Made by a program: the position numbers and the translations under genes. A DNA stretch of 64,000 nt, taken from an uncultured Bacilli bacterium (GTDB taxonomy: Bacteria > Bacillota_I > Bacilli_A > RF39 > UBA660). The DNA is taken from positions 236,152 through 300,151 of the forward strand of contig CAKOXC010000001.1 in NCBI GenBank assembly GCA_934129945.1. The letters are read 5' to 3'. This document shows positions 1 through 64,000 of the stretch, in pieces; positions within the stretch are counted from its first letter, which is position 1, and each line of letters opens with the position of its first letter. A model generated the notes under the pieces. That model did no database searches and was not told the DNA's origin. It saw only the letters and a program-made list of their open reading frames with translations.

Positions 1-353
1 CAGTAAAAAAAGTTGTTGATTTTTATAAAATAAAACCAGAAGATATTTTAATTATTCAAGATGATCTTGATTTACCTTTTTCTAATTTTAAATTAAAAAA
101 GAATTCTTCTTCTGGAGGACATAATGGTATTAAATCAATAATTGAACTGTTAAATACGAATAGTTTTTGTAGATTAAAGATTGGAATAGCACATGATAGA
201 AGTATTGATACCAAAAATTATGTTTTAGCCAAATTTAGTTATCAAAATATTTTAGATATAAATAATAAAATGGCTTTATATCATGAGATAATTAATTATT
301 TTATTGATAATGGTGCCGATAAAACTATTAGTAAATATAACTCAATGAGGTAA
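1..353 (+). CDS. pth: peptidyl-tRNA hydrolase, 3' portion (starts upstream of window)
   Basis: Translation ...GGHNGIKSIIELLNTNSFCRLKIGIAHD... matches the Pth family; TAA at 351-353; sits immediately upstream of mfd as in Bacillus and Clostridium. Confidence 0.85.
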   Translation, partial: VKKVVDFYKIKPEDILIIQDDLDLPFSNFKLKKNSSSGGHNGIKSIIELLNTNSFCRLKIGIAHDRSIDTKNYVLAKFSYQNILDINNKMALYHEIINYFIDNGADKTISKYNSMR

Positions 354-356
354 AAA

Positions 357-3300
357 ATGGATATTTTTAATGATTTTAAATATGATAATAATATTATAAT
401 ACAAGGTTTAACAAAAGAGTTAAACACTTTTTACGTGCAAAATTTATATAATAATACACAAAAAAATATTTTGATTGTAACAAGTACCCTTTTTGAAGCT
501 AATCAGATTTTTAAAAATTTGAAAACATATTTAGATAATGTTTATTTATTTCCAATGGATGATTTTTTAACTAGTGTTGCACTTGCTGTTTCACCTGAAT
601 TTAAAGTAAAAAGACTTGAAACATTAGATAAAATAAAAGAAAAGAGAAGTATTGTAATAACAAATTTAACTGGATATTTAAGATATTTACCAGATATAAA
701 TATAAAAGATAAACTTAATTTAGAAATAACTAAATCAACTAAGATTAATAGAGAAAAGTTAGAAGAAATCTTAGATAAATATGGTTACAATAAAGAAACT
801 TTAGTAACTACTACTGGAGAGTATGCCGTAAGAGGATATGTTATAGATATATTTTTAATAAACGAAGAACATCCGATTAGAATTGAATTTTTTGGATCAA
901 ATATAGACTCAATACGATATTTTAATGAATCTACACAATTATCAATAAAACAATTAGATAGCATTAATATTACTCCAAATAAAGAAGTAACTACTACCAA
1001 AAATAGTAGTATTTATGATTATTTAAAAGAACCTATTACAATTTTTTATAATAGAAGTCAAATAGAAAATAGTTATAAAAAAATGTTAGAAGATATTATA
1101 AATTATAATAAAGAAATTGATTCAAATGAAAAATATATGTTTGATTTTGAAGAAATAAATCCTAATTATCAAATTTTTATAAATACTTTTGAAAATGAAA
1201 ATAGCAAAAATGCATTAACTTTTACAAGTAAAGAAATTGAAAATTTTAATTCTAATTATGACAAATTAAAAGATTTTGTTAATAGTAAGATTATTAAGAA
1301 AAAAACAGTTATTTTTTGCCTATCTAAAGATTCTCAAATAAAAATAATTAAAGAATTATTTCCAGATGCTATTGTAACTAAAAATATTATTAATAACAGT
1401 ATTAATATTATAAATAAACAAATTAATAATGGATTTGAATATAAAGATTATGTAGTAATTGGTGAATTTGATATAGAAAAAGTTCATAGCACTTCTATAA
1501 AATATAAAAATAATTATCATATTGGGAAAAAAATAAAAGATATTGATTCTTTATCATTAGGGGATTATGTGGTTCATAGACAACATGGAATAGGAATTTA
1601 TAATGGAATAATTACTTTAAATACTAGTGGTATAAAAAAAGATTATCTTCAAATTAATTATAAAGATACTGATAAAGTTTATATACCAGTAGAAAAAATA
1701 TCATCTATTTATAAATATAGTGATAAGGACGGGACAAAGCCTAAAATTAATAAACTAAATTCTACTCCATGGGCAAAAACAAAACAAACTTTACAGAAAA
1801 AAATTAAAGATATTTCCGAAGAGCTTATCAAATTATATTCTATTAGAAATAGTATAAAAGGAGAAGCTTATGTTCCAAATGAACTTGAAAGTCAATTTGA
1901 TAGTGAATTTGAATATGAATTAACTAGAGATCAAGAAAAAGTAATAAATGAAATTTATAGAGATTTAGATAGTGTTGTTCCTATGGATCGACTTTTATGT
2001 GGAGATGTAGGTTTTGGTAAAACAGAAGTAGCATTTAGAGCAATTTTTAGAACCGTTTTAAATAATAAACAAGTTTGTTATTTATGTCCTACAACAATAT
2101 TATCTAAGCAGCAGTATGAATCTGCTTTAAATAGATTTAAAAATTATCCTGTTGAAATAGCATTATTAAATAGATTTACTACTCCTAAAGAAGTAAAACG
2201 AATAAAAGAAGGATTAAAAACAGGTGTTATTGATATCGTATTTGGAACACATAGATTACTTAGTGATGATATTGAATACAAAAAATTGGGGCTTTTAATA
2301 GTTGACGAAGAACAACGCTTTGGTGTTACTCATAAAGAAAAAATTAAAAAATATAAAAATGATGTTAATGTATTAACATTATCTGCAACCCCAATACCAA
2401 GAACATTAAAAATGGCTATGTCTGGGTTAAGAGATTTATCCGTTATAGATACACCACCTGTTAATAGATATCCAGTTCAGACTTATGTTTTACAAGAAAA
2501 TGATGTGATAATAAGAGATGCTATTTACAAAGAATTAAGTCGAAATGGACAAGTATTTATTTTATATAATAAAGTTGAAACAATTGAAAATGAAGTTGAA
2601 AAAATTAAGAAATTAGTACCGGAAGCTCGTATAAAATATGCTCATGGGCAAATGAGTAAAACTGAGCTTGATGATATAATGACTGAATTTACCGAATATG
2701 AATTTGATATATTAGTTTGTACAACAATTATTGAAACTGGTATAGATATTCAAAATGCAAATACTTTAATCATTATTGATGCTGATTATTTTGGACTTGC
2801 TCAGTTATATCAAATAAGAGGAAGAGTTGGAAGAAGTGACAAAATAGCTTATGCATATTTGCTATATAATAAGTCAAAAGTTTTAAATGAAACTTCTGTA
2901 AAAAGATTACAAGCAATTAAAGAATTTACAGAATTAGGTAGTGGTTATCGTATTGCAATGAGAGATTTATCAATAAGAGGCGCCGGAGATATTATAGGTA
3001 GCGAACAAGCCGGGTTCGTTGATACAGTAGGAATTTCCTTATATATGAAAATGGTAGAAGAAGAAATAAAAAGATTAAACGGTGAAAAAGTTGAAGAAGA
3101 GGATGACAAACCAGCATTAGTTAACGTTGAAACAGCAATAGATGATAATTATGTTAAAGATGAAGAATTAAAAATAGAAATACATCAAAAAATTAATGAA
3201 ATTGATAGTTATGAAAAATTGCTTGATACAAAAAAAGAACTTGAAGATAGATTTGGTAAAGTAAGTAGTGAACTAGAAGTTTATATGTATGAAGAATGGT

Positions 3301-3563
3301 TTGAAAAAATATCAGAAGATTTAAAAATTACTAAAGTAATTCAAAATGAGAGATTTGTTGAAATAGAATTACCAGAAGAAATATCTTCTCAAACTAAAGG
3401 TGATAAATTATTTTTAGAATCTTATAATATAAATCCTAATTTCAAATTTAGATATTTTAATAAACGTATTATTATATCTTTACCACTTAAAGGTTTAGAA
3501 AAACACTTTTTATATTACTTTGTTCCTTTATTAAATATCATAAAAAATGATTTACAGTTATAG
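357..3563 (+). CDS. mfd: transcription-repair coupling factor Mfd (1068 aa)
   Basis: SF2 helicase motifs GDVGFGKTEVA and DEEQRFG; TRCF/CarD-like region; conserved pth-mfd-spoVT order. Confidence 0.95.
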   Translation: MDIFNDFKYDNNIIIQGLTKELNTFYVQNLYNNTQKNILIVTSTLFEANQIFKNLKTYLDNVYLFPMDDFLTSVALAVSPEFKVKRLETLDKIKEKRSIVITNLTGYLRYLPDINIKDKLNLEITKSTKINREKLEEILDKYGYNKETLVTTTGEYAVRGYVIDIFLINEEHPIRIEFFGSNIDSIRYFNESTQLSIKQLDSINITPNKEVTTTKNSSIYDYLKEPITIFYNRSQIENSYKKMLEDIINYNKEIDSNEKYMFDFEEINPNYQIFINTFENENSKNALTFTSKEIENFNSNYDKLKDFVNSKIIKKKTVIFCLSKDSQIKIIKELFPDAIVTKNIINNSINIINKQINNGFEYKDYVVIGEFDIEKVHSTSIKYKNNYHIGKKIKDIDSLSLGDYVVHRQHGIGIYNGIITLNTSGIKKDYLQINYKDTDKVYIPVEKISSIYKYSDKDGTKPKINKLNSTPWAKTKQTLQKKIKDISEELIKLYSIRNSIKGEAYVPNELESQFDSEFEYELTRDQEKVINEIYRDLDSVVPMDRLLCGDVGFGKTEVAFRAIFRTVLNNKQVCYLCPTTILSKQQYESALNRFKNYPVEIALLNRFTTPKEVKRIKEGLKTGVIDIVFGTHRLLSDDIEYKKLGLLIVDEEQRFGVTHKEKIKKYKNDVNVLTLSATPIPRTLKMAMSGLRDLSVIDTPPVNRYPVQTYVLQENDVIIRDAIYKELSRNGQVFILYNKVETIENEVEKIKKLVPEARIKYAHGQMSKTELDDIMTEFTEYEFDILVCTTIIETGIDIQNANTLIIIDADYFGLAQLYQIRGRVGRSDKIAYAYLLYNKSKVLNETSVKRLQAIKEFTELGSGYRIAMRDLSIRGAGDIIGSEQAGFVDTVGISLYMKMVEEEIKRLNGEKVEEEDDKPALVNVETAIDDNYVKDEELKIEIHQKINEIDSYEKLLDTKKELEDRFGKVSSELEVYMYEEWFEKISEDLKITKVIQNERFVEIELPEEISSQTKGDKLFLESYNINPNFKFRYFNKRIIISLPLKGLEKHFLYYFVPLLNIIKNDLQL

Positions 3564-3611
3564 AAAATAATATCCTGTGTACAATAATATTATGAATGGA
3601 GGAAACTCTAA

Positions 3612-4097
3612 ATGAAGTCCACAGGAGTAATAAGAAGAATTGATGAATTAGGAAGAATCGTTATACCTAAAGAAATAAGAAAAAATTTAGGTATTAGAGA
3701 AGGCGATAATTTAGAAATATTAATAGAAAATGATAAATTAACTCTTCAAAAATTTTCAAAAATAACTAATTATCAGGAGGATATTGAAAATATTATATAT
3801 AATATAGCGGGATCTTTTAATATAAAAATAAATTTTTATGATCGAGAAAAACTTATATTTGCTACTGATAACGATTTTAAAAATATAAATGCTCAAAAAA
3901 TTTTAAATGAGATAATTAATGATCGAAAAGAAGAAACTATTGAATTAGAAAACTATAAACTTTTTTGTAAACCTATTATTATACTTTCTGATGTAACTGG
4001 AATTTTAGTTTTTGAAGTTAATAATAACATGAATGAAATTAATAAAATTGCTAATTTTTTAACAAATGTAATAACAAATAAAATAGATATTTCTTGA
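3612..4097 (+). CDS. spoVT: AbrB-family stage V sporulation regulator SpoVT
   Basis: N-terminal AbrB swapped-hairpin motif GVIRRIDELGRIVIPKEIR; 161 aa with a C-terminal extension; directly downstream of mfd. Confidence 0.85.
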   Translation: MKSTGVIRRIDELGRIVIPKEIRKNLGIREGDNLEILIENDKLTLQKFSKITNYQEDIENIIYNIAGSFNIKINFYDREKLIFATDNDFKNINAQKILNEIINDRKEETIELENYKLFCKPIIILSDVTGILVFEVNNNMNEINKIANFLTNVITNKIDIS

Positions 4098-4109
4098 AAT
4101 AAATATTAA

Positions 4110-4335
4110 TACATGTTACAATACCTTTGAATTTAGCAATGAAGGAAAGAGTAAATAACATAGTTTTGTAGAGAGTTAATGGTTGGTGAAAATTAACAAA
4201 TGAAATTATTGAACATGGTTCTGGAGTTAAAACGTTTAATTCGCGTTAAGAATAAAGTGTATGAATAATTCATAAACTAAGGTGGTACCGCGGAAAATTT
4301 CCGTCCTTAGATTTATGAATTTTTTTATTAGAAAG
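4110..4335 (+). promoter_or_regulatory. T-box leader (tRNA-sensing riboswitch) with terminator/antiterminator preceding metG
   Basis: AGAGA-like box (tagagag), conserved T-box sequence aaGGTGGTACCGCGg at about 4281-4296, then a hairpin (cataaactaagg...ccttagatttatg) followed by a U-run just before the metG RBS. Confidence 0.8.
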
Positions 4336-4345
4336 AAGGAATATT

Positions 4346-5884
4346 ATGGAAAGTAAAGGAAAATATTATATAAGTACAGCTATAGCTTATACATCTGGTA
4401 AACCACATATTGGAAATACATATGAAATTGTATTAGCTGATGCTATTGCAAGATTTAAAAGATTACAAGGATATGATGTTTATTTTCAAACTGGTACTGA
4501 TGAGCATGGTGAAAAAATCGAATTAAAAGCTAAAGAAAAAGGTATAGAACCAAAACAATTTGTTGATGAAGTTTCTACAGAAATTAAAAGAATTTGGGAT
4601 ATAATGAATACTAGTTATGATAAATTTGTAAGAACTACAGATACAAATCATGAAAAAGTAGTCCAACATATTTTTAAAAGAATGTACGAACAAGGAGATA
4701 TTTATAAAAGTGAATATAAAGGATTATATTGTACTCCTTGTGAATCTTTTTGGACAGAATCTCAATTAGTAGATGGAAAATGTCCTGATTGTGGAAGAGA
4801 TGTAGAAACTAAAAGTGAAGAAGCTTATTTCTTTAAATTATCTAAATACCAAAAAAGATTAGAAGATTATATAGAATCTCATCCAGATTTTATCCAACCT
4901 GTAGCTAGAAAAAATGAAATGTTAAATAATTTTATTAAACCTGGTCTACAAGATTTATGCGTCTCAAGAACATCATTTAAATGGGGTATACCAGTAGATT
5001 TTGATTCAAAACATGTAGTATATGTATGGCTTGATGCTTTAACAAATTATATTACTAATATTGGTTATGATGTTGATAATGAATCAGATGAATTTAAAAC
5101 AAAATGGCCAGCTGATTTACATTTAATTGGAAAAGATATAATAAGATTTCATACTATTTATTGGCCATGTTTTCTAATGAGTTTAGGTCTAGAGATGCCT
5201 AAACAAGTTTTTGGTCATCCTTGGTTAATTATGGCTGATGGAAAAATGAGCAAATCTAAAGGTAATGTAGTATATGCTGATGATTTAGCAGAAGAATTTG
5301 GGGTTGATGCTGTAAGATATTATTTCTTACATGAAATTCCATTTGCATCTGATGGTGTATTTACTAAAGATCTATTAATTGAAAGAATTAATGGTGATTT
5401 AGTTAATATTTTAGGAAATTTAATAAATAGAACAGTAAGTATGAACTTTAAATATTTTGATGGTGTAATAGAAAATCCAAATATTGAAGAAGAATTAGAT
5501 AAAGACTTAAAAAATAATGTTCTTTCATTAAAATCTAAAGTAGAAAATAGAATGAATGAATTAAAAGTTGGTGAAGCAATTGAAGAAATCTTTGAAGTTC
5601 TAAGAAAATGTAATAAGTATATTGATGAAACAATGCCATGGAGTTTAGCAAAAGACGAAGATAAAAAGGATAGATTAAAAACAGTTTTATACAATTTATT
5701 AGAAAGTATTCGAATTTGTTCAGTTTTATTACAACCATTTATGCCTGAAACAAGTGAAAAAATATTTAAACAATTGAATACAACTATTTCAGATTATGAT
5801 TCAATAAATGAATTTGGTGCTTTAGAACAAGGAAAAACTTTAAATGAACCTACTCATTTATTTGATAGAATCGATACAAAATAA
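4346..5884 (+). CDS. metG: methionyl-tRNA synthetase, short form
   Basis: Class I aaRS motifs HIGN (KPHIGNTYE) and KMSKS; zinc knuckle CTPCE...CPDCG; T-box leader upstream. Confidence 0.95.
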   Translation: MESKGKYYISTAIAYTSGKPHIGNTYEIVLADAIARFKRLQGYDVYFQTGTDEHGEKIELKAKEKGIEPKQFVDEVSTEIKRIWDIMNTSYDKFVRTTDTNHEKVVQHIFKRMYEQGDIYKSEYKGLYCTPCESFWTESQLVDGKCPDCGRDVETKSEEAYFFKLSKYQKRLEDYIESHPDFIQPVARKNEMLNNFIKPGLQDLCVSRTSFKWGIPVDFDSKHVVYVWLDALTNYITNIGYDVDNESDEFKTKWPADLHLIGKDIIRFHTIYWPCFLMSLGLEMPKQVFGHPWLIMADGKMSKSKGNVVYADDLAEEFGVDAVRYYFLHEIPFASDGVFTKDLLIERINGDLVNILGNLINRTVSMNFKYFDGVIENPNIEEELDKDLKNNVLSLKSKVENRMNELKVGEAIEEIFEVLRKCNKYIDETMPWSLAKDEDKKDRLKTVLYNLLESIRICSVLLQPFMPETSEKIFKQLNTTISDYDSINEFGALEQGKTLNEPTHLFDRIDTK

Positions 5885-5932
5885 ATATTTCCCAGGAAAT
5901 ATTTTTTTGTTATAATTTAAGAGGTGAGAATA

Positions 5933-6679
5933 ATGTTTACAGATACACATTGTCATATTTATAAAGAATATTATGATAATATTCAAGACATAATTAATGA
6001 AAGTAAAACTAATGGTGTAAATAGATGGATTAATGCTGGATGTAATAAGAAGTCTAATGAAGAAGTAATAAAATTATTGGAAATTCCAGATATGTATGGA
6101 GTAATTGGAATTCATCCTGAAGATGTTTTAAATTATTGTAATAAAGACATGGAATTTATTGAAAAAAATATAAATCAAGTAAAAATTCTTGGTATTGGTG
6201 AAATTGGCCTTGATTATTACTACACTAAAGAAAATAAAAAAGAACAAATAGAATTATTTAATAAACAACTGGCTATTGCTGAAAAGTACAATAAGCCAGT
6301 AGTTATTCATAGTAGAGAAGCTACTTTTGATACTATAGATAATTTAAAAAAATACAAAGTAAAAGGAGTAATTCATTCCTTTAATGGAAGTTTAGAAACA
6401 GCTAAAATATATATTAAAATGGGATTTTTATTAGGGGTTAATGGTGTTATAACTTTTAAAAATTGTAATATTAAAGACGTTATTAAAGAAGTAGGACTAG
6501 AAAATATAATTTTAGAAACTGATAGTCCTTACTTAACTCCTCATCCATACCGGGGAAAACAAAATTCTCCTAAACATATTATCGATATTGCAAAATTTGT
6601 AGCAGATTTGTATAACGTGTCTTTAGAAGAATTAGAAAATATTACCAATAATAATATTAAGCGTATTTTTGACATTTAA
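5933..6679 (+). CDS. tatD: TatD-family metal-dependent DNase/hydrolase
   Basis: N-terminal FTDTHCHI motif and TatD-like length; ATG at 5933 is better spaced from RBS aagagg than the GTG at 5924. Confidence 0.9.
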   Translation: MFTDTHCHIYKEYYDNIQDIINESKTNGVNRWINAGCNKKSNEEVIKLLEIPDMYGVIGIHPEDVLNYCNKDMEFIEKNINQVKILGIGEIGLDYYYTKENKKEQIELFNKQLAIAEKYNKPVVIHSREATFDTIDNLKKYKVKGVIHSFNGSLETAKIYIKMGFLLGVNGVITFKNCNIKDVIKEVGLENIILETDSPYLTPHPYRGKQNSPKHIIDIAKFVADLYNVSLEELENITNNNIKRIFDI

Positions 6680-6724
6680 ATACACATGTGTTAAAATATT
6701 TTTACTATATAAAGAGGTGATAAG

Positions 6725-7264
6725 ATGAATAACAAATTGCTTAAAAAAGCTTTTAAAATAATTCGTCTTTCTATAATAGTTGTAGTTTTATTAATAGCTG
6801 AAACATCTTCAAAAAAGTATGAAAATAAAATAGAAAGTGTTAATGAAAATAGAACTATTAATTTGACAACAATGGCACTTAAATTAGAAGAAGAAATATC
6901 AAATGATTTGTATGCTACAAAAGATACATATACTGGTGATTTAACAGGATATACAGCTGATTGTCCATTATGTTCTGGAAGACTTGCTTGTACTCCAAAC
7001 TATAATGTATTAAATGGAACAGAAACATATCCAGATGCTTCTTATGGAAATGTTAGAATAGTTGCTTCAAGTAAAAATTTACCTTGTGGTACAGTAATTA
7101 GATTTAATAAAGCCAATGTTTCTAATAATCCAATTATAGCAATTGTACTTGACCGTGGTGTTATTGGTAATGATATAGATTTATTATCTAATAGTAATGA
7201 CTATGCAGTTAAAACAATTGGAAGATCTTCTATAAGTTATGATATACTAAGAACTGGGTGGTAA
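6725..7264 (+). CDS. 3D-domain (YabE/YuiC-like) membrane-anchored cell-wall protein
   Basis: N-terminal TM segment; C-terminal LPCGTVIRF...AIVLDRGVIGNDIDLL matches 3D domain consensus; position equivalent to B. subtilis yabE. Confidence 0.7.
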   Translation: MNNKLLKKAFKIIRLSIIVVVLLIAETSSKKYENKIESVNENRTINLTTMALKLEEEISNDLYATKDTYTGDLTGYTADCPLCSGRLACTPNYNVLNGTETYPDASYGNVRIVASSKNLPCGTVIRFNKANVSNNPIIAIVLDRGVIGNDIDLLSNSNDYAVKTIGRSSISYDILRTGW

Positions 7265-7292
7265 ACCTAGTTTTTTTAAGAGGTGAATATAT

Positions 7293-8075
7293 ATGAAAGA
7301 ATTACAAGCAAAAAAAAGTCTTGGTCAAAATTTTTTAAAAGATGAAAATGTCTTAAATAAAATAGCTAATTCTATTGATACTGATAATGATTTAATTATT
7401 GAAATTGGACCAGGAATGGGCGCTTTAACAAAAAAATTAAAAAATAAAAATTCATATTTGATTGCATATGAAATTGATGAAAGAACAAAAGAATATTTAC
7501 TTCCTTTAGAGGATGAAAAAACTAAAATAATTTATAAAGATTTTTTAAAAACTGAAATTAAAGAAGATATAAAAAATTTAGACTATAAATATAATAATAT
7601 TTATATAATTGCAAATATTCCATATTATATAACAACACCAATTATTGAACATATCATTGATGAAAAAATAGATGTAAAAGCTATGTCATTACTTGTACAA
7701 AATGAAGTAGCAAATAGATTTAGTGCTAAAAGCAAAACTAAAGATTATGGTGCTATTACAGTATATTTAAATAATTATTTTGATATTGAGAAACTATTTG
7801 TTGTTAAAAATACATGTTTTAATCCAGTGCCAAAAGTTGATAGTGCTGTTGTCAAATTTACAAGAAAAGATACAGTTTTAGAAGATAAAGAATTTTATAA
7901 TTTTTTAAATACGTGTTTTGCTCAAAAAAGAAAAACTTTAAAAAATAATTTAAAGAAATATGATTGGAATCAAGTTAAATCTATTTTAAATAAATACAAT
8001 ATTTTAGAAAATTGTCGTGCCGAAGAACTAGATTTAGAAGTATTTAAAGAATTATATAAAGAATTAGGTAAATAA
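7293..8075 (+). CDS. rsmA: 16S rRNA (adenine1518/1519-N6) dimethyltransferase
   Basis: LGQNFL motif, SAM-binding IEIGPGMGALT, KsgA length and context. Confidence 0.93.
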   Translation: MKELQAKKSLGQNFLKDENVLNKIANSIDTDNDLIIEIGPGMGALTKKLKNKNSYLIAYEIDERTKEYLLPLEDEKTKIIYKDFLKTEIKEDIKNLDYKYNNIYIIANIPYYITTPIIEHIIDEKIDVKAMSLLVQNEVANRFSAKSKTKDYGAITVYLNNYFDIEKLFVVKNTCFNPVPKVDSAVVKFTRKDTVLEDKEFYNFLNTCFAQKRKTLKNNLKKYDWNQVKSILNKYNILENCRAEELDLEVFKELYKELGK

Positions 8076-8111
8076 TTGACCTTTTAGGCATATAATATAG
8101 TGGTGATATAA

Positions 8112-8885
8112 GTGGATATCAAAAAAGGAGATTATGTTTCAAGAAAAAGTTATAATAATGACATAATTTTTAAAGTTATAAACATTAAGAATGACGTCTA
8201 TTATTTAAAAGGCGCCGATGTTAGATTATATGCTGATAGTTTTTTAGAAGATTTGATTAAAGAAGAGATTAAAGAAAAAAAAGAAGAAATTTCCACAGAA
8301 TTACAAGATAATAATTCAGATAGAGGAGATTTTTTTTATTTGCCAGCTAAAATATTACATATAGATGGAGATAGTGAGTATTTAGATAGATGTCTAAAAT
8401 ACTATAAAAATTTAAACGTCTATGCTATTGGAAAAAAAATAAGAGAAGATAAAATTTATGAAGAAATTTATGATTTATTAGAAGAATATAAGCCTGATAT
8501 TGTTATAATTACAGGACACGATGCATTTTATAAAAAGAAAAAGGATACTACTGATATAAGGAATTATAAAAATTCATTAAATTTTGTTAATGCAGTTAAA
8601 ATGGCAAGAAAATATGAAAAATCTCATGATAAATTAGTTATAATAGCAGGGGCTTGTCAAAGTGATTATGAAGAATTAATAAAAGCGGGAGCCAATTTTG
8701 CTTCAAGTCCTAAAAGAATAAATATTCATGCCTTAGATCCAGCAATAATTGCATCATCACTTGCTTTAACCGAGCGAAATAAAGAAATTGATCTTTTAGA
8801 ATTATTAGAAAAAACAAAATATGGAAAAGATGGTATTGGTGGCCTTAAAAGTAATGGATTAATGTTTGTTGGATATCCGAGATAA
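8112..8885 (+). CDS. yabG: sporulation-specific protease YabG (peptidase U57)
   Basis: Follows ksgA and precedes veg as in Bacillus; similarity to YabG family (ITGHDAFYKKK... region); GTG start. Confidence 0.75.
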   Translation: MDIKKGDYVSRKSYNNDIIFKVINIKNDVYYLKGADVRLYADSFLEDLIKEEIKEKKEEISTELQDNNSDRGDFFYLPAKILHIDGDSEYLDRCLKYYKNLNVYAIGKKIREDKIYEEIYDLLEEYKPDIVIITGHDAFYKKKKDTTDIRNYKNSLNFVNAVKMARKYEKSHDKLVIIAGACQSDYEELIKAGANFASSPKRINIHALDPAIIASSLALTERNKEIDLLELLEKTKYGKDGIGGLKSNGLMFVGYPR

Positions 8886-8897
8886 GAAAGGAAAATT

Positions 8898-9110
8898 ATG
8901 AATATTGATGATGTGAAAACTCAAATCAAAAATAATTTATATAGTAATATAGAAATAAAAGTATATGGTATGAGAAATAAAAACTCTACTTATGTTGGAT
9001 ATATTTCTAATGTTTATCCGGCAATATTTACAGTAAGAATTAATGGTGTTGATAAAAGTTTTAATTATGTTGACGTCTTAACCGGAGAAGTTAAAATAAA
9101 ATATTATTAA
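8898..9110 (+). CDS. veg: Veg protein
   Basis: About 70 aa, YPAIFTV...V motif resembling Veg; conserved position after yabG. Confidence 0.7.
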   Translation: MNIDDVKTQIKNNLYSNIEIKVYGMRNKNSTYVGYISNVYPAIFTVRINGVDKSFNYVDVLTGEVKIKYY

Positions 9111-9179
9111 TTACTTGCAAAAATTTACACATATGATAAAATAATATTAAGTTAGAATAACTTTAGGAGGAGTGGTGTT

Positions 9180-9446
9180 ATGGAAATTACATCAGTAAAT
9201 GTACACAAAATTGAAAAAGAAGGAAAAAGAATTAAAGGTTTAGCTACAGTTGTTATCGATAATTCATTTGCAATTCATGATATTAGAATAATTGAAGGTG
9301 ATAATGGCTTATTTATAGCAATGCCAAGTAGAAAAACTCCAACTGGAGATTATAGAGATATTGCTCATCCAATTAATCCAGACGTTAGAAAAATGTTTGA
9401 AGATGCAATTTTTGAAGAATATAACAAAGAAGATGCAGAAAATTAA
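9180..9446 (+). CDS. spoVG: septation/sporulation regulator SpoVG
   Basis: MEITSVNVHKI...HDIRIIEGDNGLFIAMPSRKTPTGDYRDIAHPIN is a near-canonical SpoVG sequence. Confidence 0.95.
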   Translation: MEITSVNVHKIEKEGKRIKGLATVVIDNSFAIHDIRIIEGDNGLFIAMPSRKTPTGDYRDIAHPINPDVRKMFEDAIFEEYNKEDAEN

Positions 9447-9492
9447 ACTCATATTTATGAGTTTTTTTAATACAATTTACTAGGGTGATAAA

Positions 9493-9777
9493 ATGCAAAA
9501 TGATAATGTATTAATTGGTAACCATGAAGTAAAAATGACTGATAGAAAAACTATTTATTTGACGGGTATAAAAAAAATAGTAAGTTTTGATAATGAAGAA
9601 TTTTTAATGGAAAGTAACATGGGAGTAATTCTACTTAAAGGTGAAAGTTTAGAACTAAATAAATTAGATACTTCCGATGGAAATGTTAAAATTAAAGGAA
9701 AAATAAATAGTTTATCTTATGTTGATGGAAAAACTAAAAATAAAGATGAAGGAATATTTACTAAGTTATTTAAATAA
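9493..9777 (+). CDS. yabP: sporulation protein YabP
   Basis: 94 aa; YabP-like LTGIKKIVSFD motif; followed by a YabQ-like membrane protein and divIC. Confidence 0.8.
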   Translation: MQNDNVLIGNHEVKMTDRKTIYLTGIKKIVSFDNEEFLMESNMGVILLKGESLELNKLDTSDGNVKIKGKINSLSYVDGKTKNKDEGIFTKLFK

Positions 9778-10079
9778 TGGATAATAAATTACAAATAATA
9801 ACTTTTATATTTTCTTTTATTTATGGCTTTTCTTTCTTTTACTTAGAAGAATTAAATTATCTAATAAATAAAAAAAATAAATGTTTTATTAAATATTTAA
9901 ATAATACATTATTTATTTTAAATATGGTACTTATTTATGTTATTATAAATTATAAAATTAATAACGGTTATTTTCATATTTATTTTTTAATAACAATAGT
10001 ACTAGGTTACTTTCTTGCAAATTATACACAAAATAATGTAAAGAATTTAATTAATAAGTACAAAAAGAAAAATAAGTGA
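9777..10079 (+). CDS. yabQ: spore cortex membrane protein YabQ
   Basis: 100-aa polytopic hydrophobic protein overlapping yabP stop (ATGA); conserved yabP-yabQ-divIC order. Confidence 0.7.
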   Translation: MDNKLQIITFIFSFIYGFSFFYLEELNYLINKKNKCFIKYLNNTLFILNMVLIYVIINYKINNGYFHIYFLITIVLGYFLANYTQNNVKNLINKYKKKNK

Positions 10080-10095
10080 TATAATTGTCTAAAGA

Positions 10096-10401
10096 ATGGA
10101 TGATTATATGAAAGGTAAAATAACAAAAAAAGTAAAAAGAAGATTATTTTTTCAAACAGTATTTTTATTTGTTTTAGTTTTTGCATTAATTTTCTCTGTA
10201 TTTAATGATTGGTCAAAAATATTACAAAATAAAAGAAAAATAAATTCACTAAATAGTGAATATACTTCACTTTTAGAAAAAGAAGAATCATTAAATTCAG
10301 AAGTAACAAAATTACAAGATCCAGATTATGTTGCAAGATATGCTAGAGAAAAGTATATGTATTCGTTACCTGATGAAGTAATTATTCGTATACCAGAATA
10401 A
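10096..10401 (+). CDS. divIC: septum formation initiator DivIC/FtsB family
   Basis: Single TM then coiled coil and conserved C-terminal DPDYVARYAREKYMYS motif. Confidence 0.85.
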   Translation: MDDYMKGKITKKVKRRLFFQTVFLFVLVFALIFSVFNDWSKILQNKRKINSLNSEYTSLLEKEESLNSEVTKLQDPDYVARYAREKYMYSLPDEVIIRIPE

Positions 10402-10468
10402 GATAAACACTTTGTGTTTGTCTTTTTTCAAAAAAATGGTATAATATCAAAGCATTTTGGAGGATAAT

Positions 10469-11152
10469 ATGGAAATAATTTTACAAAATTATAATAAGAA
10501 TATTAATGGTAAAGATATTTTAAAAAATATAAATTTTAATTTTAATTGTAATATTTCTTTAATTGGAACTTCTAGTAGTGGAAAAACAACATTATTAAAA
10601 GCTTTAGAAAATGATTATAATGTTCCTAGAATTTATAAAAATTTTATGTTTTTTCATTCAACAATTGAAGAAGAAATAAAATATATTTTATTAAATACAA
10701 AACAAAAAAAGATGGTAAATGATTTACTTAAAGATATTAATTTAAGTATAAATCCTAATATGTTAAAAAATAATGATAAAATTAAATTATGCATTTTAAA
10801 AGGTATTTTAAGTAACAATAATTATGTTTCATTTGATAATATATTAACTTATCTTCCATTAAAAGAAAAAGAATATATATTAAAATATTTAAACCAAGAA
10901 CATATTAACTACATAATTGTAAGCAATGATCTGAATGATTTGTTTAATACTGATATCACATACATTTTAAATGAAGGAACAATAATCGCTAGTGGTTCTT
11001 CACAAAAAATGCTTTTAGAAGAAAAACTTTTAAAAAGACTTGGATTTACTTTACCATTCATGATTGATTTATCACTAAAATTAAAAGATTATAACTTAAT
11101 AAAAGATATTTATTTAGATAAAGAATTGTTGGTGAATAAACTATGGAAATAA
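10469..11152 (+). CDS. degenerate ABC/ECF-type ATPase-like protein (Walker A retained, signature and Walker B decayed)
   Basis: GTSSSGKTTLLKAL Walker A; no LSGGQ or DEPT; sits where ecfA lies upstream of truA; ATG 10469 follows RBS GGAGGA (track start 10457 is TTG). Confidence 0.6.
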   Translation: MEIILQNYNKNINGKDILKNINFNFNCNISLIGTSSSGKTTLLKALENDYNVPRIYKNFMFFHSTIEEEIKYILLNTKQKKMVNDLLKDINLSINPNMLKNNDKIKLCILKGILSNNNYVSFDNILTYLPLKEKEYILKYLNQEHINYIIVSNDLNDLFNTDITYILNEGTIIASGSSQKMLLEEKLLKRLGFTLPFMIDLSLKLKDYNLIKDIYLDKELLVNKLWK

Positions 11153-11757
11153 AGAAAAATAAAATAACTGCAATACTAGGTATAGATACAAATTTAAATA
11201 TTGATGAAGAAAAATTAGAATTAGATTTTTTAAAAAGTATAAAAATGATAGATTATTTAAAAAATAAATTTAATAATTTAAATGATGAAAAGATTAATGA
11301 AGCTTTAAAAATATGTTTATTAAATGAAACTGATAAACAAAAACCTCTTAATGTATTATCTTCAAATGAAATAGAAAAGTTAGAATTAGCTATAAAATTA
11401 TTAGAAAATAGAGAAATGATAATATTAAGTGATTTTGAAATAAATTTTTTAAATAGAGAATTTAATTACTTTAAGAGTTTATTTAAAAAAATGGTTACTA
11501 AATATAACAAAACAGTAGTTTTTATAACTAATAACTTAACAAAAATTATGGACATAATTGATTTTATATTAGTTGTTGAAAATAAAACAGTAGTTTTAGA
11601 ACTTAACGCTAAAAATATTTATTATGATAAAATTTATGATTATGTAGATATGCCTGAAATAATTAATTTTGTTAAACTTGCAAAAAAGAATCATGCTAAA
11701 TTAGAGGATTACACAGATATAAATGAGCTTATTAAAGGTATTTTCAGGAGTGTATAA
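11143..11757 (+). CDS. second degenerate ABC/ECF ATPase-like protein (no Walker A; LSSNE/ILSDFE relics)
   Basis: LSSNEIEKLELA and IILSDFE resemble decayed LSGGQ and Walker B; overlaps upstream gene by 10 nt; ecfA' position. Confidence 0.55.
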   Translation: MEIKKNKITAILGIDTNLNIDEEKLELDFLKSIKMIDYLKNKFNNLNDEKINEALKICLLNETDKQKPLNVLSSNEIEKLELAIKLLENREMIILSDFEINFLNREFNYFKSLFKKMVTKYNKTVVFITNNLTKIMDIIDFILVVENKTVVLELNAKNIYYDKIYDYVDMPEIINFVKLAKKNHAKLEDYTDINELIKGIFRSV

Positions 11758-12479
11758 TGAGATATTTAATTAGTATAAGTTATGATGGTTCAAAGTTTCA
11801 AGGCTTTCAAAGATTAAAGGAAAATGCAAGTGTTCAAAAAGTTATAGAGGAAGCCTTAACTAAAATAAATAAAGATAAAGTTGTTATAAAAGGTGCAGGG
11901 AGAACCGATAGAGGTGTTCATGCTTTAGACCAAAAAGCTCATTTTGATTTAAATATTAATATAACTCCTGAAGGACTTAAAAAAGCTCTAAATAGTTTAG
12001 TAAAACCTTATATCTATATAAATGATTGCAAAATAGTTGATGAAAATTTTCATGCTAGGTTTTGTGTAAAAGAAAAAGTTTATGTTTATAAAATTAATTT
12101 AGGAGAATATAATCCAATTTTAAAAGATTATGTTAATCAAAATGTTAACAATCTTGATATCAAAGCAATGAAGAAAGCTAGCAAAGTATTTTTAGGTGTT
12201 CATAATTTTAAAAACTTTGTTAGTGGTGAAAGAGATAATTATGACTGTATAATTTATAAAATTAAATTTAAAGTAGTAAATAATATTTTAGAGATTGAAT
12301 TTACAGGAAAAAGTTTTTATAGATATATGGTTAGAAATTTAGTCGGGGCATTAATCGAAGTTGGAAAGCATAAAATTAATAGTGAATATTTAGAAAATAT
12401 GTTAGAAAATTATGATACGGCTATTAACTTACCAACCTCAGATGCTTGTGGTTTATATTTAAAACAGATAAAATATTAG
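11757..12479 (+). CDS. truA: tRNA pseudouridine(38-40) synthase TruA
   Basis: ISYDGSKFQGFQRQ-type N-terminus, catalytic GAGRTDRGVHA motif. Confidence 0.93.
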   Translation: MRYLISISYDGSKFQGFQRLKENASVQKVIEEALTKINKDKVVIKGAGRTDRGVHALDQKAHFDLNINITPEGLKKALNSLVKPYIYINDCKIVDENFHARFCVKEKVYVYKINLGEYNPILKDYVNQNVNNLDIKAMKKASKVFLGVHNFKNFVSGERDNYDCIIYKIKFKVVNNILEIEFTGKSFYRYMVRNLVGALIEVGKHKINSEYLENMLENYDTAINLPTSDACGLYLKQIKY

Positions 12480-12608
12480 TGTTTTATTAGATTTTGTTTG
12501 ACTTTTAAGTAATTATCTAATATAATTTTAAATGGTACATTTTATTTTCGAAGTCTTTTAGACCCTGGGAAAGTTGAAAAAGAAATCGATTATGGAAGGA
12601 AAAAAAAT

Positions 12609-13040
12609 ATGAGTACATTTATGCAAAAAAAAGAAAATATTGAACGTAAGTGGTATGTTATTGATGCAGCTGGTCTTAATTTAGGTCGTGTTGCAACAAA
12701 AGCTGCACACATTTTGAGAGGGAAACACAAACCTACATATACTCCTCATGTTGATTGTGGAGATTATGTAATCGTTATTAATGCAGATAAAGTTAATTTA
12801 ACTGGTAATAAGTTAAATGACAAAATGTATTATAACCATAGTGGATTTCCAGGAGGCTTAAGAGAAAGAAATGCTAAAACTATGATTGAAAGCTATCCAG
12901 AAGAAATGATGGAAAGAGCTATTAAAGGAATGCTTCCTCATAATAGACTTGGTAGACAAATGGGTAAGAAACTATTTGTTTATAGAGGCGCAGATCATAA
13001 ACATGCAGCTCAAAAGCCAATAGAAATGAAAGTTGATTAG
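12609..13040 (+). CDS. rplM: 50S ribosomal protein L13
   Basis: [43 protein letters not shown] is canonical L13. Confidence 0.97.
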
Positions 13041-13050
13041 GAGGGTATTC

Positions 13051-13470
13051 ATGAGTAAGAAACAAGTTTGGACAGCAACAGGACGTAGAAAACGTTCTCA
13101 AGCTCAAGTTAGATTAACTACAGGAACTGGTAAAATTACAGTTAATGGTGTTGATGTTAACGAATATATGCCATATGCTACATTAGTTATGGATTTAAAA
13201 CAACCATTAGTTTTAACTGGTAATGACAAAAATTTAGATATTGATGTTACAGTTAAAGGTGGAGGTTTTTCAGGTCAAACTGGAGCTATTAGATTAGGAA
13301 TCACAAGAGCTTTAATAGCTTATGATGCTAATACTGATCAATCTAGTGAAGATTCTTATAGAAAAGTATTAAAAATAGCTGGTTTTGTTACAAGAGATCC
13401 TAGAGTTAAAGAACGTAAAAAACCAGGTCTTAAAAAAGCTCGTAGAGCACCACAATTCTCAAAACGTTAA
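13051..13470 (+). CDS. rpsI: 30S ribosomal protein S9
   Basis: Canonical S9 ending ...[17 protein letters not shown]; ATG at 13051 after GGAGGG (track's 13033 start is a spurious extension). Confidence 0.97.
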
Positions 13471-13490
13471 AATATACTTATTTCAATTTT

Positions 13491-13520
13491 TTCAAAAAGT
13501 CCGTATTTGCGGACTTTTTT
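13491..13520 (+). terminator. rho-independent terminator after rpsI
   Basis: aaaaGTCCGtatttgCGGACttttttg hairpin plus T-run. Confidence 0.8.
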
Positions 13521-13680
13521 GCTTGGTATATAATTCGATTTACAAGCATATCTAATAATATAAACTAAAAAATTTTTAAAAATTGTTTCATTTATGTTAT
13601 GCTTATAATATTTTTGATTAAAATGCTTGTATTTATTGATTATTATGATATAATAACTGTCCAATAAAGGAGGGTTTAAT

Positions 13681-14151
13681 ATGGTAATTAAAACTGTTCA
13701 AGAAGATATTTTTAATACTGAGGCTAAACATATTGCATTTGCTGTTAATACAGAAGGGTATAATGATTCAGGATTTGCTGGTCAAGTATCTAGTAAGTAT
13801 TGGAAAGAATTAGCTAATTGTGGTGAACATGAATTAGGAACAGTATTATCAAAAACAGTTGGAGACAAAACATTTCATGCTTTAGTTTGCCATTCATTAA
13901 ATTGCGATTGGGGTGAAAATCAAGCAGAAATAATTAAAGAGTGTTTTGATAAAATACCATCTAATGGTGAACCAGTAGCAACAATAGCAATTGGTACAGG
14001 GCCTATAGGAGTGCTAAGTGGTGCTAATTTCAGACAAATTGTATGTGGTATGCATGATTCTAATCAAAAAATTATGTTACATGCAAATTATACTTTGAAT
14101 GCTGTAATAGAATGTTATGATGAAGAAAAGGGTAAATTAAGAAGAAGATAA
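13681..14151 (+). CDS. hypothetical protein (156 aa)
   Basis: ORF with RBS aaggagg; no recognised motif; followed by a terminator. Confidence 0.5.
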   Translation: MVIKTVQEDIFNTEAKHIAFAVNTEGYNDSGFAGQVSSKYWKELANCGEHELGTVLSKTVGDKTFHALVCHSLNCDWGENQAEIIKECFDKIPSNGEPVATIAIGTGPIGVLSGANFRQIVCGMHDSNQKIMLHANYTLNAVIECYDEEKGKLRRR

Positions 14152-14198
14152 AATATTAATTATAATATTAAAAATCAGAAAAATTTATAAATATTTTT

Positions 14199-14228
14199 TC
14201 CTCGTTTTATACGAGGTTTTTTCTTGCT
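14199..14228 (+). terminator. rho-independent terminator
   Basis: ttttttCCTCGttttataCGAGGttttttc. Confidence 0.75.
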
Positions 14229-14290
14229 TTTTTATAATTTTAAGATATAATATAAACACGTAAGAAATATATTTAAAGTGGGTGACTGTT

Positions 14291-14839
14291 ATGGATATTA
14301 TAAAAACTATATATAAATTATCTTTTTTTGTATTAGGGTGTGTAATGTTAGTTATAGCTCTATTAGTCATACCAGTAGGTTTTAACAGTTTTATATGGTT
14401 TTTTGGGTTCTCATTTTTGTTTTATTTACTTAGTTTTCAATATACTTTAGCAGTTATAAAATGGTTATTTCAAAAGATTATTAATATATCTAAACCTAGA
14501 AAAGCTAGTGGTTGGAAAAATTTAACAATAGAAAATATTAGTTATGATAAATCTTTAGGTTTAATTAAATTAAATTCTAAAACTTTAAATTTTGATCAAA
14601 TAGTGTCAGTTTATATAATCGCTAATTCAAAAAAAGTTAAAGCAAATGAATTAAGTAAAATTAGTGATGTAAAAAAATTAGAAATAAAAATAGGAACACA
14701 AGTAAAAAAAGTAGTTTATCGTCATTTTAAATACATAACAGGTAAAATATCTGAAAAAAATAAAAAAATAGCTGTCAAATCTTGTTTAAAAGATTATAAA
14801 AAATTAAAAAAAGTCTTAAAAAATGTCAAATTTGACTAA
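14291..14839 (+). CDS. hypothetical membrane protein
   Basis: Three N-terminal hydrophobic helices, K-rich C-terminus; ATG 14291 preferred over GTG 14282. Confidence 0.5.
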   Translation: MDIIKTIYKLSFFVLGCVMLVIALLVIPVGFNSFIWFFGFSFLFYLLSFQYTLAVIKWLFQKIINISKPRKASGWKNLTIENISYDKSLGLIKLNSKTLNFDQIVSVYIIANSKKVKANELSKISDVKKLEIKIGTQVKKVVYRHFKYITGKISEKNKKIAVKSCLKDYKKLKKVLKNVKFD

Positions 14840-14931
14840 TTTTAGTTGCTAAAAAAATTTGATATGATATAATACATAAGACGAGAGAAAATACTATACT
14901 ATGAATTTAGTATGGCGAAAGGAGAATATTA

Positions 14932-15150
14932 ATGAGAAAGAACATTCATCCAGAAATGAAGGAAGTTACAGTTAAATGTGCATGTGGTGCTACATTCAAA
15001 ACTAAATCAACAAAAGATCATATAGATGTTGAAGTTTGTAGTGAATGTCATCCATTCTATACAGGAGCTCAAGGTAGAGTTAAAAAAACTGGTAACATTG
15101 AAAAATTCAACAAAAGATATGGAATTAATAAAGACGAAAAAGCTGCTTAA
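14932..15150 (+). CDS. rpmE: 50S ribosomal protein L31
   Basis: MRKNIHPE...CxC...CSECHPFYTG zinc-ribbon L31. Confidence 0.93.
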   Translation: MRKNIHPEMKEVTVKCACGATFKTKSTKDHIDVEVCSECHPFYTGAQGRVKKTGNIEKFNKRYGINKDEKAA

Positions 15151-15211
15151 TAAAGTGGCTTTTATTTTTTGAAAATGTGTTATAATAGTTTATATAAAGG
15201 AGCTTTTGTAA

Positions 15212-16213
15212 ATGAAAAAAATTAAATATTTAATTAAAAGAATATGCAACATGAATTTTACTAATTTTTTTAATACATTAAATGATGTTCATAAAAAGAC
15301 TGGTAAAAATAAAGTATATATTTTTTTCGATATGATAATTTGTGGATTTAAGTATCAAGCTGGTTATATTGATTACAATTTATTTGAAATGTATAACATG
15401 AATAGATATGAAAGATCAACAGTTATTACTAGAGGAATAAATAACGAAATAATCAAAAAATATAATGATCCAGAATATATGAAAATATTTAATGATAAGA
15501 TTAAATTTAATGAAAGATTTAATAAATATTTAAAAAGAGATTGGTTAGAACTTACTGGAAATAATAAAAAAGAATTTGCTAAATTTTGTGAAAAACATCC
15601 TAAATTTGTTGCTAAACCAACAAAAGAATCTTGTGGCAAAGGTGTTGAAATAATAGATAGCGCAGATAAAAAAATCTATGACTTATATAATGATCTTTAT
15701 AATAATAAACAAATATTAGTTGAAGAAATAGCTGTACAATGTAAAAAATTAAGTGATTTACATCCTGATTCTATCAATACATTAAGAGTTGTAACATTAA
15801 AAGGTACGGTAGTAACAGCTCTTCTTAGAATAGGAAATAATCATAATAATGTTGATAATTTTAATCATGAAGGACTATGTGTTCCGATTGATATAGAAGA
15901 TGGAATTGTAAAATATCAAGCTATTGATAAAAAGGGTAATTTATATGAAAAACACCCTATTACAAAAAAAGAGATAGTTGGATTTAAAGTTCCAAAATGG
16001 AATGAAGTAAAAAAAATATGTGAACAAGCAGCACTTGAAATTCCTCAAGTTGGGTATATAGGATGGGATGTATGTGTAACAAAGGATGATATTTGTTTTA
16101 TTGAAGCAAATGAATTCCCAGGACACGATTTATATGGATTACCACCACATCGCACAAATAATATCGGTTTATTACCAAAATTTCAAGAAGCAATGAAAAA
16201 GGAGATTAAATAA
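15212..16213 (+). CDS. ATP-grasp fold protein (sugar-transfer-associated ATP-grasp-like)
   Basis: Length and motifs (FVAKPTKESCGKGV..., C-terminal EANEFPG) resemble an ATP-grasp ligase domain; specific function unknown. Confidence 0.5.
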   Translation: MKKIKYLIKRICNMNFTNFFNTLNDVHKKTGKNKVYIFFDMIICGFKYQAGYIDYNLFEMYNMNRYERSTVITRGINNEIIKKYNDPEYMKIFNDKIKFNERFNKYLKRDWLELTGNNKKEFAKFCEKHPKFVAKPTKESCGKGVEIIDSADKKIYDLYNDLYNNKQILVEEIAVQCKKLSDLHPDSINTLRVVTLKGTVVTALLRIGNNHNNVDNFNHEGLCVPIDIEDGIVKYQAIDKKGNLYEKHPITKKEIVGFKVPKWNEVKKICEQAALEIPQVGYIGWDVCVTKDDICFIEANEFPGHDLYGLPPHRTNNIGLLPKFQEAMKKEIK

Positions 16214-16662
16214 TGAGAATAATAATAGGTTGTGACCATAGAGGGGTAGAATTAAAAAATCAAATAATAGCTAATTTAAAAAATGATGGCTTTGAAGTAG
16301 TTGAATCTTCAGTTAAAAATAATGAAAATGATGACTATCCAGATTTTGCTTTTGATGTAGCTAATAAAGTTAAAAATGATGATTTGGGAATACTTATTTG
16401 TGGAAATGGAATAGGGATCAGTATAGCAGCTAATAAAGTAAAAGGAATAAGATGTGCAAGAGTTGTAGATGTTGATGATGTATTTAAAGCTAAAACACAT
16501 AATGGCGCAAATATTATTGCTTTTGGGGCTAATAATGATATTGATAAAGCAATGGAGATGGTAAATGTATTCATTGCAACAAAATATCCTACTGAAGAAA
16601 GACACTTAAAAAGAATAGAAAAAATAATAAAATACGAAAATGGAGAATATAATGAACTATAA
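16213..16662 (+). CDS. rpiB: ribose-5-phosphate isomerase B (RpiB/LacAB family)
   Basis: MRIIIGCDHRGVELK...ICGNGIGISIAANKVKGIRCA canonical. Confidence 0.9.
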   Translation: MRIIIGCDHRGVELKNQIIANLKNDGFEVVESSVKNNENDDYPDFAFDVANKVKNDDLGILICGNGIGISIAANKVKGIRCARVVDVDDVFKAKTHNGANIIAFGANNDIDKAMEMVNVFIATKYPTEERHLKRIEKIIKYENGEYNEL

Positions 16663-16849
16663 AGTATATTTATATGTTATATTTACTTTCTTATCAATAT
16701 ATTCATTTAGTGCCTTAGACTTTAGTAAAATTTTAAGACCAAATAAGAATATTGAGGCAAGAATTATTATTTTTATTTTAAGTTTTGCATTTAGTTATTT
16801 AGTTAGTAATTTTATTTATGATTTTATTGAATGTAGTAAATTATTTTAA
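16640..16849 (+). CDS. small hydrophobic protein (69 aa), uncertain
   Basis: ORF overlapping rpiB end; two predicted TM helices. Confidence 0.3.
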   Translation: MENIMNYKVYLYVIFTFLSIYSFSALDFSKILRPNKNIEARIIIFILSFAFSYLVSNFIYDFIECSKLF

Positions 16850-16858
16850 GGAGAAGAT

Positions 16859-17773
16859 ATGAAAAATAAACTATTATTGATTGTAGTAGTAGTTTTAACA
16901 ATGGTTTTACTTATAGAGATAAAAACACCAAAAAAAGAAATTCAAAATAATAAAAATAACAATAATCAAGAAGAAATTAAAGTTAAAAATATAGCAACTG
17001 GTGCTATAGAGACAAAAGATTTAGAAAATTATGTAATGGGAGTGGTAGCTGCAGAAATGCCTGCCTCTTTTTCTATTGAAGCATTAAAAGCTCAAGCAAT
17101 AGCATCAAGATCTTATGCATACTATAAAATGAAGCAAAATAATGGTAATTATGATATTATTGCAGATGTTTCAAATCAAGCTTATATAAATGATGATGAA
17201 ATGCATGAAAAGTGGCAAGAAGATTATGATATTTATTATAAAAAAATAAAAGAAGCTGTTGATGGTACTAAAAATGAAGTAATGACTTATGATGGTCAAG
17301 TTATTGAAGCATTTTATTTTGCTATGAGTAATGGGTATACAGAAGATGTAGTTTCAGTTTTTGGCGAAAGTTTACCATATTTAAAAAGTGTAGAATCAAA
17401 GTGGGATAACAACAGTTTAAGTAATTATGAGGTAAATACACAGTTATCAACAGAAGAATTTTTAAAAAAATTAAATTTAAACAATAATATCATAGTTATC
17501 AACAATCAAATTTATGATGAAACAGGTAGAACAAAGGAAATAACCATAAATTCCACAACTTTTAAAGGTACAGAATTTAGAAAATTGTTAAATTTAAGGT
17601 CAACTGATTTTAAAATTGAAGTAGATAATAATATAGTTAATATAACAACTAAAGGATATGGTCACGGAGTTGGTATGAGTCAATATGGAGCAAATGGAAT
17701 GGCAAAAGATGGCTTTGATTGTTATACCATTTTAAAATATTATTATAAAGATATTGAATTTCAAAAATTATAG
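16859..17773 (+). CDS. spoIID: stage II sporulation protein D (lytic transglycosylase/amidase enhancer)
   Basis: Signal-anchor; SpoIID family signature ...YGHGVGMSQYGANGMA... Confidence 0.9.
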   Translation: MKNKLLLIVVVVLTMVLLIEIKTPKKEIQNNKNNNNQEEIKVKNIATGAIETKDLENYVMGVVAAEMPASFSIEALKAQAIASRSYAYYKMKQNNGNYDIIADVSNQAYINDDEMHEKWQEDYDIYYKKIKEAVDGTKNEVMTYDGQVIEAFYFAMSNGYTEDVVSVFGESLPYLKSVESKWDNNSLSNYEVNTQLSTEEFLKKLNLNNNIIVINNQIYDETGRTKEITINSTTFKGTEFRKLLNLRSTDFKIEVDNNIVNITTKGYGHGVGMSQYGANGMAKDGFDCYTILKYYYKDIEFQKL

Positions 17774-17821
17774 TATATATTTCCAATAATTGGTCAAACT
17801 TATTAGTAGGAAGGTGAGACC

Positions 17822-18454
17822 ATGAAAAAGAGAAAATTAAAAGGATTTGTATTACCAACAGCATATGTTATCGGAGTAACATTTTTATTTTTAGGCATCA
17901 TGTATGTTGGAAGTAAAGGAGTAGATAGTACTTTAGGAAATTATAAATTTGTAACAGGGCTTTTTAATGAAAATTTAACTTCTGTTGTTAGCACTGAAGA
18001 ACCAAAAGTTTCGAAGCCGTTTAATAGTGATAAGGTAGAAATAAGTAAATATTTCTATAATAAAGATGCTGATGATACTAATAAAGAAGCTTCTATAATT
18101 TACTATGAAAATACTTACATGCAAAACACTGGAGTTTTATATTCTTCTGATGAACAATTTGATGTTTTAGCAACATTACCAGGAACAGTAACTAATATTA
18201 AAGATGATAATATACTTGGAAAAGTTGTGTATGTTGAATATAATACAAAATTAACAGTAGTTTATTACTCTTTACAAAGTACTGATTTAAAAATAGGTGA
18301 TCAAATAGATCAAAATACAGTTATTGGTAAAAGTGGTTCAAATAAATTAGAAAACCAAAAGAAATATAATTTATTAATTGAAGTATATAAAGATGGTAAC
18401 TTAATTAATCCTCTAGATTTTTATGAAATGAATGTAAATGAATTAAATAATTAA
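17822..18454 (+). CDS. SpoIIQ-like protein with degenerate LytM (M23) domain
   Basis: N-terminal TM; C-terminal M23-like fold lacking His/Asp zinc ligands; directly downstream of spoIID as in Clostridia. Confidence 0.55.
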   Translation: MKKRKLKGFVLPTAYVIGVTFLFLGIMYVGSKGVDSTLGNYKFVTGLFNENLTSVVSTEEPKVSKPFNSDKVEISKYFYNKDADDTNKEASIIYYENTYMQNTGVLYSSDEQFDVLATLPGTVTNIKDDNILGKVVYVEYNTKLTVVYYSLQSTDLKIGDQIDQNTVIGKSGSNKLENQKKYNLLIEVYKDGNLINPLDFYEMNVNELNN

Positions 18455-18456
18455 TA

Positions 18457-19023
18457 ATGAAAAAACAAGTTGATTGTATATTTTACTTAGTTGATAGTTA
18501 CTTATATTTATATAATTTAAAAAAAGAAGAAATAAAAAAGTATAAGTTCTCAAATTATATATATTATGGAAGAATAGTAAAAGTAAGTCAGTTTTTAAAA
18601 AAATTAAATGAAATAATTAAACAAGAAAAGATTTCAAAACTATTTACTGGTCTAAAAGCAATAGTTATTTATGAACCGTATTTACAATATAATGATAAAA
18701 AAATAATTATTGATGCTTTTGACCAGTGTGGTTTTAAAGATTTAAAATTAATAAGTACAAAACAAATTTTATCTAAAAATAAAACTTTTATAGAAATAAA
18801 TGAAAAATATTTAATTTTATACAATGAAAATAAGTACTTTCTATTTAATGTAAATAAATATTTTAGTATTGAAAATATTATTAATAAAATATTAAAAAGT
18901 ATTTCTAAAAATATATATTTAATTGGAATAAATGAAAGAATTGCAGAGTTAGTAGAGATGAACAAAAAACTATTTTACTTCGAAAATAGCAGTATATTTT
19001 ATTTAAAAAATGCAAAAAAATAA
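18457..19023 (+). CDS. hypothetical protein (188 aa)
   Basis: ORF with AT-rich codon usage consistent with neighbours; no motif recognised. Confidence 0.4.
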   Translation: MKKQVDCIFYLVDSYLYLYNLKKEEIKKYKFSNYIYYGRIVKVSQFLKKLNEIIKQEKISKLFTGLKAIVIYEPYLQYNDKKIIIDAFDQCGFKDLKLISTKQILSKNKTFIEINEKYLILYNENKYFLFNVNKYFSIENIINKILKSISKNIYLIGINERIAELVEMNKKLFYFENSSIFYLKNAKK

Positions 19024-19104
19024 TTGGCAAAAATTGTCAATTTTTTTATGGTGTGATATAATTATAGGTATGGTTAGCAAGCTGCAAATACAGGATGGTG
19101 AGTT

Positions 19105-19816
19105 TATGATTAAATTTGTTGTGGTTGAGGATGATAAATCTCAACAGGAGAAAGTTAAAGGAGTAATTGATAAAGTAAAATTTAAAACTAATGAAGAAAC
19201 GGAAACAGTATTCTTCTCTAAGTACACAAAAACATTACAAAATATTATAAAAGATGATAGTATTCATAAGATATTTATAATGGATATAGAACTTGAAAAT
19301 AATACAAGTGGTATTCAAATAGCAAAATATATTAGAGAAAATGATTGGGATAGTGAAATAATATTTACTACTAGTCATGATAAAATGTTTGAAACAGTTT
19401 ATAGGAATATTTACCAAGTATTTGATTTTATTGAAAAATATCATGATATGTCAAAAAGACTTGAAGAAGATATAAATATTATTTTAAGAAAAAACTTTGA
19501 TAACAAAATGTTAACTTATAGTAATAGATTATTTGATTTAAAAGTATACTACCGTTCTATTTTATATATTTATAGAGAAAAAGATGAAAGAAAATTAGTT
19601 ATTGTAACTGATACAAATATTTTCAAAATTGGTTTGACAATTCCAGAAATGCTAGAGTTGTTAGATGAACGTTTTAAACAATGTCATAGATCTTGTATTG
19701 TTAATGTTGATAGAGTTCAAAAATTCAATTGGAATAATAATTCTTTTTTATTAGATAACAAAGAAGAAATACCAATGCTATCTAAAAAATTTAAGAAAGA
19801 GGTGTTGGGTGAGTGA
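19105..19816 (+). CDS. AgrA-like response regulator (receiver + LytTR DNA-binding domain)
   Basis: Receiver Asp in FIMDIELEN; C-terminal LytTR region RSILYIYREKDERKLVIVTDTNIF...HRSCIVNVDRV; ATG 19105 after RBS and promoter ttgtca..tgtgatataat. Confidence 0.85.
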
Positions 19817-19818
19817 CT

Positions 19819-21099
19819 ATGGAAAGGGTAATAGAGTTTATTGCTATCTTTTTGACGTATTTTTCTTATTTAATAATGTATAAAGTACTAACGATGGAAA
19901 AAATGAAAATGAATTTAAAAAATATGATTATAATGATTGTATTCTCTTACATATCTCTTAAATTTAATGAAATAAATAATGTCTTTATAAACCTAGTTAT
20001 TTCATTAGTTATTATATTTCTTTCAATTAAATTATTTTATAAATCAGATCTTAAAAAAACGATTTTTTATACAATTTTATTAATTTTTATTACATTGATA
20101 AGTGATTCAATAACTTCTTCTTTTATTAAATATAATCATATCAGAAGTTTTGACTCATTTAGGTATAATGTTATTTTAAGATCTTTACTATCTTTTCCTG
20201 TTGTATGTATTTCTTTAATGATATGCTTAATTCCGTTTATTAAAAAAATTTCAAAGGTATTTTATAATAAATATTTTTTGAAATTAAAAGTTAATAAAGA
20301 AAGTTTATTGTGGATTACAATTTTAATAAGTACTATATTAATTATTTTTGGGTTAAATGGATATAATAGAACAAATAAAGCCAAATTTGTAATGTCTTCT
20401 TTATATATTTTTATATTTATTGTTTTATTAATTATAGCATTATATTTACTATATAAAGATTATCAAACTAAAATATTAAATAAAAACATAGTTAATGAAA
20501 ACAAATACATGAAAGATATAGCTAGACAAGAAAAGGAATTTAAACATAATTTAATTAATAATCTTTTAGGTATTAAAACAGTTGCAAGTAAAAAAGTAAA
20601 TCAATTAATTGATGAATTAATATCTGAGTATAAAACTGATTATAAAAATATTTTAAATATAAATGATTTACCAGACGGTGTTTTATCTATTATTTATCGA
20701 AAGGCATATGAAGAAAATATTGATAATTTAAATTTAGCTGTTGACAACAAAATTAAAAAAGATTTAATTGATATGTTATCACCTAAAAATTATAATAAGT
20801 TTTGTACATCAATCGGTATCTTATTTGATAATGCATTAGATGCAGTTAAGTCTTGTAAAGAAAAAATAATTGAAATTAATTTTTTAGAAGATGAAGAATA
20901 TATTTATTATATTCAAAAGAATTCTTTTAATAATGTTATTGATCTTGAACGAACTGGTACTAAAGAATATACGACTAAAAAAAGTGGTCATGGTATAGGT
21001 TTAAATTATGTAAAAAATTTAAAAAATATTGAAACTAAAAATGAAGTAATTAATAATATGTTTATTACAAAATTGAAAGTTAAAAAAATAAAAATGTAG
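19819..21099 (+). CDS. AgrC-like membrane sensor histidine kinase (HPK10 family)
   Basis: About 6-7 TM helices over first 200 aa, H-box EKEFKHNLINNLLGI, GHKL ATPase G-box KKSGHGIGLNYV; start overlaps regulator stop. Confidence 0.85.
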   Translation: MERVIEFIAIFLTYFSYLIMYKVLTMEKMKMNLKNMIIMIVFSYISLKFNEINNVFINLVISLVIIFLSIKLFYKSDLKKTIFYTILLIFITLISDSITSSFIKYNHIRSFDSFRYNVILRSLLSFPVVCISLMICLIPFIKKISKVFYNKYFLKLKVNKESLLWITILISTILIIFGLNGYNRTNKAKFVMSSLYIFIFIVLLIIALYLLYKDYQTKILNKNIVNENKYMKDIARQEKEFKHNLINNLLGIKTVASKKVNQLIDELISEYKTDYKNILNINDLPDGVLSIIYRKAYEENIDNLNLAVDNKIKKDLIDMLSPKNYNKFCTSIGILFDNALDAVKSCKEKIIEINFLEDEEYIYYIQKNSFNNVIDLERTGTKEYTTKKSGHGIGLNYVKNLKNIETKNEVINNMFITKLKVKKIKM

Positions 21100-21118
21100 G
21101 GATTTCCTACATTTTTAT
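21096..21118. terminator. bidirectional hairpin terminator between the convergent kinase gene and agrD
   Basis: TGTAGGgatttCCTACA flanked by T-runs on + and A-runs on the opposite sense. Confidence 0.6.
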
Positions 21119-21234
21119 TTTAACAATTCTCCTGGACAATCAGGTTCATCAAAAACAAGAACTATGCACCCAGTTGAAGCAGAAGCAGCAAGTATTGAAC
21201 CAATTGAAGCCATCAGACCGAAAAATAATTTCAT
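21115..21234 (-). CDS. AgrD-like autoinducing peptide precursor (39 aa; not in ORF track)
   Basis: Minus-strand ORF MKLFFGLMASIGSILAASASTGCIVLVFDEPDCPGELLK with RBS aaatggagg; amphipathic leader, central Cys, acidic tail DEP..P.EL as in staphylococcal AgrD (DEVEVPKEL); immediately downstream of agrB. Confidence 0.75.
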   Translation of the reverse strand: MKLFFGLMASIGSILAASASTGCIVLVFDEPDCPGELLK

Positions 21235-21265
21235 TTGTACCTCCATTTCTAGTCTGTTTTATTAA

Positions 21266-21871
21266 CTAATTCAAACCTTTTTTATAATTCTTATAATTAT
21301 TGAATGGTATACCAAACAATTTATAAGTTAATGGGTTTATAGAAATAATACTCATAATATAAGAAAAGAATATACAATTATTAATTAGAGAATTATTGGA
21401 TAAGAAAGGAATAAACATAAGCACTGTAGAAATAGCTACAGTTAATAATTTATCTAATACTCTTTTCTTCTTATTTATAAGTGGCTTCTTTGGAGTATCA
21501 GCTGGAGCCCATATAATGAAACAGACTAGAGCAATAATACTCATTATTAATATATAAAATTTATTAATAACATAATATTTTATTAATAAAGGAAAAGCTC
21601 CGTAGGTCAAGATTGAAGCAACCCAACAGTGTGAGCTTTTCTTTGCATGAATACCATGTGAAAATAGTCGTAAAAGTAAATAGAAAAGCATTAAAATTAT
21701 TGTTTCTTTAAATGTTTTTAGAAAAAGTGATATAAACAATATACCTAATGTTTTTGTAATTATCGTGTACAGTACTTCTAAACCATATTTGATTTTGATT
21801 TTTTCAGTATCAGTTAACTGATAATACTTAGAAACATAATTTAAATTCTTTTCAGCGAATACTTCTCTCAT
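21266..21871 (-). CDS. AgrB-family membrane peptidase/cyclase
   Basis: 201 aa polytopic; conserved catalytic His/Cys region SHGIHAKKSSHCWVASI typical of AgrB. Confidence 0.85.
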   Translation of the reverse strand: MREVFAEKNLNYVSKYYQLTDTEKIKIKYGLEVLYTIITKTLGILFISLFLKTFKETIILMLFYLLLRLFSHGIHAKKSSHCWVASILTYGAFPLLIKYYVINKFYILIMSIIALVCFIIWAPADTPKKPLINKKKRVLDKLLTVAISTVLMFIPFLSNNSLINNCIFFSYIMSIISINPLTYKLFGIPFNNYKNYKKGLN

Positions 21872-22179
21872 TAATCATACCTCTTTATTAACAAGGTTAT
21901 TATAACTTTTTGAAGTTAAAAAAATTCATAAATTGTCTTAAAAATATTTATAGTTCCTTAATATAGAATTTAGTGATTTAAATCGTTAGTAAAAAAGTCT
22001 TTTAAACATATTTAAGTACTTTTAAGACAAATTTCGACAAAAAATGCAAAACACATGGTATTATCTTTTCATGCTTTGGCAAAGGAAAGCTATAATGTTG
22101 CAAAATTTGTCGAATGCATTTTGTTGAAACATCCTCGAGGCAGTGTTAAATTTAAGTTGAAGGAAGAAGAGGTGAGATT

Positions 22180-22395
22180 GTGAGAAGTAGAGTAAAATGG
22201 TTCAATAACGAAAAAGGTTATGGATTCTTAGAATATAATGATAAAGAAGATATCTTTGTACATTATAGTGCTATTATAAAAGATGGTTATAAATCCTTAA
22301 CTGAAGGAACTATCGTTGAATTCAGATTAGTTGAAACTTCAAAAGGACTCCAAGCTACTGATGTAGTTGAAGTGGAATTAGCTACAATTAAGTAG
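22180..22395 (+). CDS. cold-shock protein (CspA family)
   Basis: VKWFNNEKGYGFL (RNP1) and VFVHYSAI (RNP2); GTG start; long 5' UTR typical of csp mRNAs. Confidence 0.9.
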   Translation: MRSRVKWFNNEKGYGFLEYNDKEDIFVHYSAIIKDGYKSLTEGTIVEFRLVETSKGLQATDVVEVELATIK

Positions 22396-22442
22396 TTTTT
22401 TTTCTGGAATAATGTTATAATTATTCTAAGGAAGGTGATTAA

Positions 22443-22976
22443 ATGAAAATTAGTATACGTGGTGATAAACTAGTCGTTACTAAGGCCATTAAAGAAACTA
22501 TTGAAAGTAAATTAGAAAGGTTAGAAAAATATTTTGAAGAAAATGCTGATATTACAGCTCATGTTGTAGTAAAAGTTAAAAATTTAGATCAAACTATTGA
22601 AGTAACAATTCCAACTAATAGATTTACTTTAAGAGCAGAAGAAACTCATGAAGATTTGTATACTGCTATTGATAAAGTTATTGATAAGTTAGAAAGACAA
22701 ATTAGAAAAAATAAGACAAAATTAAATAATAAATATAAAAATGTAGATAAAATGGATATGATATTAGATTTTGATGTTGAAAAAGATGAAGAAGAAAACA
22801 TTAAAATTGTTAAGAGAAAAAATATTGAAATGAAACCAATGGATGAAGAAGAAGCAGTTTTACAGTCTAGTTTATTGGGACATGATTTCTTCGTATTCAA
22901 GAATATTGATGAGGAATGTGTATCTGTTTTATATCTTAGAAAAGATGGAAGCTACGGAATTATCAACGTTAAATAA
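22443..22976 (+). CDS. hpf: ribosome hibernation promoting factor (long HPF/YvyD)
   Basis: MKISIRGDKLVVTKAIKE...; C-terminal dimerisation extension; upstream of secA as in Bacillus. Confidence 0.9.
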   Translation: MKISIRGDKLVVTKAIKETIESKLERLEKYFEENADITAHVVVKVKNLDQTIEVTIPTNRFTLRAEETHEDLYTAIDKVIDKLERQIRKNKTKLNNKYKNVDKMDMILDFDVEKDEEENIKIVKRKNIEMKPMDEEEAVLQSSLLGHDFFVFKNIDEECVSVLYLRKDGSYGIINVK

Positions 22977-23037
22977 CGAAAAGAGTTTAAAACTCTTTTT
23001 TTTTATGTTACAATAATTACTATGGAGATGATTATAA

Positions 23038-25518
23038 ATGGGCATATTTAGAAAATTAATAGACTCAGAGTATAAAGAATTAAAAAGGTTTGAAAAAATA
23101 GCAGAAGAAGTATTTGCTTTAGATGAAGAGATGCAAGCTTTAACAGATGATGAATTAAAAGCAAAAACTGCTGAATTTAAAGATATATTAGAAAAAAATG
23201 GTGGAGACTTAGAAGAAATAGTTGTTCCTGCTTTTGCTGTTGTAAGAGAAGCTGCTTATCGTGTAATAGGTGAAAAACCATACTTTGTACAAGTTGTTGG
23301 TGGTCTTGCTATTCATTATGGAAATATAGCTGAAATGAAAACTGGTGAAGGAAAGACTTTAACTGAAACAATGCCAACATATTTAAATGCTTTAACAGGA
23401 AAAGGTGTACATATTATCACTGTTAATGAATTCTTAGCTGACCGTGATTCAAAATGGATGGGAAATATTTTCAGATTCCTTGGATTAACAGTTGGACTTA
23501 ACTTAAGAGATATGAGTTCAAAAGCAAAACAAGAAGCATATAATTGTGATGTTTTATATTCAACTAACAGTGAAATAGGTTTTGACTATTTAAGAGATAA
23601 CATGGTAGTTACAAAAGAAGATCGTGTACAAAGACCTCTTAATTTCTGTATTGTTGATGAAGTTGACTCAATTTTAATAGATGAAGCGCGTACGCCATTA
23701 ATTATTTCAGGTGGCCAAGTTAAATCTGTTAATTTATATACAGATGCTAATAGTGCTGTAAAAAAATTGACAAATGAAGAAGATTATACTATTGATGAAA
23801 AAACTAAAAATGTTTCACTTACTGAAGAAGGAAGTAAAAAAATAGAAAAAATTATGCATATTGCTAATTTATATGATATTAATAATCAACCATTAGTTCA
23901 TAATATTAATAATGCATTAAAGGCAAACTATGGATTTCATAAAGATGTTGATTATGTTGTAGAAAATGGCGAAGTAATTATTGTTGATCAATTTACTGGA
24001 CGTTTAATGCCTGGTAGACAATATAGTGAAGGATTACACCAAGCATTGGAGGCAAAAGAGGGCGTTAAGATTAATGCTGAAACTAAAACAACAGCTACTA
24101 TTACATTCCAAAATTTGTTTAGAATGTATAATAAATTATCTGGTATGACAGGTACTGCTAAAACAGAAGAAGAAGAATTTAGAAATATTTATAATATGTA
24201 TGTTATTTGTATTCCTACAAATAAACCAATTGCAAGAATTGATTATCCAGATTTAGTTTATTCAAATGAAAATGGAAAATATAAAGCAATTGTTAAATTT
24301 ATTAAAGAAATTCATTCTAAGGGTCAACCTATCTTAGTTGGTACTATCTCTGTTGAGAATAATGAAAAACTATCTAAATTATTAGATAAAGCAGGATTAA
24401 AACATGAAGTATTAAATGCTAAAAACCATCAAAGAGAAGCTGAAATAATAGCTAAAGCTGGTCAAAAAGGTGCTATAACAATTGCAACTAATATGGCTGG
24501 TCGTGGAACAGATATCAAACTTGGTGATGGTGTCGTAGAACTTGGTGGTTTATGTGTAATTGGAACTGAAAGACATGAATCTCGTCGTATTGATAACCAA
24601 TTACGTGGTCGTTCTGGTCGTCAAGGTGATGTTGGTATGAGTCAATTCTTCGTATCATTTGAAGATGACTTAATGAGAAGATTTGGTACTGATAAAATTA
24701 AAAATATGATTGAATCTCTTGGTATTACAGATGATCAATGTATACGTTCTAAAGCCTTAACTAGAAGTATTGAAACTGCACAAAAGAAGGTTGAAGGAAA
24801 TAACTTCGATATGCGTAAAAATTTACTTGATTATGATAATGTTATGAATCAACAAAGAGATATTATTTATTCAAGAAGAAATGAAATTTTAGATGAAGAA
24901 AATATTCATGATAGAGTTTTAGAAACATTTAGAGATGCAGTAATTGGCCTTGTTAATGCTCATATTGAACCAGAAGGTTATATTACAGAAAATGATAAAG
25001 CTGAAATAGTTGAATATGTTAATACAAATTACTTAAAGAAAAATAATTTGAAAATTGAAGATGTTATTGAACTTGATGATAATGCTTTAGTAGAACATAT
25101 TTATGAATTATTAATTAAAGATTATAATGAAAAAATTAAAAATGCTCCTAAATTTGATGAATTTGAAAAAGCTATTTCATTAAGAATTATTGATAATTTA
25201 TGGGTAGATCATATAACTGCTATGGAACAATTAAAAGAAGCTATTATGTTAAGAGGATATGGACAAGTTAATCCATTACAAGCTTATACTATTGAAGGTT
25301 ATGAATTATTTGATGAATTAGAAAATAAAATTAATGGAAGTATTGCTCAATTCTTATTAAAAGCTAGTATTGAAGCAACTGGTGAAAGAAAACAAGTTAA
25401 TAAAGAAGGAAAAACTAATAGAGATAAAGGAATAACTATTCAATCTAAGAAAATTGGTAGAAATGAATTATGCCCATGTGGCTCAGGACGCAAGTATAAA
25501 CAATGTTGTGGTAAATAA
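23038..25518 (+). CDS. secA: preprotein translocase ATPase SecA
   Basis: DEAD-like motor motifs, 826 aa, C-terminal zinc SEC-C motif CPCGSGRKYKQCCGK. Confidence 0.97.
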   Translation: MGIFRKLIDSEYKELKRFEKIAEEVFALDEEMQALTDDELKAKTAEFKDILEKNGGDLEEIVVPAFAVVREAAYRVIGEKPYFVQVVGGLAIHYGNIAEMKTGEGKTLTETMPTYLNALTGKGVHIITVNEFLADRDSKWMGNIFRFLGLTVGLNLRDMSSKAKQEAYNCDVLYSTNSEIGFDYLRDNMVVTKEDRVQRPLNFCIVDEVDSILIDEARTPLIISGGQVKSVNLYTDANSAVKKLTNEEDYTIDEKTKNVSLTEEGSKKIEKIMHIANLYDINNQPLVHNINNALKANYGFHKDVDYVVENGEVIIVDQFTGRLMPGRQYSEGLHQALEAKEGVKINAETKTTATITFQNLFRMYNKLSGMTGTAKTEEEEFRNIYNMYVICIPTNKPIARIDYPDLVYSNENGKYKAIVKFIKEIHSKGQPILVGTISVENNEKLSKLLDKAGLKHEVLNAKNHQREAEIIAKAGQKGAITIATNMAGRGTDIKLGDGVVELGGLCVIGTERHESRRIDNQLRGRSGRQGDVGMSQFFVSFEDDLMRRFGTDKIKNMIESLGITDDQCIRSKALTRSIETAQKKVEGNNFDMRKNLLDYDNVMNQQRDIIYSRRNEILDEENIHDRVLETFRDAVIGLVNAHIEPEGYITENDKAEIVEYVNTNYLKKNNLKIEDVIELDDNALVEHIYELLIKDYNEKIKNAPKFDEFEKAISLRIIDNLWVDHITAMEQLKEAIMLRGYGQVNPLQAYTIEGYELFDELENKINGSIAQFLLKASIEATGERKQVNKEGKTNRDKGITIQSKKIGRNELCPCGSGRKYKQCCGK

Positions 25519-25776
25519 ATTATATGTATAAAATACCAATTGATGTTATACGTGCTTCAAAAAATGAAAATGCTCTTGACGTACTAGGATTAAAATTAGA
25601 AGATAATAAAATTGTAAAAAAAGAAAAAAACAAAGTTAAGAGTATGAGTTTAAAATCTGAATATGCTGTATAAAATAGTATAAAATTTTAAGAATAAACA
25701 GTATTGTTATCCTAATAACAAATGTTTATACTTCAGAAACGAATATTATGTAACATATAAATAATAATTATTAAAA

Positions 25777-25941
25777 GCAGAAATTAAACGAAACCTAGAA
25801 AGAAAAGAAGTTACTAAAATAACAGGAACAAATGATAGTAAAGATAAAGTAAAATCAACAAGAAAAGTAGAAAAGATAGATGAAAATGAATTATGTTCTT
25901 GTGGCTCAGGTAAAAAATATGAGCAATGTTGTAGTAAATAG
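25777..25941 (+). pseudogene. start-less remnant of a divergent secA 3' end (SEC-C tail)
   Basis: Open frame LLKAEIKRNLERKEV...IDENELCSCGSGKKYEQCCSK* with no start codon; homologous to the SecA C-terminus but not identical to resident secA. Confidence 0.7.
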
Positions 25942-25953
25942 TTTGTTTTATAA
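25924..25953. repeat. 30-bp exact direct repeat copy 1 (caatgttgtagtaaatagtttgttttataa), spanning the SEC-C stop codon
   Basis: Identical sequence recurs at 26115-26144. Confidence 0.9.
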
Positions 25954-26114
25954 GGGTTTGTGAGTTTCTCAATAGTCAAAAAAAGGCAAAAAATTGTGCA
26001 CATAACGCCATTTGTGCACTTTTTGTGTTCATAAGCGAAAAATATATAATACTATGCTTCATAATATTATATATATTAAAAAAAGTAATCTTTGAGTTTG
26101 GTAAGAATCCTAAT

Positions 26115-26144
26115 CAATGTTGTAGTAAATAGTTTGTTTTATAA
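26115..26144. repeat. 30-bp exact direct repeat copy 2
   Basis: Identical to 25924-25953; encodes ...QCCSK* fragment. Confidence 0.9.
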
Positions 26145-26164
26145 AAAAATAGGATGGTGAAAAT

Positions 26165-26749
26165 ATGAAAATAGTTTTAGGCTCTACGAATGTTTCTAAA
26201 AAAAGGTCAATTTTAATTGCAATGAATGAATTAGGATTGGATGACATTTCTATTATCCCTGTTAATGTTAATTCTTTAGTAAGTTCTAAACCTATAAATG
26301 ATGAAACTTTAATAGGTGCAAAAAATAGAAATCATGGTTTATATAATTATTGTATGGAAAATGATATTTCATTTGATTTACTAATTAGTATTGAGGGTGG
26401 ATATGAACAGATAGATAATACATATTTTATTGTTACTTATGCATCAATATTAGACCAAAATGGTAAAGAATTTATAGGAAAATCAAGTGGCCTTCAAATT
26501 ACTGAAAGAATGTTTAACTATGTTAAAGATGGGAAGTCTTTGAATAAAGTTATTGAAAGTATTCTTGGTAATAGTAGTAATAAAAAAGATAATGGAATAA
26601 CTGGATACCTAACAACTGGGTATTATAGGAGAGATATATTTGAATCCTCAGCAGTTATAAGTGCAATGGAAACTTTACTAAATTTTAAATCAAATTACAA
26701 AAAATTAGATAAAAAAATAGATAAAACACATAACATTGGAAAAATTTGA
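26165..26749 (+). CDS. YjjX-family non-canonical purine NTP phosphatase (ITPase/XTPase)-like
   Basis: GSTN..K, GAKNR, ISIEGG, GITGYLTTG motifs parallel E. coli YjjX. Confidence 0.6.
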   Translation: MKIVLGSTNVSKKRSILIAMNELGLDDISIIPVNVNSLVSSKPINDETLIGAKNRNHGLYNYCMENDISFDLLISIEGGYEQIDNTYFIVTYASILDQNGKEFIGKSSGLQITERMFNYVKDGKSLNKVIESILGNSSNKKDNGITGYLTTGYYRRDIFESSAVISAMETLLNFKSNYKKLDKKIDKTHNIGKI

Positions 26750-26949
26750 AATAATTAGTAATATCATATATGATGTTATACATTTTTGAATATGTGATGG
26801 GAACAATGTGCACATTTTGTGATCACAGACTAAAAAATGTATAGTTCTATATATACTATATGTATGGCATAATACCAATACCGTTCAGACCCATTTTTCC
26901 TTGAAATATATATAGTACTATATATATTTCATAGTATCATATATACTGA

Positions 26950-27003
26950 AAAAGGACGAACATGTGGATCTGGACGTAAATATAAGCAATGCTGTGGAAA
27001 GTA
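26950..27003 (+). pseudogene. third SEC-C tail remnant (…GRTCGSGRKYKQCCGK*)
   Basis: 18-codon fragment nearly identical to native secA terminus; no start. Confidence 0.65.
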
Positions 27004-27070
27004 GCGTAAAATAAGGTGTGAACGAAAAATAATGTGTTGACACCTTTTAAATTTAAAAAAGATGTTTTTA

Positions 27071-27684
27071 ATGTAAGAAAATAATATAGTAATATATCAA
27101 CTTGAAGATGAAACAGTATGGTTATCACAACAACAAATGGCTGACTTATATGATACGACTAAAAAAATATAAGTTTGTATATTAAAAATATTTTTGATGA
27201 AGAAGAATTAGATGAAAATAGCACGTGTGCAAAAATTGTACATATGGGTAATGATGGTAACCAAACTTACAATACAAAATATTATAATCTTGATATGATC
27301 ATTTCAATAGGTTTTAGAGTTAACTCTAAAAAAGCAATTAAATTTAGAACTTGGGCAAATAAAATAATTAAAGATTATATGGTTCAAGGTTTTGCATTAA
27401 ATGATGAAAGATTTTTAAAAGCAAAAAAATCTGATCAAGAGTATTTTAAAAGATTACTTGAAAGAAGTATAACTATGTACATGGATGATTGGAAAAATGA
27501 AGTAGAAAATGCCCTAAAAGTTTTCCATTATGAAGTTTTAGAAGGAAAAGGAAAAATCTCACATAAACAAGCAACCCGAAAAGCGGAAAATGAATATGAA
27601 AAATATAAAATTATACAGGATAAGAATTATGTGTCAGATTTTGATAGATTATTAAGTGAAACGAAGCAAATTGAAAATAAATAA
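27071..27684 (+). pseudogene. RhuM-family virulence protein, disrupted (nonsense at codon 2 plus homopolymer frameshift)
   Basis: ATG-TAA then in-frame RhuM N-terminus IVIYQLEDETVWLSQQQMADLY; frame changes inside a 7-A run at 27161-27167; remaining body is in the 27175 frame and matches RhuM (YNLDMIISIGFRVNSKKAIKFRTWA). Confidence 0.7.
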
Positions 27685-27947
27685 ATTGCACATTTGTGAG
27701 GACAAAAAAATCTTGAAATTTGTCATTCAAGAATAAAAAAGATAACAAAGATGACTTATGGGAGTTAGTTAATCATAGATTGTTCTATGATTTTTTTAAT
27801 ATAGAACAATAACTCAAAGTCATCTACTAAATTATCTATGTATTTTGTTATATATTCATTATCCATTCTAATAATATTTTCATAAATTAGAATAGAAGAA
27901 TTTAAATATGAAAATTAATTCTAAAAAAAATTAAAGGAGGATGAATA

Positions 27948-29126
27948 ATGAATAATTGTAATGATTATGAACGAATAAAAAAAAGAATTGAACAAGAGGG
28001 AAAAAAATATCAATATTGCTATGTGCAAGGACCAACAGGACCTCAAGGAGTTCAGGGTATTCAAGGTGTAACTGGCCCAACTGGAGCTATTGGCCCTAAA
28101 GGTGATAAAGGAGATAGAGGAACACCAGGACCAGTTAGTATCGATGTTGGTGATACAGAAACAGTGGAATCTTTTGAAGAAGCTAAAGTAGAAAATGTTG
28201 GGACAAAAGAAGATGTTATTTTGAATTTTAAAATTCCAAGAGGTAAACAAGGTATAGATGGAAATACAGGCCCACAAGGAATTCCAGGACCAAAGGGAGA
28301 AAAAGGTGAGCAAGGACCACAAGGAATAAAAGGTGAAAAAGGTGACCCGGGACCATCTACTATTCAAATTGGAAATATAGAAACAATAGGTGCTACTGAA
28401 GAAGCTGAAGTTATAAATGTTGGAACACCTGTGGATGTAGTTTTAGATTTTAAAATTCCAAAAGGTGATAAAGGAGATAAAGGAGATAAAGGAGATATTG
28501 GCCCAAGAGGCTTACCAGGAGAAATAGGAAGAACAGAACATATTGCTGTAGATGAGACTACAACTTTAGAGCCTGGAGAACCAGCAGCTGTTATGGATAC
28601 ATTTGAAAATTGGGTACATCATCTAGCCTTTTTAATTCCAAAAGGTGAAAAAGGAGAAATTGGAGAAAGAGGACCCCAAGGTCCAGCAGGTCCTCCAGGA
28701 ACAGAATTTGTGTCATCTTATGGAATTAGATATTCAATGACTGATACACAACTTAATTTACCACAAGCAACTGATACGATTATTCCATTACCTGAAAAAG
28801 GAATATCATTTTTAACAGAATATCCAGATGATAATTCTATTAAAATAAAAGAAAAAGGAATATATCTTGTATCGTATTTAATATGTGGAGCGACGAACGA
28901 AGAATGTTCTATAACGTTGTCTGTTAGAGCAAATGACATATTACAACCAGCTACAAATGTGACTAGTGAGTTTAGTGCTCAAATAATTAATAGTATAAGT
29001 GGAACTACTATTGTATCATTACAACCAAATGATCTAATAACATTAAATGTTAAACCATCTAAAACTGTTGATATAAAGTTTAATGGAAATACTAATGCAA
29101 TGTTAAATGTTACTAAAATACATTAA
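27948..29126 (+). CDS. collagen-like triple-helix repeat protein with C-terminal BclA/C1q-like globular domain
   Basis: Three G-X-Y blocks (GPQGVQGIQGVTGPTGAIGPKGDKGDRGTPGP etc.) separated by a repeated non-collagen module ending ..NFKIPRG / ..DFKIPKG / ..FLIPKG; about 130-aa C-terminal beta-rich domain. Confidence 0.75.
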   Translation: MNNCNDYERIKKRIEQEGKKYQYCYVQGPTGPQGVQGIQGVTGPTGAIGPKGDKGDRGTPGPVSIDVGDTETVESFEEAKVENVGTKEDVILNFKIPRGKQGIDGNTGPQGIPGPKGEKGEQGPQGIKGEKGDPGPSTIQIGNIETIGATEEAEVINVGTPVDVVLDFKIPKGDKGDKGDKGDIGPRGLPGEIGRTEHIAVDETTTLEPGEPAAVMDTFENWVHHLAFLIPKGEKGEIGERGPQGPAGPPGTEFVSSYGIRYSMTDTQLNLPQATDTIIPLPEKGISFLTEYPDDNSIKIKEKGIYLVSYLICGATNEECSITLSVRANDILQPATNVTSEFSAQIINSISGTTIVSLQPNDLITLNVKPSKTVDIKFNGNTNAMLNVTKIH

Positions 29127-29189
29127 AAAAATTCTATTCTTTTTAATTAGTTATCATTTAAATTTCAACATAAATTATTGTAAAGGAAG

Positions 29190-31055
29190 GTGATAATTAT
29201 TCAAATAATTGATAAGAGTACTATCGTAGTTACAACTAGTGATGAATTAAAACAGGCACTAAGTGAAGATAATGGTTATGAATATGTATATTTAGGAAAC
29301 AATATTACTGCTACAAGTGGAATTATTATAAATAGTAACAAGGGTAAAATTATTATTGATGGAACATATAATAATACAAAATATACTTATACAAATAATT
29401 TAAGTTCAGAAGAAACAGTTATAAAAGTAAGTACAACTAATAAAAAAATTATATTAAAAAATATGAATATAGTATCTTCGCATGGTTATGGTGTCATTTA
29501 TGTACCATCTCATCCAAACTACTCTAATGTAGTTGTAGAATATAATAATATAAATTTTAGTGGAATCGAACTTTCACAAAACTATTATGGAACCACTAAA
29601 ATTATAGATTCTATTTTAGAAATAAAAGATACTAACAATGTTTCTGCACAAAGAGCCTGTAATTCCAATAGAATCATAATAGATGGAAATACAACAATTA
29701 CAAGTGATTCAGAAACAAATACAATTTTCTTTTTTAATGATGTTATACCATCGTTAGTTAAAATTATGCCAAATAGCAGGGTAAATATAACCACTAATAG
29801 AGAATTTATGAATGGAACTAATAGGATGGATTTAATAGTAGGCCATGGTGCAGAATTTCTTTTAACAACAGGAAATGGATTTGCAATTACTACTACTCAT
29901 GGAGCTAGAAATGTTTTAATAGAAGAAATGGCTGAATTTACATTTATTGAAAAAGACCATAAAAGAGTCCCAATGTGGAATGTATTTGGTGATTTTAAAG
30001 TTTCAGAAGGGGCGAGCTTATCAGTAATAAATACATATATGACAACACCGACTGATAACTATAATATTTATTTTAAAGGAACTAATCAAAAGTTTATACT
30101 AGATAATCCAAAAAATGTTAATATTTATACTAAAAATGCTAATGTGGTTTATACAAATAATCCTGTTGATTTTGAATTTAATTTTAGTAGAATTAATATG
30201 TGGGTATATGCACTTGACTATAGTTCTGCTTGCAATATTGATGACACACCAGCTTTTTATTGGTATAAAGAAAATACACCAGCTAAAATAACAGGAGTGT
30301 TAAATAAAGATAATACTACAGTTACATCACATAATTTTACAGACGCTGAGTTAAGTTCAATATCAGATATAAATAATTTTTCGTTCCAAGATAAAAAAAT
30401 ATTATCTATTGGAATGCACAAGATAAATATTCACCCAATTACAAATTCTCAAACGGCCATTTCAGGTCATACTACACCATATGCAAATGTTAAAATAGAA
30501 TATAATAATAAAAGCTTATCAACAGTCGCAGATGAAACTGGCTTGTTTGAAGTAAGTATTGATTCTACTATTTTAGATAATACAAGAGTTAAAATAACCT
30601 CTTGTTTAAATAGTTGTTTTAGTGAAAGAAAAGTAACAACTCCTTTTATGGGCGAGTTGACACTTTTAAAAGTAACAGTAAATATTCCGTTTAGTATGAT
30701 ACCTTCCTCAACTAATCCAGTTATATTATCTAAAAAAAATGAAACAGTGGTAACTGTAATTGATAGTAGGGTAAATAGTACTAAATGGAAACTATATTTA
30801 AATTATATAAATCCAATGATAGAGGCAACTGGTAAAGTGTTAATAGATTCATTATTTTTTAAAAAATTTAATAATGATGAAATTCTTTTAAAAACAAATA
30901 AAAAAATAATATATGAATCAAATGATAATGGTGGAAATGTAACTGTTAGCAATGTTACGTTTTCAGTCGATAAAGGATTGTTATTAAAGCCTAGCAGAGA
31001 TTTGCTTGAAAATGAAGATTATTCTACATTAATAGTTTGGAGTGTTGAGGCATAA
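29190..31055 (+). CDS. large Asn/Thr-rich hypothetical protein (621 aa); start codon uncertain
   Basis: Long ORF immediately after the collagen-like gene; no in-frame ATG near the RBS aaggaagg (candidates GTG 29190, ATA 29193, ATT 29196). Confidence 0.5.
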   Translation: MIIIQIIDKSTIVVTTSDELKQALSEDNGYEYVYLGNNITATSGIIINSNKGKIIIDGTYNNTKYTYTNNLSSEETVIKVSTTNKKIILKNMNIVSSHGYGVIYVPSHPNYSNVVVEYNNINFSGIELSQNYYGTTKIIDSILEIKDTNNVSAQRACNSNRIIIDGNTTITSDSETNTIFFFNDVIPSLVKIMPNSRVNITTNREFMNGTNRMDLIVGHGAEFLLTTGNGFAITTTHGARNVLIEEMAEFTFIEKDHKRVPMWNVFGDFKVSEGASLSVINTYMTTPTDNYNIYFKGTNQKFILDNPKNVNIYTKNANVVYTNNPVDFEFNFSRINMWVYALDYSSACNIDDTPAFYWYKENTPAKITGVLNKDNTTVTSHNFTDAELSSISDINNFSFQDKKILSIGMHKINIHPITNSQTAISGHTTPYANVKIEYNNKSLSTVADETGLFEVSIDSTILDNTRVKITSCLNSCFSERKVTTPFMGELTLLKVTVNIPFSMIPSSTNPVILSKKNETVVTVIDSRVNSTKWKLYLNYINPMIEATGKVLIDSLFFKKFNNDEILLKTNKKIIYESNDNGGNVTVSNVTFSVDKGLLLKPSRDLLENEDYSTLIVWSVEA

Positions 31056-31108
31056 TTCCTTTACAAAAGAAATTTCGATTCATAAAATATATTGTAATGA
31101 GGTGAATT

Positions 31109-31468
31109 ATGACAAGCGATTATATTTATATTAAACTTTGTAGTAGTGAAAGTATGTGTCTTAGTAATTTAAAAATAAAACTAGAAGATAAATGTAATGA
31201 GATTGTTTTTGATGGAATAACAGATAATTTTGGAAAAGTAAAAATACCAGTATGTAGTAATGAGGTATATAAATTATTCGTATATTCTAATTTATCGATT
31301 TTAAAAGTACCTTTAATTGCAAGAAAAAATGAGATTTATTGTATAAATATTAGCAGTAATAAAAGAAAAAAACATCTTGTTACAGTTTTGTTAAAAGATA
31401 AATATTATCCAAATATAAAAATAGAAAGAGGTAAGATGATACTATGGCAAGACATACAATTTCAATAA
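31109..31468 (+). CDS. hypothetical protein (119 aa)
   Basis: ORF with RBS; Cys-containing; no motif recognised. Confidence 0.4.
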   Translation: MTSDYIYIKLCSSESMCLSNLKIKLEDKCNEIVFDGITDNFGKVKIPVCSNEVYKLFVYSNLSILKVPLIARKNEIYCINISSNKRKKHLVTVLLKDKYYPNIKIERGKMILWQDIQFQ

Positions 31469-31989
31469 CAAATGGTAAAGGAAGTATTGAACTTGTTACA
31501 GGTACATATAGTGCCCAAGCTGTTGCTGGTGGATATGATGCATCAACACTAGATCCAAAAAGTGTAACAATTGTAGACGGAACACCAACGTATGCTTTTA
31601 CTATAAGTGCAAATGGAACTTTAACTTTGCATGTTACAGATACAGGTGATCCTAATACTGGAGTACAAATTGTTGGGGCTAAATTTATAAGAACAGATAG
31701 TACAGGAACGATAGTTGGAAATGAAATAACAACTAATGAAGATGGTAATGCGGTCTTTAATAATGTCCCATTTGCTGAAACAGGAAGTACAGCAATATAT
31801 TATAAACAAATATCAAGTGATGGTGGACACACATTTGATGATACTGTTAAATCAATTGTTATGACTGAATCTTCTGAAACAGTACAAATAACAAATCCAA
31901 CAGCACCAGAAAGAAACTTCACGTTGATGGATGCAAGTTACCCTAATATACCGGTTATAGATGGCCAAATAATACTTGAAGATAATTAA
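31444..31989 (+). CDS. hypothetical Thr/Gly-rich beta-strand protein (181 aa)
   Basis: ORF overlapping upstream gene; composition suggests an Ig-like or surface domain. Confidence 0.45.
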   Translation: MARHTISITNGKGSIELVTGTYSAQAVAGGYDASTLDPKSVTIVDGTPTYAFTISANGTLTLHVTDTGDPNTGVQIVGAKFIRTDSTGTIVGNEITTNEDGNAVFNNVPFAETGSTAIYYKQISSDGGHTFDDTVKSIVMTESSETVQITNPTAPERNFTLMDASYPNIPVIDGQIILEDN

Positions 31990-32069
31990 TAAAGAAGCAA
32001 TAAATTATAAATTTGCTTCTTTTTATATTTATTATAAAAAAATATTGATAGTAAAAGCGAAAAATTATA

Positions 32070-32318
32070 ATGGAAAGGGAAAAAATAAACAAAACGGAAA
32101 GTAATTCAAATCTTATTATTAAATTAATTAAAATTTTAGGAATCACTTTGGGAACACTTATTTTTATATTAGGTTGTATAATAGGCATATATTTTTACAC
32201 TACTAATTACTATGAAAGTGAACTTGTTTCCACTGGAGAAGAAAGAATTTGTTATTACAAAGGTAAAATCAGTAATTATATTGAAGATAATGGTGGAGTA
32301 TGTTTAGATGAAAAGTAA
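32070..32318 (+). CDS. small membrane protein (82 aa)
   Basis: One strong TM helix; weak evidence. Confidence 0.3.
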   Translation: MEREKINKTESNSNLIIKLIKILGITLGTLIFILGCIIGIYFYTTNYYESELVSTGEERICYYKGKISNYIEDNGGVCLDEK

Positions 32319-32440
32319 TAGTAAATGCTGTAATATTTAGTTATTTAAATTTTAAATTTGAAATTAATGAAAGTCGTAAATCTTCAATAATTATTGTATA
32401 TTCTTTTCCATTTTAGTATAATTATTTCAGGAGGATTAAT

Positions 32441-33016
32441 ATGAAAAAGAGAGTTTTATTTATTGTTTTATGTGGTATGTTTTTAGTTACTCTATCTGGA
32501 TGTTCTAAGACTGAAACAAAAAAAGAAGATAGTAGCAAAACTAAGGAAACTACAAAAAAAGAAGACAATAAAAAGTCTACAAAAGTTATCGAGTATATAA
32601 GCAAACTTGATAACAATAGTACACTTGAAGACGTTAACAAACTAATTGGTTTTGATGGAGTTGTTGATAGTGACAATGACAAAAAATATGTTTGGGATGT
32701 AACAGAAACTTCTAGCTTAACAGCAACATTTTCAAATAAAGGTTATACAAGTATTGAAATTGATATTGAAGATGAACTATTAAAAAATGATAAAGTTGAT
32801 TTTTCAAAATATGAAGAAATAAGTTCAGCTTTAAAAAATGGTGATACTGTAACTTATGATGATTTTAAAGAAAAAGTTGGTGGAGTAGATGGTACTCCTG
32901 TTACAAAAAGCTATATAAGTACATCTTATAAGTGGGTAAATAAAAAAGGTGGATATTTAAAAGCATCATTCAACAATAAAACTAAAAAATGTACTTTTGT
33001 ATCTGGAAGAATTTAA
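32441..33016 (+). CDS. lipoprotein (paralog of 56534-57136)
   Basis: Signal peptide with lipobox LSGC; C-terminal region alignable with ICE-borne ORF 56534 (KNDKVDFSK...GGV.GT...W...G...A.FN...KCT). Confidence 0.7.
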   Translation: MKKRVLFIVLCGMFLVTLSGCSKTETKKEDSSKTKETTKKEDNKKSTKVIEYISKLDNNSTLEDVNKLIGFDGVVDSDNDKKYVWDVTETSSLTATFSNKGYTSIEIDIEDELLKNDKVDFSKYEEISSALKNGDTVTYDDFKEKVGGVDGTPVTKSYISTSYKWVNKKGGYLKASFNNKTKKCTFVSGRI

Positions 33017-33110
33017 ATAATAATAATGAAAAAAACTTATTAAAATTATAAGTTTTTTTTCATTATCATATAATTTAATGGTATAATTAATTTAGAAAGA
33101 GGTGTAAAAG

Positions 33111-34331
33111 GTGTTTTGTGAGAAATGCGGAACTAAAAATGATAGTTCAAACAAATTTTGCGAAAAGTGTGGAAATAAACTTGAACCAGAAGTAAAAGAA
33201 ACTAAAAAAACAGTAAAAAAAGAAAATACTTCTAGTGTTAAAGATAAATTAAATACTTTAAGCAAGAAACAAAAAATTATTGGAGGAGTAGTAGGACTTG
33301 TAGTAATCATTTTAATTGTATTGTATGCAATTGGTTCTAAAATGACAAGTTTAGAAACTATTGGATCAAAAGCTTTTGAAGAATTAGCAAGTAAATCAAA
33401 AATAAGCAATAAATACTTATCTGTTCCATTAGATAGTAAAGATTATTTTATATCACTTGCTGATACAATGAAAAACGAAATCAAAGATGAAGATATAGCA
33501 TTTGATTATAGTAATTATACAGTTACAACAACAAATAAAAAAATTACAATTAAATATAAAGATAATGATGCTGATGAAAAATACAAAGTTGTATTTAAGA
33601 TTAAAAAATCTGGTAAATCATTATTAGTATTTGATAAATATGTAATTACTAAAGTTTCTGTTTTAGCTGAAGACGATTATGATGAAGTTACATTATATGA
33701 TCCTGAAAATGCTGAAAAATTAACTTTATCAACAATTAAAAATTCTAAAATAACTGTTGATGGAAAAGAACTTGATAAAACATATTTAGATTCAAAGAAA
33801 TCTGATAAAGATAATGATGTATATGTTATCAATGGTATTGTTAAAGGTGATTACAAAGTTAACTTTACTATTGGAAAATTAAACTTTGAGAAAAAAGTTT
33901 ATGTTTATTCAAAAGAAGATAATGAATATGATTTAACTAATTATATTTCATCATCATATTTAACAGATGATAAAGAATTTGCTAAAAATTTCAAAACTTA
34001 TATTTCAACATATTATGAATATGTAAATGATAGTTCTAAAACTGTTGATGATTTTGATAAAAAATACAAATCTTCTGATGATGTAAAAGATTTATTTGCT
34101 GATTCAAAAGAGTCTGCTGCAAACGTTGCATCATTTAAAATTGATGAAGTAGAATTACGTTCATTATATTACTATTCATCTGATGAAGAAATTTCAGTAT
34201 CTTATAAGGTTAATTATACTTATAAATTAACTGATAGTGATAGTGAAAAATCAAATTATAGTTTAGTTAGAGTTACATATGACTTAAGTAATTTAGAAGT
34301 TCCTAAAGATTTAAGTTATATGCCATATTAA
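33111..34331 (+). CDS. zinc-ribbon membrane-anchored protein
   Basis: N-terminal CEKCGT...CEKCGN zinc ribbon, one TM, large extracytoplasmic domain. Confidence 0.6.
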   Translation: MFCEKCGTKNDSSNKFCEKCGNKLEPEVKETKKTVKKENTSSVKDKLNTLSKKQKIIGGVVGLVVIILIVLYAIGSKMTSLETIGSKAFEELASKSKISNKYLSVPLDSKDYFISLADTMKNEIKDEDIAFDYSNYTVTTTNKKITIKYKDNDADEKYKVVFKIKKSGKSLLVFDKYVITKVSVLAEDDYDEVTLYDPENAEKLTLSTIKNSKITVDGKELDKTYLDSKKSDKDNDVYVINGIVKGDYKVNFTIGKLNFEKKVYVYSKEDNEYDLTNYISSSYLTDDKEFAKNFKTYISTYYEYVNDSSKTVDDFDKKYKSSDDVKDLFADSKESAANVASFKIDEVELRSLYYYSSDEEISVSYKVNYTYKLTDSDSEKSNYSLVRVTYDLSNLEVPKDLSYMPY

Positions 34332-34349
34332 TAATTAGGAGGAAAGAAA

Positions 34350-35219
34350 ATGGCTTTTTGTAAAAAGTGTGGAAAAGAATTAAAAAAAGGTGAAAAATGT
34401 TCTTGTGAAACTGAAGTTAGATTTTGTAAGAACTGTGGAAAAAAATTAGTTGGAGATGAAGTTTGTGATTGTGAAAAAGAAACAGCAACTTCTACTCATA
34501 CAACTGGATTTGATTTCGTAGAAACTATGAAAAATATCAAAGATGATATGTTATCATCAATTAAAAATCCAGTTAGCGTTGTAAAAGAAAATACTGATAA
34601 AGTAAATATGCCAAAAACTTATATTGTATTAGTTTTAATAGCTTTAACTTTTGGCTTATTTATAGCTAGTTTATGCAAAACTCTATTTGCAACATTAGTA
34701 TCTACAATGATGGGTAGTATGTCATCATTAGTAAAAACTTCAGATATAATGGATGCTATTAAAATTCCATATGTTAAAATTATAGCTTATGGTGCTATTA
34801 TATTTGCAATTATGTTATTTGCTTATGCATTAGTTATGCTAATTGTACCAGCAATATTTAAAAATAAAAAAATAGATTTCAAAAAATCTTTAACATTAAC
34901 AACTACTGCATATGCTCCACTTGCAATAGTAAACTTAATTTGTGCTATTTTAGGTTTCTTAGGATTAAATGCTGGATTTGTATTAATATTATTCTTAATT
35001 GCTAACATGATAGTTACATACAACTTTGTTTACTCTTATGCAGATTATACAAAAGTAGATAGTAATAAATTTGGTTATGCAATTACATTATTAGTAATAC
35101 TTGCATCTATAGCTGTTGGTATTTGTACATATGCTTTATCAAATAGTATGGTTAAATCTATTTCTCAAGATATAGTAGATGTTGATACTGATGATCTTAA
35201 AGATTTATTAGATTACTAA
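34350..35219 (+). CDS. double zinc-ribbon polytopic membrane protein
   Basis: CKKCG..C.CE and CKNCG..CDCE ribbons followed by about 5 TM helices. Confidence 0.6.
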   Translation: MAFCKKCGKELKKGEKCSCETEVRFCKNCGKKLVGDEVCDCEKETATSTHTTGFDFVETMKNIKDDMLSSIKNPVSVVKENTDKVNMPKTYIVLVLIALTFGLFIASLCKTLFATLVSTMMGSMSSLVKTSDIMDAIKIPYVKIIAYGAIIFAIMLFAYALVMLIVPAIFKNKKIDFKKSLTLTTTAYAPLAIVNLICAILGFLGLNAGFVLILFLIANMIVTYNFVYSYADYTKVDSNKFGYAITLLVILASIAVGICTYALSNSMVKSISQDIVDVDTDDLKDLLDY

Positions 35220-35252
35220 AAAAATTACTGTTAACAAATGTTAACAGTTTTT

Positions 35253-35840
35253 TTATTGCATTAATATTTTTTTAATAGCATCATATAAGTATGGTTTATA
35301 TTCTTTAATAGATAATGGTTCATGTTTCATAATACAAGAAAAACAAGTTGAACTTGTAAGTTCTATTATCATAAATAAAGTTACTTCAGGATTTTCAAGC
35401 TTTATATTGTTTTCTTCCATTCCTTTTAAAAATATTTCTTTTACTCCAATACTATTTTCTCCAATTAATTTATTTATTTTTTCACTATAAAGTCCAAATG
35501 ACAAATTTTTGGATATAAATTTTAATAAAAGCTTATTTTTAGTTAATTCATCAATTACGTAATCAATAACAAATATTATTTGATCATAAAATGAATCAAA
35601 TTTTTTCTTATTTAATTTTTTTATTGCATCATGAAATAATTTATAAGACTTTCTTGCAATTAATTGCTCTTGTAGATCGTATTTGTCTTTAAAGTATAAA
35701 TAAAATGTTCCTTTACCAACACCAGCTTTATCAGCAATTTCCTGAATTGAAGTGTCTTTAATACCTTTTTCAGTAAATAATTTAAATGCTGTTTCAAATA
35801 AACTATTTTCCTTTTCTTTTTTATTTTCTATAGCTTTCAT
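35253..35840 (-). CDS. TetR/AcrR-family transcriptional regulator
   Basis: HTH region SIQEIADKAGVGKGTFYLYFKDKYDL; divergent from MMPL transporter. Confidence 0.85.
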   Translation of the reverse strand: MKAIENKKEKENSLFETAFKLFTEKGIKDTSIQEIADKAGVGKGTFYLYFKDKYDLQEQLIARKSYKLFHDAIKKLNKKKFDSFYDQIIFVIDYVIDELTKNKLLLKFISKNLSFGLYSEKINKLIGENSIGVKEIFLKGMEENNIKLENPEVTLFMIIELTSSTCFSCIMKHEPLSIKEYKPYLYDAIKKILMQ

Positions 35841-35918
35841 ATAACCACCTTATTTTAATATATTATAGCAAATCCGAATAGATTTGTAATCTTTTTTCAA
35901 TAATATCATACAATATTA

Positions 35919-35967
35919 TTGACTAATGGTCAAGAATATGATAATATGTTAACTGACTGGTGGTCAG
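35919..35967. promoter_or_regulatory. two related palindromes (TTGACtaatgGTCAA and CTGACtggtgGTCAG) in the TetR/MMPL divergent intergenic region; candidate TetR operators
   Basis: Perfect 5-N5-5 inverted repeats 20 bp apart, between divergent genes. Confidence 0.5.
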
Positions 35968-35982
35968 AAAAGAGGAGAAGAT

Positions 35983-38900
35983 ATGAATAAATTAGGAGAA
36001 AAAATTTGTAAACATAAAAACCTCATAATTATTTTGACTGTAATTTTATTAATTCCAGCACTAATAGGAATGTATAAAACAAAAATTAATTATGATATTT
36101 TGGTTTACTTACCTGAAGATATTGAAACAATAAAAGGTGAGAACATTTTAACAGATGATTTTAACATGGGGGCATTTGCAATCACTATTGTTGACAATAT
36201 GGCAGACAAAGACGTATTAACTTTGGAAAGTAAAATAAGAGATATAGATGGAGTAAATAAAGTCGTAAGTATCGACGATATTACGGGAACAACTATTCCA
36301 CTAGAATTTATACCTTCTGATATTACTGAAAAAGTAGCAAAAGGTAATTCTAAATTAGTACTTGTAACATTTAATGAGTCAACGAGTGATGATGTAACAT
36401 TAGATGCCGTTCAAGACTTACGTAATCTTGTAAAAAATACTGCTAAAGTTGGTGGTATGAGTGCTATGGTACTTGATACAAAAGAATTATTTAATAGTGA
36501 AATGGCATTATATGTTGCTATTGCTGTAGTTTTATGTATCATGGTTTTAATGATTTCACTAGATTCTTATCTAGTACCTATATTACTTATTGCTAATATT
36601 GGAGTTGCTATTTTATTCAATATGGGAAGTAACATTTTCCTTGGAGATATTTGTTATATTACTAAAGCAATTAGTGCTGTATTACAACTTGGGGTAACAA
36701 CAGACTTTTCTATATTCTTGTATCATAAATACGAAAAAGCTAAAAAAGAAAATAAAGACATAAATAAAGCAATGTCAATTGCAATACATGAAACTTTAGT
36801 ATCAGTGTTTGGTAGTTCAATAACAACTATTGCAGGTTTCTTAGCATTGTGTACAATGAACTTAAAATTGGGTACTGATATAGGTATTGTTATGGCAAAA
36901 GGTGTAGTATTTGGATTATTATGTGTAATTACATTATTCCCAGCATTACTTTTAATTTTTGATAAACAAATAGAAAAAACTAAACATAAAGAAATACTTC
37001 CAAAATTTACAAGAGTTAAGAATTTTGTAATGAAAAATTATAAAATTATATTCGTAGTATTCTTATTATTACTATTCCCAGCATATAAAGCTCAATCAAA
37101 AACTAGTGTATATTATAAACTTGATGAATCTATTCCAGATGATTATGGTTATACAATAGCTACAAAGGCTTTAAAAGAAGATTATGATATTGTTTCACAA
37201 GAATTAATATTAGTATCTAAAGATATGTCAAATTCAGATATGAATATGATGGTTAATGAGATAAAGGATATTGATGGCATTAATTTAGTTCTAAGTCCAT
37301 CTTCATTAAGTGAATATGGATTAAGTGAAGAAATGTTATCAGATGATATTAAAGATATTTATCAAACAGATAAGTATAAAATGGTATTAGTAAATTCTAC
37401 ATATGATATAGCTACTGAAGAATTAAATGATCAAATTACAAAAGTAAATAATATAGTAAAAAAATATGATGAAAATTCAATAGTAGCTGGTGAAGGTCCT
37501 TTAATGAAAGATCTTGTAGAGATTACTGATCAGGACTTTAAAAATGTTAATACAACGAGTATAGCTGTAATATTTGTATTGATGTTAATAGTATTGAAAT
37601 CAATTTCTTTGCCAGTATTATTAGTTACAGCAATTGAGTTTGCAATATTTATAAACATGGGTGTTCCATATTTTACAGGAACAGAAATTCCATTTATTGC
37701 TTCAGTTGTAATTGGTACTATCCAATTAGGGGCTACTATTGACTACGCAATATTAATGACAACTAAATACTTAGAAGAAAGACAAAAAGGAACGAGTAAA
37801 GAAGATTCTATAAAAATAGCATTAGATAACTCAGTTACTTCAATTGTTGTTAGTGGGTTATGTTTCTTTGCAGCAACTATTGGAGTTGGAGTAGTTTCTA
37901 AAATTGATATGATTGGATCACTTTGTACACTTATTTCAAGAGGAGCTATTATAAGTATGATAGTAGTAATTACAGTAGTTCCATCACTTCTAATGATTTT
38001 TGATAAATTAATTTGTAAAACAACACTTGGATTTAATAAAAAAGAAAGGAAAATAAATATGAAAAAGAATATAAAAAAAATGGATTCATGGGCTTTGATA
38101 GCTATGTTAATGACACCAGCATTACCAGTTAGTGCGTTAACTAAAGATGAAACTGTATATTCAAAATTAGAAACAAATGGTGATACAAAATACACCATTG
38201 TTACTGAACATTTAATAAATGATAAAGAAGAAAACAATTTAATAGATTCTACAGATTTAAAAGATATAATTAATACCAATGGTAGTGAAAAATATACTAT
38301 TGATGGTGATAATATTGTATGGAGTTCAAATAAAAAAGATATTTACTATAAAGGAAGCACAGAAAAAGAATTACCTGTTACATTAAAAGCAACTTATAAA
38401 TTTGATGGAAAAGAATCAGATGTAAAAGATATGCTTGGTAAAAAGGGTAATGTTGAAATAACTTTAACTTATAAAAATTCAGATAAACATGTTGTTAATG
38501 GTTCAACAATGTATACTCCATTTGTAGTAACAACTGCTACAACTTTTGATTCAACTACTACATCTAATTTAAAAGTAACTAATGGTAAAGTAGTTTCAAA
38601 TGGTAAAACTTATGCAGTAGCAGCAATAGCAACTCCAGGATTATATGAAAGTTTAAATATTAGTGAATTAAAAGATATGGACACTATTAAAATTACATTT
38701 GATACAACTGATTTTGAATTAAGTAGCATATATTCAATGGTTAATGCCAAATTAATTGATAGTAGTGATTTAAAAGTATTTAATGAATTAGATTCATTAT
38801 ATTCTAAAGTAGATACTTTAAAATCTAGTAGTGCTAAACTTGTAAATGGTTCAAAAGAATTAACTAATGGTGTTAAACAAATTAGAAGTGCTGTAATTGC

Positions 38901-39747
38901 ATCAGTTAATGAATTAAAAAATAATAAAGAAACTATTAATGAAAAGACTTTAAGTGCTATTGGTTCTAGCGCTAAAGAACAAGCTATTAAAAAAGTTGAA
39001 AGCAATAAAGAAAATATTATGAAACAAGCAATGCAACAAGTTGTTGAGACTGAAAATCAAACACATACTATTAAAACAGCATCAGATGCTTCAGTTGATG
39101 GTAATGCAGAACTTATTGGAGCTTTAAAATTAGCTTCTCATGAAAGCTTAAAACAAGAAATTGGAGAGTCAAATTATAATGATTGCGTACAAGCAAGTTG
39201 CCCTTATTTAGCTGCAGCAGAAAATAAAGCTGTAAAAGAAGCAAAAGAAAAATTTTATAACAATGCCTTAGAACTTGCTAAACAAACTGCAGCTCAAACA
39301 GCTTATCAAACAGCTCTTAAAACTGCATCAGAAACTGCTTCTGAAACATCAACACAAGTAGCAACACAAGTTGCAGCTGTAGTTAAAAATACTGTAATTA
39401 ATAAAATGGTTACTTCTTTAAACACTTTAGTTGGAGGATTAGATTCTTTACTTGATGGCGCACAAACTTTATCAAATGGAATAGAACAATTTGATAATGA
39501 AGGTATTAATAAAATAGCTACATTAGTAAATGATAAAGTTAAACCTACAAGTAATAAATTACAAAGTTTAACTAAGTTAGCTAATGATTATAATACATTT
39601 ACTAAAACATCAAATAATGTTGATTCTAACACAAAATTTGTTTTAGTAATTGATAGTCAAAAGAAAGTTGAAGAAAAAAAAGAAACTAAGACAACTAAAA
39701 AAACTAACGAAACTTTTATGGATAGAGTAAAAAATCTATTTAAGTAA
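35983..39747 (+). CDS. MMPL/RND-superfamily membrane transporter with long C-terminal extracytoplasmic coiled-coil extension (YhgE/Pip-like)
   Basis: Two 6-TM bundles each followed by soluble loops; C-terminal about 550 aa rich in Q/A/T repeats resembling the phage-infection-protein YhgE/Pip family. Confidence 0.7.
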   Translation: MNKLGEKICKHKNLIIILTVILLIPALIGMYKTKINYDILVYLPEDIETIKGENILTDDFNMGAFAITIVDNMADKDVLTLESKIRDIDGVNKVVSIDDITGTTIPLEFIPSDITEKVAKGNSKLVLVTFNESTSDDVTLDAVQDLRNLVKNTAKVGGMSAMVLDTKELFNSEMALYVAIAVVLCIMVLMISLDSYLVPILLIANIGVAILFNMGSNIFLGDICYITKAISAVLQLGVTTDFSIFLYHKYEKAKKENKDINKAMSIAIHETLVSVFGSSITTIAGFLALCTMNLKLGTDIGIVMAKGVVFGLLCVITLFPALLLIFDKQIEKTKHKEILPKFTRVKNFVMKNYKIIFVVFLLLLFPAYKAQSKTSVYYKLDESIPDDYGYTIATKALKEDYDIVSQELILVSKDMSNSDMNMMVNEIKDIDGINLVLSPSSLSEYGLSEEMLSDDIKDIYQTDKYKMVLVNSTYDIATEELNDQITKVNNIVKKYDENSIVAGEGPLMKDLVEITDQDFKNVNTTSIAVIFVLMLIVLKSISLPVLLVTAIEFAIFINMGVPYFTGTEIPFIASVVIGTIQLGATIDYAILMTTKYLEERQKGTSKEDSIKIALDNSVTSIVVSGLCFFAATIGVGVVSKIDMIGSLCTLISRGAIISMIVVITVVPSLLMIFDKLICKTTLGFNKKERKINMKKNIKKMDSWALIAMLMTPALPVSALTKDETVYSKLETNGDTKYTIVTEHLINDKEENNLIDSTDLKDIINTNGSEKYTIDGDNIVWSSNKKDIYYKGSTEKELPVTLKATYKFDGKESDVKDMLGKKGNVEITLTYKNSDKHVVNGSTMYTPFVVTTATTFDSTTTSNLKVTNGKVVSNGKTYAVAAIATPGLYESLNISELKDMDTIKITFDTTDFELSSIYSMVNAKLIDSSDLKVFNELDSLYSKVDTLKSSSAKLVNGSKELTNGVKQIRSAVIASVNELKNNKETINEKTLSAIGSSAKEQAIKKVESNKENIMKQAMQQVVETENQTHTIKTASDASVDGNAELIGALKLASHESLKQEIGESNYNDCVQASCPYLAAAENKAVKEAKEKFYNNALELAKQTAAQTAYQTALKTASETASETSTQVATQVAAVVKNTVINKMVTSLNTLVGGLDSLLDGAQTLSNGIEQFDNEGINKIATLVNDKVKPTSNKLQSLTKLANDYNTFTKTSNNVDSNTKFVLVIDSQKKVEEKKETKTTKKTNETFMDRVKNLFK

Positions 39748-39811
39748 TCTACTGTTGATAAATATCAACAGTTTTTTTAAAAAAATATGATAAAATTAAT
39801 ATGGTGATAGT

Positions 39812-40507
39812 ATGACAATAGAAAAATTATGTTTATTATTTTTACTTTTTATAACTTATTCGTTCATTGGATGGTGTATGGAAGTAGGATGTAAACTTGT
39901 TGAATTAAAAAAATTTATAAATAGAGGTTTTTTAATAGGACCTTACTGTCCGATATATGGATGGGGATGTATATTAATAATTATTTTACTTAATAAATAT
40001 ACAAATGATCCACTGGTATTATTTATAATGGCTATAGTAATATGTTCAATACTTGAATATTTTACCAGTTATTTTATGGAAAAACTATTTAAAGCTAGAT
40101 GGTGGGATTATAGTAGAAGAAAATTTAATATAAATGGTAGAATTTGTTTAGAAACAATGATACCATTCGGTTTACTTGGCTGTCTTATAATGTACTTTGT
40201 AAATCCATTCTTTGTATCAATCTATTCTAAAATACCTTCAAATATATTAATAATTATATCTTCTGTTTTATTTACTATATTTTTAACAGATAATATAATT
40301 TCATATACTATAATGTTTAAAATGAAAATACCTAAGATTAAAATATCTAAGGATAATACTGAAGAGATTACAGAATACGTTAGAAGTATACTTGCTAAAA
40401 GATCTTTTCTATATAAACGTTTAATGAAAGCTTATCCTAATATGAAAATATTAAGAAATAAAGTTATGTCAATAAACAATGATATTGATAATATAAATCA
40501 ATATTAA
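39812..40507 (+). CDS. polytopic membrane protein (CmpB/DUF1113-like)
   Basis: IGWCMEV...GPYCPIYGWG motif pair characteristic of that family. Confidence 0.5.
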   Translation: MTIEKLCLLFLLFITYSFIGWCMEVGCKLVELKKFINRGFLIGPYCPIYGWGCILIIILLNKYTNDPLVLFIMAIVICSILEYFTSYFMEKLFKARWWDYSRRKFNINGRICLETMIPFGLLGCLIMYFVNPFFVSIYSKIPSNILIIISSVLFTIFLTDNIISYTIMFKMKIPKIKISKDNTEEITEYVRSILAKRSFLYKRLMKAYPNMKILRNKVMSINNDIDNINQY

Positions 40508-40516
40508 TGTGTTATA

Positions 40517-40837
40517 ATGAAAAAGAGGGATGATAATATGCAAAAATTTAGTAATTACTTATTAAATAATAATGTTGGCTTAAAAGAAGAAATTAATTCA
40601 AAATTAATTAATTTAATGATGTGCTTAAATAATAAAGAATTAAAAGAAAGTATTACTGATGAAGAATATGTTTATTTCACATATACTAGTAATAATTTAT
40701 TAACTAAGTATAGAGATATAATAACTCAAGAAATAATTAATGAAAATAAATTAGACATGTTGAATACTGAATTAGCAAAATTAAATAATGAAGTTTTAGA
40801 ATGCTATGAAAAAATAAATAAAGGTATTGGAAGATAA
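40517..40837 (+). CDS. hypothetical protein (106 aa)
   Basis: ORF 10 nt after upstream stop; helical, no motif. Confidence 0.4.
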   Translation: MKKRDDNMQKFSNYLLNNNVGLKEEINSKLINLMMCLNNKELKESITDEEYVYFTYTSNNLLTKYRDIITQEIINENKLDMLNTELAKLNNEVLECYEKINKGIGR

Positions 40838-40954
40838 AAGTTACACCATTTTGTGTGATTTTTTTAAAAAATAAGCATTAATTGAAATTGTTAATAAAAT
40901 TTAGTTAAAAAATATCAATATATGTTATAATAAAAAACAAATTGGAGGTATAAA

Positions 40955-42664
40955 GTGAAAATATTAGTTGGTTTATCTAATAATCTATTTGAAAATAATT
41001 CATTGCATAAGATGCACATAATTGATTCTGATATGATATCAGAGCCATATTTTTTATCTAATGATTGGAAAGAATTAGATTTGAATGAATTAAGTCAATG
41101 TGTTAATATTCAAGTTGATAAAACAAAATTTCAATCAACAATTCAAAATCCATTAGAATATATTTCTTCAAATTTTGATCTTGAAAAAATAGTTGACTGC
41201 GAAAAAAATGAGACTAATTTTCAAATAACAAATGTTTATTATGATGAGATAGAACAACCACAACTTTACAAAGCAGTTTATTCTGATGGTCGTATAATAA
41301 TTCATGATATTTCTGAATTATTTTATAGAAAAGAGAGCAGTTTATTAGGTAAAACAGTAGAAGAATTACCATCTTTTGTAAAAAAGGAACCATTATCAGG
41401 AGCATATGAGTGGTGGAAAGCAAAGGATGAAAATACCAAAAATATTAATAGTAGATATTTTTCTGGCCAATTTGAAGTTTATGAAAATATGCCAGTTAAA
41501 CTTTTATATCATTATCTAACTGGCGTTAAAGGTTTTAAAGTTGGTTATCATACTCAAACAGAAGTTAATGAAAATAATTCATCAGAAGTACAACATGAAT
41601 ATTTGTTATACAAAGATACTGCTAATATAAAATTAAAGGAAAGTGTGCTTTCAAAAGAAGAACAAAATTTGCTATTTGCTAATGATTATAACGATTATGG
41701 AATACATGGTGAAAGTGATCCATATCCTAATAAAAGAAAATTAAGCTATTATGGTGCAACTATGTCAATTATTTGCTCCAAAGAAAATTATCCATCATTT
41801 GATATTCATAGTGCTCCATCTTCCCAAAGAACATATAATAAAAATGAAATAGCAATTGAAATAGATTATAGAAAAAGATTAATGTATATATATAATAAAC
41901 TTGAGGAAAATGGATGTATTTCAAAAGATTGGAAATTAAGTGAACATAATATCTTTTTTGGAATGACAAAATATGCATTAATACCTGATGAATTATCGTT
42001 ATTAAGTGCTAAATTACAAAGTGAAAAAGAAAACAAGTTGTATGGTCATGTAATGTCTGCAACAAATGGACATTGGTCTACTTTTAATACAGATGATTGG
42101 ATAAAAGCATCTGGATTATTACTCAGTACACAATTTTATAGTACAGAGTTTAAAGAAAAATTAAATTCTATTTTTCAAAAATATAAATCTTTGTATATAA
42201 ATGGATTAAAAGAATTAATAGAGAAAATGGGAGCGAAAGATGCTCTTGAGACAATGAAATGGACAAAAGAAGCATCAAGAGAAGTATTAAAAAATATTTC
42301 AATAGTAAAAAATGATTATACTTTAAAAAAAGCAAATTCAGATATTGTTGATCAAATGAGTAATTTGTATACATATAAACGTAATAATTATCCTCTTCCA
42401 GAATGGTTACAAATATATTCTTTGGAAACAATCAAAATGTTAGGTGGAATTGATTCATTACAAGAACTTATTGATAAGCGTGGCGAACAATATGCAAAAG
42501 AATTTGTAATAATTTTAGCTGAAGAAATAGAACAAGAAATAAAAAATAAACTTCATAGTCAGAACAAATGCTTTATTAGTACAGAAGAAATAATAACAGA
42601 ATATGATTCAATTAATGCTTTAGAAAGTATTCCAAAAGATACATTAGGAAAAAGCAGAAAATGA
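40955..42664 (+). CDS. hypothetical soluble protein (569 aa), unknown family
   Basis: Long ORF with RBS ggaggt; GTG start; translationally coupled (ATGA) to downstream transporter. Confidence 0.6.
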   Translation: MKILVGLSNNLFENNSLHKMHIIDSDMISEPYFLSNDWKELDLNELSQCVNIQVDKTKFQSTIQNPLEYISSNFDLEKIVDCEKNETNFQITNVYYDEIEQPQLYKAVYSDGRIIIHDISELFYRKESSLLGKTVEELPSFVKKEPLSGAYEWWKAKDENTKNINSRYFSGQFEVYENMPVKLLYHYLTGVKGFKVGYHTQTEVNENNSSEVQHEYLLYKDTANIKLKESVLSKEEQNLLFANDYNDYGIHGESDPYPNKRKLSYYGATMSIICSKENYPSFDIHSAPSSQRTYNKNEIAIEIDYRKRLMYIYNKLEENGCISKDWKLSEHNIFFGMTKYALIPDELSLLSAKLQSEKENKLYGHVMSATNGHWSTFNTDDWIKASGLLLSTQFYSTEFKEKLNSIFQKYKSLYINGLKELIEKMGAKDALETMKWTKEASREVLKNISIVKNDYTLKKANSDIVDQMSNLYTYKRNNYPLPEWLQIYSLETIKMLGGIDSLQELIDKRGEQYAKEFVIILAEEIEQEIKNKLHSQNKCFISTEEIITEYDSINALESIPKDTLGKSRK

Positions 42665-43821
42665 AAAAATTAATATTTACACATTCAATAAATAGCATTG
42701 TTAGTAAATTTACTTCATTATTTTTGGCAATATATTTTTTAAAAATAACTGATGGAAATGTAGTAAGTGTAGTGTCATATTATTTATTTAAATATTCTCT
42801 AAATGGTATTTTTTCTTTTTTTTCTTTAAAATTAATTAACAAAGATAATGCTTTGAATGTTTATAGATTAGGTCTATTATCTAATGGATTATGTTTATTT
42901 ATATTATTAATTCTTGGAAATAAAGTAGCGAATTATATTTATTTATATGCAATAATAGATGGTTTGACTAGTTTATTATATTGGTCAGCATATAAAATGA
43001 TTTTAAATAATTTTAAAAACGATCATGAATTTAAAAAAATATTTTCTTATAATAGTGTTGTTACAAGTATAATTTCAATTATTTCGACAATTGGAATGGG
43101 ATATATAATAGTTAATGCTTCTTATAATATTGTAATAACTATTATTATTGTTCTTATTATTTTAGCTGTTATGACAACATTTAATTTTGATAAATATGAA
43201 TTTGAAATTAATAAGATTAAAGTTTCAAATATTAAATATATCTTAAAAGATAACCAAGCTAAGCAAATTTGTAAAATTGTTTTTTTTGAAGGAATGGGAT
43301 TTAGAGGCGGACTAGATACAACAATTACTTTAATAATATTTTTAACCCTTGCTTCAGAATCTAGTTTAGGTAATTTAAATGCTTTATTTGCTATGTTAGG
43401 TTTAATAACTTCTTTAATTGTTAAAAATCATTTAAAAGAAGAAAATAATAAAAAAGCATTTGCTATTTCAGCATTAAGTATTTTAATTGTAACAATACCT
43501 ATTATTTTTATAAATTCATTTTCAGTATTTATAATTTATAATATAGTATTTAACATAGCTTATAAAGTTACCCAAATTTTAGTTGATACTGCAGTTTTTA
43601 ATATTCATTCGAACGAAACTATAAAAAAATATTATTTAGAATATACTTTTATCAGCGAGACAATTCATGGGTTTGGAAAAGCATTAAGTGAATTAATTTT
43701 GTTGATTTCAGTTGTTTATTCTTTTAGCTTGATAAACTTAAGAATTGTAGCGGCAATATTATCTTTTAGTATAATTTTACAAACCATTGTTTACTGTAAA
43801 TTTAATAAAAATAGGGAATAG
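42661..43821 (+). CDS. MFS-like polytopic membrane transporter (about 10-12 TM)
   Basis: Hydrophobicity pattern with two halves and a central loop; overlaps upstream stop. Confidence 0.55.
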   Translation: MKKLIFTHSINSIVSKFTSLFLAIYFLKITDGNVVSVVSYYLFKYSLNGIFSFFSLKLINKDNALNVYRLGLLSNGLCLFILLILGNKVANYIYLYAIIDGLTSLLYWSAYKMILNNFKNDHEFKKIFSYNSVVTSIISIISTIGMGYIIVNASYNIVITIIIVLIILAVMTTFNFDKYEFEINKIKVSNIKYILKDNQAKQICKIVFFEGMGFRGGLDTTITLIIFLTLASESSLGNLNALFAMLGLITSLIVKNHLKEENNKKAFAISALSILIVTIPIIFINSFSVFIIYNIVFNIAYKVTQILVDTAVFNIHSNETIKKYYLEYTFISETIHGFGKALSELILLISVVYSFSLINLRIVAAILSFSIILQTIVYCKFNKNRE

Positions 43822-43955
43822 TTTAAATTTTGTATTCTCTAGTACTAAAAACAACAAAATATTATTTGATGTAAAAAGTTTAAAAGTCATAAAAATAAAA
43901 TGCTATTTACGTTATAATATATAAGTAAATAGCATTTTATTAAGTAGGTGTAATA

Positions 43956-44699
43956 ATGAAAAAATTAAATTCTAATCACTTAAAGTTAATTGCAATTATA
44001 GCAATGACAATTGATCATGTTGCAGATTTGATGTATCCAGGAATGCCTAATAATATGATTTCAAATATCTTACATATTATTGGTAGATTGACTGCTCCTA
44101 TTATGTTTTTCTTTATTTGTGAGGGATTTTATTATACTAAAAATTTAAAAAAATATATTTTAAGATTGTTTATTTTTGCTATTATATCTCACTTTGCTTA
44201 TTGCTTTTCATTTGGTATAAATTATATTCCATTTAGTTCGGGAAACATATTTAATCAAACAAGCATTATGTGGTCACTAGCTTGGTCAGTAGTTGCACTT
44301 TATATTGTAAATTGTAAAAATAATTTAAAAGAATGGCAAAAATGGTTATTAATTATTTTAATAAATCTTATAACTTTTTCTTCTGATTATAGTTGCATTT
44401 CTGTAATGGCAATTCTATCTATGTATTCAAATAAAGGTAATCTAAAAAAACAATTTATAAGTATGAGTTTTTGGATTTTAATTTATGCAGTTATTTCATA
44501 TTTATTTGTTAGTAAAGTTTATGGCTTAATCACAATTGGAGTTATATTAGTATATCCATTACTCAATGCTTATAATGAAAAAAAAGGCAAATTAAAATGG
44601 ATGAAATGGTTTTTCTATTTGTATTATCCCTTACATTTAATTTTAATAGGAATATTAAGAAGGATAATATATGGAAATGTACCATTATTATTTAATTAA
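43956..44699 (+). CDS. TraX-family membrane protein
   Basis: N-terminus LKLIAIIAMTIDHVA typical of TraX family. Confidence 0.7.
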   Translation: MKKLNSNHLKLIAIIAMTIDHVADLMYPGMPNNMISNILHIIGRLTAPIMFFFICEGFYYTKNLKKYILRLFIFAIISHFAYCFSFGINYIPFSSGNIFNQTSIMWSLAWSVVALYIVNCKNNLKEWQKWLLIILINLITFSSDYSCISVMAILSMYSNKGNLKKQFISMSFWILIYAVISYLFVSKVYGLITIGVILVYPLLNAYNEKKGKLKWMKWFFYLYYPLHLILIGILRRIIYGNVPLLFN

Positions 44700-44810
44700 A
44701 TGAATTATAATTTAATAATTAACAAAATAATTACTTTGATAATTTTTTTAAAATGTTATTTATCGATAACATTTTTTTTCTATATTCATAAACTAATATA
44801 GGTGATTATA

Positions 44811-46007
44811 ATGAGCAAGAAAATAGTCATAGATCCTGGTCATGGTGGAAGTGATCCAGGTACTTCAGCTAATGGAATAACTGAAAAAGACTACACTTTA
44901 AAAATAAGTCAATATATGAAAAAAAGATTGGATGATTTAGGAATTGAGAATTCTATTACTAGAACTGGTGATGAAACACTAGAGCCAAGTGTGAGACCAA
45001 AAAGAGTGCAAGATTTTTATGGTACTGGTAGTGATATTATAGTTGTTTCTAATCACATAAATGCAGGAGGTGCCGATGGTGCTGAAATAATTTATGCATT
45101 AAGAAACAATGATACATTACCAAGTAAAATAGCTAAAGAATTAGAAGCTGCAGGTCAAAATGTAAGAAAGTATTATCAAAGAAGGTTACCTAGTAATCCA
45201 GCAAAAGATTATTATTATATATTAAGAGATACACCTAATAATCAATCAATAATAGTCGAATATGGATTTGTAGATTCACCAGAAGATGACGTTAATCAAA
45301 TAAAAAATAACTATGAAGAATTAACTGAAGCAGTCGTAAAAGCATTAGCTGACTATGTTGGTGTTACTTACAGTCCTCCAGTTGGATCTAATACTTATGT
45401 AGTAAAAAAAGGTGATACTTTGTGGAGCATTGCTAGAAAAAATAATATTTCTGTAGACGAGTTAAAAAAATTAAATAATTTAACATCTAATTCGTTAAGT
45501 TTAAATCAAGTATTAAAGTTACCAACAAGTAATAATGACTTATCAACAACTTATACAGTAAAATCAGGAGATACATTATATAAAATAGCAAATCAATTTG
45601 GTCTTAGTGTAAATGAATTGAAAAGTATTAACAATTTATCAACAAATAATTTGTCAATCGGACAAGTTTTAAAAGTAAAAAAAGATACTAGTAATGATAA
45701 TACTACAAATGATAAATCATCGACATATACGGTTAAAAGTGGAGATACATTGTACTCAATTAGTAGAAAATTAAATGTGTCAGTCGATGAAATAAAAAGA
45801 GCAAATAATCTTACAAACAATTTATTAACAGTTGGACAAACATTACAAATACCAACAGATACAACTAAAGTTTATACAGTGAAATCAGGAGATACTCTAT
45901 ATACAATTGCAAGAAATAATAATACGACTGTTTCTGATATAATAGAATTAAACAACTTATCAACAAGTAATTTAACTATAGGTCAAAAACTGTTATTACC
46001 AAGTTAA
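44811..46007 (+). CDS. N-acetylmuramoyl-L-alanine amidase (Amidase_3) with four C-terminal LysM repeats
   Basis: IVIDPGHGGSDPG catalytic N-terminus; four YTVKSGDTLY.IA...NLS.N.L.IGQ.L LysM units. Confidence 0.9.
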   Translation: MSKKIVIDPGHGGSDPGTSANGITEKDYTLKISQYMKKRLDDLGIENSITRTGDETLEPSVRPKRVQDFYGTGSDIIVVSNHINAGGADGAEIIYALRNNDTLPSKIAKELEAAGQNVRKYYQRRLPSNPAKDYYYILRDTPNNQSIIVEYGFVDSPEDDVNQIKNNYEELTEAVVKALADYVGVTYSPPVGSNTYVVKKGDTLWSIARKNNISVDELKKLNNLTSNSLSLNQVLKLPTSNNDLSTTYTVKSGDTLYKIANQFGLSVNELKSINNLSTNNLSIGQVLKVKKDTSNDNTTNDKSSTYTVKSGDTLYSISRKLNVSVDEIKRANNLTNNLLTVGQTLQIPTDTTKVYTVKSGDTLYTIARNNNTTVSDIIELNNLSTSNLTIGQKLLLPS

Positions 46008-46060
46008 AAATTAGAGAGTTTCTGCTCTCTTTTTTAAAATAAAAAAGATGTATAAACATC

Positions 46061-46483
46061 TTAATGAAGTTCTTTGCATATTCCTGGATCTGGTATATAA
46101 AAACAATGATTTTTGTATCTTCCAGCTAAATCTTGGTTATACCATTTTTGCTTACAAGTTGAACCTCTACCTGGGGCATAAAACCATAACGAGTTAGTAG
46201 CTGGATGATAATATTCACCATTAAGTACTCTCTTAGCTAATGACTTTTCTAATGAAGTTGCTCTGCCTTCAAATAAAGAACTTTGAGTTCCAGTAAATTG
46301 ATTTTTCTGATAAATTGCATCATGAATAGATCTAACATTTTTAAATGTTAAACAATCTACTAAGGCACGATTAACAACAACATTACCAACCATTAACATT
46401 CCAAGATTTCCTTCGCCAAGTGCTTCAGCACGCATAAGTCTAGCTAAATGATCTAATTCTGTAGTAGAATAATTAATAAACAT
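46061..46483 (-). CDS. cwlJ: spore cortex-lytic hydrolase CwlJ/SleB catalytic-domain protein
   Basis: 140 aa; Hydrolase_2 motifs ARLMRAEA.GEG and GNVVVNR. Confidence 0.85.
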   Translation of the reverse strand: MFINYSTTELDHLARLMRAEALGEGNLGMLMVGNVVVNRALVDCLTFKNVRSIHDAIYQKNQFTGTQSSLFEGRATSLEKSLAKRVLNGEYYHPATNSLWFYAPGRGSTCKQKWYNQDLAGRYKNHCFYIPDPGICKELH

Positions 46484-46559
46484 ATAATCACCTATTAATA
46501 TAATATGTTTTTACTAGATTTATGAGAATAATTGTGATATACTAATTTCGTATTAACAC

Positions 46560-46600
46560 AGGGGTGTGGTATAATGGTAGCATAGGAGTCTCCAAAACCT
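46560..46600 (+). pseudogene. degenerate 5' half of a tRNA-Trp-like gene
   Basis: AGGGGTGTGGTATAATGGTAGCATAGGAGTCTCCAAAACC resembles the 5' half (through the CCA anticodon loop) of the intact tRNA-Trp 235 bp downstream; no T-arm or matching 3' acceptor strand. Confidence 0.5.
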
Positions 46601-46794
46601 TTGTTATAAAAGTTAAAAAGACTGATTTTACCTTATAACTACTGGGTTTATCAAATGTTATGTTTTGAACTGGTGGCACTTTTGGTGGCATAAGTATAAA
46701 TTTGAAACATATCATTTCGAATTAAATTAGTTTATAAATGATAATAATATATCATTTTATAATATAAATTGTTTGCTCTTAATTGAGCATTTAT

Positions 46795-46868
46795 AGGGGT
46801 ATAATATAGTGGTAGTATGATGGTCTCCAAAACCATTCGCGAGGGTTCAAATCCTTCTACCCCTGCCA
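46795..46868 (+). tRNA. trnW: tRNA-Trp (anticodon CCA)
   Basis: Cloverleaf: acceptor AGGGGTA/TACCCCT, anticodon stem ATGGT/ACCAT with loop CTCCAAA, T-arm AGGGT TCAAATC, 3' GCCA. Confidence 0.9.
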
Positions 46869-46904
46869 GAAAATCAATCGTTTTTAAACGATTTATATAT
46901 ATAT

Positions 46905-46945
46905 ACTAGTAAGAAATCTTACTAGTATTTTTATTTTCTATTGAG
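46905..46945 (+). terminator. terminator after tRNA-Trp
   Basis: TACTAGTAAGaaatCTTACTAGTA perfect hairpin plus T-run; preceded by a second small hairpin aatcgtttttaaacgatt. Confidence 0.75.
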
Positions 46946-47032
46946 ACCATTATACACATAATTAATTTTTTTTGCAAACTGACTTGATTAATTTTTTCAT
47001 GAGAGTTAACATCTCAAACGAGGTGATTTTAG

Positions 47033-47296
47033 TTGAGTAAATATGTTTATGAGAATCATGAAGTTGAAGAAGGATTATTTGTAACATTACAATTAATTGA
47101 TGCTATCGACATGAAATATAGTTGTTGTTTTCCAGCTGATATTGAAAAGGATATTGAAAAATTGTCTAGGCACTTAGTTAAATATGTTGAAGGTGAAGAC
47201 AAACATCCTAATGTAGATATTGAAAATACAAAACTTATACAGCAGTTTATATATAATAAGGATGATATTGATAAAATAGAAAAAAATCACAAATAG
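47033..47296 (+). CDS. hypothetical protein (87 aa), TTG start
   Basis: RBS gaggtga 9 nt upstream of TTG; first gene after tRNA-Trp. Confidence 0.4.
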   Translation: MSKYVYENHEVEEGLFVTLQLIDAIDMKYSCCFPADIEKDIEKLSRHLVKYVEGEDKHPNVDIENTKLIQQFIYNKDDIDKIEKNHK

Positions 47297-47340
47297 TATT
47301 ATATAATGTATGTTATGTGTTATAATGTTTTTGCAGGTGG

Positions 47341-47748
47341 TTGTTTATGGATAAATTTGAAAGATTAAAAGATATAATTAGAAATAAAAAAAATGATTTT
47401 AATATAAATAATTTTGTATTGGATACTAAAGGTTCTAAATCAAATATAAGTGATTATGCTATTGATTATAAACAAATAGAAAAACATCCTTATATTATAA
47501 ATCTATTAACTTACGAAAAATCCATTCCTGAAAAGAAAAAAAATTATGGAAATAAACTTGATTATGAAATGAATAAGTATTATTTTCTTAAATTATATAT
47601 AAATAAAGAAGAAGAATTATTAGAAATAACATTAAATAAATCATCTACAAAAAAAGATATACATTTATTATTTTTGAAATATCTTGATAAAATAAACTTC
47701 TTGAATATAAATGACTTCTTAGAATATTTATTTAAAGTTCTTCAGTAG
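47341..47748 (+). CDS. hypothetical protein (135 aa)
   Basis: ORF with RBS ggtgg; no motif. Confidence 0.4.
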   Translation: MFMDKFERLKDIIRNKKNDFNINNFVLDTKGSKSNISDYAIDYKQIEKHPYIINLLTYEKSIPEKKKNYGNKLDYEMNKYYFLKLYINKEEELLEITLNKSSTKKDIHLLFLKYLDKINFLNINDFLEYLFKVLQ

Positions 47749-47845
47749 AACTATATAATAACTACTTTTAAATGAGTAGTTATTTTTGATAATTTAAATG
47801 TCGATTTTTGTGTTATAATTATATAGTAGTAAAAATTATTTTGGG

Positions 47846-47890
47846 AGTAGTATTATCCTTGGCTTTGGTGATACTACTCTTTTTTTGTTC
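47846..47890 (+). terminator. hairpin terminator
   Basis: GAGTAGTAT...ATACTACTC 9-bp stem then T7. Confidence 0.65.
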
Positions 47891-47898
47891 AAGAAAGG

Positions 47899-48171
47899 AT
47901 GGCTATTGTGAATATTAAGGAGATTGATTATGAAACTGATTTTGGAAATGTAAAAATTAAATTAAATGTTTTAATGGATAAGAAACATATATCAATAAGT
48001 ACTATGAGTAAATTAGCAAATGTTAAATATGAAATAGTGAAAAAATATTATTATGGTGACAATTATGCTTTTACTTCAGAAATACTTGCAAAATTTTGTT
48101 ATATTTTAGATTGCAAAATAGATGATATATTAGTATATGAAACCTCGAAAGACTATGTAAATCAAGGCTAA
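47899..48171 (+). CDS. XRE-family helix-turn-helix transcriptional regulator
   Basis: HTH_3 pattern ...LMDKKHISISTMSKLANVKYEIVKKYY... Confidence 0.7.
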   Translation: MAIVNIKEIDYETDFGNVKIKLNVLMDKKHISISTMSKLANVKYEIVKKYYYGDNYAFTSEILAKFCYILDCKIDDILVYETSKDYVNQG

Positions 48172-48501
48172 ACAAAGTAAAAGGAGTTTATAAAGAGTTT
48201 ATAATTTATCATATAAAGTGTTTGATTTTTATAAAGTCAAGGGATAAAATGATTATAATAAGTCATAATTATGAAGAAGGATGAAAAAAATCCTTTTTTC
48301 ATTTATTCCACAAATTGGGAATTGACTTAAAAAATACCGAATGCTATTATAGTCAACAAGTATTTAAAAACGGTCTTATATCGTAATACTTTGGGGGATT
48401 GAATAATATGGGTTGGATTAATTATCATAGAGATTATTATACTGATGAAAATCAACAAAGAACCTTCTCCCCTTTTTTTAATAATAGCAGTAATAATTAC
48501 A

Positions 48502-48545
48502 AGAGAGCAAACTGACTTGTTAATAGTCTTTGCTCTCTTTTTGTT
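48502..48545 (+). terminator. hairpin terminator (AGAGAGCAAA...TTTGCTCTCT) with the gcaaactgacttg motif in its loop
   Basis: 10-bp perfect stem, T-run. Confidence 0.6.
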
Positions 48546-48559
48546 TGGAGGAAGAAATT

Positions 48560-49024
48560 ATGAGAAAAAGAAGAACTGACTTTTTAAACGATTATGTTGC
48601 TAATCAGTATCCCATTGAAAAATTTAAAGAATTAATTTTTATAACACTTGATATTGTAGAAAATTTTTTACTTACATTAGAGTGTGGGTATAATTATAAT
48701 TCATCGTCAATTGCATCTTATGGGGAAAAATATGGTTCTTCTCAAAGAAATACTAATTCTAAAATTGAGAGCATTATAATTAAAAATATGAAAGATGAAG
48801 AAAAAATGAGTAATTTTTTAAACTGCTATTTCTCTGCTTACTCTACTTTAAATAAAGATGAAAAAGATATTTTTGATGCAACATTTGTTGATAGATTAAC
48901 GGATCAAGAAATAATTGGAAAATATAAAACATATTCAAAACATATTACACAAGTTAGGAAAAGTGCAATTATTAAATTTTGTTTAAAAAGTGGTTTAGAT
49001 AAATTTGTTGATTTAATTAAATAA
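48560..49024 (+). CDS. ArpU-family / sigma-70 region-4-like transcriptional regulator
   Basis: C-terminal LTDQEIIGKYKTYSKHITQVRKSAIIKF resembles region 4 HTH; ATG 48560 after ggaggaag (track 48530 start lies inside the terminator). Confidence 0.55.
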   Translation: MRKRRTDFLNDYVANQYPIEKFKELIFITLDIVENFLLTLECGYNYNSSSIASYGEKYGSSQRNTNSKIESIIIKNMKDEEKMSNFLNCYFSAYSTLNKDEKDIFDATFVDRLTDQEIIGKYKTYSKHITQVRKSAIIKFCLKSGLDKFVDLIK

Positions 49025-49159
49025 ATAATAACGAGTTTATAGGGATCTCGTTATAAAAAAACTAAATTTATAAGATAAGGAGGTGAAAATTTAGAAACTT
49101 GTAATCCATACTACTCTACAAGATTAGGTAAATTATATAAGGGTGATTGTTTAAAAGTT

Positions 49160-49903
49160 ATGGATTATCTTATTGAACAAGGAATTAAAGTTGATGCAAT
49201 TATAACGGATCCGCCATATGCTGTAACATCATATTCATGGGATCAAATTATTCCATTTGATCAAATGTGGGATAAGCTTTCCAAATTGATTAAAGATGAT
49301 GGTGCTATTGTCCTTTTTGGCAATGAGCCATTTAGTAGTAGTTTGAGGATGAGTAATCCTAAATTCTATCGTTATGATTGGAAATGGATAAAAACACAAG
49401 TAACAGGATTTCAAAATGCTAAATATCAACCATTAAGATGTTATGAAGATATTATGATATTTTCGAAATGTGGTGCTGTTGCATCTGCTAAACCACCAAT
49501 GAGATATTTTCCACAAGGTATTATTCCAGTTAATCTTAAAGTCACAACAAAACCTATAAATTATTTAGGTGATAAAAAAAGTGATGAAAAAGTTAGTTAT
49601 ACCCAAGAGGAAGCTAATTTTCCAAGAAATGTTATTCAATTTGCAAGAGAAACTGATTTATATCATCCCACACAAAAGCCAATTGTTTTGATGGAATATA
49701 TTGTATCTACCTATTCTAAACGAGGTGACCTAGTTTTGGATTTCACAAGTGGAAGTGGGTCTACCCTTTTAGCATGTGAAGTTCTAAATCGAAGATGGAT
49801 CGGAATTGAACTTACTGACAAATATTGTGAAGTTATAAAAAAAAGAATTCAAAAAGGAATTCAACTAAAATTACAATTTGAATACGATAATGAGAACACA
49901 TAA
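49160..49903 (+). CDS. DNA methyltransferase (N6-adenine/N4-cytosine, beta class); true N-terminus probably upstream
   Basis: DPPY catalytic motif then FxGxG (DFTSGSGST) at C-terminus; in-frame upstream codons 49079-49159 encode the family-typical KLYKGDCLKVM motif but contain no canonical start. Confidence 0.8.
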   Translation: MDYLIEQGIKVDAIITDPPYAVTSYSWDQIIPFDQMWDKLSKLIKDDGAIVLFGNEPFSSSLRMSNPKFYRYDWKWIKTQVTGFQNAKYQPLRCYEDIMIFSKCGAVASAKPPMRYFPQGIIPVNLKVTTKPINYLGDKKSDEKVSYTQEEANFPRNVIQFARETDLYHPTQKPIVLMEYIVSTYSKRGDLVLDFTSGSGSTLLACEVLNRRWIGIELTDKYCEVIKKRIQKGIQLKLQFEYDNENT

Positions 49904-50026
49904 TGGGAGGGATTTTTTTATAAACAAATTATTGTATAAAAAAAGTCGAAAAAACAAAGCACTCATTTTATTCGACTACTCATATTATAACAAAAATGCA
50001 AAACTATTGCTAGGAGCTATATACTA

Positions 50027-50266
50027 ATGGAAAGCATATTACAGGATGTTTTAAAATTAATAAATGACGCTATGGGATATTTAAGGTTGTTCGTGATTGG
50101 TGGAACAGCTTTTTTTGTCGCCAAAGACTACGCTCTTAAAATGGCATCAAGTGATGATAATCAAAAAGCAAGTTATGATCGAAAAATAAAAACTACAATA
50201 ATTGCAGGTGTATCTGCACTTGTCACAACTCAATTCGTATCATGGATTTTAGGATATTTTAAATAA
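50027..50266 (+). CDS. small two-TM membrane protein (79 aa)
   Basis: Hairpin of two hydrophobic helices; T4SS-associated small proteins are often of this type. Confidence 0.45.
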   Translation: MESILQDVLKLINDAMGYLRLFVIGGTAFFVAKDYALKMASSDDNQKASYDRKIKTTIIAGVSALVTTQFVSWILGYFK

Positions 50267-50682
50267 TGAATCAAAAAGATTTTAAAAAAACAATAAATGA
50301 AATTTTAACAGAGGGTAAAATTGAAGGTAAAGATATTAAAAATATTGATACATTAAAGTATTTACTTGATGATAGAAAAATTAACAAAAGTTTATATGAT
50401 GGTTTCACTAAAAATTATGAGATGGAATATGGTTCAAATCGTGATTATATTTTAATGAAAATACAGGATATGCTTTATAGATTACATTTATTAGTTAATT
50501 ATAATTTTGTTGAAAGATATGGAATAATTGATAAGAACAATATTAGAAATGCAATTAGTATTTTAATTGATAATGATGATATTGATTTTTATGATGCTGT
50601 ATCTTTTGATGATTCAGATTTTGAAATTGTTGACTTACAAGATTTTGATGTAAGAAACGTGCTATGTATAAAAAATATATGA
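50266..50682 (+). CDS. hypothetical protein (138 aa)
   Basis: ATGA overlap with upstream gene. Confidence 0.4.
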   Translation: MNQKDFKKTINEILTEGKIEGKDIKNIDTLKYLLDDRKINKSLYDGFTKNYEMEYGSNRDYILMKIQDMLYRLHLLVNYNFVERYGIIDKNNIRNAISILIDNDDIDFYDAVSFDDSDFEIVDLQDFDVRNVLCIKNI

Positions 50683-50957
50683 AAAAGAAAACTTGGCATT
50701 CATTCGTAAAAAGTCATAATTTAGTTAATCGAATTTATGATATGCTAGATTACTTCCACTGCTTTGATGAAGTAAAAAATGTGGAGTTAGCAAAAAATCA
50801 AATAAAAAATAAGATTCGAAGTATTTATTATGTTGAAACTCTAGCAAAATACTTTGATGATAAAAAAAATAAACATATAAAAAACATAGAGTTAAGATGT
50901 AATCTAATTGATTTAATAAATGATTTAGATTATTTAAAACAATATCTTTATAAATAA
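50664..50957 (+). CDS. hypothetical protein (97 aa)
   Basis: Overlapping ORF in operon. Confidence 0.35.
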   Translation: MYKKYMKKKTWHSFVKSHNLVNRIYDMLDYFHCFDEVKNVELAKNQIKNKIRSIYYVETLAKYFDDKKNKHIKNIELRCNLIDLINDLDYLKQYLYK

Positions 50958-51036
50958 AAATTTGACATATATTAAAATAAGAGTTAATATCTCCTAAAAA
51001 GAAGGTGATCTTATCAAAAAGAAAATTATTGGATTA

Positions 51037-51630
51037 TTGATTGGTTTATTAATCATTAGTATTATTTTTATAATAGGTTTATTTTTGTATAATTTCCATA
51101 ATAAATATGATTCAAAAAATAAAAATAATCCATCTGTTGTAGAAAAAAAGAATTCTGAGAATAAAAAAGCTGTTAAAGATGAAGTAAAAATCAAAGATGA
51201 AAATGTTGATAAAAAAGATGATGTGAATAATGACGATACTACTTCAAAAAACAATGAATCAAAAGAGACCAAAACTAATAATTCAAACAAATCAAATATT
51301 CAGTCAAACGAAAACAAAAATAACCAGAAAACAACAACTTCCGAAATAACTCAACCACCTGTTCAACAAGAAGAACAAAAGGAAGAATCGAATAATAATG
51401 TTAAAGCAAATAATCCGTGGGATATTCTTGGAATCACAGAAGATCAATATTATAATAAACCATTATATAGTTGGGAACGTGTAGATTTTTCAACATATGA
51501 AGAGTGTGCTAATTATGGAGAATCTTATAAACCATATTTAAATGGTGAAGAATTGTATCATTGCTCTACGGTTTCAAGTGCATCAGGCAAAAATCTAGGA
51601 TGGATGTTTCATACTGAGAAACTTAATTAA
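51037..51630 (+). CDS. membrane-anchored K/N/E-rich low-complexity protein with Cys-containing C-terminal domain; start uncertain
   Basis: TTG start in track; frame is open from 50998 after RBS aaggtga. Confidence 0.45.
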   Translation: MIGLLIISIIFIIGLFLYNFHNKYDSKNKNNPSVVEKKNSENKKAVKDEVKIKDENVDKKDDVNNDDTTSKNNESKETKTNNSNKSNIQSNENKNNQKTTTSEITQPPVQQEEQKEESNNNVKANNPWDILGITEDQYYNKPLYSWERVDFSTYEECANYGESYKPYLNGEELYHCSTVSSASGKNLGWMFHTEKLN

Positions 51631-51678
51631 TACTAAAAGACTTTTTAGAAGTCTTTTTTTGATGGGAGGAATGTATAA

Positions 51679-54177
51679 ATGAATAAATTAAGTAAAATAT
51701 TATTATTTGTTATAACAATTGTGGGAGCATTTTTAGGGATAAATAAAGTAGATGCTCGTACTTATGAAGGACAAATAAAAGCAGGACCTTATGTTGGAGG
51801 TCCATTTTATGTTATGCATACACGAGGAGAAAGCAAAATGTGGTTTAAAGGACAATTTATTGTTAGAACTAGCGATGGACATTTTGTTTATTGTGTGCAA
51901 CCGATGACGAAAATTAATTCAGATGCAACTTATGAGGTAACCACAGAGGATATACAAGCCGTAGCTAATATACCTTTAGATACATGGAATAAGATTTCAA
52001 AAATTGCCTATTATGGATATGGGTATAAAGATGCAACACATGATCATACTGATGATACATATTATTTAGCAGCACAAATGCTAATATGGAAATTAGCAGA
52101 TCCAAATGTTGATAGTTTTTTTACTGATACACTAAAAGGAAATAGAAATGATAGTATTTTAGCAGGACAAATGAATTCTATAATGGATTTAGTTAATAAT
52201 CATAATACAACGCCAAATTTTACTAATTTTCCAGATACAATGGTAGTTGGACAAAATATTAATATAAATGATTCAAATGGTGTATTAAATAATTATCAAA
52301 TATCTAATGTAGATAATGGTAGTGCAACGATTAATGGTAATAACCTATCTTTAACAGCAACTAATGTTGGACAATTAACAATTACACTTACAAAATCAGG
52401 TAATAGATATGGAAGCCCAATAGAACTTTATTATGCTACTAGTTCACAAAATGTAATTAAAAGAGGAGACATTGATCCTATTAGAATTGTAAAAAAAGTA
52501 ACTGTATTTGGTGGAGATGTAAAAATTCACAAAACAGACTCTGAAACTAAAAATAATAAAGCTCAAGGTGAAGCTACATTAAAAGGAGCAATATATGGTA
52601 TTTATAAAGAAGATGGTACAAAAGTAGGAACTATTACAACAAATGATGATGGTACTACTAAAAGTGATTATCTACCATCATTGGGAAGATATTATTTATT
52701 AGAAGAAAAAGCTTCAAATGGGTATAAATTAGATCCAAATAAATATTACTTTGATGTAACTCTTGATCAATTACATCCTGAAGTTCAAGTTTTTGAAGAT
52801 GTAATAAAAAGAACATTTCAATTTATAAAAGTATATGCAGATAATAAGACAGGGATTATGACTCCTGAAATTGGTGTAAAATTTGGAATATACAACAATA
52901 AAAATGAATTAGTTAAAACATTAATAACTGATGCACAAGGCAGTTTTGATATAACATTACCTTATGGTAAATATGTTGTAAAACAATTGACTTCAACTAA
53001 GGGTTATGAAAAAGCAAAAGATTTTACCATTGAAGTAAAAGAAGATGGTGGAATTGTAAAAAAAGTAATTGCAAATGCAGAAATAACTGCAAGACTTAAA
53101 GTTATAAAAATAGATAAAGATACTGGTGATGTTATAAAAAGATCAGGTATTAAATTCAAAATTATTAATGCAAAAACTAAAAAATATGTTAAACAAACAA
53201 TAACATACCCTAGTGCAAAAACAATTGATGTTTTTGAAACTGATGAAAATGGGATATTAATTACTCCATATCCACTGGAAAGTGGAACTTATTTCTTAGA
53301 AGAAGTAGATCAAAAAATAGATGGATATTTATGGAATAAAAATTCAGTTGAATTTACAATCGATGAAAATTCTAAATTAGTAAATGATGACGAATTTGGA
53401 ATTTTATATGAAGTTAAATTTGAAAACAAAGCAGTTAAAGGTAGCCTAGAACTAACTAAAACTGGAGAAAAAGTAGAATTAACTAATAAAGGTTATGTTT
53501 ATACTGAAATTAATCTTAAGGATGTAAAAATAGGATTATATGCTAATGAGGATATTTATGATTCTTTAGGTAATTTAAAATATAAGAAAGATACTTTAAT
53601 AAAAATCTTAATTACAGATGAAAATGGATATGCTAAAGTTGAAAATTTGTTTTTAGGTAAGTATTATTTACAAGAGATAGAAACAATAAATAATCATATA
53701 TTGGACAAGACTAAATATACTTTTGAATTAAAGTATAAAGATCAGTATACAAAAATTATAAACTATACAACTTTATTAAAAAATCATCTTCCAAAAGGGA
53801 CTCTAGAATTTACTAAATCAGATTTTTCAAATGATAAAACATTACCAAATACTTTGATTGAAATTTATACTGAAAATGATGAATTAGTATATGTTGGTAG
53901 AACTGATTCAAATGGTAAAATTATTATTAATGAACTACCACTTGGTAAATATTACATCATAGAAAAACAAGCACCTGAAGGTTATAAAATAAATCCTGAT
54001 AAGATGTGGTTTGAAATATCAGAAGATGGTAAAATTGTTAAAGCAATAATGAAAGATGAAGTTATAGAAGTTCCTAACACAGGAGTTAATGATTCTCATA
54101 TAATTGATATTATTGGTTTAGTATTTATTACTGGTGGTGTTGGATTTATTATTTATGATAAAAAAAGAAAAAAATAA
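51679..54177 (+). CDS. sortase-anchored surface adhesin/pilin-like protein with Cna-B/SpaA-type isopeptide domains
   Basis: Signal peptide; repeated prealbumin-like modules (G.Y.L.E...P.GY); C-terminal sorting signal VPNTG + hydrophobic stretch + KKRKK. Confidence 0.8.
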   Translation: MNKLSKILLFVITIVGAFLGINKVDARTYEGQIKAGPYVGGPFYVMHTRGESKMWFKGQFIVRTSDGHFVYCVQPMTKINSDATYEVTTEDIQAVANIPLDTWNKISKIAYYGYGYKDATHDHTDDTYYLAAQMLIWKLADPNVDSFFTDTLKGNRNDSILAGQMNSIMDLVNNHNTTPNFTNFPDTMVVGQNININDSNGVLNNYQISNVDNGSATINGNNLSLTATNVGQLTITLTKSGNRYGSPIELYYATSSQNVIKRGDIDPIRIVKKVTVFGGDVKIHKTDSETKNNKAQGEATLKGAIYGIYKEDGTKVGTITTNDDGTTKSDYLPSLGRYYLLEEKASNGYKLDPNKYYFDVTLDQLHPEVQVFEDVIKRTFQFIKVYADNKTGIMTPEIGVKFGIYNNKNELVKTLITDAQGSFDITLPYGKYVVKQLTSTKGYEKAKDFTIEVKEDGGIVKKVIANAEITARLKVIKIDKDTGDVIKRSGIKFKIINAKTKKYVKQTITYPSAKTIDVFETDENGILITPYPLESGTYFLEEVDQKIDGYLWNKNSVEFTIDENSKLVNDDEFGILYEVKFENKAVKGSLELTKTGEKVELTNKGYVYTEINLKDVKIGLYANEDIYDSLGNLKYKKDTLIKILITDENGYAKVENLFLGKYYLQEIETINNHILDKTKYTFELKYKDQYTKIINYTTLLKNHLPKGTLEFTKSDFSNDKTLPNTLIEIYTENDELVYVGRTDSNGKIIINELPLGKYYIIEKQAPEGYKINPDKMWFEISEDGKIVKAIMKDEVIEVPNTGVNDSHIIDIIGLVFITGGVGFIIYDKKRKK

Positions 54178-54799
54178 GAATAAAGATTTCAAGAGTCAAA
54201 TTTTAGTAATTGGCTCTTTTCTTATTTTAATTGGATTATTTATAATTGGATACCACATCTATTCAGATTATAATTTAAAAAGAATTGAAAAAGATAATGT
54301 ACAAGAATTTTTTGAAGAAGAACAAGTTGTTGAAGATATTCCACAGGAAAATAAATTTGTTGAAGTTGAAAACAAAAACATAAGTAAAACTAATTATAAT
54401 TATATTGCAGTATTAGAAATTCCTAAGATAAATATTAAAAGAGGTTTATCACAGGAAAAATATTATAACAATGTTAATCGTAATGTTGAAATATTAAAAG
54501 GATCTGATATGCCTAATATTTCTAAAGGAAACTTCATTCTTGCAGGTCATTCGGGATCAGGCAGAGTTTCATATTTTAAAAATTTAGATAAATTAGTAAT
54601 TGGAGATATTTCATATATATACTATGGTGGAATTAAATATACATATAAAGTGACTAATATTTATGATATAGAAAAAAATGGTACAGCACTTATTACAAGA
54701 GATTTAGACAAAACTACTCTTACTATGATTACTTGTAGGCATAACACTAATAAACAAATTATTGTTATCTCTGAGTTAATTAATCAAGAAAACTATTAA
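54155..54799 (+). CDS. class B-like sortase
   Basis: N-terminal TM; catalytic His in LAGHSG, TLTMITCRH cysteine motif; overlaps the adhesin's 3' end. Confidence 0.8.
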   Translation: MIKKEKNKNKDFKSQILVIGSFLILIGLFIIGYHIYSDYNLKRIEKDNVQEFFEEEQVVEDIPQENKFVEVENKNISKTNYNYIAVLEIPKINIKRGLSQEKYYNNVNRNVEILKGSDMPNISKGNFILAGHSGSGRVSYFKNLDKLVIGDISYIYYGGIKYTYKVTNIYDIEKNGTALITRDLDKTTLTMITCRHNTNKQIIVISELINQENY

Positions 54800-54859
54800 G
54801 GAGGAATTTTAATACAAATATTAGCAGTTAGTCAAGTAGAACAAAAATGGTATTTAGAC

Positions 54860-56164
54860 GTGTTTAGAAATGCACTTTGGAGTATTGCCAAAGGTATTCT
54901 TTGGTTTCTAGATGGATTTTTTGATATAATCAATAAAATTTGGCGTTATAAATTTTTTGATAATGATTATGTAAATAAAATATTTGGTGGTGCATTAATT
55001 GTTGCCTGTTCATGGTTAATTCTTAAAGTAGTTATAGAACTCGTTATGAATTATATCGTAAAAAATGATGGTAGAGGTAGCCCACTTACAATTTATCGTG
55101 GGGTCATATTAGCGATAGTTATGATGTTTTTAATTAATCCTTTATTTCAATTTGGTTATGATTTTTCTACAAAAGCAACTAATGCAGTAATAACCGTATC
55201 AGGTATGGATAAATCCAATGGAGCTGAAGGAACCATATCTAAAGCTTTAATTAGAGCTACATCATATGATGATGAAATGAAACAAACGGATAAAGAATAT
55301 TTGATTAATAATTGGAAAAAAATAAAAATCAATTCTACTGAAGGTGGTTTTGCAGGTATTGGTGATTGTTATAAATATTCACTTAATTTTATTATGTTAA
55401 TAATTCTTTCCGTTGTGACAGTCTTTTTACTCTTCTTTGTTGCAATTCAAATGGCAAAACGAGTGATGGAAATTGCACTGATGAAAATAGTTGGACCTTT
55501 TTGTTGTACCAGTTTAACAAATAATCAATCTAAAGCATTTGAAACATGGACTAAAAGTACAATGGGATATTTTTTAATTACAATTGTTCAATTTATATGT
55601 ATTGGGTTATTGCTTAACATGTTTGGTTCTGCAATAAAGGATAATGGAACTCTTACAGGTATCTTTTTAATTATAGGTGCTTTATTGTTTATAATAAGCA
55701 CACCGACGCTGATTAGTTCATTACTTGGGCAACAATCAGGTATGATGTCAGCATTTGGTGATATTCAATCTCTTATGGCAGTAGGTACTGGTATAAATGC
55801 AGGATTAGGAATTGCTAAGGCAGGAACTATGTCTGCTCTCGGTATGGGTGCAAATGTCATTAGATCTGGTGGTAGTAAAATCGCAGGAGGTATTTCAAAT
55901 ATGTTTAATGGTCGTAGTGGTAATTTAACAAAGGAACAGATGGCTAATGTTAAAGAAAAAATGGCTCAACATAATAATTATGGTGCCAATCAATTAATAA
56001 AAAAATATACAAATGAAAACATGAAAAAGAAACCTAGCACATCATTTAATAATTCAAATCCTTATATGAATCCTTTTAGTATGAAATATAATCCTATTAG
56101 AAATCAGTATATGAGTAATTCAGGTCTTGAGGCAAATAGTAATTTTGATAGGAAGTGGTATTGA
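54860..56164 (+). CDS. VirB6/TrbL/TcpH-like polytopic conjugation channel protein
   Basis: About 7 TM helices then Gly/Ala-rich and Asn-rich C-terminal tail; located in T4SS gene block. Confidence 0.55.
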   Translation: MFRNALWSIAKGILWFLDGFFDIINKIWRYKFFDNDYVNKIFGGALIVACSWLILKVVIELVMNYIVKNDGRGSPLTIYRGVILAIVMMFLINPLFQFGYDFSTKATNAVITVSGMDKSNGAEGTISKALIRATSYDDEMKQTDKEYLINNWKKIKINSTEGGFAGIGDCYKYSLNFIMLIILSVVTVFLLFFVAIQMAKRVMEIALMKIVGPFCCTSLTNNQSKAFETWTKSTMGYFLITIVQFICIGLLLNMFGSAIKDNGTLTGIFLIIGALLFIISTPTLISSLLGQQSGMMSAFGDIQSLMAVGTGINAGLGIAKAGTMSALGMGANVIRSGGSKIAGGISNMFNGRSGNLTKEQMANVKEKMAQHNNYGANQLIKKYTNENMKKKPSTSFNNSNPYMNPFSMKYNPIRNQYMSNSGLEANSNFDRKWY

Positions 56165-56436
56165 TGTATCTAATTCCTAAAAATATAAAAACTAAAAAAG
56201 AAATATTTAAAGGATTTGGAATACTTGAATGTATTGCGATTGCGATTTCATTTGGTATTGGTTATCTTTTTTCTTTCTTTATTACACAATATAAATTAAA
56301 AGTAATCTTTTTTTGTATTCCACCACTATTAATGTTTTTATTATTACTTCCTTTACCAAATGGGAGTACAGCATTATCTATTTTAAAAAAATTTTTAATA
56401 TTTAAAAAAAGACAAAGGTGTTATAAAGTAAAATAA
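56155..56436 (+). CDS. small two-TM membrane protein (VirB3-like position)
   Basis: 93 aa, overlaps upstream stop. Confidence 0.4.
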   Translation: MVLMYLIPKNIKTKKEIFKGFGILECIAIAISFGIGYLFSFFITQYKLKVIFFCIPPLLMFLLLLPLPNGSTALSILKKFLIFKKRQRCYKVK

Positions 56437-56533
56437 ATTATTAATTTCAATTTAATTTAATATAAATTGCATACATTGACATTAATAATTTCATAAGGTA
56501 TAATAAACGTGTATTTTATGAAGGAGTGAAAAA

Positions 56534-57136
56534 ATGAGAAAGAGAATATTAAGTGTAATTTTAGCAGGTATTTTAATTGTTGGATTAACTGGGTGTGGAA
56601 ATCAAAAAACAACTGATAGTAAAACAAATGATAAAACTAAAAATGAAACAGTTCAGAAATCCAAAGGGAATTGTGATGTATTTGAATGCATTAAAAAATT
56701 AAGTTCTGATACTACATATGAAAAAGTTAATGAAATAATTGGCTTTGAAGGTAAATTGGTTGATCAAAGCAAAGAGGGAGCAGTATCAACTTATAAGAAA
56801 TATGAATGGGAATTAACAGATGATACTTCTATAACTGTAAGATTAGATGAATTTAAAGGAAAGGTTACTGCTCAAATTTCATCAGAGTTTCCAAATGAAA
56901 TGATAAAAAATGATAAGGTTGATTTTTCTAAAGTAGATAAATTGAAAGAAAAAATAAATTCTAGTGATGGTTTAACTTATGAAGAGTTTGTAGAAATTGT
57001 AGGTGGTGTTGAAGGTACATTATATAACGTCACTACATTCTCAAATAAATATACTTGGGTTAACTCTGAAGGTAAATCTTTAAATGCAACTTTTAATAGT
57101 AATGGTAAGTGTACAATATTTAATGGAATAGTATAA
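56534..57136 (+). CDS. lipoprotein (paralog of 32441-33016)
   Basis: Lipobox LTGC; shared C-terminal domain. Confidence 0.7.
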   Translation: MRKRILSVILAGILIVGLTGCGNQKTTDSKTNDKTKNETVQKSKGNCDVFECIKKLSSDTTYEKVNEIIGFEGKLVDQSKEGAVSTYKKYEWELTDDTSITVRLDEFKGKVTAQISSEFPNEMIKNDKVDFSKVDKLKEKINSSDGLTYEEFVEIVGGVEGTLYNVTTFSNKYTWVNSEGKSLNATFNSNGKCTIFNGIV

Positions 57137-57312
57137 AAGAAATTTATATAATATGATAATTAACGACTAATATGTCGTTTTTTTGTTGGAGGTAAAATGT
57201 TAGAAAAGATTTTAGGAATAGTATTTTTACTATTCTTTTTTTTATTTGCAGTATGCTCGTGTATAGTATCAGGTGAATGTTCACGAGAAGAAGAAAAATG
57301 GAGGGATAAAAA

Positions 57313-57843
57313 ATGAGTATTTTGCAAGAATATGAGGAAATCAGAAAAGATATGGGAGCAACTCGTTATGATGCAATTGGTGATTATCTTAATGAAGTAA
57401 ATAAAAATCTAGATTCAGAATTATTTTTGTCTGATGTATTATATAAGGAAAAAGAATATAAGAAATTTGAATCTTGGTTTAATAAACAAATAAGTCCTTT
57501 TAAAATAATCAGTTTTAAAGATGAGAATTTTTCAGTTTTATTAGATCAAAGTGATTATTGTTATGACTGGGTTAATGAAATTAAGAGTAATATACCTTAT
57601 GGAGATGGTCATTGCTATAACGATGCCTTTTTTGAGTATTTAGAAAAATCATCAAGTTCACTAAATAATAAGTTAAATTATGATTCAGAAAATGGTATGT
57701 TTTGTGTTTATACCAATGATATAAGAATTGCAGATGAGGTTGCTTATAAGTTATCAAATTTATATAAAGATGAAAATAAAATGATTGAGTTAATTAAAGA
57801 AACTAAAGAAAAATATGGATATATATTTGATGTTCATATATAA
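57313..57843 (+). CDS. hypothetical protein (176 aa)
   Basis: ORF with RBS ggaggg. Confidence 0.4.
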   Translation: MSILQEYEEIRKDMGATRYDAIGDYLNEVNKNLDSELFLSDVLYKEKEYKKFESWFNKQISPFKIISFKDENFSVLLDQSDYCYDWVNEIKSNIPYGDGHCYNDAFFEYLEKSSSSLNNKLNYDSENGMFCVYTNDIRIADEVAYKLSNLYKDENKMIELIKETKEKYGYIFDVHI

Positions 57844-57930
57844 GGAGGATAAATTATAGATAAAAGAAAAAAATTAAAATATAATAATACACTATGGTTT
57901 GTTAATGTTTCGACTTATGAAAGTAAAAGG

Positions 57931-58212
57931 ATGAAATTAACAATCTCAAATAAAAATCAAGAGATTGAAGTGACGGCAGATTTAAGTGATGCTTATTTAG
58001 ATAAAGGTCATGTTTTTTTAGATCCTGATGTAAAAGATAACGGAATTTTAAAAGCCTTGAAAAAATCAAGAATATTAAAACAAATTGATGGAACTCTATG
58101 TTATGATTATAAATTAATTCCTGTTGCTTTACTTAATAATGGTATACTTCGTTCTTATGATTATTCAGGTGTATTAGAGCATTTAGAAACTATTTCTTAT
58201 AAGGAGGATTGA
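57931..58212 (+). CDS. hypothetical protein (93 aa)
   Basis: ORF with RBS aaggatg. Confidence 0.35.
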   Translation: MKLTISNKNQEIEVTADLSDAYLDKGHVFLDPDVKDNGILKALKKSRILKQIDGTLCYDYKLIPVALLNNGILRSYDYSGVLEHLETISYKED

Positions 58213-58227
58213 AATATAAATAATAGA

Positions 58228-58455
58228 TTGAAACTATATAACACTCATTTAACGTTAAGACTAAATAAAAAAGAAAAACAAGTTTTAAAAAGAAATGCTT
58301 ATAAAAATAAAATGACAATGTCTAATTATATCAGATTATTAATTAATATGGATAATAGATTAAATGAGATAAGAAAGAATAATATTAAAAATAATATATA
58401 TTCAGAGGAAATAACAAAAATAATGTTAAATATAGGGAGGGATTTAACTGATTAA
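58228..58455 (+). CDS. small basic protein, possible ribbon-helix-helix
   Basis: LTLRLNKKEKQVLKRNAYKNKMTMSNYIRLLI resembles an RHH strand-helix. Confidence 0.4.
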   Translation: MKLYNTHLTLRLNKKEKQVLKRNAYKNKMTMSNYIRLLINMDNRLNEIRKNNIKNNIYSEEITKIMLNIGRDLTD

Positions 58456-60808
58456 TAAGAAAAGTAAACTTCCCAAAAATATATCAGATTTTATTCCATT
58501 TCAAGATGTTTGGAATAACCTAGTTTATTTGGATAATAATAGAATTGTTGGTGGAATCAAAATCGGATCTATCAATTTACATTTATTATTTGATGAAGAA
58601 CAAAAAATCAAAGTTGCAGAACTTAAAAAGGTTTTAAATTCAATTGACTACCCTGTTAAAATTTTTAGTGTAGATAAACCTATTAATCTTGATGATAATT
58701 TAAACTTACTAGGTTCTAAAATTAAATCTGAAACTAATAAAAGCAAAATAAAATTACTAGAGGAAGATTATAATTTTGTCCAAGATTTAAATAATAAAAA
58801 ATGGGTTGTAAATCGAGAATTTTATTTAATTATGGAAGAAGATGCAACAAATGAGCAATTAATTAACCAGAAGCTAAATGATTTAATTCAGGAATTTATT
58901 TCTATTGGATTATATAGTGAAAGAGTTTCTAGTGAAGAGTGGCGAGATTTATTATATATTATTTTAAATCCTGTTACATCGCTCGACATTTTCAAAAAAG
59001 ATGCTACAGGTATAACTCGCTCATTTAAAGAGAAAATCGCCCCAAACGGCTTAAAAATCAATGAAAAGGATATAATTCTAGGTGATGCTTATGTAAGTGT
59101 TGTTACACTTCGAACATACCCATCTATTGTTGGTGTTGCATGGTTAGGTGCAGTTGCTAACGTTAACCATACTCGTATGGTTATGACAATCTCTCCTATG
59201 GATGCATTTGATATAAGCAATACTTTGAAAAAAAGTATGTCAGAAGTAAAATCAAAATTAATGAACACAAATAATTATAATGATGAGGTTGTATTAAATA
59301 ACCAGTTAGACGATTATGTTCAATTAGTGAATAGAATTGATCGTGAACATGAAAAGTTTTCATTGTTGACGGTCAATTTTTTATGCTATGGTGATTCGAA
59401 GGAAAATATGGAAAGAGCAAAAAAAGAATTAAAAACTACTCTTTCTGCTTATGGTATGGGTGGCACTGATTTAATGTTTGAGCAAGAACGATCATTAAAA
59501 ATGTGTTTACCTACATTGTATAGAGATTTAGAAAAAGAATTCGGACTTCCAATTCCTATGATGACTACTGCCTCATCTTTCCCTTTTATCTTTCAAACGT
59601 TGCAAGATGATGGCGATGCTATGATGATTGGAACTGATTCTCTTGGCAGTCTTTTATTCTTTGACTTATGGAAAAGAACTAGTAAAAGAAATAATTCAAA
59701 TGCAGTAATTATTGGTAAATCAGGTTCTGGTAAGTCTACTTTAATAAAAAAACTTATTCGAGGTAATTGGTGTCGTGGATCTAAAGTAATTGTTATAGAT
59801 CCTGAACGAGAGTATAAGGATTTATGTGAAAATATTAATGGTACATGGATTGATTGTGGAACAGGTTCACATGGAATAATTAATCCACTTGAAGTTAGAA
59901 AAGGTGCTGATGACTCTGATGAAGATAAAAAGAATTTTAATAATGATTTATCAAGACATTTTCAAACGTTTAGAACTTTTATAAAGTATTATCTACAGGA
60001 TCTAACTGCTTATGAGTTAACCAAAATTGAAGAAATACTTATAGAAGTATATAAAGATAAAAATATTGATTTTGATACTGACTTATCAAAATTATCAAGT
60101 GATGACTACCCTATAATGCAAGATTTATATAATAAGGTAGTTGAGACATTAAAACAAGCGAAAGCAAATAAAGAGGCACGAAATGTTATTGAGTCGTTAG
60201 AAAAAATTTCTTCAATGTTAAAAAAATCTACAATTGGAGCAGATGCAAGGATCTTTAATGGTCATTCAAGTATTAATGTGGATAATTCATCCGACTTTAT
60301 TGTTTTGGATATTCATAGCCTTGTTGATTCCGATGAAACAATATTAAGAACTCAGTTCTTCAATATATTATCTTGGTGTTGGAACGAAATAAGTCGTGAT
60401 AGAAATGAACAAGTAATTCTTGTATGCGATGAAGCACATTTACTTATTGATCCTAACAATAAAGATGGTATAGATTTTTTAAAAAGGACAGCAAAAAGAA
60501 TAAGAAAATATAACGGTTCATTATGGATTATTAGTCAAAACTTAATAGATTTTACTTCACAAGGCATTGAAAGATTTGGACAAGTTATTATAGATAATAG
60601 TTCTTATATTTTGGTCATGGCACAAGGACAAAAAGAAATTGAAGCAGTTCAAAAAATGATGAATTTATCAGAATCTGAAATACAATTCCTTACAACTGCT
60701 TCTCGTGGTCAGGGATTATTTGTTATAAGTCAAGATACTCGTTTACCAATTCAAATTCATTTACGAGAAGAAGAAAAGGAGTTGTTTGGTAATGCTGGTG
60801 GTCGTTAA
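58451..60808 (+). CDS. VirB4/TraE-family conjugation ATPase; probable non-ATG (ATT/CTG) start
   Basis: Walker A IIGKSGSGKST, Walker B LVCDEAHLL; frame is open from 58448 and encodes conserved VirB4 N-terminus KLPKNISDFIPFQDVW upstream of the first canonical start (TTG 58529); strong RBS AGGGAGGG at 58432-58440. Confidence 0.8.
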   Translation: MNKKSKLPKNISDFIPFQDVWNNLVYLDNNRIVGGIKIGSINLHLLFDEEQKIKVAELKKVLNSIDYPVKIFSVDKPINLDDNLNLLGSKIKSETNKSKIKLLEEDYNFVQDLNNKKWVVNREFYLIMEEDATNEQLINQKLNDLIQEFISIGLYSERVSSEEWRDLLYIILNPVTSLDIFKKDATGITRSFKEKIAPNGLKINEKDIILGDAYVSVVTLRTYPSIVGVAWLGAVANVNHTRMVMTISPMDAFDISNTLKKSMSEVKSKLMNTNNYNDEVVLNNQLDDYVQLVNRIDREHEKFSLLTVNFLCYGDSKENMERAKKELKTTLSAYGMGGTDLMFEQERSLKMCLPTLYRDLEKEFGLPIPMMTTASSFPFIFQTLQDDGDAMMIGTDSLGSLLFFDLWKRTSKRNNSNAVIIGKSGSGKSTLIKKLIRGNWCRGSKVIVIDPEREYKDLCENINGTWIDCGTGSHGIINPLEVRKGADDSDEDKKNFNNDLSRHFQTFRTFIKYYLQDLTAYELTKIEEILIEVYKDKNIDFDTDLSKLSSDDYPIMQDLYNKVVETLKQAKANKEARNVIESLEKISSMLKKSTIGADARIFNGHSSINVDNSSDFIVLDIHSLVDSDETILRTQFFNILSWCWNEISRDRNEQVILVCDEAHLLIDPNNKDGIDFLKRTAKRIRKYNGSLWIISQNLIDFTSQGIERFGQVIIDNSSYILVMAQGQKEIEAVQKMMNLSESEIQFLTTASRGQGLFVISQDTRLPIQIHLREEEKELFGNAGGR

Positions 60809-61473
60809 TGGATGATATTAAAAAGATATATGCATTCATAATTTCGGCACCTGTAATTATTATAATTTTTATTATTGCATTAGTAATTATGATTGCAGAT
60901 GGTTCTAATGGTGACCCATCAGCAGTTGCAGTTGGTAATCTATCAGAGTTTAATGCTCCATTTAAAATAGATGTCACTTACTCCATTACTTCCCTTTTTG
61001 GAACTCGAAATGATCCATTTACAAATGAAGAAATATTTCATAGTGGTATTGACTTATCAGCTCCCGAGGGTACTGAAATTGTGGCATCAGCAGGTGGAAA
61101 AATATATAAAACAGGATATGAACCTAATGGTTTAGGAAACTATGTAAAAATACAACATGATGTTAACGGAGAAACTTACTATACTGCTTATGGTCATATG
61201 TTGGATAATTCAATAGTTGTATCTGAAGGACAAATTGTTAAGTCAGGAGAAAAAATTGGAATAATTGGTTCAACAGGTCGTTCGACAGGTATTCATGTAC
61301 ACTTTATGCTTATGAGTCCCAACTGCTCTTATAATAAATCGGATCTTAAAGATCCTAAAAGTATTATTGATAGTGATTTAATAAGGAGGAATGAATATAA
61401 AAACAATAAATCAAAATACCCAAGCTTACAACCAATACAAGGACAGCAACCAAGTCAATCATTCGGAAGATAA
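60808..61473 (+). CDS. membrane-anchored M23 (LytM) peptidoglycan endopeptidase
   Basis: HSGIDL...GNYVKIQH...GSTGRSTGIHVHF zinc-site motifs. Confidence 0.8.
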   Translation: MDDIKKIYAFIISAPVIIIIFIIALVIMIADGSNGDPSAVAVGNLSEFNAPFKIDVTYSITSLFGTRNDPFTNEEIFHSGIDLSAPEGTEIVASAGGKIYKTGYEPNGLGNYVKIQHDVNGETYYTAYGHMLDNSIVVSEGQIVKSGEKIGIIGSTGRSTGIHVHFMLMSPNCSYNKSDLKDPKSIIDSDLIRRNEYKNNKSKYPSLQPIQGQQPSQSFGR

Positions 61474-61687
61474 TTTAATAGAAACCTATGCACTTCAGGT
61501 TGCAAGTGTACTTCATAAAACTGGTAAAGGTTCTTTTACAATTGATGAAATAATTGATAAAGTTAAACAAATTGTTAAGGAAGAAGAACTTATAGATCCA
61601 GTTATAATCGAAGTAAATCAAATACTTATAAATAAATATAATTATGAAATAATAAATACTAATATTAAGTTTAATATAGAAATATAG
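61391..61687 (+). CDS. hypothetical ORF (98 aa), overlaps M23 gene 3' end
   Basis: ORF only; 83-nt overlap makes start uncertain. Confidence 0.25.
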   Translation: MNIKTINQNTQAYNQYKDSNQVNHSEDNLIETYALQVASVLHKTGKGSFTIDEIIDKVKQIVKEEELIDPVIIEVNQILINKYNYEIINTNIKFNIEI

Positions 61688-62037
61688 ATAATGGTAAAGG
61701 TTCCTTGATCTAGTATTTATGCTTCAAATATTTTAAAGAAAAGGTTCTTTAATCTCCATTATAGATACTATATTTGTTATAACATCTGTTAGACAGTTAA
61801 CCCTATTTTTAAAGATTCGGTAAAGAATAGTGTTAGACAAAAGTATGACATTTAAGAATATGTATGACAAAGCGAAACTTTGGAAATCCTTTAAATTAGG
61901 GCTAAACTACCCACTGGGTAGTTGTTTGTCAGCCACACTTATCCTGATAAACAAAAGGATTAAAGTTGTGTCCTATTTTCAAATATTTTATTAAAATTAA
62001 TGACTCTAATTTGTGTCCACAATAAAACTATGGAGGT

Positions 62038-62219
62038 GATATTATTAATAACAATGGATGTACTTTTATTAAGTTTAGAATAGATGATAATCTAAACAAT
62101 GCATTTAAAAATATTCTTGAAAAAGAAAAAATAACTCAACAAGAATTATTAGAAAAATTGGTTAAAGAGTATGTTTTAAAGAATTTAAATTTATTAATAA
62201 GTAAGGATACTAAATAATG
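62038..62219 (+). CDS. unannotated ribbon-helix-helix (CopG/MobC-accessory-like) small protein; start codon unclear
   Basis: Open frame ...GCTFIKFRIDDNLNNAFKNILEKEKITQQELLEKLVKEYVLKNL... ending TAA 62217-62219; RBS ggaggtg upstream; no in-frame ATG (ATT candidates, or a 1-nt indel). Confidence 0.45.
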
Positions 62220-62639
62220 AAAGAAGATAGAATTACAATTAGAGTCACACCTGAAGATAAAAAAGAAATTGAATTACTTGCTGATAAGCATAAAATGAAT
62301 ATATCTAGATTTATTTATAGTACCATTAAAGAAAAAATGGAAATTGATAAACTAAATGATAGTCAAGAACAATTTATGCAACTATTTGATATTGCCTTTA
62401 AAAAAAGTTTTGATGCATTTTTTAAGCAATTAATGGTAGTAATAAATCGTATAGAGTTTAATAGCAGATGGTCTATTAAACAAACTGATATATTTATGAA
62501 TCAACTAAAAATTCCACAAACTGAAGATGAATTAAGTTTATCAATAATAGATCATCCTGTAACTGAAGTTGCACATCGTGAGGTACTTAAAGATATAAGG
62601 AAAATGTCAAGTAAGAAACATGAGTTAGATAATGAGTAG
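62217..62639 (+). CDS. MobC-like relaxosome accessory protein
   Basis: RITIRVTPEDKKEIELLADKHKMNISRFI RHH-like N-terminus; precedes relaxase, overlapping stop/start. Confidence 0.65.
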   Translation: MKEDRITIRVTPEDKKEIELLADKHKMNISRFIYSTIKEKMEIDKLNDSQEQFMQLFDIAFKKSFDAFFKQLMVVINRIEFNSRWSIKQTDIFMNQLKIPQTEDELSLSIIDHPVTEVAHREVLKDIRKMSSKKHELDNE

Positions 62640-64000
62640 TTCAAATATTGTGGTTCGTGTTAAGTACCAAAAATGTAATAATTTAAGAGAAAGTGTTAAC
62701 AAGACAATAAGCTATATTAGTGATAAGAAAAAGGCAGATGCTACATCAATTGATGAATATAATATTTTAAAAGACTATATGCAGTTTGCAAGTAATGATT
62801 CATATCTTTATGAAGATAAGGAGTCATTTTCGTGGTCTACCAATGGTGATATAGATGCAAGAAAAGATTTATCTGATATAAAAAAAATGGACTCTAAAGG
62901 AATTCTTTGGAGTCTTGTAATTTCTTTTCCACCAGATTTTGCAATTAACAAAGGACTTATTACTAAGGTAGATTATTATAACCTTACTAAGAATATAATG
63001 CCACAATTATTAACTGGTATGGGATTTAAAATGAATAATGTAACATGGTATTGCAGTTTACATCGTAATACTGACAATCCTCATTTACACATAAATTTTT
63101 TTGAACATCATAAAACTATTTCTAATCCTAAAGTTCCATATGATGTTATTTATAAATTGAAAAGTAATATTGCTAATTATTTAATTGATAATGAAAAATT
63201 TTATAAATTACGAGATGAAGAATTTAGATCTATAACGGGAAATATTTCCCTATCAGAGCTTACTAAAATTAAAAATCAAAAATTATTTGGAGACAAATAT
63301 CGAAGAGATTTGAATAAAATGTTGCTTGATTTATATAATGTACTTCCATCCAAAGGAAGATTACAATATAATTCAAAAAATATAGTTTCATATAAGGATC
63401 AACTTAATAATATAATTCAATACATATTGTTGCATGATTCTACAAAATATCAATATGCTAAATATATAAAGCTATTGGAGGAACATCAAAAGGAATTAAA
63501 TTCAATTTATGGAACATCATTATCTAATAAAAATAAATATTACTACAATAATCAACTTAATAAATTGTATTCAAAAATTGGAAATGAAATATTATCTAAT
63601 TATAAAATATATCGATCTATGGAAACTATGGAAAGAGAGAAAGAATTTTTAAAGAAACACATAAAAGATCTTAAATTTAAAAGTTCTCCATATAAAAAAC
63701 AGGAAAACATTGATAAGATAGCACAAGATTTAAATCATATATGCAATTTTGCAGGTCTTAATCATTTAGAAAAAAAATATGTTTTCAAAAACTGGGTTTT
63801 AAATTCTAAATATGATATTAATATTGATGCATTATTAAGTAGCATGGATAATTTTAATAAGGATATGAGTTCGACCGAGTATTATAACATTTTAAAAAAA
63901 TTGAATTATGATTATGACAGGTACTCTAAATATAAAAATAAAATGTTTTATCAGGAATTAAATTATAAAAAATTTATTAATCAAGCTATGAATTATTTAG
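62636..64000 (+). CDS. HUH relaxase (MOBP/MOBQ-type), 5' portion (continues beyond window)
   Basis: Histidine triad LHRNTDNPHLHINFF (HxDxxHxH motif III) about 150 aa from N-terminus; no stop before window end. Confidence 0.75.

Follow-up and report, generated by a model that had tools for sequence, protein, structure and literature searches.

Two adjacent genes upstream of truA in the analysed stretch of DNA (the window, 64 kb in its entirety), referred to here as P1 and P2, are orthologues of the ATPase subunits EcfA1 and EcfA2 of a group II ECF vitamin transporter. Purifying selection acts on both, and their decay is not peculiar to the genome of the window but is one stage of a clade-wide series. 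The best reading, on which we are evenly divided, is that P1 and P2 form a soluble heterodimer that does not hydrolyse ATP and has a role independent of EcfT, in a lineage where the ECF module is undergoing stepwise dismantling. The locus is laid out as follows.

10096..10401, + strand: divIC (septum formation initiator), directly 5' of P1 (Pfam DivIC, E=3.3e-17)
10418..10445, + strand: putative promoter TTGTCT-16 nt-TATAAT with extended -10 TG (consensus scan, 10/12 plus TG)
10459..10464, + strand: Shine-Dalgarno GGAGGA of P1, overlapping the TTG taken as start in the mechanical ORF call
10469..11152, + strand: P1, degenerate EcfA1 descendant, 227 aa (TIGR04520 best model, fold, dN/dS 0.16)
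11143..11757, + strand: P2, truncated EcfA2 descendant, 204 aa (TIGR04521 best model, alignment, fold, dN/dS 0.11-0.14)
11757..12479, + strand: truA (tRNA pseudouridine synthase A; Pfam PseudoU_synth_1, E=2.8e-29)
12498..12526, + strand: promoter-like TTGACT-17 nt-TATAAT 5' of rplM (11/12 consensus matches)
12609..13470, + strand: rplM (12609-13040) and rpsI (true start ATG 13051, end 13470)

The first-pass annotation had described the arrangement ecfA-ecfA'-ecfT-truA-rplM-rpsI as reduced at this locus, and this was borne out: P1 and P2 precede truA-rplM-rpsI, the conserved block 3' of ECF genes, and P2 abuts truA without an intervening ecfT. It had also joined the block to a spoVT...divIC cluster, in agreement with the position of divIC directly upstream of P1, after a run of genes in the order mfd-spoVT-metG-tatD-ksgA-yabG-veg-spoVG-yabP-yabQ. 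The divIC gene is next to P1 in short-form (Type III) relatives as well, lying directly upstream in L004-L012, L014, L028, and L054. Of the two ORF lengths originally given, both on the + strand, 204 aa holds for P2 but 231 aa does not hold for P1. The TTG of the 231-aa ORF falls inside the ribosome-binding site, and the true start is ATG 10469, giving 227 aa, a length adopted because homologues are 223-233 aa long and the closest are 227 aa. Both ORFs are intact and coupled, as had been stated, by a 10-nt overlap (ATGGAAATAA), which recurs between A1 and A2 at most related loci. The stop codon of P2 overlaps the start of truA (TAATG) and the truA ribosome-binding site (AGGAG) is located in the final P2 codons; truA is apparently translationally coupled to P2. 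Further downstream, the rpsI start is preceded by AGGAGG, and orthologues of rplM and rpsI carry the Pfam labels Ribosomal_L13 and Ribosomal_S9.

Since P1 and P2 each exceed 200 codons in DNA of 18% GC, they are not chance ORFs. Their GC3 (0.10-0.11) equals that of the neighbours, consistent with the codon usage previously reported as common to the region. No other soluble protein nearby has GC1 and GC2 values as low as those of P1 and P2. The promoter-like site at 10418..10445 sits within the 67-nt divIC-P1 spacer and is the putative promoter of a P1-P2-truA transcript; because promoter-like matches are not rarer than chance in AT-rich DNA, only its position is suggestive. The site at 12498..12526 suggests that transcription of rplM-rpsI independent of P1-P2-truA is possible. 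No intrinsic terminator-like site was detected within 8800-13800, and a search of Rfam with gathering thresholds yielded neither an L13 leader nor any other RNA in the vicinity.

Profile, sequence, and structure comparisons all led to the ECF ATPases. The best NCBIfam model of P1 was TIGR04520 ECF_ATPase_1 (51.8 bits, below the equivalog cut-off of 315) and that of P2 was TIGR04521 ECF_ATPase_2 (32.9 bits, below the equivalog cut-off of 330), placing both scores 6-10 times under the family cut-offs. Against Pfam PF00005 ABC_tran, P1 reached 18.3 bits, confined to the Walker A stretch (gathering threshold 25 bits), P2 had no match, and no precomputed match is attached to any short-form homologue of P1 (P0001-P0036) or P2. 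A sequence search of the PDB matched P1 to EcfA1 (8bmr_A, E=1.2e-8). The AlphaFold (AF2) model of P1 (pLDDT 92; Foldseek top match 8bms_A, TMq 0.80) is an ABC nucleotide-binding fold that is complete though shortened and carries ECF-type C-terminal helices, while the AF2 model of P2 (pLDDT 81, with the last ~45 residues at low confidence) had 4mki_B, 7nnu_B, and 8bms_B as top fold matches. Both models comprise the RecA-like core and helical subdomain of an ABC fold, N-terminally truncated in P2, and more than 1000 PDB ABC domains match them at E<=1e-3, the best among solved structures being EcfA1, EcfA2, and CbiO. An ABC fold without catalytic residues, the outcome anticipated from the sequence, is thus what the models contain, and no non-ABC family fits P1 or P2 better.

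It is very improbable that P1 and P2 are not derived from EcfA and belong to another P-loop family, such as the ATPases of defence systems or soluble translation factors resembling ABC-F. Such an origin could account for weak matches of P1 to AAA_28, AAA_21, and BrxF, for PDB sequence matches of the two proteins to ABC-F (ExpZ 2e-8, Lmo0919 3e-3), and for the adjoining truA-rplM-rpsI. However, ECF ATPases are the best family and fold matches, an unbroken homology series at the same locus ties both genes to canonical ecfA1-ecfA2-ecfT, neither protein has an ABC-F linker or arm, and the PADLOC matches are under any meaningful level. A defence-system identity was rejected, PADLOC having returned trivial P-loop matches only, and so was ABC-F or translation-factor descent, for which the weak matches are beaten by the ECF families and contradicted by synteny.

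Motif positions were set by alignment to near-canonical relatives (e.g. L027, L039).

10565..10588, + strand: P1 Walker A GTSSSGKT, residues 33-40, intact
10628..10654, + strand: P1 Q-loop/Q-helix region RIYKNFMFF, aligned to near-canonical L027 and L039
10763..10780, + strand: P1 signature, degenerate (LKNNDK), where LSGGQ is canonically found
10823..10840, + strand: P1 Walker B YVSFDN; Asp123 kept and invariant, catalytic Glu replaced by Asn124
10913..10933, + strand: P1 H-loop region IIVSNDL; His replaced by Asn153, invariant
11012..11149, + strand: P1 C-terminal helices, residues 182-227, aligning to the EcfA1 C-terminus of 8bmr_A
11356..11370, + strand: P2 vestigial signature LSSNE, residues 72-76; L72, S73, and E76 invariant in the family
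11416..11439, + strand: P2 Walker B-like strand MIILSDFE; Ser96 at the Asp position, Asp97 at the catalytic-Glu position

The initial description of P1 as keeping only a Walker A was correct as to the motif itself, in which G33, S37, G38, K39, and T40 are invariant or nearly so among 86 homologues, but too narrow, as P1 also has the A-loop aromatic Tyr8 (Y8), the Walker B Asp, and the C-terminal helices, the most conserved region of the family (regional conservation 0.88). The absence of a Q-loop and an H-loop was confirmed for both proteins. In P1, both the Q-loop Gln and the X-P-D/E-X-Q-phi motif are absent from RIYKNFMFF, compared to LVFQFPEDQF in near-canonical relatives, and Asn153 stands for the His; in P2, the Walker A region and the Q-loop/Q-helix region are both deleted and the H-loop His position is Asn. 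Aligned to full-length EcfA2, P2 has ~70 N-terminal residues including the Walker A swapped for ~25, and in a profile search its residues ~25-204 correspond to ~80-275 of relatives 250-280 aa long. With that region gone and LSSNE and MIILSDFE present, P2 fits its earlier portrayal as retaining only ghost signature and Walker B positions. The P2 C-terminus aligns with that of canonical EcfA2, though it is the low-confidence part of the model.

Both genes appear retained and not freshly pseudogenised. Between the window and the two closest species (L004, L005), dN/dS was 0.16 for P1 and 0.11-0.14 for P2, well under 1, and 0.04-0.11 for truA; elsewhere, values were 0.01-0.07 for EcfT-less full-length pairs and 0.11-0.22 for the most shortened pairs. 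P1 and P2 diverge at about the rate of TruA. No stop codons or frameshifts were found in relatives among 140 related loci, and some 35-45 intact homologues keep the same lengths at identities down to ~52%. Both genes are present in all 81 distinct A1-anchored loci (window included). Among truA-anchored metagenome loci, 59 have 1.3 kb or more of sequence upstream; an A2 homologue was found in all 59 (31 with EcfT and 28 without), together with A1 wherever the upstream sequence extends far enough. That P1 and P2 are simply ecfA and ecfA' pseudogenes of recent inactivation has next to no probability: absent canonical motifs and Pfam and NCBIfam scores below cut-off would suit it, but the ORFs are intact at constant lengths in every related locus examined, to 52-53% identity, dN/dS is well below 1 (0.01-0.22, close pairs), and the predicted folds are confident. 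The HMM, structure, and dN/dS outcomes therefore support the first-pass annotation in calling the genes retained and also in calling the proteins non-catalytic.

The related loci derive from uncultured, apparently RF39-like gut Bacilli, a name used because the one locus with a published GTDB placement (L029, Ca. Coprovivens) is assigned to RF39/CAG-1000. They form a graded series from near-canonical ecfA1-ecfA2-ecfT through motif decay and EcfT loss to shortening of EcfA2 and EcfA1, with constant synteny (A1-A2-(T)-truA-rplM-rpsI). In the order L027, L003, L056, window, and L046, the first gene scored 259, 139, 101, 52, and 46 bits on ECF_ATPase_1 and the second 314, 131, 80, 33, and 35 bits on ECF_ATPase_2; throughout, the first gene is always best on the former model and the second on the latter. 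Lengths fall across the clade from 278 to 227 to 157 aa (gene 1) and from 282 to 204 to 182 aa (gene 2). Most lineages, including that of the window, have kept the A1 Walker A and A2 LSxxE and lost the A2 Walker A and A1 signature, and the L061/L079-81 group is the mirror image of this pattern. In the most reduced (Type IV) relatives the A1 P-loop is wholly lost and the proteins are still conserved, so nucleotide binding cannot be essential to the minimal function. In L001 and L007, a 213-aa gene with no Pfam or PADLOC match lies between P1 and P2, neither of which is lost.

The lack of an EcfT gene at the locus, already remarked upon, extends to the operon and to six frames of the whole window searched with two EcfT HMMs, and no EcfT-like ORF was found within ~8 kb either side at 42 EcfT-less loci of the genome-contig set. 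For the proposed loss of ECF transport in this lineage, the evidence covers the operon, the window, and these flanks. The membrane proteins of the window are AgrB, a histidine kinase, Yip1, CmpB, MFS, TraX, TrbL, and MMPL, and Pfam identifies neither an S-component nor EcfT among those with multiple membrane passes. In relatives, the gene 3' of A2 is EcfT, its profile matching PDB 4hzu_T (E=4e-43); the L003 EcfT-like protein matched only CbiQ in Pfam (E=0.21), its identity coming from the family profile against the PDB. A search for EcfT-family homologues was uninformative either way, no EcfT of the SIG197 MAG (E7158_) being recognisable among the 120 matches listed. Counted on an NJ tree of TruA+RplM, EcfT presence or absence changes 6 times (range 5-7 over 30 bootstraps), and the figure of at least 5 changes rests on this rough two-protein tree.

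These results bear on the proposal, which we consider rather unlikely, that P1 and P2 still serve as the cytoplasmic portion of an ECF transporter, docking onto EcfT (and S-components) encoded elsewhere and operating by ATP binding alone or very slow hydrolysis. S-components of group II are usually scattered around the genome, P1 has a conserved P-loop and Walker B Asp, and EcfT of relatives with already degenerate A subunits (L003-type, L042-type) is under purifying selection (omega 0.06-0.28), indicating that a degenerate module can still be a membrane complex. The proposal is opposed by the failure to find an EcfT-like ORF in the 64-kb window or in ~8 kb around the 42 EcfT-less loci, and by the loss in P1 and deletion in P2 of the Q-helix and acidic groove for the EcfT coupling helices. 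The pair is also without the catalytic Glu, the H-loop His, the Q-loop, and an entire ATP site, and EcfT left the operon at least 5 times, for which repeated relocation is less parsimonious than loss.

Alternatively, though this is also rather unlikely, P1 and P2 may be a vestigial translated spacer, the proteins being functionless in themselves and the ORFs staying open and foldable only because transcription and translational coupling through them are needed for truA expression, while deletions slowly whittle them. The invariance of the P-loop, D123, N153, LSxxE, and C-terminal helices over ~50% sequence divergence argues against a spacer, as does dN/dS of 0.01-0.2, equal to or under the truA value and far tighter than frame-keeping needs. 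Both genes are also kept in L001/L007 despite the 213-aa gene between them, which indicates that P1-P2 coupling is not obligatory. Consistent with a spacer are the tight junctions (10-nt P1/P2 overlap, TAATG at P2/truA, truA ribosome-binding site in P2), the promoter-like site 5' of P1, the monotonic fall in length (278/227/157 aa; 282/204/182 aa), GC1 and GC2 lower than elsewhere in the neighbourhood, and Type IV relatives that do without even the P-loop.

Under the heterodimer reading, the role is probably not the powering of transport, given that the gene for the membrane partner is missing from the operon, yet selection conserves P1 and P2. Judged from their motifs, the proteins are predicted to lack ATP hydrolysis, and so could not be an ATP-hydrolysing motor. 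P1 and P2 would still pair via the C-terminal helices, the dimerisation element of group II ECF ATPases (PMC6828968). A head-to-tail dimer would place P2 LSSNE opposite the P1 P-loop, and only one vestigial nucleotide site could form, made up of LSSNE and, across from it, Tyr8, Walker A, and Asp123 of P1. The Asn at the P1 catalytic-Glu position may be the natural counterpart of an E-to-Q trapping mutation, and with Asn at both the catalytic-Glu and H-loop His positions the site would hold ATP for a structural or sensing purpose and not hydrolyse it. The Q-helix motif X-P-D/E-X-Q-phi forms the EcfT-docking groove (PMC6828968); as this groove is gone from P1 and P2, the dimer would be soluble and would no longer drive S-components. 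Our best guess is that it may act, dependent on nucleotide, as a scaffold or regulator, a role taken over from the ancestral EcfAA' dimer. The most conserved parts are the Walker A, Asp123, and C-terminal helices in P1, with L72, S73, and E76 invariant in P2. Against the heterodimer reading stand the Type IV relatives, conserved without an A1 P-loop, as well as the lowest GC1/GC2 and the clade-wide shrinkage of P1/P2; the latter two fit weakened constraint.

More speculatively, and with considerable doubt on our part, the EcfA1-EcfA2 dimer in general could have a cellular function that needs neither EcfT, S-components, nor ATP hydrolysis, and this function may be an ancestral moonlighting role. 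If true, it could explain the persistent linkage of ecfAA' to truA-rplM-rpsI in Firmicutes, and the gut-Bacilli series would be a natural deletion experiment in which the functional core is the C-terminal halves and dimerisation helices.

In Firmicutes and Mollicutes, ECF modules are regarded as essential motors of vitamin uptake, and also as antibiotic targets. Here, a large uncultured gut clade has dismantled the ECF motor, catalytic residues first, EcfT next (at least 5 times), and ATPase parts last. If the remnant is functional, EcfAA' has a cellular activity nobody has assayed; if it is not, the locus is an unusually clear case of an operon shedding a complex while protecting downstream expression. 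Current pipelines label these genes 'hypothetical' or 'ABC multidrug ATPase', and either way the genomes would be mis-annotated and metabolic reconstructions of RF39-like bacteria should not assume ECF vitamin uptake from genes of the P1/P2 type.

A literature search found no description of a degenerate or EcfT-less EcfA pair. The closest known systems by HMM and fold are EcfA1/EcfA2 of group II ECF transporters (L. delbrueckii ECF-FolT, PDB 5jsz, 8bms; L. brevis 4huq), with which P1/P2 share the ecfA1-ecfA2 order before truA-rplM-rpsI and an ABC fold with C-terminal dimerisation helices. Unlike these, P1/P2 have no Q-loop, Q-helix, H-loop His, or catalytic Glu, P1 no longer has a signature, the entire Walker A region (~70 residues) is absent from P2, and the operon lacks EcfT. 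ABC-F, ABCE1, and SufC are ABC folds at work without a membrane domain and offer a functional analogy for the EcfT-less pair, with no sign of shared descent beyond the ABC superfamily; in contrast to P1/P2, they are active ATPases with both sites intact and family-specific insertions. The heterodimeric ABC proteins TM287/288, CFTR, TAP1/2, and BmrCD, in which one ATP site is degenerate, resemble P1/P2 in that their sites are asymmetric; in P1/P2 one composite site is without Walker A and partner signature. In near-canonical L027 and L041 an asymmetry is already present: the A2 site follows the consensus and the A1 site is degenerate, with Asp replacing the catalytic Glu, no Q-loop Gln, and either His or Gln at the His position. 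In those known heterodimers, however, one site stays catalytically competent, whereas in P1/P2 the consensus site is destroyed and the remaining site is also without Glu and His.

The top structural match of P1 is an E-to-Q trapped ECF module (PDB 8bms, solitary 2EQ, ATP-bound closed). In engineered ABC proteins, replacing the Glu by an amide permits ATP binding and dimer closure without hydrolysis, and P1 has a natural amide (Asn) at this position; the 8bms mutant keeps all other motifs and EcfT, which P1/P2 do not, and ATP binding by P1 is putative. Plant ABCI11 is an ECF-like ATPase without the Q-helix glutamine, an absence argued to prevent normal T-subunit docking (PMC6828968). Although ABCI11 keeps all nucleotide-binding motifs and is a chloroplast protein of another lineage, it resembles P1/P2 as an ECF-related A subunit that has lost the Q-helix motif.

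The window has a GC content of approximately 25%, and mfd, a spoVT-like gene, a T-box, metG, tatD, ksgA, yabG, veg, spoVG, yabP, yabQ, divIC, P1, P2, truA, rplM and rpsI follow one another on the same strand. The features in and around this run are as follows.

4130-4311: T-box leader (117 bits), directly upstream of metG (4346-5884)
divIC-P1 spacer: promoter-like site with extended -10, consensus match only
10469-11152, plus strand: P1, 227 aa, degenerate EcfA1 descendant
11143-11757, plus strand: P2, 204 aa, truncated EcfA2 descendant
before rplM: promoter-like site, consensus match only

P1 had been read in the first-pass annotation as 231 aa. The ORF is indeed intact, but the TTG start lies inside the ribosome-binding site, and the ATG at 10469, which follows GGAGGA, gives 227 aa, the length of the closest homologues. 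The reported 10-nt overlap of P1 and P2 is seen in the sequence; furthermore, P2 ends in a stop codon that overlaps the start codon of truA, whose ribosome-binding site falls within P2.

In Pfam, P1 gave sub-threshold P-loop matches only (ABC_tran, 18 bits) and P2 gave no match. The best NCBIfam models were ECF_ATPase_1 for P1 (51.8 bits, cut-off 315) and ECF_ATPase_2 for P2 (32.9 bits, cut-off 330), and a PDB sequence search aligned Lactobacillus delbrueckii EcfA1 to the C-terminal 130 residues of P1, C-terminal helices included. AlphaFold models of P1 (pLDDT 92, pTM 0.84) and P2 (pLDDT 81, pTM 0.74; last ~45 residues weak) had EcfA1 (8bms_A, TMq 0.80), CbiO (4mki) and EcfA2 (7nnu_B, 8bms_B) as best structural matches. 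Because family models, PDB alignment and predicted-structure matches agree, both proteins are, as modelled, ECF-type ABC folds. This is in agreement with their initial description as EcfA-like; a non-ECF origin was rejected, since no non-ABC family fitted better (Pfam, PADLOC) and the best models and folds were those of ECF ATPases.

Motifs were mapped by alignment to near-canonical relatives. P1 was first thought to keep only a Walker A, which is intact (GTSSSGKT), but the A-loop aromatic Y8 and Walker B Asp (D123) are kept too. Its catalytic Glu and H-loop His are both changed to Asn, LSGGQ reads LKNND, and the Q-loop Gln and Q-helix are absent. P2 has lost approximately 70 N-terminal residues, Walker A among them, and keeps, as originally noted, the signature remnant LSSNE with no catalytic Glu or His in proper positions of the alignment. 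Docking to EcfT, the membrane partner subunit, is via the Q-helix X-P-D/E-X-Q-phi and its groove (PMC6828968), both missing in P1 and in P2.

Approximately 35 homologues of P1 (identity 53-98%, all 223-233 aa) and 45 of P2 (identity 52-97%, all 195-206 aa) were recovered, none of them with a Pfam ABC match.

dN/dS (Nei-Gojobori) between the window and the two closest species
Gene: versus L004; versus L005
P1: 0.16; 0.16
P2: 0.11; 0.14
truA: 0.04; 0.11
divIC: 0.06; 0.13

The P-loop and C-terminal helices are the most conserved parts of P1 within its family, and L72, S73 and E76 of the P2 signature are invariant. GC3 of both genes equals that of their neighbours, consistent with the shared codon usage claimed at first, and the genes are therefore native; their GC1 and GC2 are lower than those of all neighbouring genes for soluble proteins, a hint that amino-acid constraint is somewhat weaker. 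The earlier view that the pair is retained was upheld, and fresh pseudogenes were refuted, by dN/dS of 0.11-0.16 and by homologues that keep their lengths down to 52-53% identity.

Scanning a single genome for each species yielded 80 loci, found through A1 (the EcfA1 homologue; A2, the EcfA2 homologue). All are MAGs of uncultured gut bacteria that carry the labels Bacilli, Tenericutes or Erysipelotrichaceae, apart from a few with evidently wrong ones (Muribaculaceae, Bacteroides), and include Ca. Coprovivens, which belongs to RF39/CAG-1000 (PMC8035907), Clostridium sp. CAG:1000 and Mycoplasma sp. CAG:956. The titles "uncultured Muribaculaceae bacterium" and "Bacteroides helcogenes" on Bacilli-type loci (L006, L008, L020, L022, L080 and others) probably stem from wrong taxonomic labels or from contaminated bins in the source assemblies.

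Upstream of truA, these loci form a graded series of Types I, I', II, III and IV. Near-canonical Type I loci (L039, L041, L060, and L027, whose A1 has Gln in place of His) carry A1, an A2 that has GxxGSGKT, the Q-loop, LSGGE or something close to it, DE and H, plus a 250-aa EcfT whose family profile matches PDB EcfT at E=4e-43. Degenerate Type I (L003-type) and Type I' (L042-type) loci have a decayed A2 Walker A and A1 signature, and the Type I' EcfT is shortened to ~219 aa, still homologous (hhalign 97.7%). In Type II, A1 and A2 are full-length and degenerate, EcfT is absent and A2 abuts truA. Type III (the window, L004-L012, L014, L028, L054) has A1 of 227-245 aa, A2 of 200-212 aa and divIC directly upstream, while in Type IV A1 is down to ~150-160 aa with no P-loop and A2 is 182-194 aa. 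Along the series, bit scores against the models of EcfA1 and EcfA2 drop monotonically, and gene 1 always prefers the EcfA1 model and gene 2 the EcfA2 model. A P2 profile search of 1.84 billion representative proteins gave only 1052 matches at E<=1e-3, among which short forms (180-215 aa) and long forms (250-280 aa) grade into one another.

Close-pair dN/dS of A1/A2 was 0.12-0.13 (L003-type, Type I), 0.02-0.03 (Type I'), 0.01-0.07 (Type II) and 0.11-0.22 (Type IV), similar to that of truA in the same species pairs; EcfT, where present, had 0.06-0.28. In L003 (7600-8346) and other L003-type EcfT, the coupling-helix Arg is lost where the A subunits lack the Q-helix (NIFAFF and IKG in L003 versus LRFIP and SRG in L027). 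These genes score too low for the CbiQ cut-off of Pfam, but purifying selection acts on them (omega 0.16-0.28), and both sides of the EcfA-EcfT interface appear from their motifs to have decayed together.

The absence of EcfT from the operon stands, as none was found in the window or in flanks of up to 10 kb of EcfT-less related loci. That EcfT and S-components serving P1/P2 are encoded elsewhere in the genome is quite unlikely, given the docking motifs lost in P1/P2 and the repeated removal of EcfT across the clade: its presence changes 6 times on a rough TruA+RplM neighbour-joining tree (5-7 in 30 bootstraps), and, independently of the tree, EcfT-containing and EcfT-less loci share subclades by A1 motif signatures. 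Since the A1-anchored 80-locus set is biased towards retention, metagenome contigs were scanned from truA. In each of the 59 loci whose upstream sequence spans at least 1.3 kb, truA or EcfT was immediately preceded by an A2 homologue, and this in turn by A1 wherever sequence reaches; EcfT was present in 31 and absent in 28, and complete loss of the pair was not seen among the 59.

A "translated spacer", maintained solely so that truA is expressed, would also fit the tight P1-P2-truA coupling and the progressive shrinkage across the clade. This is improbable, as P1/P2 dN/dS is as low as that of truA, conservation is residue-specific, and in L001 and L007 a gene of 213 aa stands between P1 and P2. 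This soluble ORF of the SIG197 MAG (L001:6709-7350 = L007:8688-9344) breaks the overlap between two intact genes and has no match in Pfam or PADLOC.

Elsewhere, the window holds an agr-like quorum-sensing module (19010-21871), a putative ABC-transporter gene and conjugative-element genes from tRNA-Trp to the window end (46795-64000), the last of which looks like an integrative conjugative element adjoining a tRNA gene.

19010-19816: LytTR response regulator
19813-21099: GHKL histidine kinase, 6 TM segments
21266-21871, strand opposite to the LytTR and GHKL genes: AgrB
39812-40507: ABC_trans_CmpB ("putative ABC-transporter type IV"), 231 aa, 5 TM, Pfam E=5e-52
46795-46868: tRNA-Trp
49160-49903: N6/N4 DNA methylase
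51679-54177: SpaA/thioester-domain surface protein
54134-54799: sortase
54860-56164: TrbL_4
58529-60808: VirB4/TraG-like P-loop ATPase
60808-61473: M23 peptidase

The ABC_trans_CmpB gene has no adjacent ATPase gene and lies 29 kb from P1/P2. Spore-related genes (27948-29126, 16859-17773, 44802-46483) encode a BclA-like collagen-repeat exosporium protein, SpoIID, a LysM amidase and a SleB-like hydrolase. Their presence agrees with the mixed sporulation phenotypes that RF39-type orders are reported to show (PMC10868615).

Spore-related yabG, yabP and yabQ lie near P1/P2, in a lineage of 25% GC and apparently small genome. Related lineages have reduced genomes with other functions lost stepwise (PMC10868615), as is also stated in PMC12306168, citing Nayfach 2019. 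No account of EcfA pairs that are catalytically disabled and lack an EcfT was found in the literature searched. Judged from sequence, P1 and P2 would be ECF ATPases turned conserved pseudo-ATPases.

Each ATP site of an ABC dimer pairs the Walker A face of a subunit with the signature of its partner. In most of the clade the A2 Walker A/A1 signature site is destroyed, and A1 Walker A and A2 LSxxE are kept together. The opposite site is kept in L061, L079, L080 and L081 (including Clostridium sp. CAG:1000), where A1 has lost its Walker A (GNNN--DLI) and A2 its signature (LTVVD), and A2 retains both Walker A (GASNSGKT) and the Walker B DE. This complementary loss suggests that one composite nucleotide-binding site is preserved in each lineage. 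The site remaining in the window has no Glu, His or Gln, so ATP would be expected to be bound without being turned over; Type IV relatives have no P-loop, which implies that it is dispensable for minimal function. The C-terminal helices would still hold P1 and P2 together. With the docking groove gone and EcfT missing from the operon, this dimer would most likely be soluble and no longer coupled to transport. Binding without turnover is the behaviour of E-to-Q trapped ABC dimers, by analogy with which P1/P2 may act, and an E-to-Q trapped ECF module is the best structural match of the predicted P1 model.

Follow-up and report, generated by a model that had tools for sequence, protein, structure and literature searches.

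Genes and layout of the locus

The window, that is, the whole stretch of DNA that we analysed, is 64,000 nucleotides long and comes from an uncultured Bacilli bacterium. Two of its plus-strand genes, encoding a LytTR response regulator and an AgrC-type kinase, converge on a minus-strand agrB and an open reading frame of 39 amino acids; Table 1 gives these genes together with the features that surround them. All four lie on the strands and in the layout that a preliminary description of this DNA had reported; the start of the regulator gene, placed there at 19105, moves to the ATG at 19106.

Table 1. Genes and candidate control sites of the agr-type locus, in window coordinates
Feature	Position	Strand	Description
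Candidate agrA-agrC promoter	19034-19062	plus	TTGTCA, 17 nt, TATAAT, upstream TG; 11 of 12 matches
agrA-like response regulator	19106-19816	plus	236 aa; receiver and LytTR DNA-binding domain
agrC, whole gene	19813-21099	plus	HATPase_c_5; AgrC-type kinase
agrC, membrane sensor	19813-20457	plus	residues 1-215; about six spans by hydropathy; hypervariable, predicted signal-matching part, without any invariant residue
agrC, cytoplasmic histidine-kinase half	20458-21099	plus	H-box H245; N-box D339/N340; G-box G394/G396
Terminator-like hairpin	21085-21121	both	between the converging ends of agrC and agrD; A and T runs at its sides
agrD	21115-21234	minus	39-aa propeptide MKLFFGLMASIGSILAASASTGCIVLVFDEPDCPGELLK; matches TIGR04223; equivalent reading frame in relatives
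agrD, cassette	21151-21168	minus	C23-I-V-L-V-F28, after leader MKLFFGLMASIGSILAASASTG and before follower DEPDCPGELLK
agrB	21266-21871	minus	201 aa; predicted membrane peptidase removing the follower and closing the ring; Pfam AgrB, PRK01100
Candidate agrBD promoter	21899-21943	minus	TATAAT 21904-21899; poor -35; one repeat box
Direct-repeat pair, candidate LytTR-regulator site	21999-22029	minus	21-bp period; TGTCTTAAAA 22029-22020, TGTTTAAAAG 22008-21999
Candidate csp promoter	22034-22064	plus	adjoins the repeat pair; TCGACA 22034-22039, 19 nt, TGgTATTAT, -10 at 22059-22064
csp and hpf	22180-22976	plus	csp 22180-22395, hpf 22443-22976; divergent from agrBD; Pfam CSD, Ribosomal_S30AE, Ribosom_S30AE_C

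The product of agrB matches the Pfam AgrB model over positions 2-184 of 185 (E = 1e-33) and reaches 124 bits (5.9e-36) against the NCBIfam model PRK01100, under its equivalog cut-off of 282. The regulator, whose length of 236 aa is also the one called on most of the listed public contigs, has both a receiver (Pfam Response_reg, 2e-8) and a LytTR domain (2.7e-14), and scores 40 bits against the NCBIfam AgrA equivalog, whose cut-off is 400. The kinase combines a polytopic sensor, which crosses the membrane about six times within residues 1-210, an H-box histidine and a GHKL ATPase (HATPase_c_5, E = 1.2e-9), which is the design of an HPK10-type kinase; its full-length match to the staphylococcal AgrC equivalog is weak, at 24 bits for a cut-off of 500. 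Since the AgrA, AgrC and PRK01100 models all stay under their cut-offs, these proteins are relatives, and not orthologues, of the staphylococcal ones. Among solved structures, sequence search gave ComE (4cbv) as the nearest relative of the regulator, and none for AgrB.

The locus was compared with those of 13 AgrB-encoding relatives from GTDB genomes, with AgrB identities of 37-97%, which makes 14 lineages with the window. In all 14, AgrB keeps H75 and C82, which are seven residues apart like His77 and Cys84, the catalytic dyad of S. aureus AgrB (PMC10482373). Equally invariant are D9, D60 and K111 of the regulator and the H-, N- and G-box residues of AgrC listed in Table 1. Samples of the lineage come from rumen, rabbit and human; the closest genome carries the label Erysipelotrichaceae, and a literature search for agr in Erysipelotrichaceae returned nothing relevant.

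The genes form a conserved block, in which spoIID-M23-agrA-agrC converges on agrD-agrB and agrB diverges from csp-hpf-secA. This order is found, within the reach of each contig, in 13 of the 13 genome-derived loci, and likewise in 17 metagenome loci; csp itself is seen divergent from agrB in 12 of the 13, the contig of the remaining one (L009) stopping about 200 nt upstream of agrB. The preliminary description had proposed, from the nearby spoIID/spoIIQ genes, a role in the control of sporulation or of surface proteins. We find no support for it: this neighbourhood is simply conserved gene order, and a motif scan of the 64 kb, including the surroundings of spoIID, M23 and the surface-protein genes, gave no paired repeat outside the agrB-csp region comparable to the one described below.

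Candidate promoters, probable terminator and direct repeats

The hairpin between the converging genes folds with -17.4 and -17.2 kcal/mol on the two strands (z = -6.1 and -6.3), and is probably a terminator for both directions that separates two operons. With about 25% G+C, promoter-like sites and A/T-rich repeat matches are common in this DNA: a sigma-70 scan returned 38 promoter-like sites for 39.5 expected, which is uninformative alone, and a generic repeat finder reported nothing beyond A/T-rich repeats in two copies, whose meaning is doubtful. The candidate agrA-agrC promoter is near the sigma-70 consensus and outscores every other promoter-like site in 18400-22500. No high-scoring paired repeat came up beside it in the motif scan, and the promoter is thus probably constitutive.

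LytTR regulators such as AgrA, ComE and PlnC are associated with two direct repeats of about 10 bp, at a period of 21 bp, just upstream of a weak -35. Such repeats had been suggested upstream of both agrB and the regulator gene; they are absent from the latter place, and conserved in the agrB-csp intergenic region. Motif sampling in 11 lineages, limited to the 185 nt nearest agrB, yielded paired repeats scoring 118.6, compared with 97.4 ± 3.9 for shuffled sequences. Without this limit, the sampling settled on the csp ribosome-binding site and its 5' leader, read as reverse complement. The pair at 21999-22029 is the top-scoring paired site of the whole window, a ranking that is partly circular since the site helped to train the motif. 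The scan also gave three pairs of lower score that have a -10-like hexamer at a distance of 27-30 nt; each is oriented towards the minus strand, on which the window has almost no genes.

On the csp side the geometry is fixed: in 9 of 11 lineages the distance from the box to a -10-like hexamer is exactly 28-29 nt, and seven of these hexamers have an extended TG, for a background frequency of 0.067 (P(>=7 of 11) = 1.3e-4). On the agrB side there is a third box, outside the training of the motif, found in 9 of 11 lineages; in five of these nine, a -10-like hexamer is 29-30 nt away from it. In the window the box reads TGTCTTAAAA on the plus strand (21934-21943) and precedes the candidate agrBD -10 by 29 nt. 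This -10 is conserved in the alignment together with the 5' leader. The best-conserved pair stands about 100 nt from this proximal -10 and fits the csp promoter better than that of agrBD. As regards autoinduction, the well-formed pair is placed for the csp promoter, and the candidate agrBD -10 has only the single box.

These positions suggest that the repeats drive the csp-hpf promoter, and possibly that of agrBD. There is also the possibility that they are an UP element of csp, or the site of an unrelated regulator, in which case agr would autoregulate and act through other, unrecognised sites. The pair does lie directly upstream of the csp -35 and -10 at a fixed spacing, it shares its A/T-richness with UP elements, and csp, next to hpf-secA, has a housekeeping context. 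However, repeats of about 10 bp with a 21-bp period that end just upstream of a weak -35 are the canonical layout of LytTR sites, and the informative positions of the motif are the G/C-containing TGT[CT] rather than merely the A/T tracts. Moreover, a further copy occurs upstream of the agrBD -10 at an equal distance of 29 nt and in the same orientation to transcription, and the only LytTR protein seen at the locus is encoded next door. We take the UP element, or other regulator, as a serious possibility that is nevertheless somewhat less than probable.

If the repeats are sites of the LytTR regulator, the direct divergent output of the system could be the csp-hpf operon, perhaps extending to secA, instead of a regulatory RNA. 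No terminator-like site was found between csp, hpf and secA, and a search of the agrB-csp intergenic region against Rfam gave no RNA family, and hence no RNAIII-like element. We offer this output only tentatively, and rather doubt it. If true, a cold-shock-type RNA chaperone and ribosome hibernation would come under the direct control of cell density.

The AgrD propeptide and its predicted signal

The small reading frame follows agrB and has a GGAGG (21244-21240), 5 nt upstream of the ATG at 21234; an alternative upstream ATG at 21246 overlaps this GGAGG, so that the 39-amino-acid start is the right one. Against the NCBIfam model TIGR04223, "AgrD family cyclic lactone autoinducer peptide", the product scores 21.4 bits and passes the curated cut-off, which is 19. 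The Pfam AgrD model, which is staphylococcal, gives 16.6 bits, under its cut-off of 22.7. With its hydrophobic leader, its internal cysteine and a charged follower containing proline and E...L, the product has the design of an AgrD precursor. In the relatives, a reading frame of 37-43 amino acids with the same design comes directly after agrB in 13 of 13 cases, each with an AGG/GGAGG-type ribosome-binding site within 18 nt upstream of its start. The proposal that the reading frame encodes an AgrD is therefore upheld by the profile search and by the relatives. On the other hand, its description as unannotated reflects a length cut-off in the list of reading frames: the exact 39-amino-acid protein is called, without a name, on 26 public contigs (NCBI, ENA, Logan).

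The leader and the follower, DEPxCPxELL, are nearly invariant, and the five residues after the cysteine are hypervariable. The second cysteine, in the follower, had been thought unusual; it is typical of the lineage, is replaceable, relatives having F, Y, M or T at that position, and lies in the part that AgrB would remove. The preliminary description had also likened DEPDCPGEL of the follower to staphylococcal DEVEVPKEL, and the likeness is apt.

How many residues the ring contains can be predicted from the spacing between the cysteine and the D-E-P-x-x-P follower. In 13 lineages the cysteine stands exactly six residues before D-E-x, the fourteenth having a threonine at that position. The spacing in the window, C23-IVLVF-D29-E30-P31, is that of the clostridial set of PMC10301443 (Figure S1). 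In C. acetobutylicum, whose agr locus is CA_C0078-0081, the signal is R6T0, with the ring CVLVTL, and for the AgrD signalling peptide the experiments of that study employed synthetic R6T0, a six-residue ring without a tail (PMC10301443). By the C-x5 plus [Y/D]-E-P-x-x-P spacing we thus predict a six-residue hydrophobic ring of the rarer, C. acetobutylicum class, and favour as mature signal the thiolactone C-I-V-L-V-F. A cyclic peptide around C-I-V-L-V, with or without the final phenylalanine, had been proposed at first; of the two sizes the larger is favoured.

A five-residue ring C-I-V-L-V would make Phe28 the first residue of the removed follower. Rings of five are by far the commonest among characterised AgrD-type signals (PMC10482373; PMC10301443), and the residue at the sixth position, which is large and hydrophobic in every case (F, W, Y or L), might just as well be conserved as a feature of the cleavage site. 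However, with the S. aureus numbering of PMC10482373, D-E-P-x-x-P-x-E-L pairs position by position with D33-E34-V-E-V-P38-K-E-L41, a stretch that begins immediately behind the ring; E30, P34 and L37 thereby fall on E34, P38 and L41. The spacing C-x5-[YD]EP is also that of the clostridial class in which R6T0 is active, and the sixth residue of the hypervariable cassette differs between pherotypes (CIVWVW versus CIIWVF), as expected for a part of the signal. We consider the five-residue ring unlikely.

Matched alleles of peptide and sensor

At least eight different cassettes, counting the cysteine and the five residues after it, occur among genomes that are 96-99.7% identical in the flanks, and 14 different cassettes occur on one leader. 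In loci of the same species, identities are 95-99% for AgrA, 95-100% for AgrB and 97-100% for those flanking proteins that are complete. The DNA of the sensor is only 51-58% identical, compared with 86-95% for the kinase half of agrC and 96-99.7% for the flanks.

Sensor and cassette change together. When the cassettes are identical, the sensors share 89-100% of their amino acids (14 pairs); when they are unrelated, 25-38%, with a median of 31% for pairs with two or more differences (n = 96). Near-identical cassettes give intermediate values: CIVLVF versus CIILVF with 95%, CIVLVF versus CLILVF with 54%, and CIVWVW versus CIAWVW with 61%. The rank correlation between ring differences and sensor identity is weak (rho = -0.21): the relation is a step, from identical to different, rather than linear, and for this reason the comparison is reported by groups.

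Judged by sequence comparison, these alleles are a pherotype polymorphism like the agr groups of S. aureus, and comparative evidence of this kind, a co-variation of specificity, points to the peptide as the cognate ligand of the kinase. The data essentially establish that agr pherotypes are unusually numerous in this uncultured lineage of gut Bacilli, with sensors diverged like those of different species, and that a single invariant AgrB would serve them all, making rings predicted to have six residues.

That the reading frame is a chance one, or the locus a decaying remnant that no longer signals, is very improbable: the frame has only 39 codons in AT-rich DNA, and one relative (L014/P0013) has lost the conserved proline of the follower (DEPNCTEELL), but a curated AgrD model is passed, and the 13 diverged relatives all have the design and a ribosome-binding site. 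Furthermore, cassette and receptor sensor change together on a conserved leader and follower, all catalytic and phosphotransfer residues are invariant, and the identical allele, with an identical sensor, comes from several independent samples. The initial reading as a complete agr-type locus with its AgrD propeptide is thus borne out by profile matches, conserved catalytic and signalling residues, gene order and co-variation. We regard the locus as a complete and probably working agr-type peptide quorum-sensing locus, and think it likely that it operates as such in an uncultured, spore-forming gut Bacilli bacterium.

A model of the circuit

These elements can be assembled as follows. The genes agrB and agrD would form one operon, and agrA and agrC a second, converging one with its own strong promoter, so that sensor and regulator are probably made constitutively. 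AgrD would insert in the membrane via its hydrophobic leader; AgrB would then cut off DEPDCPGELLK and close a thiolactone from Cys23 to the new C-terminus, Phe28, which gives the ring C-I-V-L-V-F. After cleavage of the leader, the ring would have no tail or would keep a short constant one, for which an Ala-x-Ala rule suggests Ser-Thr-Gly. The AgrC sensor would bind its cognate ring, H245 would be phosphorylated, and the phosphate would pass to D60 of the regulator. The LytTR domain of the latter would bind the TGT[CT]TTAAAA boxes of the agrB-csp region and so activate two promoters, that of agrBD, as autoinduction, and the divergent one of csp-hpf. Cassette and sensor exist within a single species as many matched alleles, or pherotypes, and a constant AgrB would recognise only the invariant leader and follower.

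For an uncultured lineage of spore-forming gut commensals, the model names a concrete signal that can be synthesised, cyclo-thiolactone CIVLVF. It also makes a prediction that can be tested: csp and the ribosome hibernation factor would be driven directly by quorum sensing. The alleles of peptide and sensor, matched to each other in genomes that are nearly identical and share a constant AgrB, form a natural series and a ready data set on the evolution of receptor specificity and on how one AgrB tolerates many ring sequences. The matched alleles also suggest strain-level interference in gut communities.

Comparison with known systems

Systems of the agr type are textbook biology, and the locus is an ordinary member of this well-known kind. 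It resembles the families of autoinducing peptides recently described from the human microbiome (Nat Commun 2025, PMC11953309), which are also pairs of precursor and AgrB from uncultured gut bacteria. In the portion of that study drawn on here, mature peptides are deduced from conservation, tail-less thiolactones are said to be able to rearrange to all-amide cyclic peptides, and co-variation with sensors or a promoter layout such as found here does not appear.

The agr system of C. acetobutylicum also belongs to a spore former and has separate agrBD and agrCA operons (PMC10301443), although here the operons converge and the host is of a different class, Bacilli. The two AgrD share C-x5 followed by [Y/D]-E-P-x-x-P-x-E-L-L, as seen in GKCVLVTLYEPKMPEELL for the clostridial peptide and TGCIVLVFDEPDCPGELLK for ours; the clostridial leader is longer and charged, whereas ours is a short hydrophobic one of 22 residues. 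The clostridial six-ring systems reportedly adjoin a LanM-like effector gene, CA_C0082 (PMC10301443). No such gene occurs in the conserved block or among the five window reading frames above 750 amino acids, which encode Mfd, SecA, an MMPL protein, an SpaA/thioester adhesin and a TraG-like ATPase. Pherotype diversity is not described in PMC10301443.

With agrBDCA of S. aureus, the locus shares its logic and its four components: a His/Cys peptidase AgrB, a kinase of the polytopic HPK10 type, a regulator with a LytTR domain, and an AgrD with an amphipathic leader, an internal cysteine and an acidic, proline-containing follower. The proteins fall well under the staphylococcal equivalog cut-offs, and the single operon of S. 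aureus is replaced by the two converging operons agrA-agrC and agrB-agrD. The repeat boxes in the divergent promoter region beside agrB are reminiscent of P2/P3, but Rfam finds no RNAIII-like gene and the divergent transcript encodes csp-hpf. The predicted ring has six residues, instead of five. As in groups I-IV of S. aureus, where peptide and kinase sensor vary together within the species (PMC10482373), there is polymorphism within one species; however, agrB belongs to the variable region in S. aureus, whereas here AgrB is 95-100% identical across pherotypes, and the residues N-terminal to the cysteine do not vary. Finally, in contrast to the four groups of S. aureus, a single species carries at least eight cassettes, and 14 are found on one leader.

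The agr locus and its products

The four-gene agr layout proposed in the preliminary description is visible both in the list of ORFs and in the raw sequence. The claimed span, 19105-21871, holds for the genes, but its left boundary shifts by one base, to the ATG at 19106. The kinase gene starts within an overlap with the stop codon of the regulator gene, and the small ORF encodes exactly the peptide that had been quoted. Its identification as an AgrD is borne out by the profile TIGR04223, "AgrD family cyclic lactone autoinducer peptide", with 21.4 bits for a cut-off of 19; the Pfam AgrD model, which is staphylococcus-specific, gives 16.6, under its threshold of 22.7. The regulator and the kinase also score under threshold with the NCBIfam AgrA and AgrC equivalogs, again staphylococcus-specific, and AgrB matches the AgrB-like NCBIfam model PRK01100 at 5.9e-36 and 124 bits, under the cut-off of 282. 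The agr proteins of the window are members of these families, not orthologues of those of S. aureus.

Features located in the window
Feature	Position	Strand	Remarks
T-box leader	4130-4311	+	117 bits; directly upstream of methionyl-tRNA synthetase gene
Methionyl-tRNA synthetase gene	4346-5884	+
188-aa ORF	18457-19023	+	between M23 (spoIIQ-like) gene and agrA
Candidate agrA-agrC promoter	19034-19062	+	TTGTCA, 17 nt, TATAAT with upstream TG
agrA-like regulator, 236 aa	19106-19816	+	Pfam Response_reg 2e-8, LytTR 2.7e-14
agrC kinase, 428 aa	19813-21099	+	Pfam HATPase_c_5 1.2e-9
Hairpin	21085-21121	both	folds equally on both strands; z about -6; U-runs on each side
agrD, 39 aa	21115-21234	-	small ORF between kinase gene and agrB
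agrB, 201 aa	21266-21871	-	Pfam AgrB 1e-33, full length
Third box	21934-21943		TGTCTTAAAA; 29 nt before conserved agrBD TATAAT (21904-21899)
Candidate LytTR box pair	22029-22020 and 22008-21999	-	motif sampling
Collagen-repeat protein	27948-29126	+	BclA C-terminal domain, exosporium type
TetR-family gene	35253-35840	-	ORF of at least 150 aa
ORF	37743-38279	-	at least 150 aa; antisense within MMPL gene
tRNA gene	46795-46865
SpaA/thioester-domain surface protein	51679-54177		after tRNA gene
TraG/VirB4-like ATPase	58529-60808		after tRNA gene

Two starts are available for agrD: the ATG at 21234 (39 aa) and an upstream ATG at 21246 (43 aa). The motif GGAGG (21244-21240, minus strand) is 5 nt ahead of the former, and the latter overlaps this ribosome-binding site: the shorter form is thus preferred. 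The identical 39-aa peptide occurs, without a name, on 26 public contigs, and the adjective "unannotated" that it had received reflects only the ORF track then in use.

In AgrB, H75 and C82 are conserved in 14 lineages, with the same seven-residue interval as the catalytic dyad His77/Cys84 of S. aureus (PMC10482373). Conserved over this set are also, in the kinase, H245, D339/N340 and G394/G396 and, in the regulator, D9, D60 and K111. Residues 1-215 of the kinase, with about six membrane-spanning segments, contain no invariant residue in these lineages. A sequence search of solved structures found no relative of AgrB; the nearest relative of the regulator there is ComE.

Matched cassettes and sensors

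The AgrD peptide, searched against a large protein collection, yields 16 unnamed clusters, whose mates supplied further sequences. In all this material there is almost no variation in the leader MKLFFGLMASIGSILAASASTG or in the follower DEPxCPxELL(K), and the five residues following the Cys are hypervariable. We call cassette the ring Cys together with these five residues, here C23-I-V-L-V-F28. The same leader is found with 14 cassettes: CIVLVF, CIILVF, CLILVF, CISWFY, CIVYLW, CMNWFF, CIIWVF, CLNWFF, CFVILY, CIAWVW, CIVWVW, CYFLIW, CMNWLF and CIYWIW. Gene order is identical in all 17 extra loci carrying these peptides.

When loci of the same species are compared with the window at the DNA level, the flanking genes, agrA and agrB are 96-99.7% identical, and the AgrC sensor (19813-20457), just 51-58%. 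The amino acid identity of the sensors is 89-100% for identical cassettes (14 pairs), 95% for CIVLVF versus CIILVF, 61% for CIVWVW versus CIAWVW, 54% for CIVLVF versus CLILVF, and 25-38% for the other cassette pairs; with at least two differences, the median is 31% (n = 96). The cassette of the window is found in four independent samples, with sensors 97-100% identical to its own. These matched allele pairs, or pherotypes, recall the agr specificity groups of S. aureus, and, biochemistry aside, they are the strongest evidence available that the kinase has the product of the small ORF as its ligand. AgrB is 95-100% identical across pherotypes: it must thus accept any ring, and rely for recognition on the leader and the follower, which are constant.

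Two variants stand beside this series. At locus L014 (4001-4117, protein P0013), the follower reads DEPNCTEELL, a Thr replacing the proline that is invariant elsewhere; the sensor shows 89% identity with the one at locus L001, where the ring is the same and the proline normal. This AgrD may be a processing-defective variant. The cassette CISWFY is shared by loci L002 (4919-5035) and L017 (4001-4117), whose AgrB proteins are 87% identical to that of the window in one case and 99% in the other, a species-level difference. This suggests cross-species allele sharing or cassette transfer; the comparison covers the peptide and AgrB, the contig of L002 stopping short of agrC.

The predicted signal

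The ring had been predicted as C-I-V-L-V, with a possible sixth residue F. A cyclic signal is still predicted, and the six-residue version is favoured. The follower D29-E30-P31-D32-C33-P34-G35-E36-L37 aligns position by position with S. aureus D33-E34-V-E-V-P38-K-E-L41, in which E34 and L41 are functionally important (PMC10482373). Since the S. aureus follower starts immediately past the ring, the ring of the window would end at F28, giving C-I-V-L-V-F. The spacing C-x5-[Y/D]EP is that of a rarer six-ring class described in clostridia (PMC10301443); for the AgrD of C. acetobutylicum (GKCVLVTLYEPKMPEELL), a synthetic six-ring tail-less signalling peptide, R6T0, has been used experimentally (PMC10301443). 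Given this alignment and this spacing, a mature signal with a five-residue ring is unlikely; the sixth residue varies among pherotypes.

Upstream of the six-residue ring, the motif S-T-G is constant across pherotypes, so the signal should be tail-less or carry a constant tail; the Ala-Ser-Ala that precedes it would fit a signal-peptidase cut. Rearrangement into an all-amide cyclic peptide may occur in thiolactones that lack a tail (PMC11953309). The second Cys, C33, sits in the discarded follower, and relatives have F, Y, M or T instead: a Cys is thus not required at this position.

Relatives and gene order

Thirteen AgrB relatives, with 37-97% identity, came from a scan in which each bacterial species was represented by one genome. 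The records of 12 of them bear titles of uncultured Bacilli, Bacillota, Erysipelotrichaceae or "Clostridium sp. CAG" gut assemblies, and record names point to sources that include rumen, rabbit and Hadza samples. The expected AgrD-type partner is kept: in each of the 13, an ORF of 37-43 aa with a hydrophobic leader directly follows agrB, with a Cys six residues ahead of D-E-[P/E/D]-x-x-P-x-x-L-L. The sole exception to this pattern is locus L009 (866-976; MLEMLAGLLSGAASLSVGQARTLWLVWDEPTCPEELL), which has a Thr at the ring position, six residues ahead of DEP, and a single Cys, located in the follower; it could encode a Thr-lactone signal or be a dead allele.

The block spoIID - M23 peptidase - (188-aa ORF) - agrA - agrC >< agrD - agrB <> csp - hpf - secA is kept at all 13 loci, as far as each contig extends. 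The agr locus is thus ancestral to the clade, and its chromosomal position fixed; sporulation genes lie nearby through inherited gene order, which is no evidence of a regulatory link. The thirteenth record, contig L011 (CAVBMP010000113.1), carries the block spoIID-M23-agr-csp of Bacilli type but is labelled Bacteroides helcogenes, and is probably mis-binned. The 188-aa ORF matches no Pfam or NCBIfam profile. It is present at the same position in all same-species loci; among the 13 genome-derived loci, similarity is detected only in L003 (46% identity).

Control regions

LytTR sites usually consist of a direct repeat in two copies, 21 bp from one to the next, beside a weak -35. The preliminary description suggested mapping LytTR repeats upstream of both agrB and the regulator gene: a candidate pair lies upstream of the former (21999-22029), and a motif scan found none at the candidate agrA-agrC promoter, the top sigma-70-like site of its region. 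Sensor and regulator would probably be made constitutively. The hairpin between the converging operons folds both ways and has U-runs on each side, and can therefore terminate both.

Motif sampling in the agrB-csp spacer of 11 lineages (308 nt in the window, whose site is among the training sites) gives the direct-repeat pair TGT[CT][TA]TAAAA, 11 nt, TGT[TC]TAAAA[GT], with a score of 118.6 versus 97.4 +/- 3.9 for shuffled sequence; the DNA of the window has about 25% G+C, a caveat for promoter and repeat matches. The period is 21 bp in 7/11 lineages, and the pair starts 151-163 nt ahead of the agrB start codon in 9/11. On the csp side of the window's pair, 4 nt separate its end from TCGACA, and 29 nt from TGgTATTAT (22059-22064). 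A -10-like hexamer lies exactly 28-29 nt from the box on this side in 9/11 lineages, with an extended TG on seven of these nine (probability of at least 7 of 11, 1.3e-4). A third box, outside the training set and on the opposite strand, is present in 9/11 lineages; its distance to the -10 is 29-30 nt in five of these nine, the agrB-side geometry not being universal. We infer two putative divergent promoters, both of which would use the same kind of box, oriented alike with respect to transcription. Their predicted transcription starts are near 22071 (+) for csp and near 21892 (-) for agrBD.

The search found no terminator-like site between csp, hpf and secA, and no Rfam family in the spacer. 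No comparable paired site appears elsewhere in the 64-kb window (motif scan): the control of sporulation or surface-protein programmes envisaged by the preliminary description is thus unsupported from the window.

Around 22080-22110, the clade of the window carries some 30 inserted nt, which the alignment places between the box-associated csp promoter and a conserved 5' leader motif (GCAAAATTTGTCG); the group of loci L002, L021 and L023 is without them. The insertion carries a second TATAAT (22091-22096), and csp may thus have two promoters in this lineage.

Elsewhere in the window, strand bias is strong: the minus strand holds 3 of the 47 ORFs with 150 aa or more, agrB included, so that agrBD is among the rare units whose transcription opposes the prevailing direction. 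The segment 46795-61473 may represent a conjugative element that integrated at the tRNA gene. The BclA-type protein fits a spore-forming host.

Comparison with known systems

The locus fits the defining features of the agr type in its four genes and in the co-variation of cassette and sensor; its autoinduction site is a candidate, and its ring chemistry a prediction. In our view, it is highly probable that the agr locus functions and that its AgrD is genuine; the full statement, including ring size and circuit as qualified here, is likely. Signals of this type have been mined at scale from gut microbiomes (PMC11953309); what lifts this locus above the routine is its pherotype series, together with a possible csp-hpf output.

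Its working, pherotypes included, resembles that of S. aureus, and its putative divergent, box-bearing promoters resemble P2/P3. It differs from S. aureus in its two converging operons, its ring of six predicted residues, its larger number of alleles, and its constancy on the N-terminal side of the cassette and in AgrB, which in S. aureus is part of the variable region and here lies outside it. The divergent transcript is also protein-coding, csp-hpf occupying the place of RNAIII. In predicted ring class and split operons, the locus resembles C. acetobutylicum; however, the LanM-like partner gene of clostridial six-ring systems was found neither in the conserved block nor among the five ORFs above 750 aa in the window.

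What the first reader, a model, noticed from the sequence alone, without database searches (positions are those of the whole stretch)
27948..31989. BclA-like collagen protein with a thrice-repeated inter-collagen module, followed by large Asn/Thr-rich proteins
The 392-aa protein alternates three G-X-Y collagen blocks with a repeated 35-residue non-collagen module (..I.xGxxETxxxxEEAxVxNVGTxxDVxLxFKIP(R/K)G) and ends in a C1q/BclA-like globular domain. This architecture is typical of exosporium hair-like glycoproteins. It is followed by a 621-aa protein with many N-x-T/S sequons and no canonical start, and by two smaller Thr/Gly-rich proteins. The cluster lies inside the putative secA-end island, so this spore-surface (or phage-fibre-like) module may be horizontally variable. 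The repeated module between triple-helix segments is not a described BclA feature as far as I know.
Basis: partly seen in the sequence, partly recalled or inferred. Interest (0 to 1): 0.6.

Follow-up and report, generated by a model that had tools for sequence, protein, structure and literature searches.

The report
Spore-surface collagen fibre and adhesin operon
An uncultured human-gut bacterium (order RF39) carries a conserved four-gene operon with sporulation-type promoters that most likely builds a sticky fibre complex on the spore surface. It combines a BclA-like collagen stalk, interrupted by a module otherwise seen in phage tail fibres, with a cell-wall-type (WxL) adhesin that has lost its export signal.

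Summary
The 392-aa ORF (27948-29126) has four G-X-Y blocks, not three. Three 35/35/36-aa modules separate them, and the protein ends in a Pfam BclA_C domain.

The window comes from an RF39 bacterium, a lineage predicted to sporulate; it carries spoVT-like, yabG, spoVG, yabP, spoIID and sleB/cwlJ-type genes. The collagen gene and the next three genes form one cassette. About 65 of the 70 related species-level genome loci keep all four genes in the same order, although their flanks differ. No phage genes adjoin it.

None of the four proteins has a signal peptide. A sigmaK-type promoter motif (AC-N16-CATAAATTA) is conserved upstream of the collagen gene, and a second one lies before the 119-aa gene.

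The inter-collagen module is not in Pfam or the PDB. It does occur in a few phage tail fibres, where it also alternates with collagen.

The 621-aa protein folds confidently (pLDDT 95) as an adhesin-type beta-solenoid, an Ig domain and a WxL-like domain. It belongs to a signal-peptide-less branch of the "large WxL" surface proteins. The excess of N-x-S/T sequons is compositional.

Best reading: a late mother-cell operon for a spore-surface fibre and adhesin complex. This is a new variant of known kinds and has no experimental support yet.

The parts
27863..27889 (+). Promoter P1, sigmaK-type: -35 dinucleotide (CC here, AC in most relatives), 16-nt spacer, -10 CATAAATTA at 27881-27889
   Evidence: The full AC-N16/17-CATAnnnTA pattern occurs in 35 of 60 distinct orthologous upstream regions, and the -10 element in 46 of 60. 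The AC and CATAAATTA columns are the most conserved while the spacer diverges. Background is 13 of 824 (1.6%) other upstream regions. The sigma70 scan does not list this site.
27948..29126 (+). Collagen-like BclA_C protein gene (392 aa)
   Evidence: ORF and translation. Pfam Collagen and BclA_C. All 120 best homologues share the architecture.
27948..28028 (+). N-terminal 27 aa: Cys-x19-Cys flanking a charged, helix-like stretch (MNNCNDYERIKKRIEQEGKKYQYCYVQ). Possible trimerisation or docking peptide.
   Evidence: Cys near the start and Cys or Cys-Cys just before the first G-X-Y are conserved in orthologues and paralogues. No exosporium-leader match in NCBIfam. The function is inferred.
28029..28136 (+). 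G-X-Y block 1 (12 triplets)
   Evidence: This block varies from 5 to 14 triplets among homologues.
28137..28241 (+). Inter-collagen module 1 (35 aa)
   Evidence: Hits phrog_21765 at E = 2.6e-5.
28242..28358 (+). G-X-Y block 2 (13 triplets)
   Evidence: It is 13 triplets in nearly all homologues.
28359..28463 (+). Inter-collagen module 2 (35 aa)
   Evidence: Hits phrog_21765 at E = 2.9e-6.
28464..28535 (+). G-X-Y block 3 (8 triplets)
   Evidence: It is 6-8 triplets in homologues.
28536..28643 (+). Inter-collagen module 3 (36 aa, divergent copy)
28644..28706 (+). G-X-Y block 4 (7 triplets)
28707..29123 (+). C-terminal BclA_C (C1q/TNF-like) knob domain, 139 aa
   Evidence: Pfam PF18573 at 41.4 bits (cut-off 38) when scanned alone. 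Weak C1q and TNF matches.
29190..31055 (+). 621-aa signal-peptide-less 'large WxL'-type adhesin gene. The GTG start overlaps the SD, so an ATT start nearby is possible.
   Evidence: AF2 model with pLDDT 95.2 and pTM 0.92. 409 cluster representatives at E <= 1e-3.
29190..30389 (+). Right-handed beta-solenoid (pectate-lyase-like adhesive domain), about aa 1-400
   Evidence: Best PDB match is the L. reuteri SRRP binding region 5NY0/5NXK (E about 1e-4, TM 0.61 on the target). Seven of 10 distant homologues scanned hit Pfam Pectate_lyase_5 at the equivalent N-terminal position, six at or above the cut-off.
30399..30638 (+). Ig-like (Big_6-like) domain, about aa 404-483
   Evidence: Pfam Big_6 at E = 1.6e-5, 25.5 bits against a cut-off of 27.6. 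Strand pattern in the model.
30639..31052 (+). C-terminal WxL-like beta-sandwich (W-K-L at aa 533-535; ends W-S-V-E-A)
   Evidence: 12 of 20 aligned C-terminal domains of relatives hit Pfam WxL, best E = 2.4e-7. The window copy itself does not. hhalign against a bona fide small WxL protein gives E = 7e-4 but only 26% probability.
31063..31089 (+). Promoter P2 in the 621-119 spacer: AC-N16-CATAAAATA. Also readable as sigma70-like TTTACA-17-TAAAAT.
   Evidence: Exact match in the window. The full pattern occurs in 34 of 54 distinct orthologous spacers. Sigma70-like score 10 of 12.
31109..31468 (+). 119-aa Lys/Cys-rich small protein gene, overlapping the next gene by 25 nt
   Evidence: No Pfam, PHROG or NCBIfam match.
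31444..31989 (+). 181-aa Thr/Gly-rich prealbumin-like (SpaA/CarboxypepD_reg-like) protein gene. Among the most conserved genes of the cassette, on a par with the 621-aa gene.
   Evidence: 69-93% identity across loci. SpaA matches 17 of 18 members and CarboxypepD_reg 10 of 18, all below the cut-off. It shares a 23-residue C-terminal motif with the 119-aa family (hhalign E = 6.7e-6, probability 85%).
31992..32030 (+). Intrinsic terminator: 9-bp stem, 12-nt loop, then a U-rich tract
   Evidence: Sequence. Folding gives -11 kcal/mol, z = -2.9. The simple scan missed it because the loop exceeds 8 nt.

Best explanation
This is a four-gene operon, most likely expressed late in the mother cell, that builds an adhesive fibre complex on the outermost layer of the RF39 endospore.

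**Shown**
- Gene order, the conserved promoter motifs, the terminator, the absence of signal peptides, the domain content, and conservation across RF39.

**Inferred: the fibre**
- The collagen-like protein trimerises through its C-terminal BclA_C knob, as BclA does.
- The three 35-aa beta-modules act as trimeric 'staples'. They would register and stabilise four collagen segments that are too short (7-13 triplets) and too poor in Pro/Thr to be stable alone.
- The result would be a segmented stalk roughly 40-50 nm long with a distal C1q-like head.
- The Cys-flanked N-terminal peptide holds the trimer together and/or docks it in the spore layer.

**Inferred: the adhesin**
- The 621-aa protein is the adhesin proper. 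It has an SRRP-like beta-solenoid for binding host or polysaccharide ligands, on an Ig spacer.
- It is held in place by its WxL-like domain.
- The two small Ig-like proteins (119 and 181 aa) have their own promoter and share a C-terminal motif. They would play the part that the WxL-interacting protein plays in classical WxL clusters, anchoring the WxL-like domain to the spore layer.

**Inferred: assembly**
- All four proteins are made in the mother-cell cytoplasm, so no signal peptide is needed, and are deposited on the forespore.
For: **Host is a spore-former**
- Record titles of 70 related genome loci include Acholeplasma sp. CAG:878 and Clostridium sp. CAG:433, CAG:302 and CAG:417. These are RF39 (PMC8035907, PMC7676259), and RF39 is predicted to sporulate (PMC10868615).
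- The window itself carries SpoVT-like, YabG, SpoVG, YabP, SpoIID and SleB/CwlJ-type genes.

**The cassette is a conserved unit**
- The four genes are kept in the same order in about 65 of the 70 genome loci.
- It persists at 51% identity in L084/85, and partly at 36% in L086.
- The flanks are not conserved; the next-largest flanking gene cluster has 12 members.

**No export signals**
- There is no hydrophobic N-terminus in any of the four proteins, and an in-frame stop 9 nt upstream prevents N-terminal extension of the 621-aa ORF. No LPXTG is visible in the translations.

**Promoters**
- P1 (AC-N16-CATAAATTA) is present in 35 of 60 distinct orthologous regions and P2 in 34 of 54. Background is 1.6%.
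- AC at -35 distinguishes sigmaK from sigmaE in C. difficile, and bclA1-3 are sigmaK-controlled there (PMC3789822).
- A distant signal-peptide-less homologue in a 52% GC organism has AC-N17-CATACAATA at -40.
- A GT2/TPR glycosyltransferase-like gene next to BclA paralogues in related loci carries the same motif.

**Domains**
- BclA_C.
- A 621-aa model at pLDDT 95 whose best PDB match is the SRRP adhesin solenoid.
- WxL in 12 of 20 relatives' C-terminal domains.
- Signal-peptide-bearing relatives sit in classical clusters of small WxL, WxLIP and large WxL (PMC10599100).
- The 119- and 181-aa families share a C-terminal motif.

**Not a prophage**
- No phage genes adjoin the cassette. The viral structure library gives only weak tailspike-like matches, TM <= 0.28.
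Against: - There is no expression, proteomic or imaging evidence. RF39 has no cultured member in these data, and its sporulation is itself only predicted.
- The window's own P1 has CC instead of AC at -35.
- The motif is AT-rich. Within the window alone it is not enriched (5 found, 4 expected).
- P2 also fits a sigma70 promoter.
- The yabG upstream region, which could have served as an internal sigmaK control, shows no convincing site.
- The protein lacks the exosporium leader peptide that targets BclA.
- The window copy of the 621-aa C-terminal domain does not itself hit Pfam WxL. The hhalign probability against a true WxL protein is only 26%.
- WxL domains are known as peptidoglycan binders on vegetative cells, a substrate that is not exposed to the mother-cell cytoplasm.
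- The roles proposed for the module, the N-terminal peptide and the two small proteins are untested inferences. No multimer prediction could be run.
Confidence: 0.55

Rival explanations
1. An endospore appendage (pilus-like fibre). The small, highly conserved 181-aa and/or 119-aa proteins would polymerise into the shaft. The collagen-like BclA_C protein would be its tip fibrillum or anchor, as in the L-ENA and F-ENA systems of Bacillus. The 621-aa protein would be a tip or basal adhesin.
For: - In F-ENA, collagen-like proteins without an exosporium leader dock on the fibre through an N-terminal motif (PMC12357932). Here the collagen protein also lacks the leader and has a conserved Cys-flanked N-terminus.
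- The 119/181 pair has its own conserved promoter, which fits a need for many subunits.
- The 181-aa protein is among the most conserved genes of the cassette.
- The shared C-terminal motif could be a strand-donation element.
Against: - Neither small protein matches the known ENA subunit families. No DUF3992 or DUF4183 hit appears at E <= 0.1.
- The 181-aa protein has no Cys for the disulfide cross-links typical of S-ENA and L-ENA.
- No structure prediction or polymer modelling was possible.
Confidence: 0.15
2. A vegetative cell-surface adhesion complex of the WxL type. Its components would reach the surface without Sec signal peptides, by lysis of sister cells, a holin-like route or another non-classical route, and bind peptidoglycan through the WxL-like domain.
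For: - The 621-aa protein is homologous over its full length to signal-peptide-bearing large WxL proteins that sit in classical WxL clusters.
- WxL domains bind peptidoglycan non-covalently and can attach from outside (PMC10599100).
- P2 also reads as a sigma70 promoter.
Against: - All four proteins lack signal peptides, and this holds across a whole clade of about 50 cluster representatives.
- The small WxL and WxLIP partners are absent from the cassette.
- P1 is not sigma70-like but fits sigmaK.
- The partner protein carries BclA_C, a domain known from spore surfaces and phage fibres.
Confidence: 0.15
3. A prophage remnant or phage-derived tail-fibre/tailspike cassette: collagen-like fibre, beta-helix spike and small assembly proteins. 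It would serve a phage, tailocin or gene-transfer particle encoded elsewhere.
For: - The inter-collagen module occurs in phage tail fibres: LE2-3 tail fiber protein 1, Stenotrophomonas DLP_6 tail fiber and phrog_21765. It also occurs in tail-region genes of unassigned function: crAss001 gp24, annotated 'putative C-type lectin', and CPS1 gp20, annotated hypothetical.
- Many PHROG tail-fibre families match the collagen part.
- Beta-solenoids are typical of tailspikes.
- A RhuM fragment lies upstream in the window, and mobile elements (serine recombinase, TnpV) lie next to the cassette in other loci.
Against: - No capsid, portal, terminase, tape-measure or baseplate genes lie next to the cassette in the window or in about 75 loci.
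- The cassette is vertically conserved in about 65 of the 70 related species genomes, with native GC content.
- tblastn of the whole protein against 50,697 phage records finds nothing at 1e-5.
- The 621-, 119- and 181-aa proteins have no significant PHROG match; the only hit is a marginal one for the 181-aa protein at E = 0.017.
- The best structural match of the 621-aa protein is a bacterial adhesin, not a tailspike.
Confidence: 0.06

Closest known systems
BclA / BclA1-3 exosporium collagen-like glycoproteins (Bacillus anthracis/cereus, Clostridioides difficile)
   Same: - Collagen-like G-X-Y region followed by a C-terminal BclA_C (C1q/TNF-like) trimerising knob.
- No signal peptide.
- SigmaK-type promoter motif; the C. 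difficile bclA genes are sigmaK-controlled (PMC3789822).
- Collagen block length is polymorphic between strains.
   Different: - No exosporium leader peptide.
- The collagen is split into four short, charged blocks by three beta-modules, instead of one long Thr-rich, glycosylated run.
- It is co-transcribed with an adhesin and two small proteins.
- The host lineage (RF39) has no recognised exosporium proteins.
Collagen-containing phage tail fibres, e.g. Eggerthella phage LE2-3 'putative tail fiber protein 1' (MW679026). The same module also occurs in crAss001 gp24 and C. perfringens phage CPS1 gp20, and in PHROG family phrog_21765.
   Same: - The same roughly 35-aa module (xTIxVGxVxTLxPGxxAxVxNxGTxxxAxLxFxIPxG).
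- In LE2-3 it also alternates with G-X-Y blocks, at least 12 times.
   Different: - The phage proteins carry other N- and C-terminal domains and lie among phage structural genes.
- The RF39 gene is chromosomal, lineage-wide, ends in BclA_C and has sporulation-type promoters.
- The module is rare even in phages, at about 12 of 50,697 records at BLAST sensitivity.
WxL surface-protein clusters of Enterococcus, Lactobacillales and Listeria (small WxL, WxLIP = DUF916/DUF3324, large WxL; PMC10599100)
   Same: - The 621-aa protein aligns over its full length with large WxL proteins: N-terminal Pectate_lyase_5 adhesive solenoid, Big_6, C-terminal WxL.
- It is accompanied by small Ig-like proteins.
   Different: - No signal peptides.
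- No small WxL protein, no DUF916/DUF3324 match and no transmembrane anchor.
- The partner is a BclA-like collagen protein.
- The promoter is sigmaK-type rather than vegetative.
Serine-rich repeat protein binding region of Limosilactobacillus reuteri (PDB 5NY0, 5NXK)
   Same: The right-handed beta-solenoid fold of the first ~400 residues or so is the best PDB match (E about 1e-4, TM 0.61 on the target).
   Different: - 14-15% sequence identity.
- No serine-rich repeats, no LPXTG and no signal peptide visible in the sequence.
ENA endospore appendages with collagen-like tip or anchor proteins (L-BclA, F-BclA, F-Anchor; PMC12357932)
   Same: BclA-like collagen proteins without an exosporium leader are attached to another spore-surface structure through a short N-terminal docking motif.
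   Different: No Ena (DUF3992) or F-ENA (DUF4183) subunit is detectable in the cassette. The partner proteins are of WxL and prealbumin type.

Membership tests
BclA family (exosporium collagen-like protein) | Collagen-like G-X-Y repeat region | tested here: met
   40 triplets in four blocks. Pfam Collagen E = 6e-19.
BclA family (exosporium collagen-like protein) | C-terminal BclA_C (PF18573, C1q/TNF-like) domain | tested here: met
   41.4 bits against a cut-off of 38 for the domain alone, 37.6 bits in the full-length scan. PF18573 is precomputed for all 120 listed homologues.
BclA family (exosporium collagen-like protein) | N-terminal exosporium leader / ExsF(BxpB)-binding motif (TIGR03720) | tested here: not met
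   No such NCBIfam hit at E <= 0.1. The N-terminus is a Cys-flanked charged peptide instead.
BclA family (exosporium collagen-like protein) | SigmaK-dependent mother-cell expression | tested here: inconclusive
   The AC-N16-CATAAATTA motif is conserved, but the window copy has CC at -35 and no transcript data exist.
BclA family (exosporium collagen-like protein) | Location in the outermost spore layer; glycosylation | not testable with these tools
   The organism is uncultured. No glycosyltransferase lies in the cassette. A GT2/TPR gene lies next to paralogues in related loci.
Phage tail fibre / prophage structural module | Embedded among phage structural and morphogenesis genes | tested here: not met
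   Neighbours are secA, an NTPase, a RhuM fragment, lipoproteins, TetR and MMPL in the window. About 75 other loci have varied non-phage flanks.
Phage tail fibre / prophage structural module | Sequence similarity to phage fibre proteins beyond the collagen repeats | tested here: met
   The module alone hits phrog_21765 (E = 3e-6) and tail fibres of LE2-3 and DLP_6, plus crAss001 gp24 and CPS1 gp20. The C-terminal domain alone has no PHROG hit.
Large WxL protein / WxL cluster | C-terminal WxL domain with dual W-x-L motif | tested here: inconclusive
   12 of 20 aligned relatives hit PF13731, best E = 2.4e-7. The window copy has no hit. It has W-K-L and a terminal W-S-V.
Large WxL protein / WxL cluster | N-terminal signal peptide (secreted surface protein) | tested here: not met
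   No hydrophobic N-terminus. An in-frame stop lies 9 nt upstream of the start.
Large WxL protein / WxL cluster | Clustered with a small WxL protein and WxLIP (DUF916 + DUF3324 + TM helix) | tested here: not met
   Neither the 119-aa nor the 181-aa protein matches these families. A signal-peptide-bearing relative does sit in such a cluster.
Large WxL protein / WxL cluster | N-terminal host-binding domain (pectate-lyase-like adhesive solenoid) | tested here: met
   The AF2 model (pLDDT 95) matches SRRP-BR 5NY0. Pectate_lyase_5 is found in 7 of 10 distant homologues scanned, six at or above the cut-off. The window protein itself has no Pfam hit for it.
ENA endospore appendages (S-, L-, F-ENA) | Fibre subunit of the DUF3992 (Ena1/3) or DUF4183 (F-ENA) family | tested here: not met
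   No such Pfam hit at E <= 0.1 for any cassette protein or for 43 family members scanned.
Serine-rich repeat adhesins (SRRP) | Serine-rich repeat regions, LPXTG anchor, signal peptide for the accessory Sec system | tested here: not met
   None is present in the 621-aa sequence. Only the solenoid fold is shared.

The most novel reading that the evidence does not exclude
A WxL-type cell-surface adhesion system has been redeployed to the endospore. By losing its signal peptides, gaining sigmaK promoters and teaming up with a BclA-like collagen fibre built with a phage-tail-fibre module, it forms a previously unrecognised kind of spore-surface adhesin complex. This would be the first candidate outer-layer proteins for spores of the uncultured, genome-reduced gut order RF39, and possibly for other Firmicutes that carry the signal-peptide-less branch. 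The two small proteins would be functional analogues of the WxL-interacting protein, docking by a shared C-terminal hairpin.
Probability: 0.4. Interest if true: 0.7.

Novelty: new variant of a known kind. Interest (0 to 1): 0.55.

Why it matters
**Gap it fills.** RF39 is a prevalent, uncultured, genome-reduced order of human and animal gut bacteria. Its ability to sporulate is only predicted, and it and its relatives lack essentially all model coat proteins (PMC10868615).

**What it offers.** A lineage-wide operon with sporulation-type promoters supplies concrete candidates for what the RF39 spore surface is made of and how the spores stick to hosts or to each other. That bears directly on transmission of these bacteria between hosts. 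It also provides antigens or handles for enriching RF39 spores from stool.

**Wider points.**
- Adhesin machinery thought of as vegetative (WxL) may have been re-used for spores simply by dropping the export signal.
- An unsolved trimeric fibre module shared between phage tail fibres and bacterial collagen-like proteins could be of use in designing short, stable collagen segments.

Tried and rejected
- **Whole-protein tblastn against 50,697 phage records:** no match. The low-complexity filter masks the collagen, so only a module-only query worked.
- **PDB sequence searches:** the collagen protein, the 621-aa protein, the module profile (A1) and the 181-aa profile gave only collagen or chance hits.
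- **First AF2 run of the 621-aa protein:** a shallow alignment of 17 sequences at 84-99% identity gave pLDDT 47 and was discarded. A diverse 86-sequence alignment fixed it.
- **Module profile against the 5.8-billion protein collection:** The padded 49-column profile returned only fragments of 45-86 aa and said nothing about distribution.
- **Leader inverted repeat downstream of P1:** not a significant structure (-3.2 kcal/mol, z = -0.5). No Rfam family matches in 27000-32500.
- **N-glycosylation sequon idea:** rejected as compositional.
- **yabG upstream region as an internal sigmaK control:** no convincing site.
- **Window-wide count of the sigmaK pattern:** not enriched (5 against 4 expected). 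The argument rests on cross-species conservation, not on the window alone.
- **Two context look-ups failed** because my ORF starts differed from the called genes.
- **Not done:** no structure prediction could be spent on the collagen protein, the module trimer or the small proteins, because both jobs went to the 621-aa protein.

Full report
**1. What is in the sequence**

The window is about 25% GC. Four ORFs lie on the + strand:
- 27948-29126 (392 aa)
- 29190-31055 (621 aa, GTG start)
- 31109-31468 (119 aa)
- 31444-31989 (181 aa), overlapping the previous ORF by 25 nt

The first gene has a strong SD, AAAGGAGG. The GTG of the second gene overlaps its own SD, and an in-frame stop lies 9 nt upstream. 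The N-terminus therefore cannot be longer, and the true start may be an ATT a few codons in. A 9-bp hairpin with a U tract follows the fourth gene (31992-32030; -11 kcal/mol, z = -2.9). The four genes thus form one terminated unit.

**2. The collagen protein**

The layout is:
- a 27-aa N-terminus
- four G-X-Y blocks of 12, 13, 8 and 7 triplets
- three non-collagen modules of 35, 35 and 36 aa between the blocks
- a 139-aa C-terminal domain

The module repeat is real. Module 1 vs 2 gives BLASTP E = 8e-12 at 49% identity, and module 1 vs 3 gives E = 0.011.

The C-terminal domain passes Pfam's BclA_C cut-off when scanned alone (41.4 against 38 bits). It shows weak C1q and TNF similarity. The full-length score is 37.6 bits.

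No exosporium leader peptide is detected.

The 120 best homologues (75-94% identity) all share the architecture. The modules keep their length while the collagen blocks vary; block 1 ranges from 5 to 14 triplets. Two variants have gained a fourth module by duplicating a module-plus-collagen unit.

**3. The module**

It has no Pfam match, and a 23-sequence profile finds nothing in the PDB.

It is not unique to this protein:
- Modules 1 and 2 hit phrog_21765 at E = 3e-6 to 3e-5.
- A module-only tblastn finds phage genes.
- Eggerthella phage LE2-3 'putative tail fiber protein 1' contains at least 12 copies alternating with G-X-Y blocks, exactly the design seen here.
- crAss001 gp24 has two tandem copies, and C. 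perfringens phage CPS1 gp20 has one.
- A Stenotrophomonas phage tail fibre and a Pseudomonas phage 'collagen-like protein' also match.

At BLAST sensitivity only about 12 of 50,697 phage records carry it.

The consensus is xTIxVGxVxTLxPGxxAxVxNxGTxxxAxLxFxIPxG. This suggests three short strands per chain. I infer a trimeric beta 'staple' that registers and stabilises short triple helices. This is an inference, because no multimer prediction could be run.

**4. Whose genome**

A scan of species-representative genomes with the 621-aa protein returned 70 loci. Their titles include 'uncultured Bacilli/Tenericutes/Mollicutes bacterium', Acholeplasma sp. CAG:878 and Clostridium sp. CAG:433, CAG:417 and CAG:302. 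CAG-433, CAG-878 and CAG-302 are RF39 taxa (PMC8035907, PMC7676259). RF39 is predicted to form spores and, like its relatives, lacks the model coat proteins (PMC10868615).

The window itself carries a SpoVT-like gene, YabG (Peptidase_U57), Veg, SpoVG, YabP, DivIC, SpoIID, an M23 peptidase and a SleB/CwlJ-type hydrolase.

**5. A conserved cassette in variable surroundings**

About 65 of the 70 genome loci have all four genes in the same order. Most of the rest are cut off by a contig end.

After clustering all ORFs of the loci, the four cassette families have 73-101 members each, while the next-largest flanking family has 12. secA and hpf lie upstream in only a handful of loci.

No phage structural genes flank the cassette anywhere. 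The flanks hold Abi_2, a Tn4451-like serine recombinase with TnpV, transporters and similar genes.

The cassette is still recognisable at 51% identity of the 621-aa protein (collagen, 619, 114, 183 aa, then a second collagen gene). It is partly recognisable at 36%.

Local variation is concentrated on the collagen gene:
- It is replaced by a classic long G-P-T collagen protein, leaving an 82-aa remnant of the old BclA_C domain, in L058/60/62.
- It is replaced by WXG100-like genes in L071.
- A TnpB element is inserted in L042.

Many RF39 loci carry further BclA_C paralogues. Some have modules but no collagen, and some sit next to a GT2/TPR glycosyltransferase-like gene.

**6. Regulation**

Upstream of the collagen gene, the most conserved columns across species are an AC dinucleotide and CATAAATTA 16 nt downstream. 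These lie 30-70 nt before the ATG, and the spacer between them diverges.

| Region | Full AC-N16/17-CATAnnnTA pattern | Source |
|---|---|---|
| P1, upstream of the collagen gene | 35 of 60 distinct regions (-10 element alone: 46 of 60) | |
| P2, spacer between the 621-aa and 119-aa genes (AC-N16/17-CATAAAATA) | 34 of 54 distinct spacers | |
| Background, upstream of other genes in the same loci | 13 of 824 (1.6%) | |

The window copy of P2 is at 31063-31089.

This matches the sigmaK promoter type. In C. difficile, sigmaE and sigmaK share the -10 element and differ at -35, ATA against AC, and bclA1-3 are sigmaK-controlled (PMC3789822). The B. subtilis logos are in PMC517825.

Caveats:
- The window's P1 has CC rather than AC at -35.
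- The pattern is not enriched within the window alone.
- P2 also scores 10 of 12 as a sigma70 promoter.
- The yabG upstream region gave no usable internal control.

In support, a signal-peptide-less homologue of the 621-aa protein in a 52% GC organism has AC-N17-CATACAATA at -40. The glycosyltransferase-like gene next to BclA paralogues is among the few background hits.

**7. The 621-aa protein**

Pfam gives only a sub-threshold Big_6 hit. An exhaustive search of 1.84 billion cluster representatives finds 409 relatives at E <= 1e-3. They fall into two groups:
- About 50 full-length proteins of 600-650 aa that, like ours, start directly with the conserved domain.
- More distant proteins of 670-930 aa with a signal peptide and a low-complexity linker.

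Ten of the distant relatives were scanned. Seven hit Pfam Pectate_lyase_5 ('putative pectate lyase-like adhesive domain') at the N-terminus, six at or above the cut-off. Some also hit Big_6, and some a C-terminal WxL domain. One signal-peptide-bearing relative lies in a textbook WxL cluster of small WxL, WxLIP (DUF916/DUF3324) and large WxL (cluster definition in PMC10599100).

A first AF2 run on a shallow alignment failed with pLDDT 47. With 86 diverse relatives the model reached pLDDT 95.2 and pTM 0.92. It shows a beta-solenoid (about aa 1-400), an Ig-like domain (about 404-483) and a beta-sandwich (484-621).

The best PDB matches are the binding regions of L. reuteri serine-rich-repeat adhesins, 5NY0 and 5NXK (E about 1e-4, TM 0.61 on the target). 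The viral structure library gives only weak tailspike-like matches, TM <= 0.28.

Of 20 aligned C-terminal domains from signal-peptide-less relatives, 12 hit Pfam WxL individually (best E = 2.4e-7). The window copy does not. hhalign against a genuine small WxL protein gives E = 7e-4 at 26% probability. I therefore call the domain WxL-like by family-level homology only.

The 18 N-x-S/T sequons are what the composition predicts.

**8. The small proteins**

The 181-aa protein is among the most conserved genes of the cassette, at 69-93% identity. Of 18 members scanned, 17 hit SpaA (prealbumin-like fold) and 10 hit CarboxypepD_reg, all below the cut-off.

The 119-aa protein is Lys- and Cys-rich and has no family match.

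The two families share a 23-residue C-terminal motif: LxTxxLxDKxYPNIKIExGKMIL in one and RNFTLMDASFPNIPIxDGQIIL in the other (hhalign E = 6.7e-6, probability 85%). In classical WxL clusters a beta-hairpin of the Ig-like DUF916 domain is predicted to insert into the WxL domain (PMC10599100). By analogy I propose that this shared tail docks the small proteins to the WxL-like domain of the 621-aa protein. This is untested.

**9. Synthesis**

Taken together:
- The host is a predicted spore-former.
- None of the four proteins has an export signal.
- The lead gene, and probably the small-protein pair, have conserved sigmaK-type promoters.
- One protein carries BclA_C, a domain known from spore surfaces.
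- No phage context exists.

The best explanation is a late mother-cell operon that builds a spore-surface fibre-plus-adhesin complex (confidence about 0.55). Rivals:
- an ENA-like appendage with the small proteins as shaft subunits (0.15)
- a vegetative WxL-type complex exported non-classically (0.15)
- a phage-derived fibre cassette (0.06)

**10. Comparison and novelty**

The collagen protein meets two of the BclA-defining features tested (collagen region, BclA_C) and fails one (exosporium leader). It works like BclA but is an atypical member.

The alternating collagen/module design is known from phage tail-fibre sequences, but it has no Pfam family, no solved structure and no description that I could find.

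I found no paper linking WxL domains to spores. As far as I can tell, a signal-peptide-less branch of large WxL adhesins under sporulation-type promoters and paired with a BclA-like fibre is undescribed.

I rate the finding a new variant of known kinds, with moderate interest (0.55). It gives the first concrete candidates for the spore surface of a prevalent uncultured gut order, but everything functional remains inferred.

Noticed in passing
window 3612-4097, 8112-8885, ~9180-10400, 16859-18454, 46061-46483(-): A typical spore-former gene set sits in the window: SpoVT-like (MazE_antitoxin/AbrB fold), YabG protease, Veg, SpoVG, YabP, DivIC, SpoIID, an M23 peptidase and a SleB/CwlJ-type Hydrolase_2. 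This is direct sequence support that this RF39 genome keeps sporulation genes.
   Followed up: partly
window 27175-27684: A 169-aa RhuM-family ORF lies immediately upstream of the cassette. It has a TTG start and matches the 252-position Pfam profile in two separate stretches, the best covering positions 1-83, so it may be truncated. It is present in the same place in identical metagenome contigs.
   Followed up: no
window 19010-21871: An agr-like quorum-sensing set lies just upstream of the CSD, hpf and secA genes: a LytTR response regulator, an HATPase_c_5 histidine kinase, a 39-aa ORF that may be the autoinducing-peptide precursor, and AgrB on the opposite strand.
   Followed up: no
window 44769-44795: An exact AC-N16-CATAAACTA motif lies directly upstream of an Amidase_3 + LysM gene (about 44811-46007). 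It may be a sigmaK-dependent mother-cell lysis amidase, but the motif sits very close to the start codon.
   Followed up: no
window 51679-54177: An 832-aa protein with a TED (thioester) domain and repeated SpaA/prealbumin-like domains, apparently a conventional vegetative surface adhesin. Its SpaA hits are strong, in contrast to the weak ones of the 181-aa cassette protein.
   Followed up: no
L012 12915-14012(-); L054 6961-8058(-); L055 6737-7828(-): A 365-aa GT2-like glycosyltransferase with TPR repeats lies next to short BclA_C paralogues in several RF39 genomes. In L054 and L055 it carries the AC-N17-CATAGAATA motif upstream. This resembles the glycosyltransferases next to bclA genes elsewhere. 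No copy was seen in the window's cassette.
   Followed up: partly
L058, L060, L062 at about 8450-9920: The cassette's collagen gene is replaced by a classic long G-P-T-rich collagen protein with a different C-terminal domain. An 82-aa ORF that is the C-terminal remnant of the original BclA_C domain follows it. This shows gene replacement by insertion at this position.
   Followed up: partly
L071 7723-9885: In one genome six small helical proteins (98-155 aa) stand where the collagen gene should be, directly upstream of the 621-aa homologue. At least one has a W-x-G motif (WXG100/ESAT-6-like).
   Followed up: no
L042 8574-9797: A 407-aa ORF that I judged to be a TnpB/OrfB-type transposase from its sequence (no family search was run) is inserted between the collagen gene and the 621-aa gene.
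   Followed up: no
L001-L004 and L038, 12466-14565 and downstream: A large serine recombinase (Resolvase/Recombinase/Zn_ribbon_recom) lies immediately downstream of the cassette. It is followed by TnpV and variable cargo (Eco57I-type methylase, PadR, AAA_15), which suggests a Tn4451-like element with different cargo in otherwise identical contexts.
   Followed up: no
L054, L061, L066 (record titles): Three loci with the RF39-type cassette come from MAGs titled Paratractidigestivibacter, Muribaculaceae and Bacteroidaceae. The loci look RF39-like and AT-rich, so these contigs are probably mis-binned.
   Followed up: no
window 31378-31465 and 31909-31977 (protein C-termini): The 119-aa and 181-aa proteins share a conserved 23-residue C-terminal motif (…L-x-D-x-x-[YF]-P-N-I-x-I-x-x-G-x-[MI]-I-L) despite no other detectable similarity (hhalign E = 6.7e-6).
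   Followed up: partly
L083 8071-11911: A 52% GC organism carries two tandem signal-peptide-less 636-aa paralogues of the 621-aa protein, with no adjacent collagen gene in the part of the contig available. The first is preceded by AC-N17-CATACAATA.
   Followed up: partly
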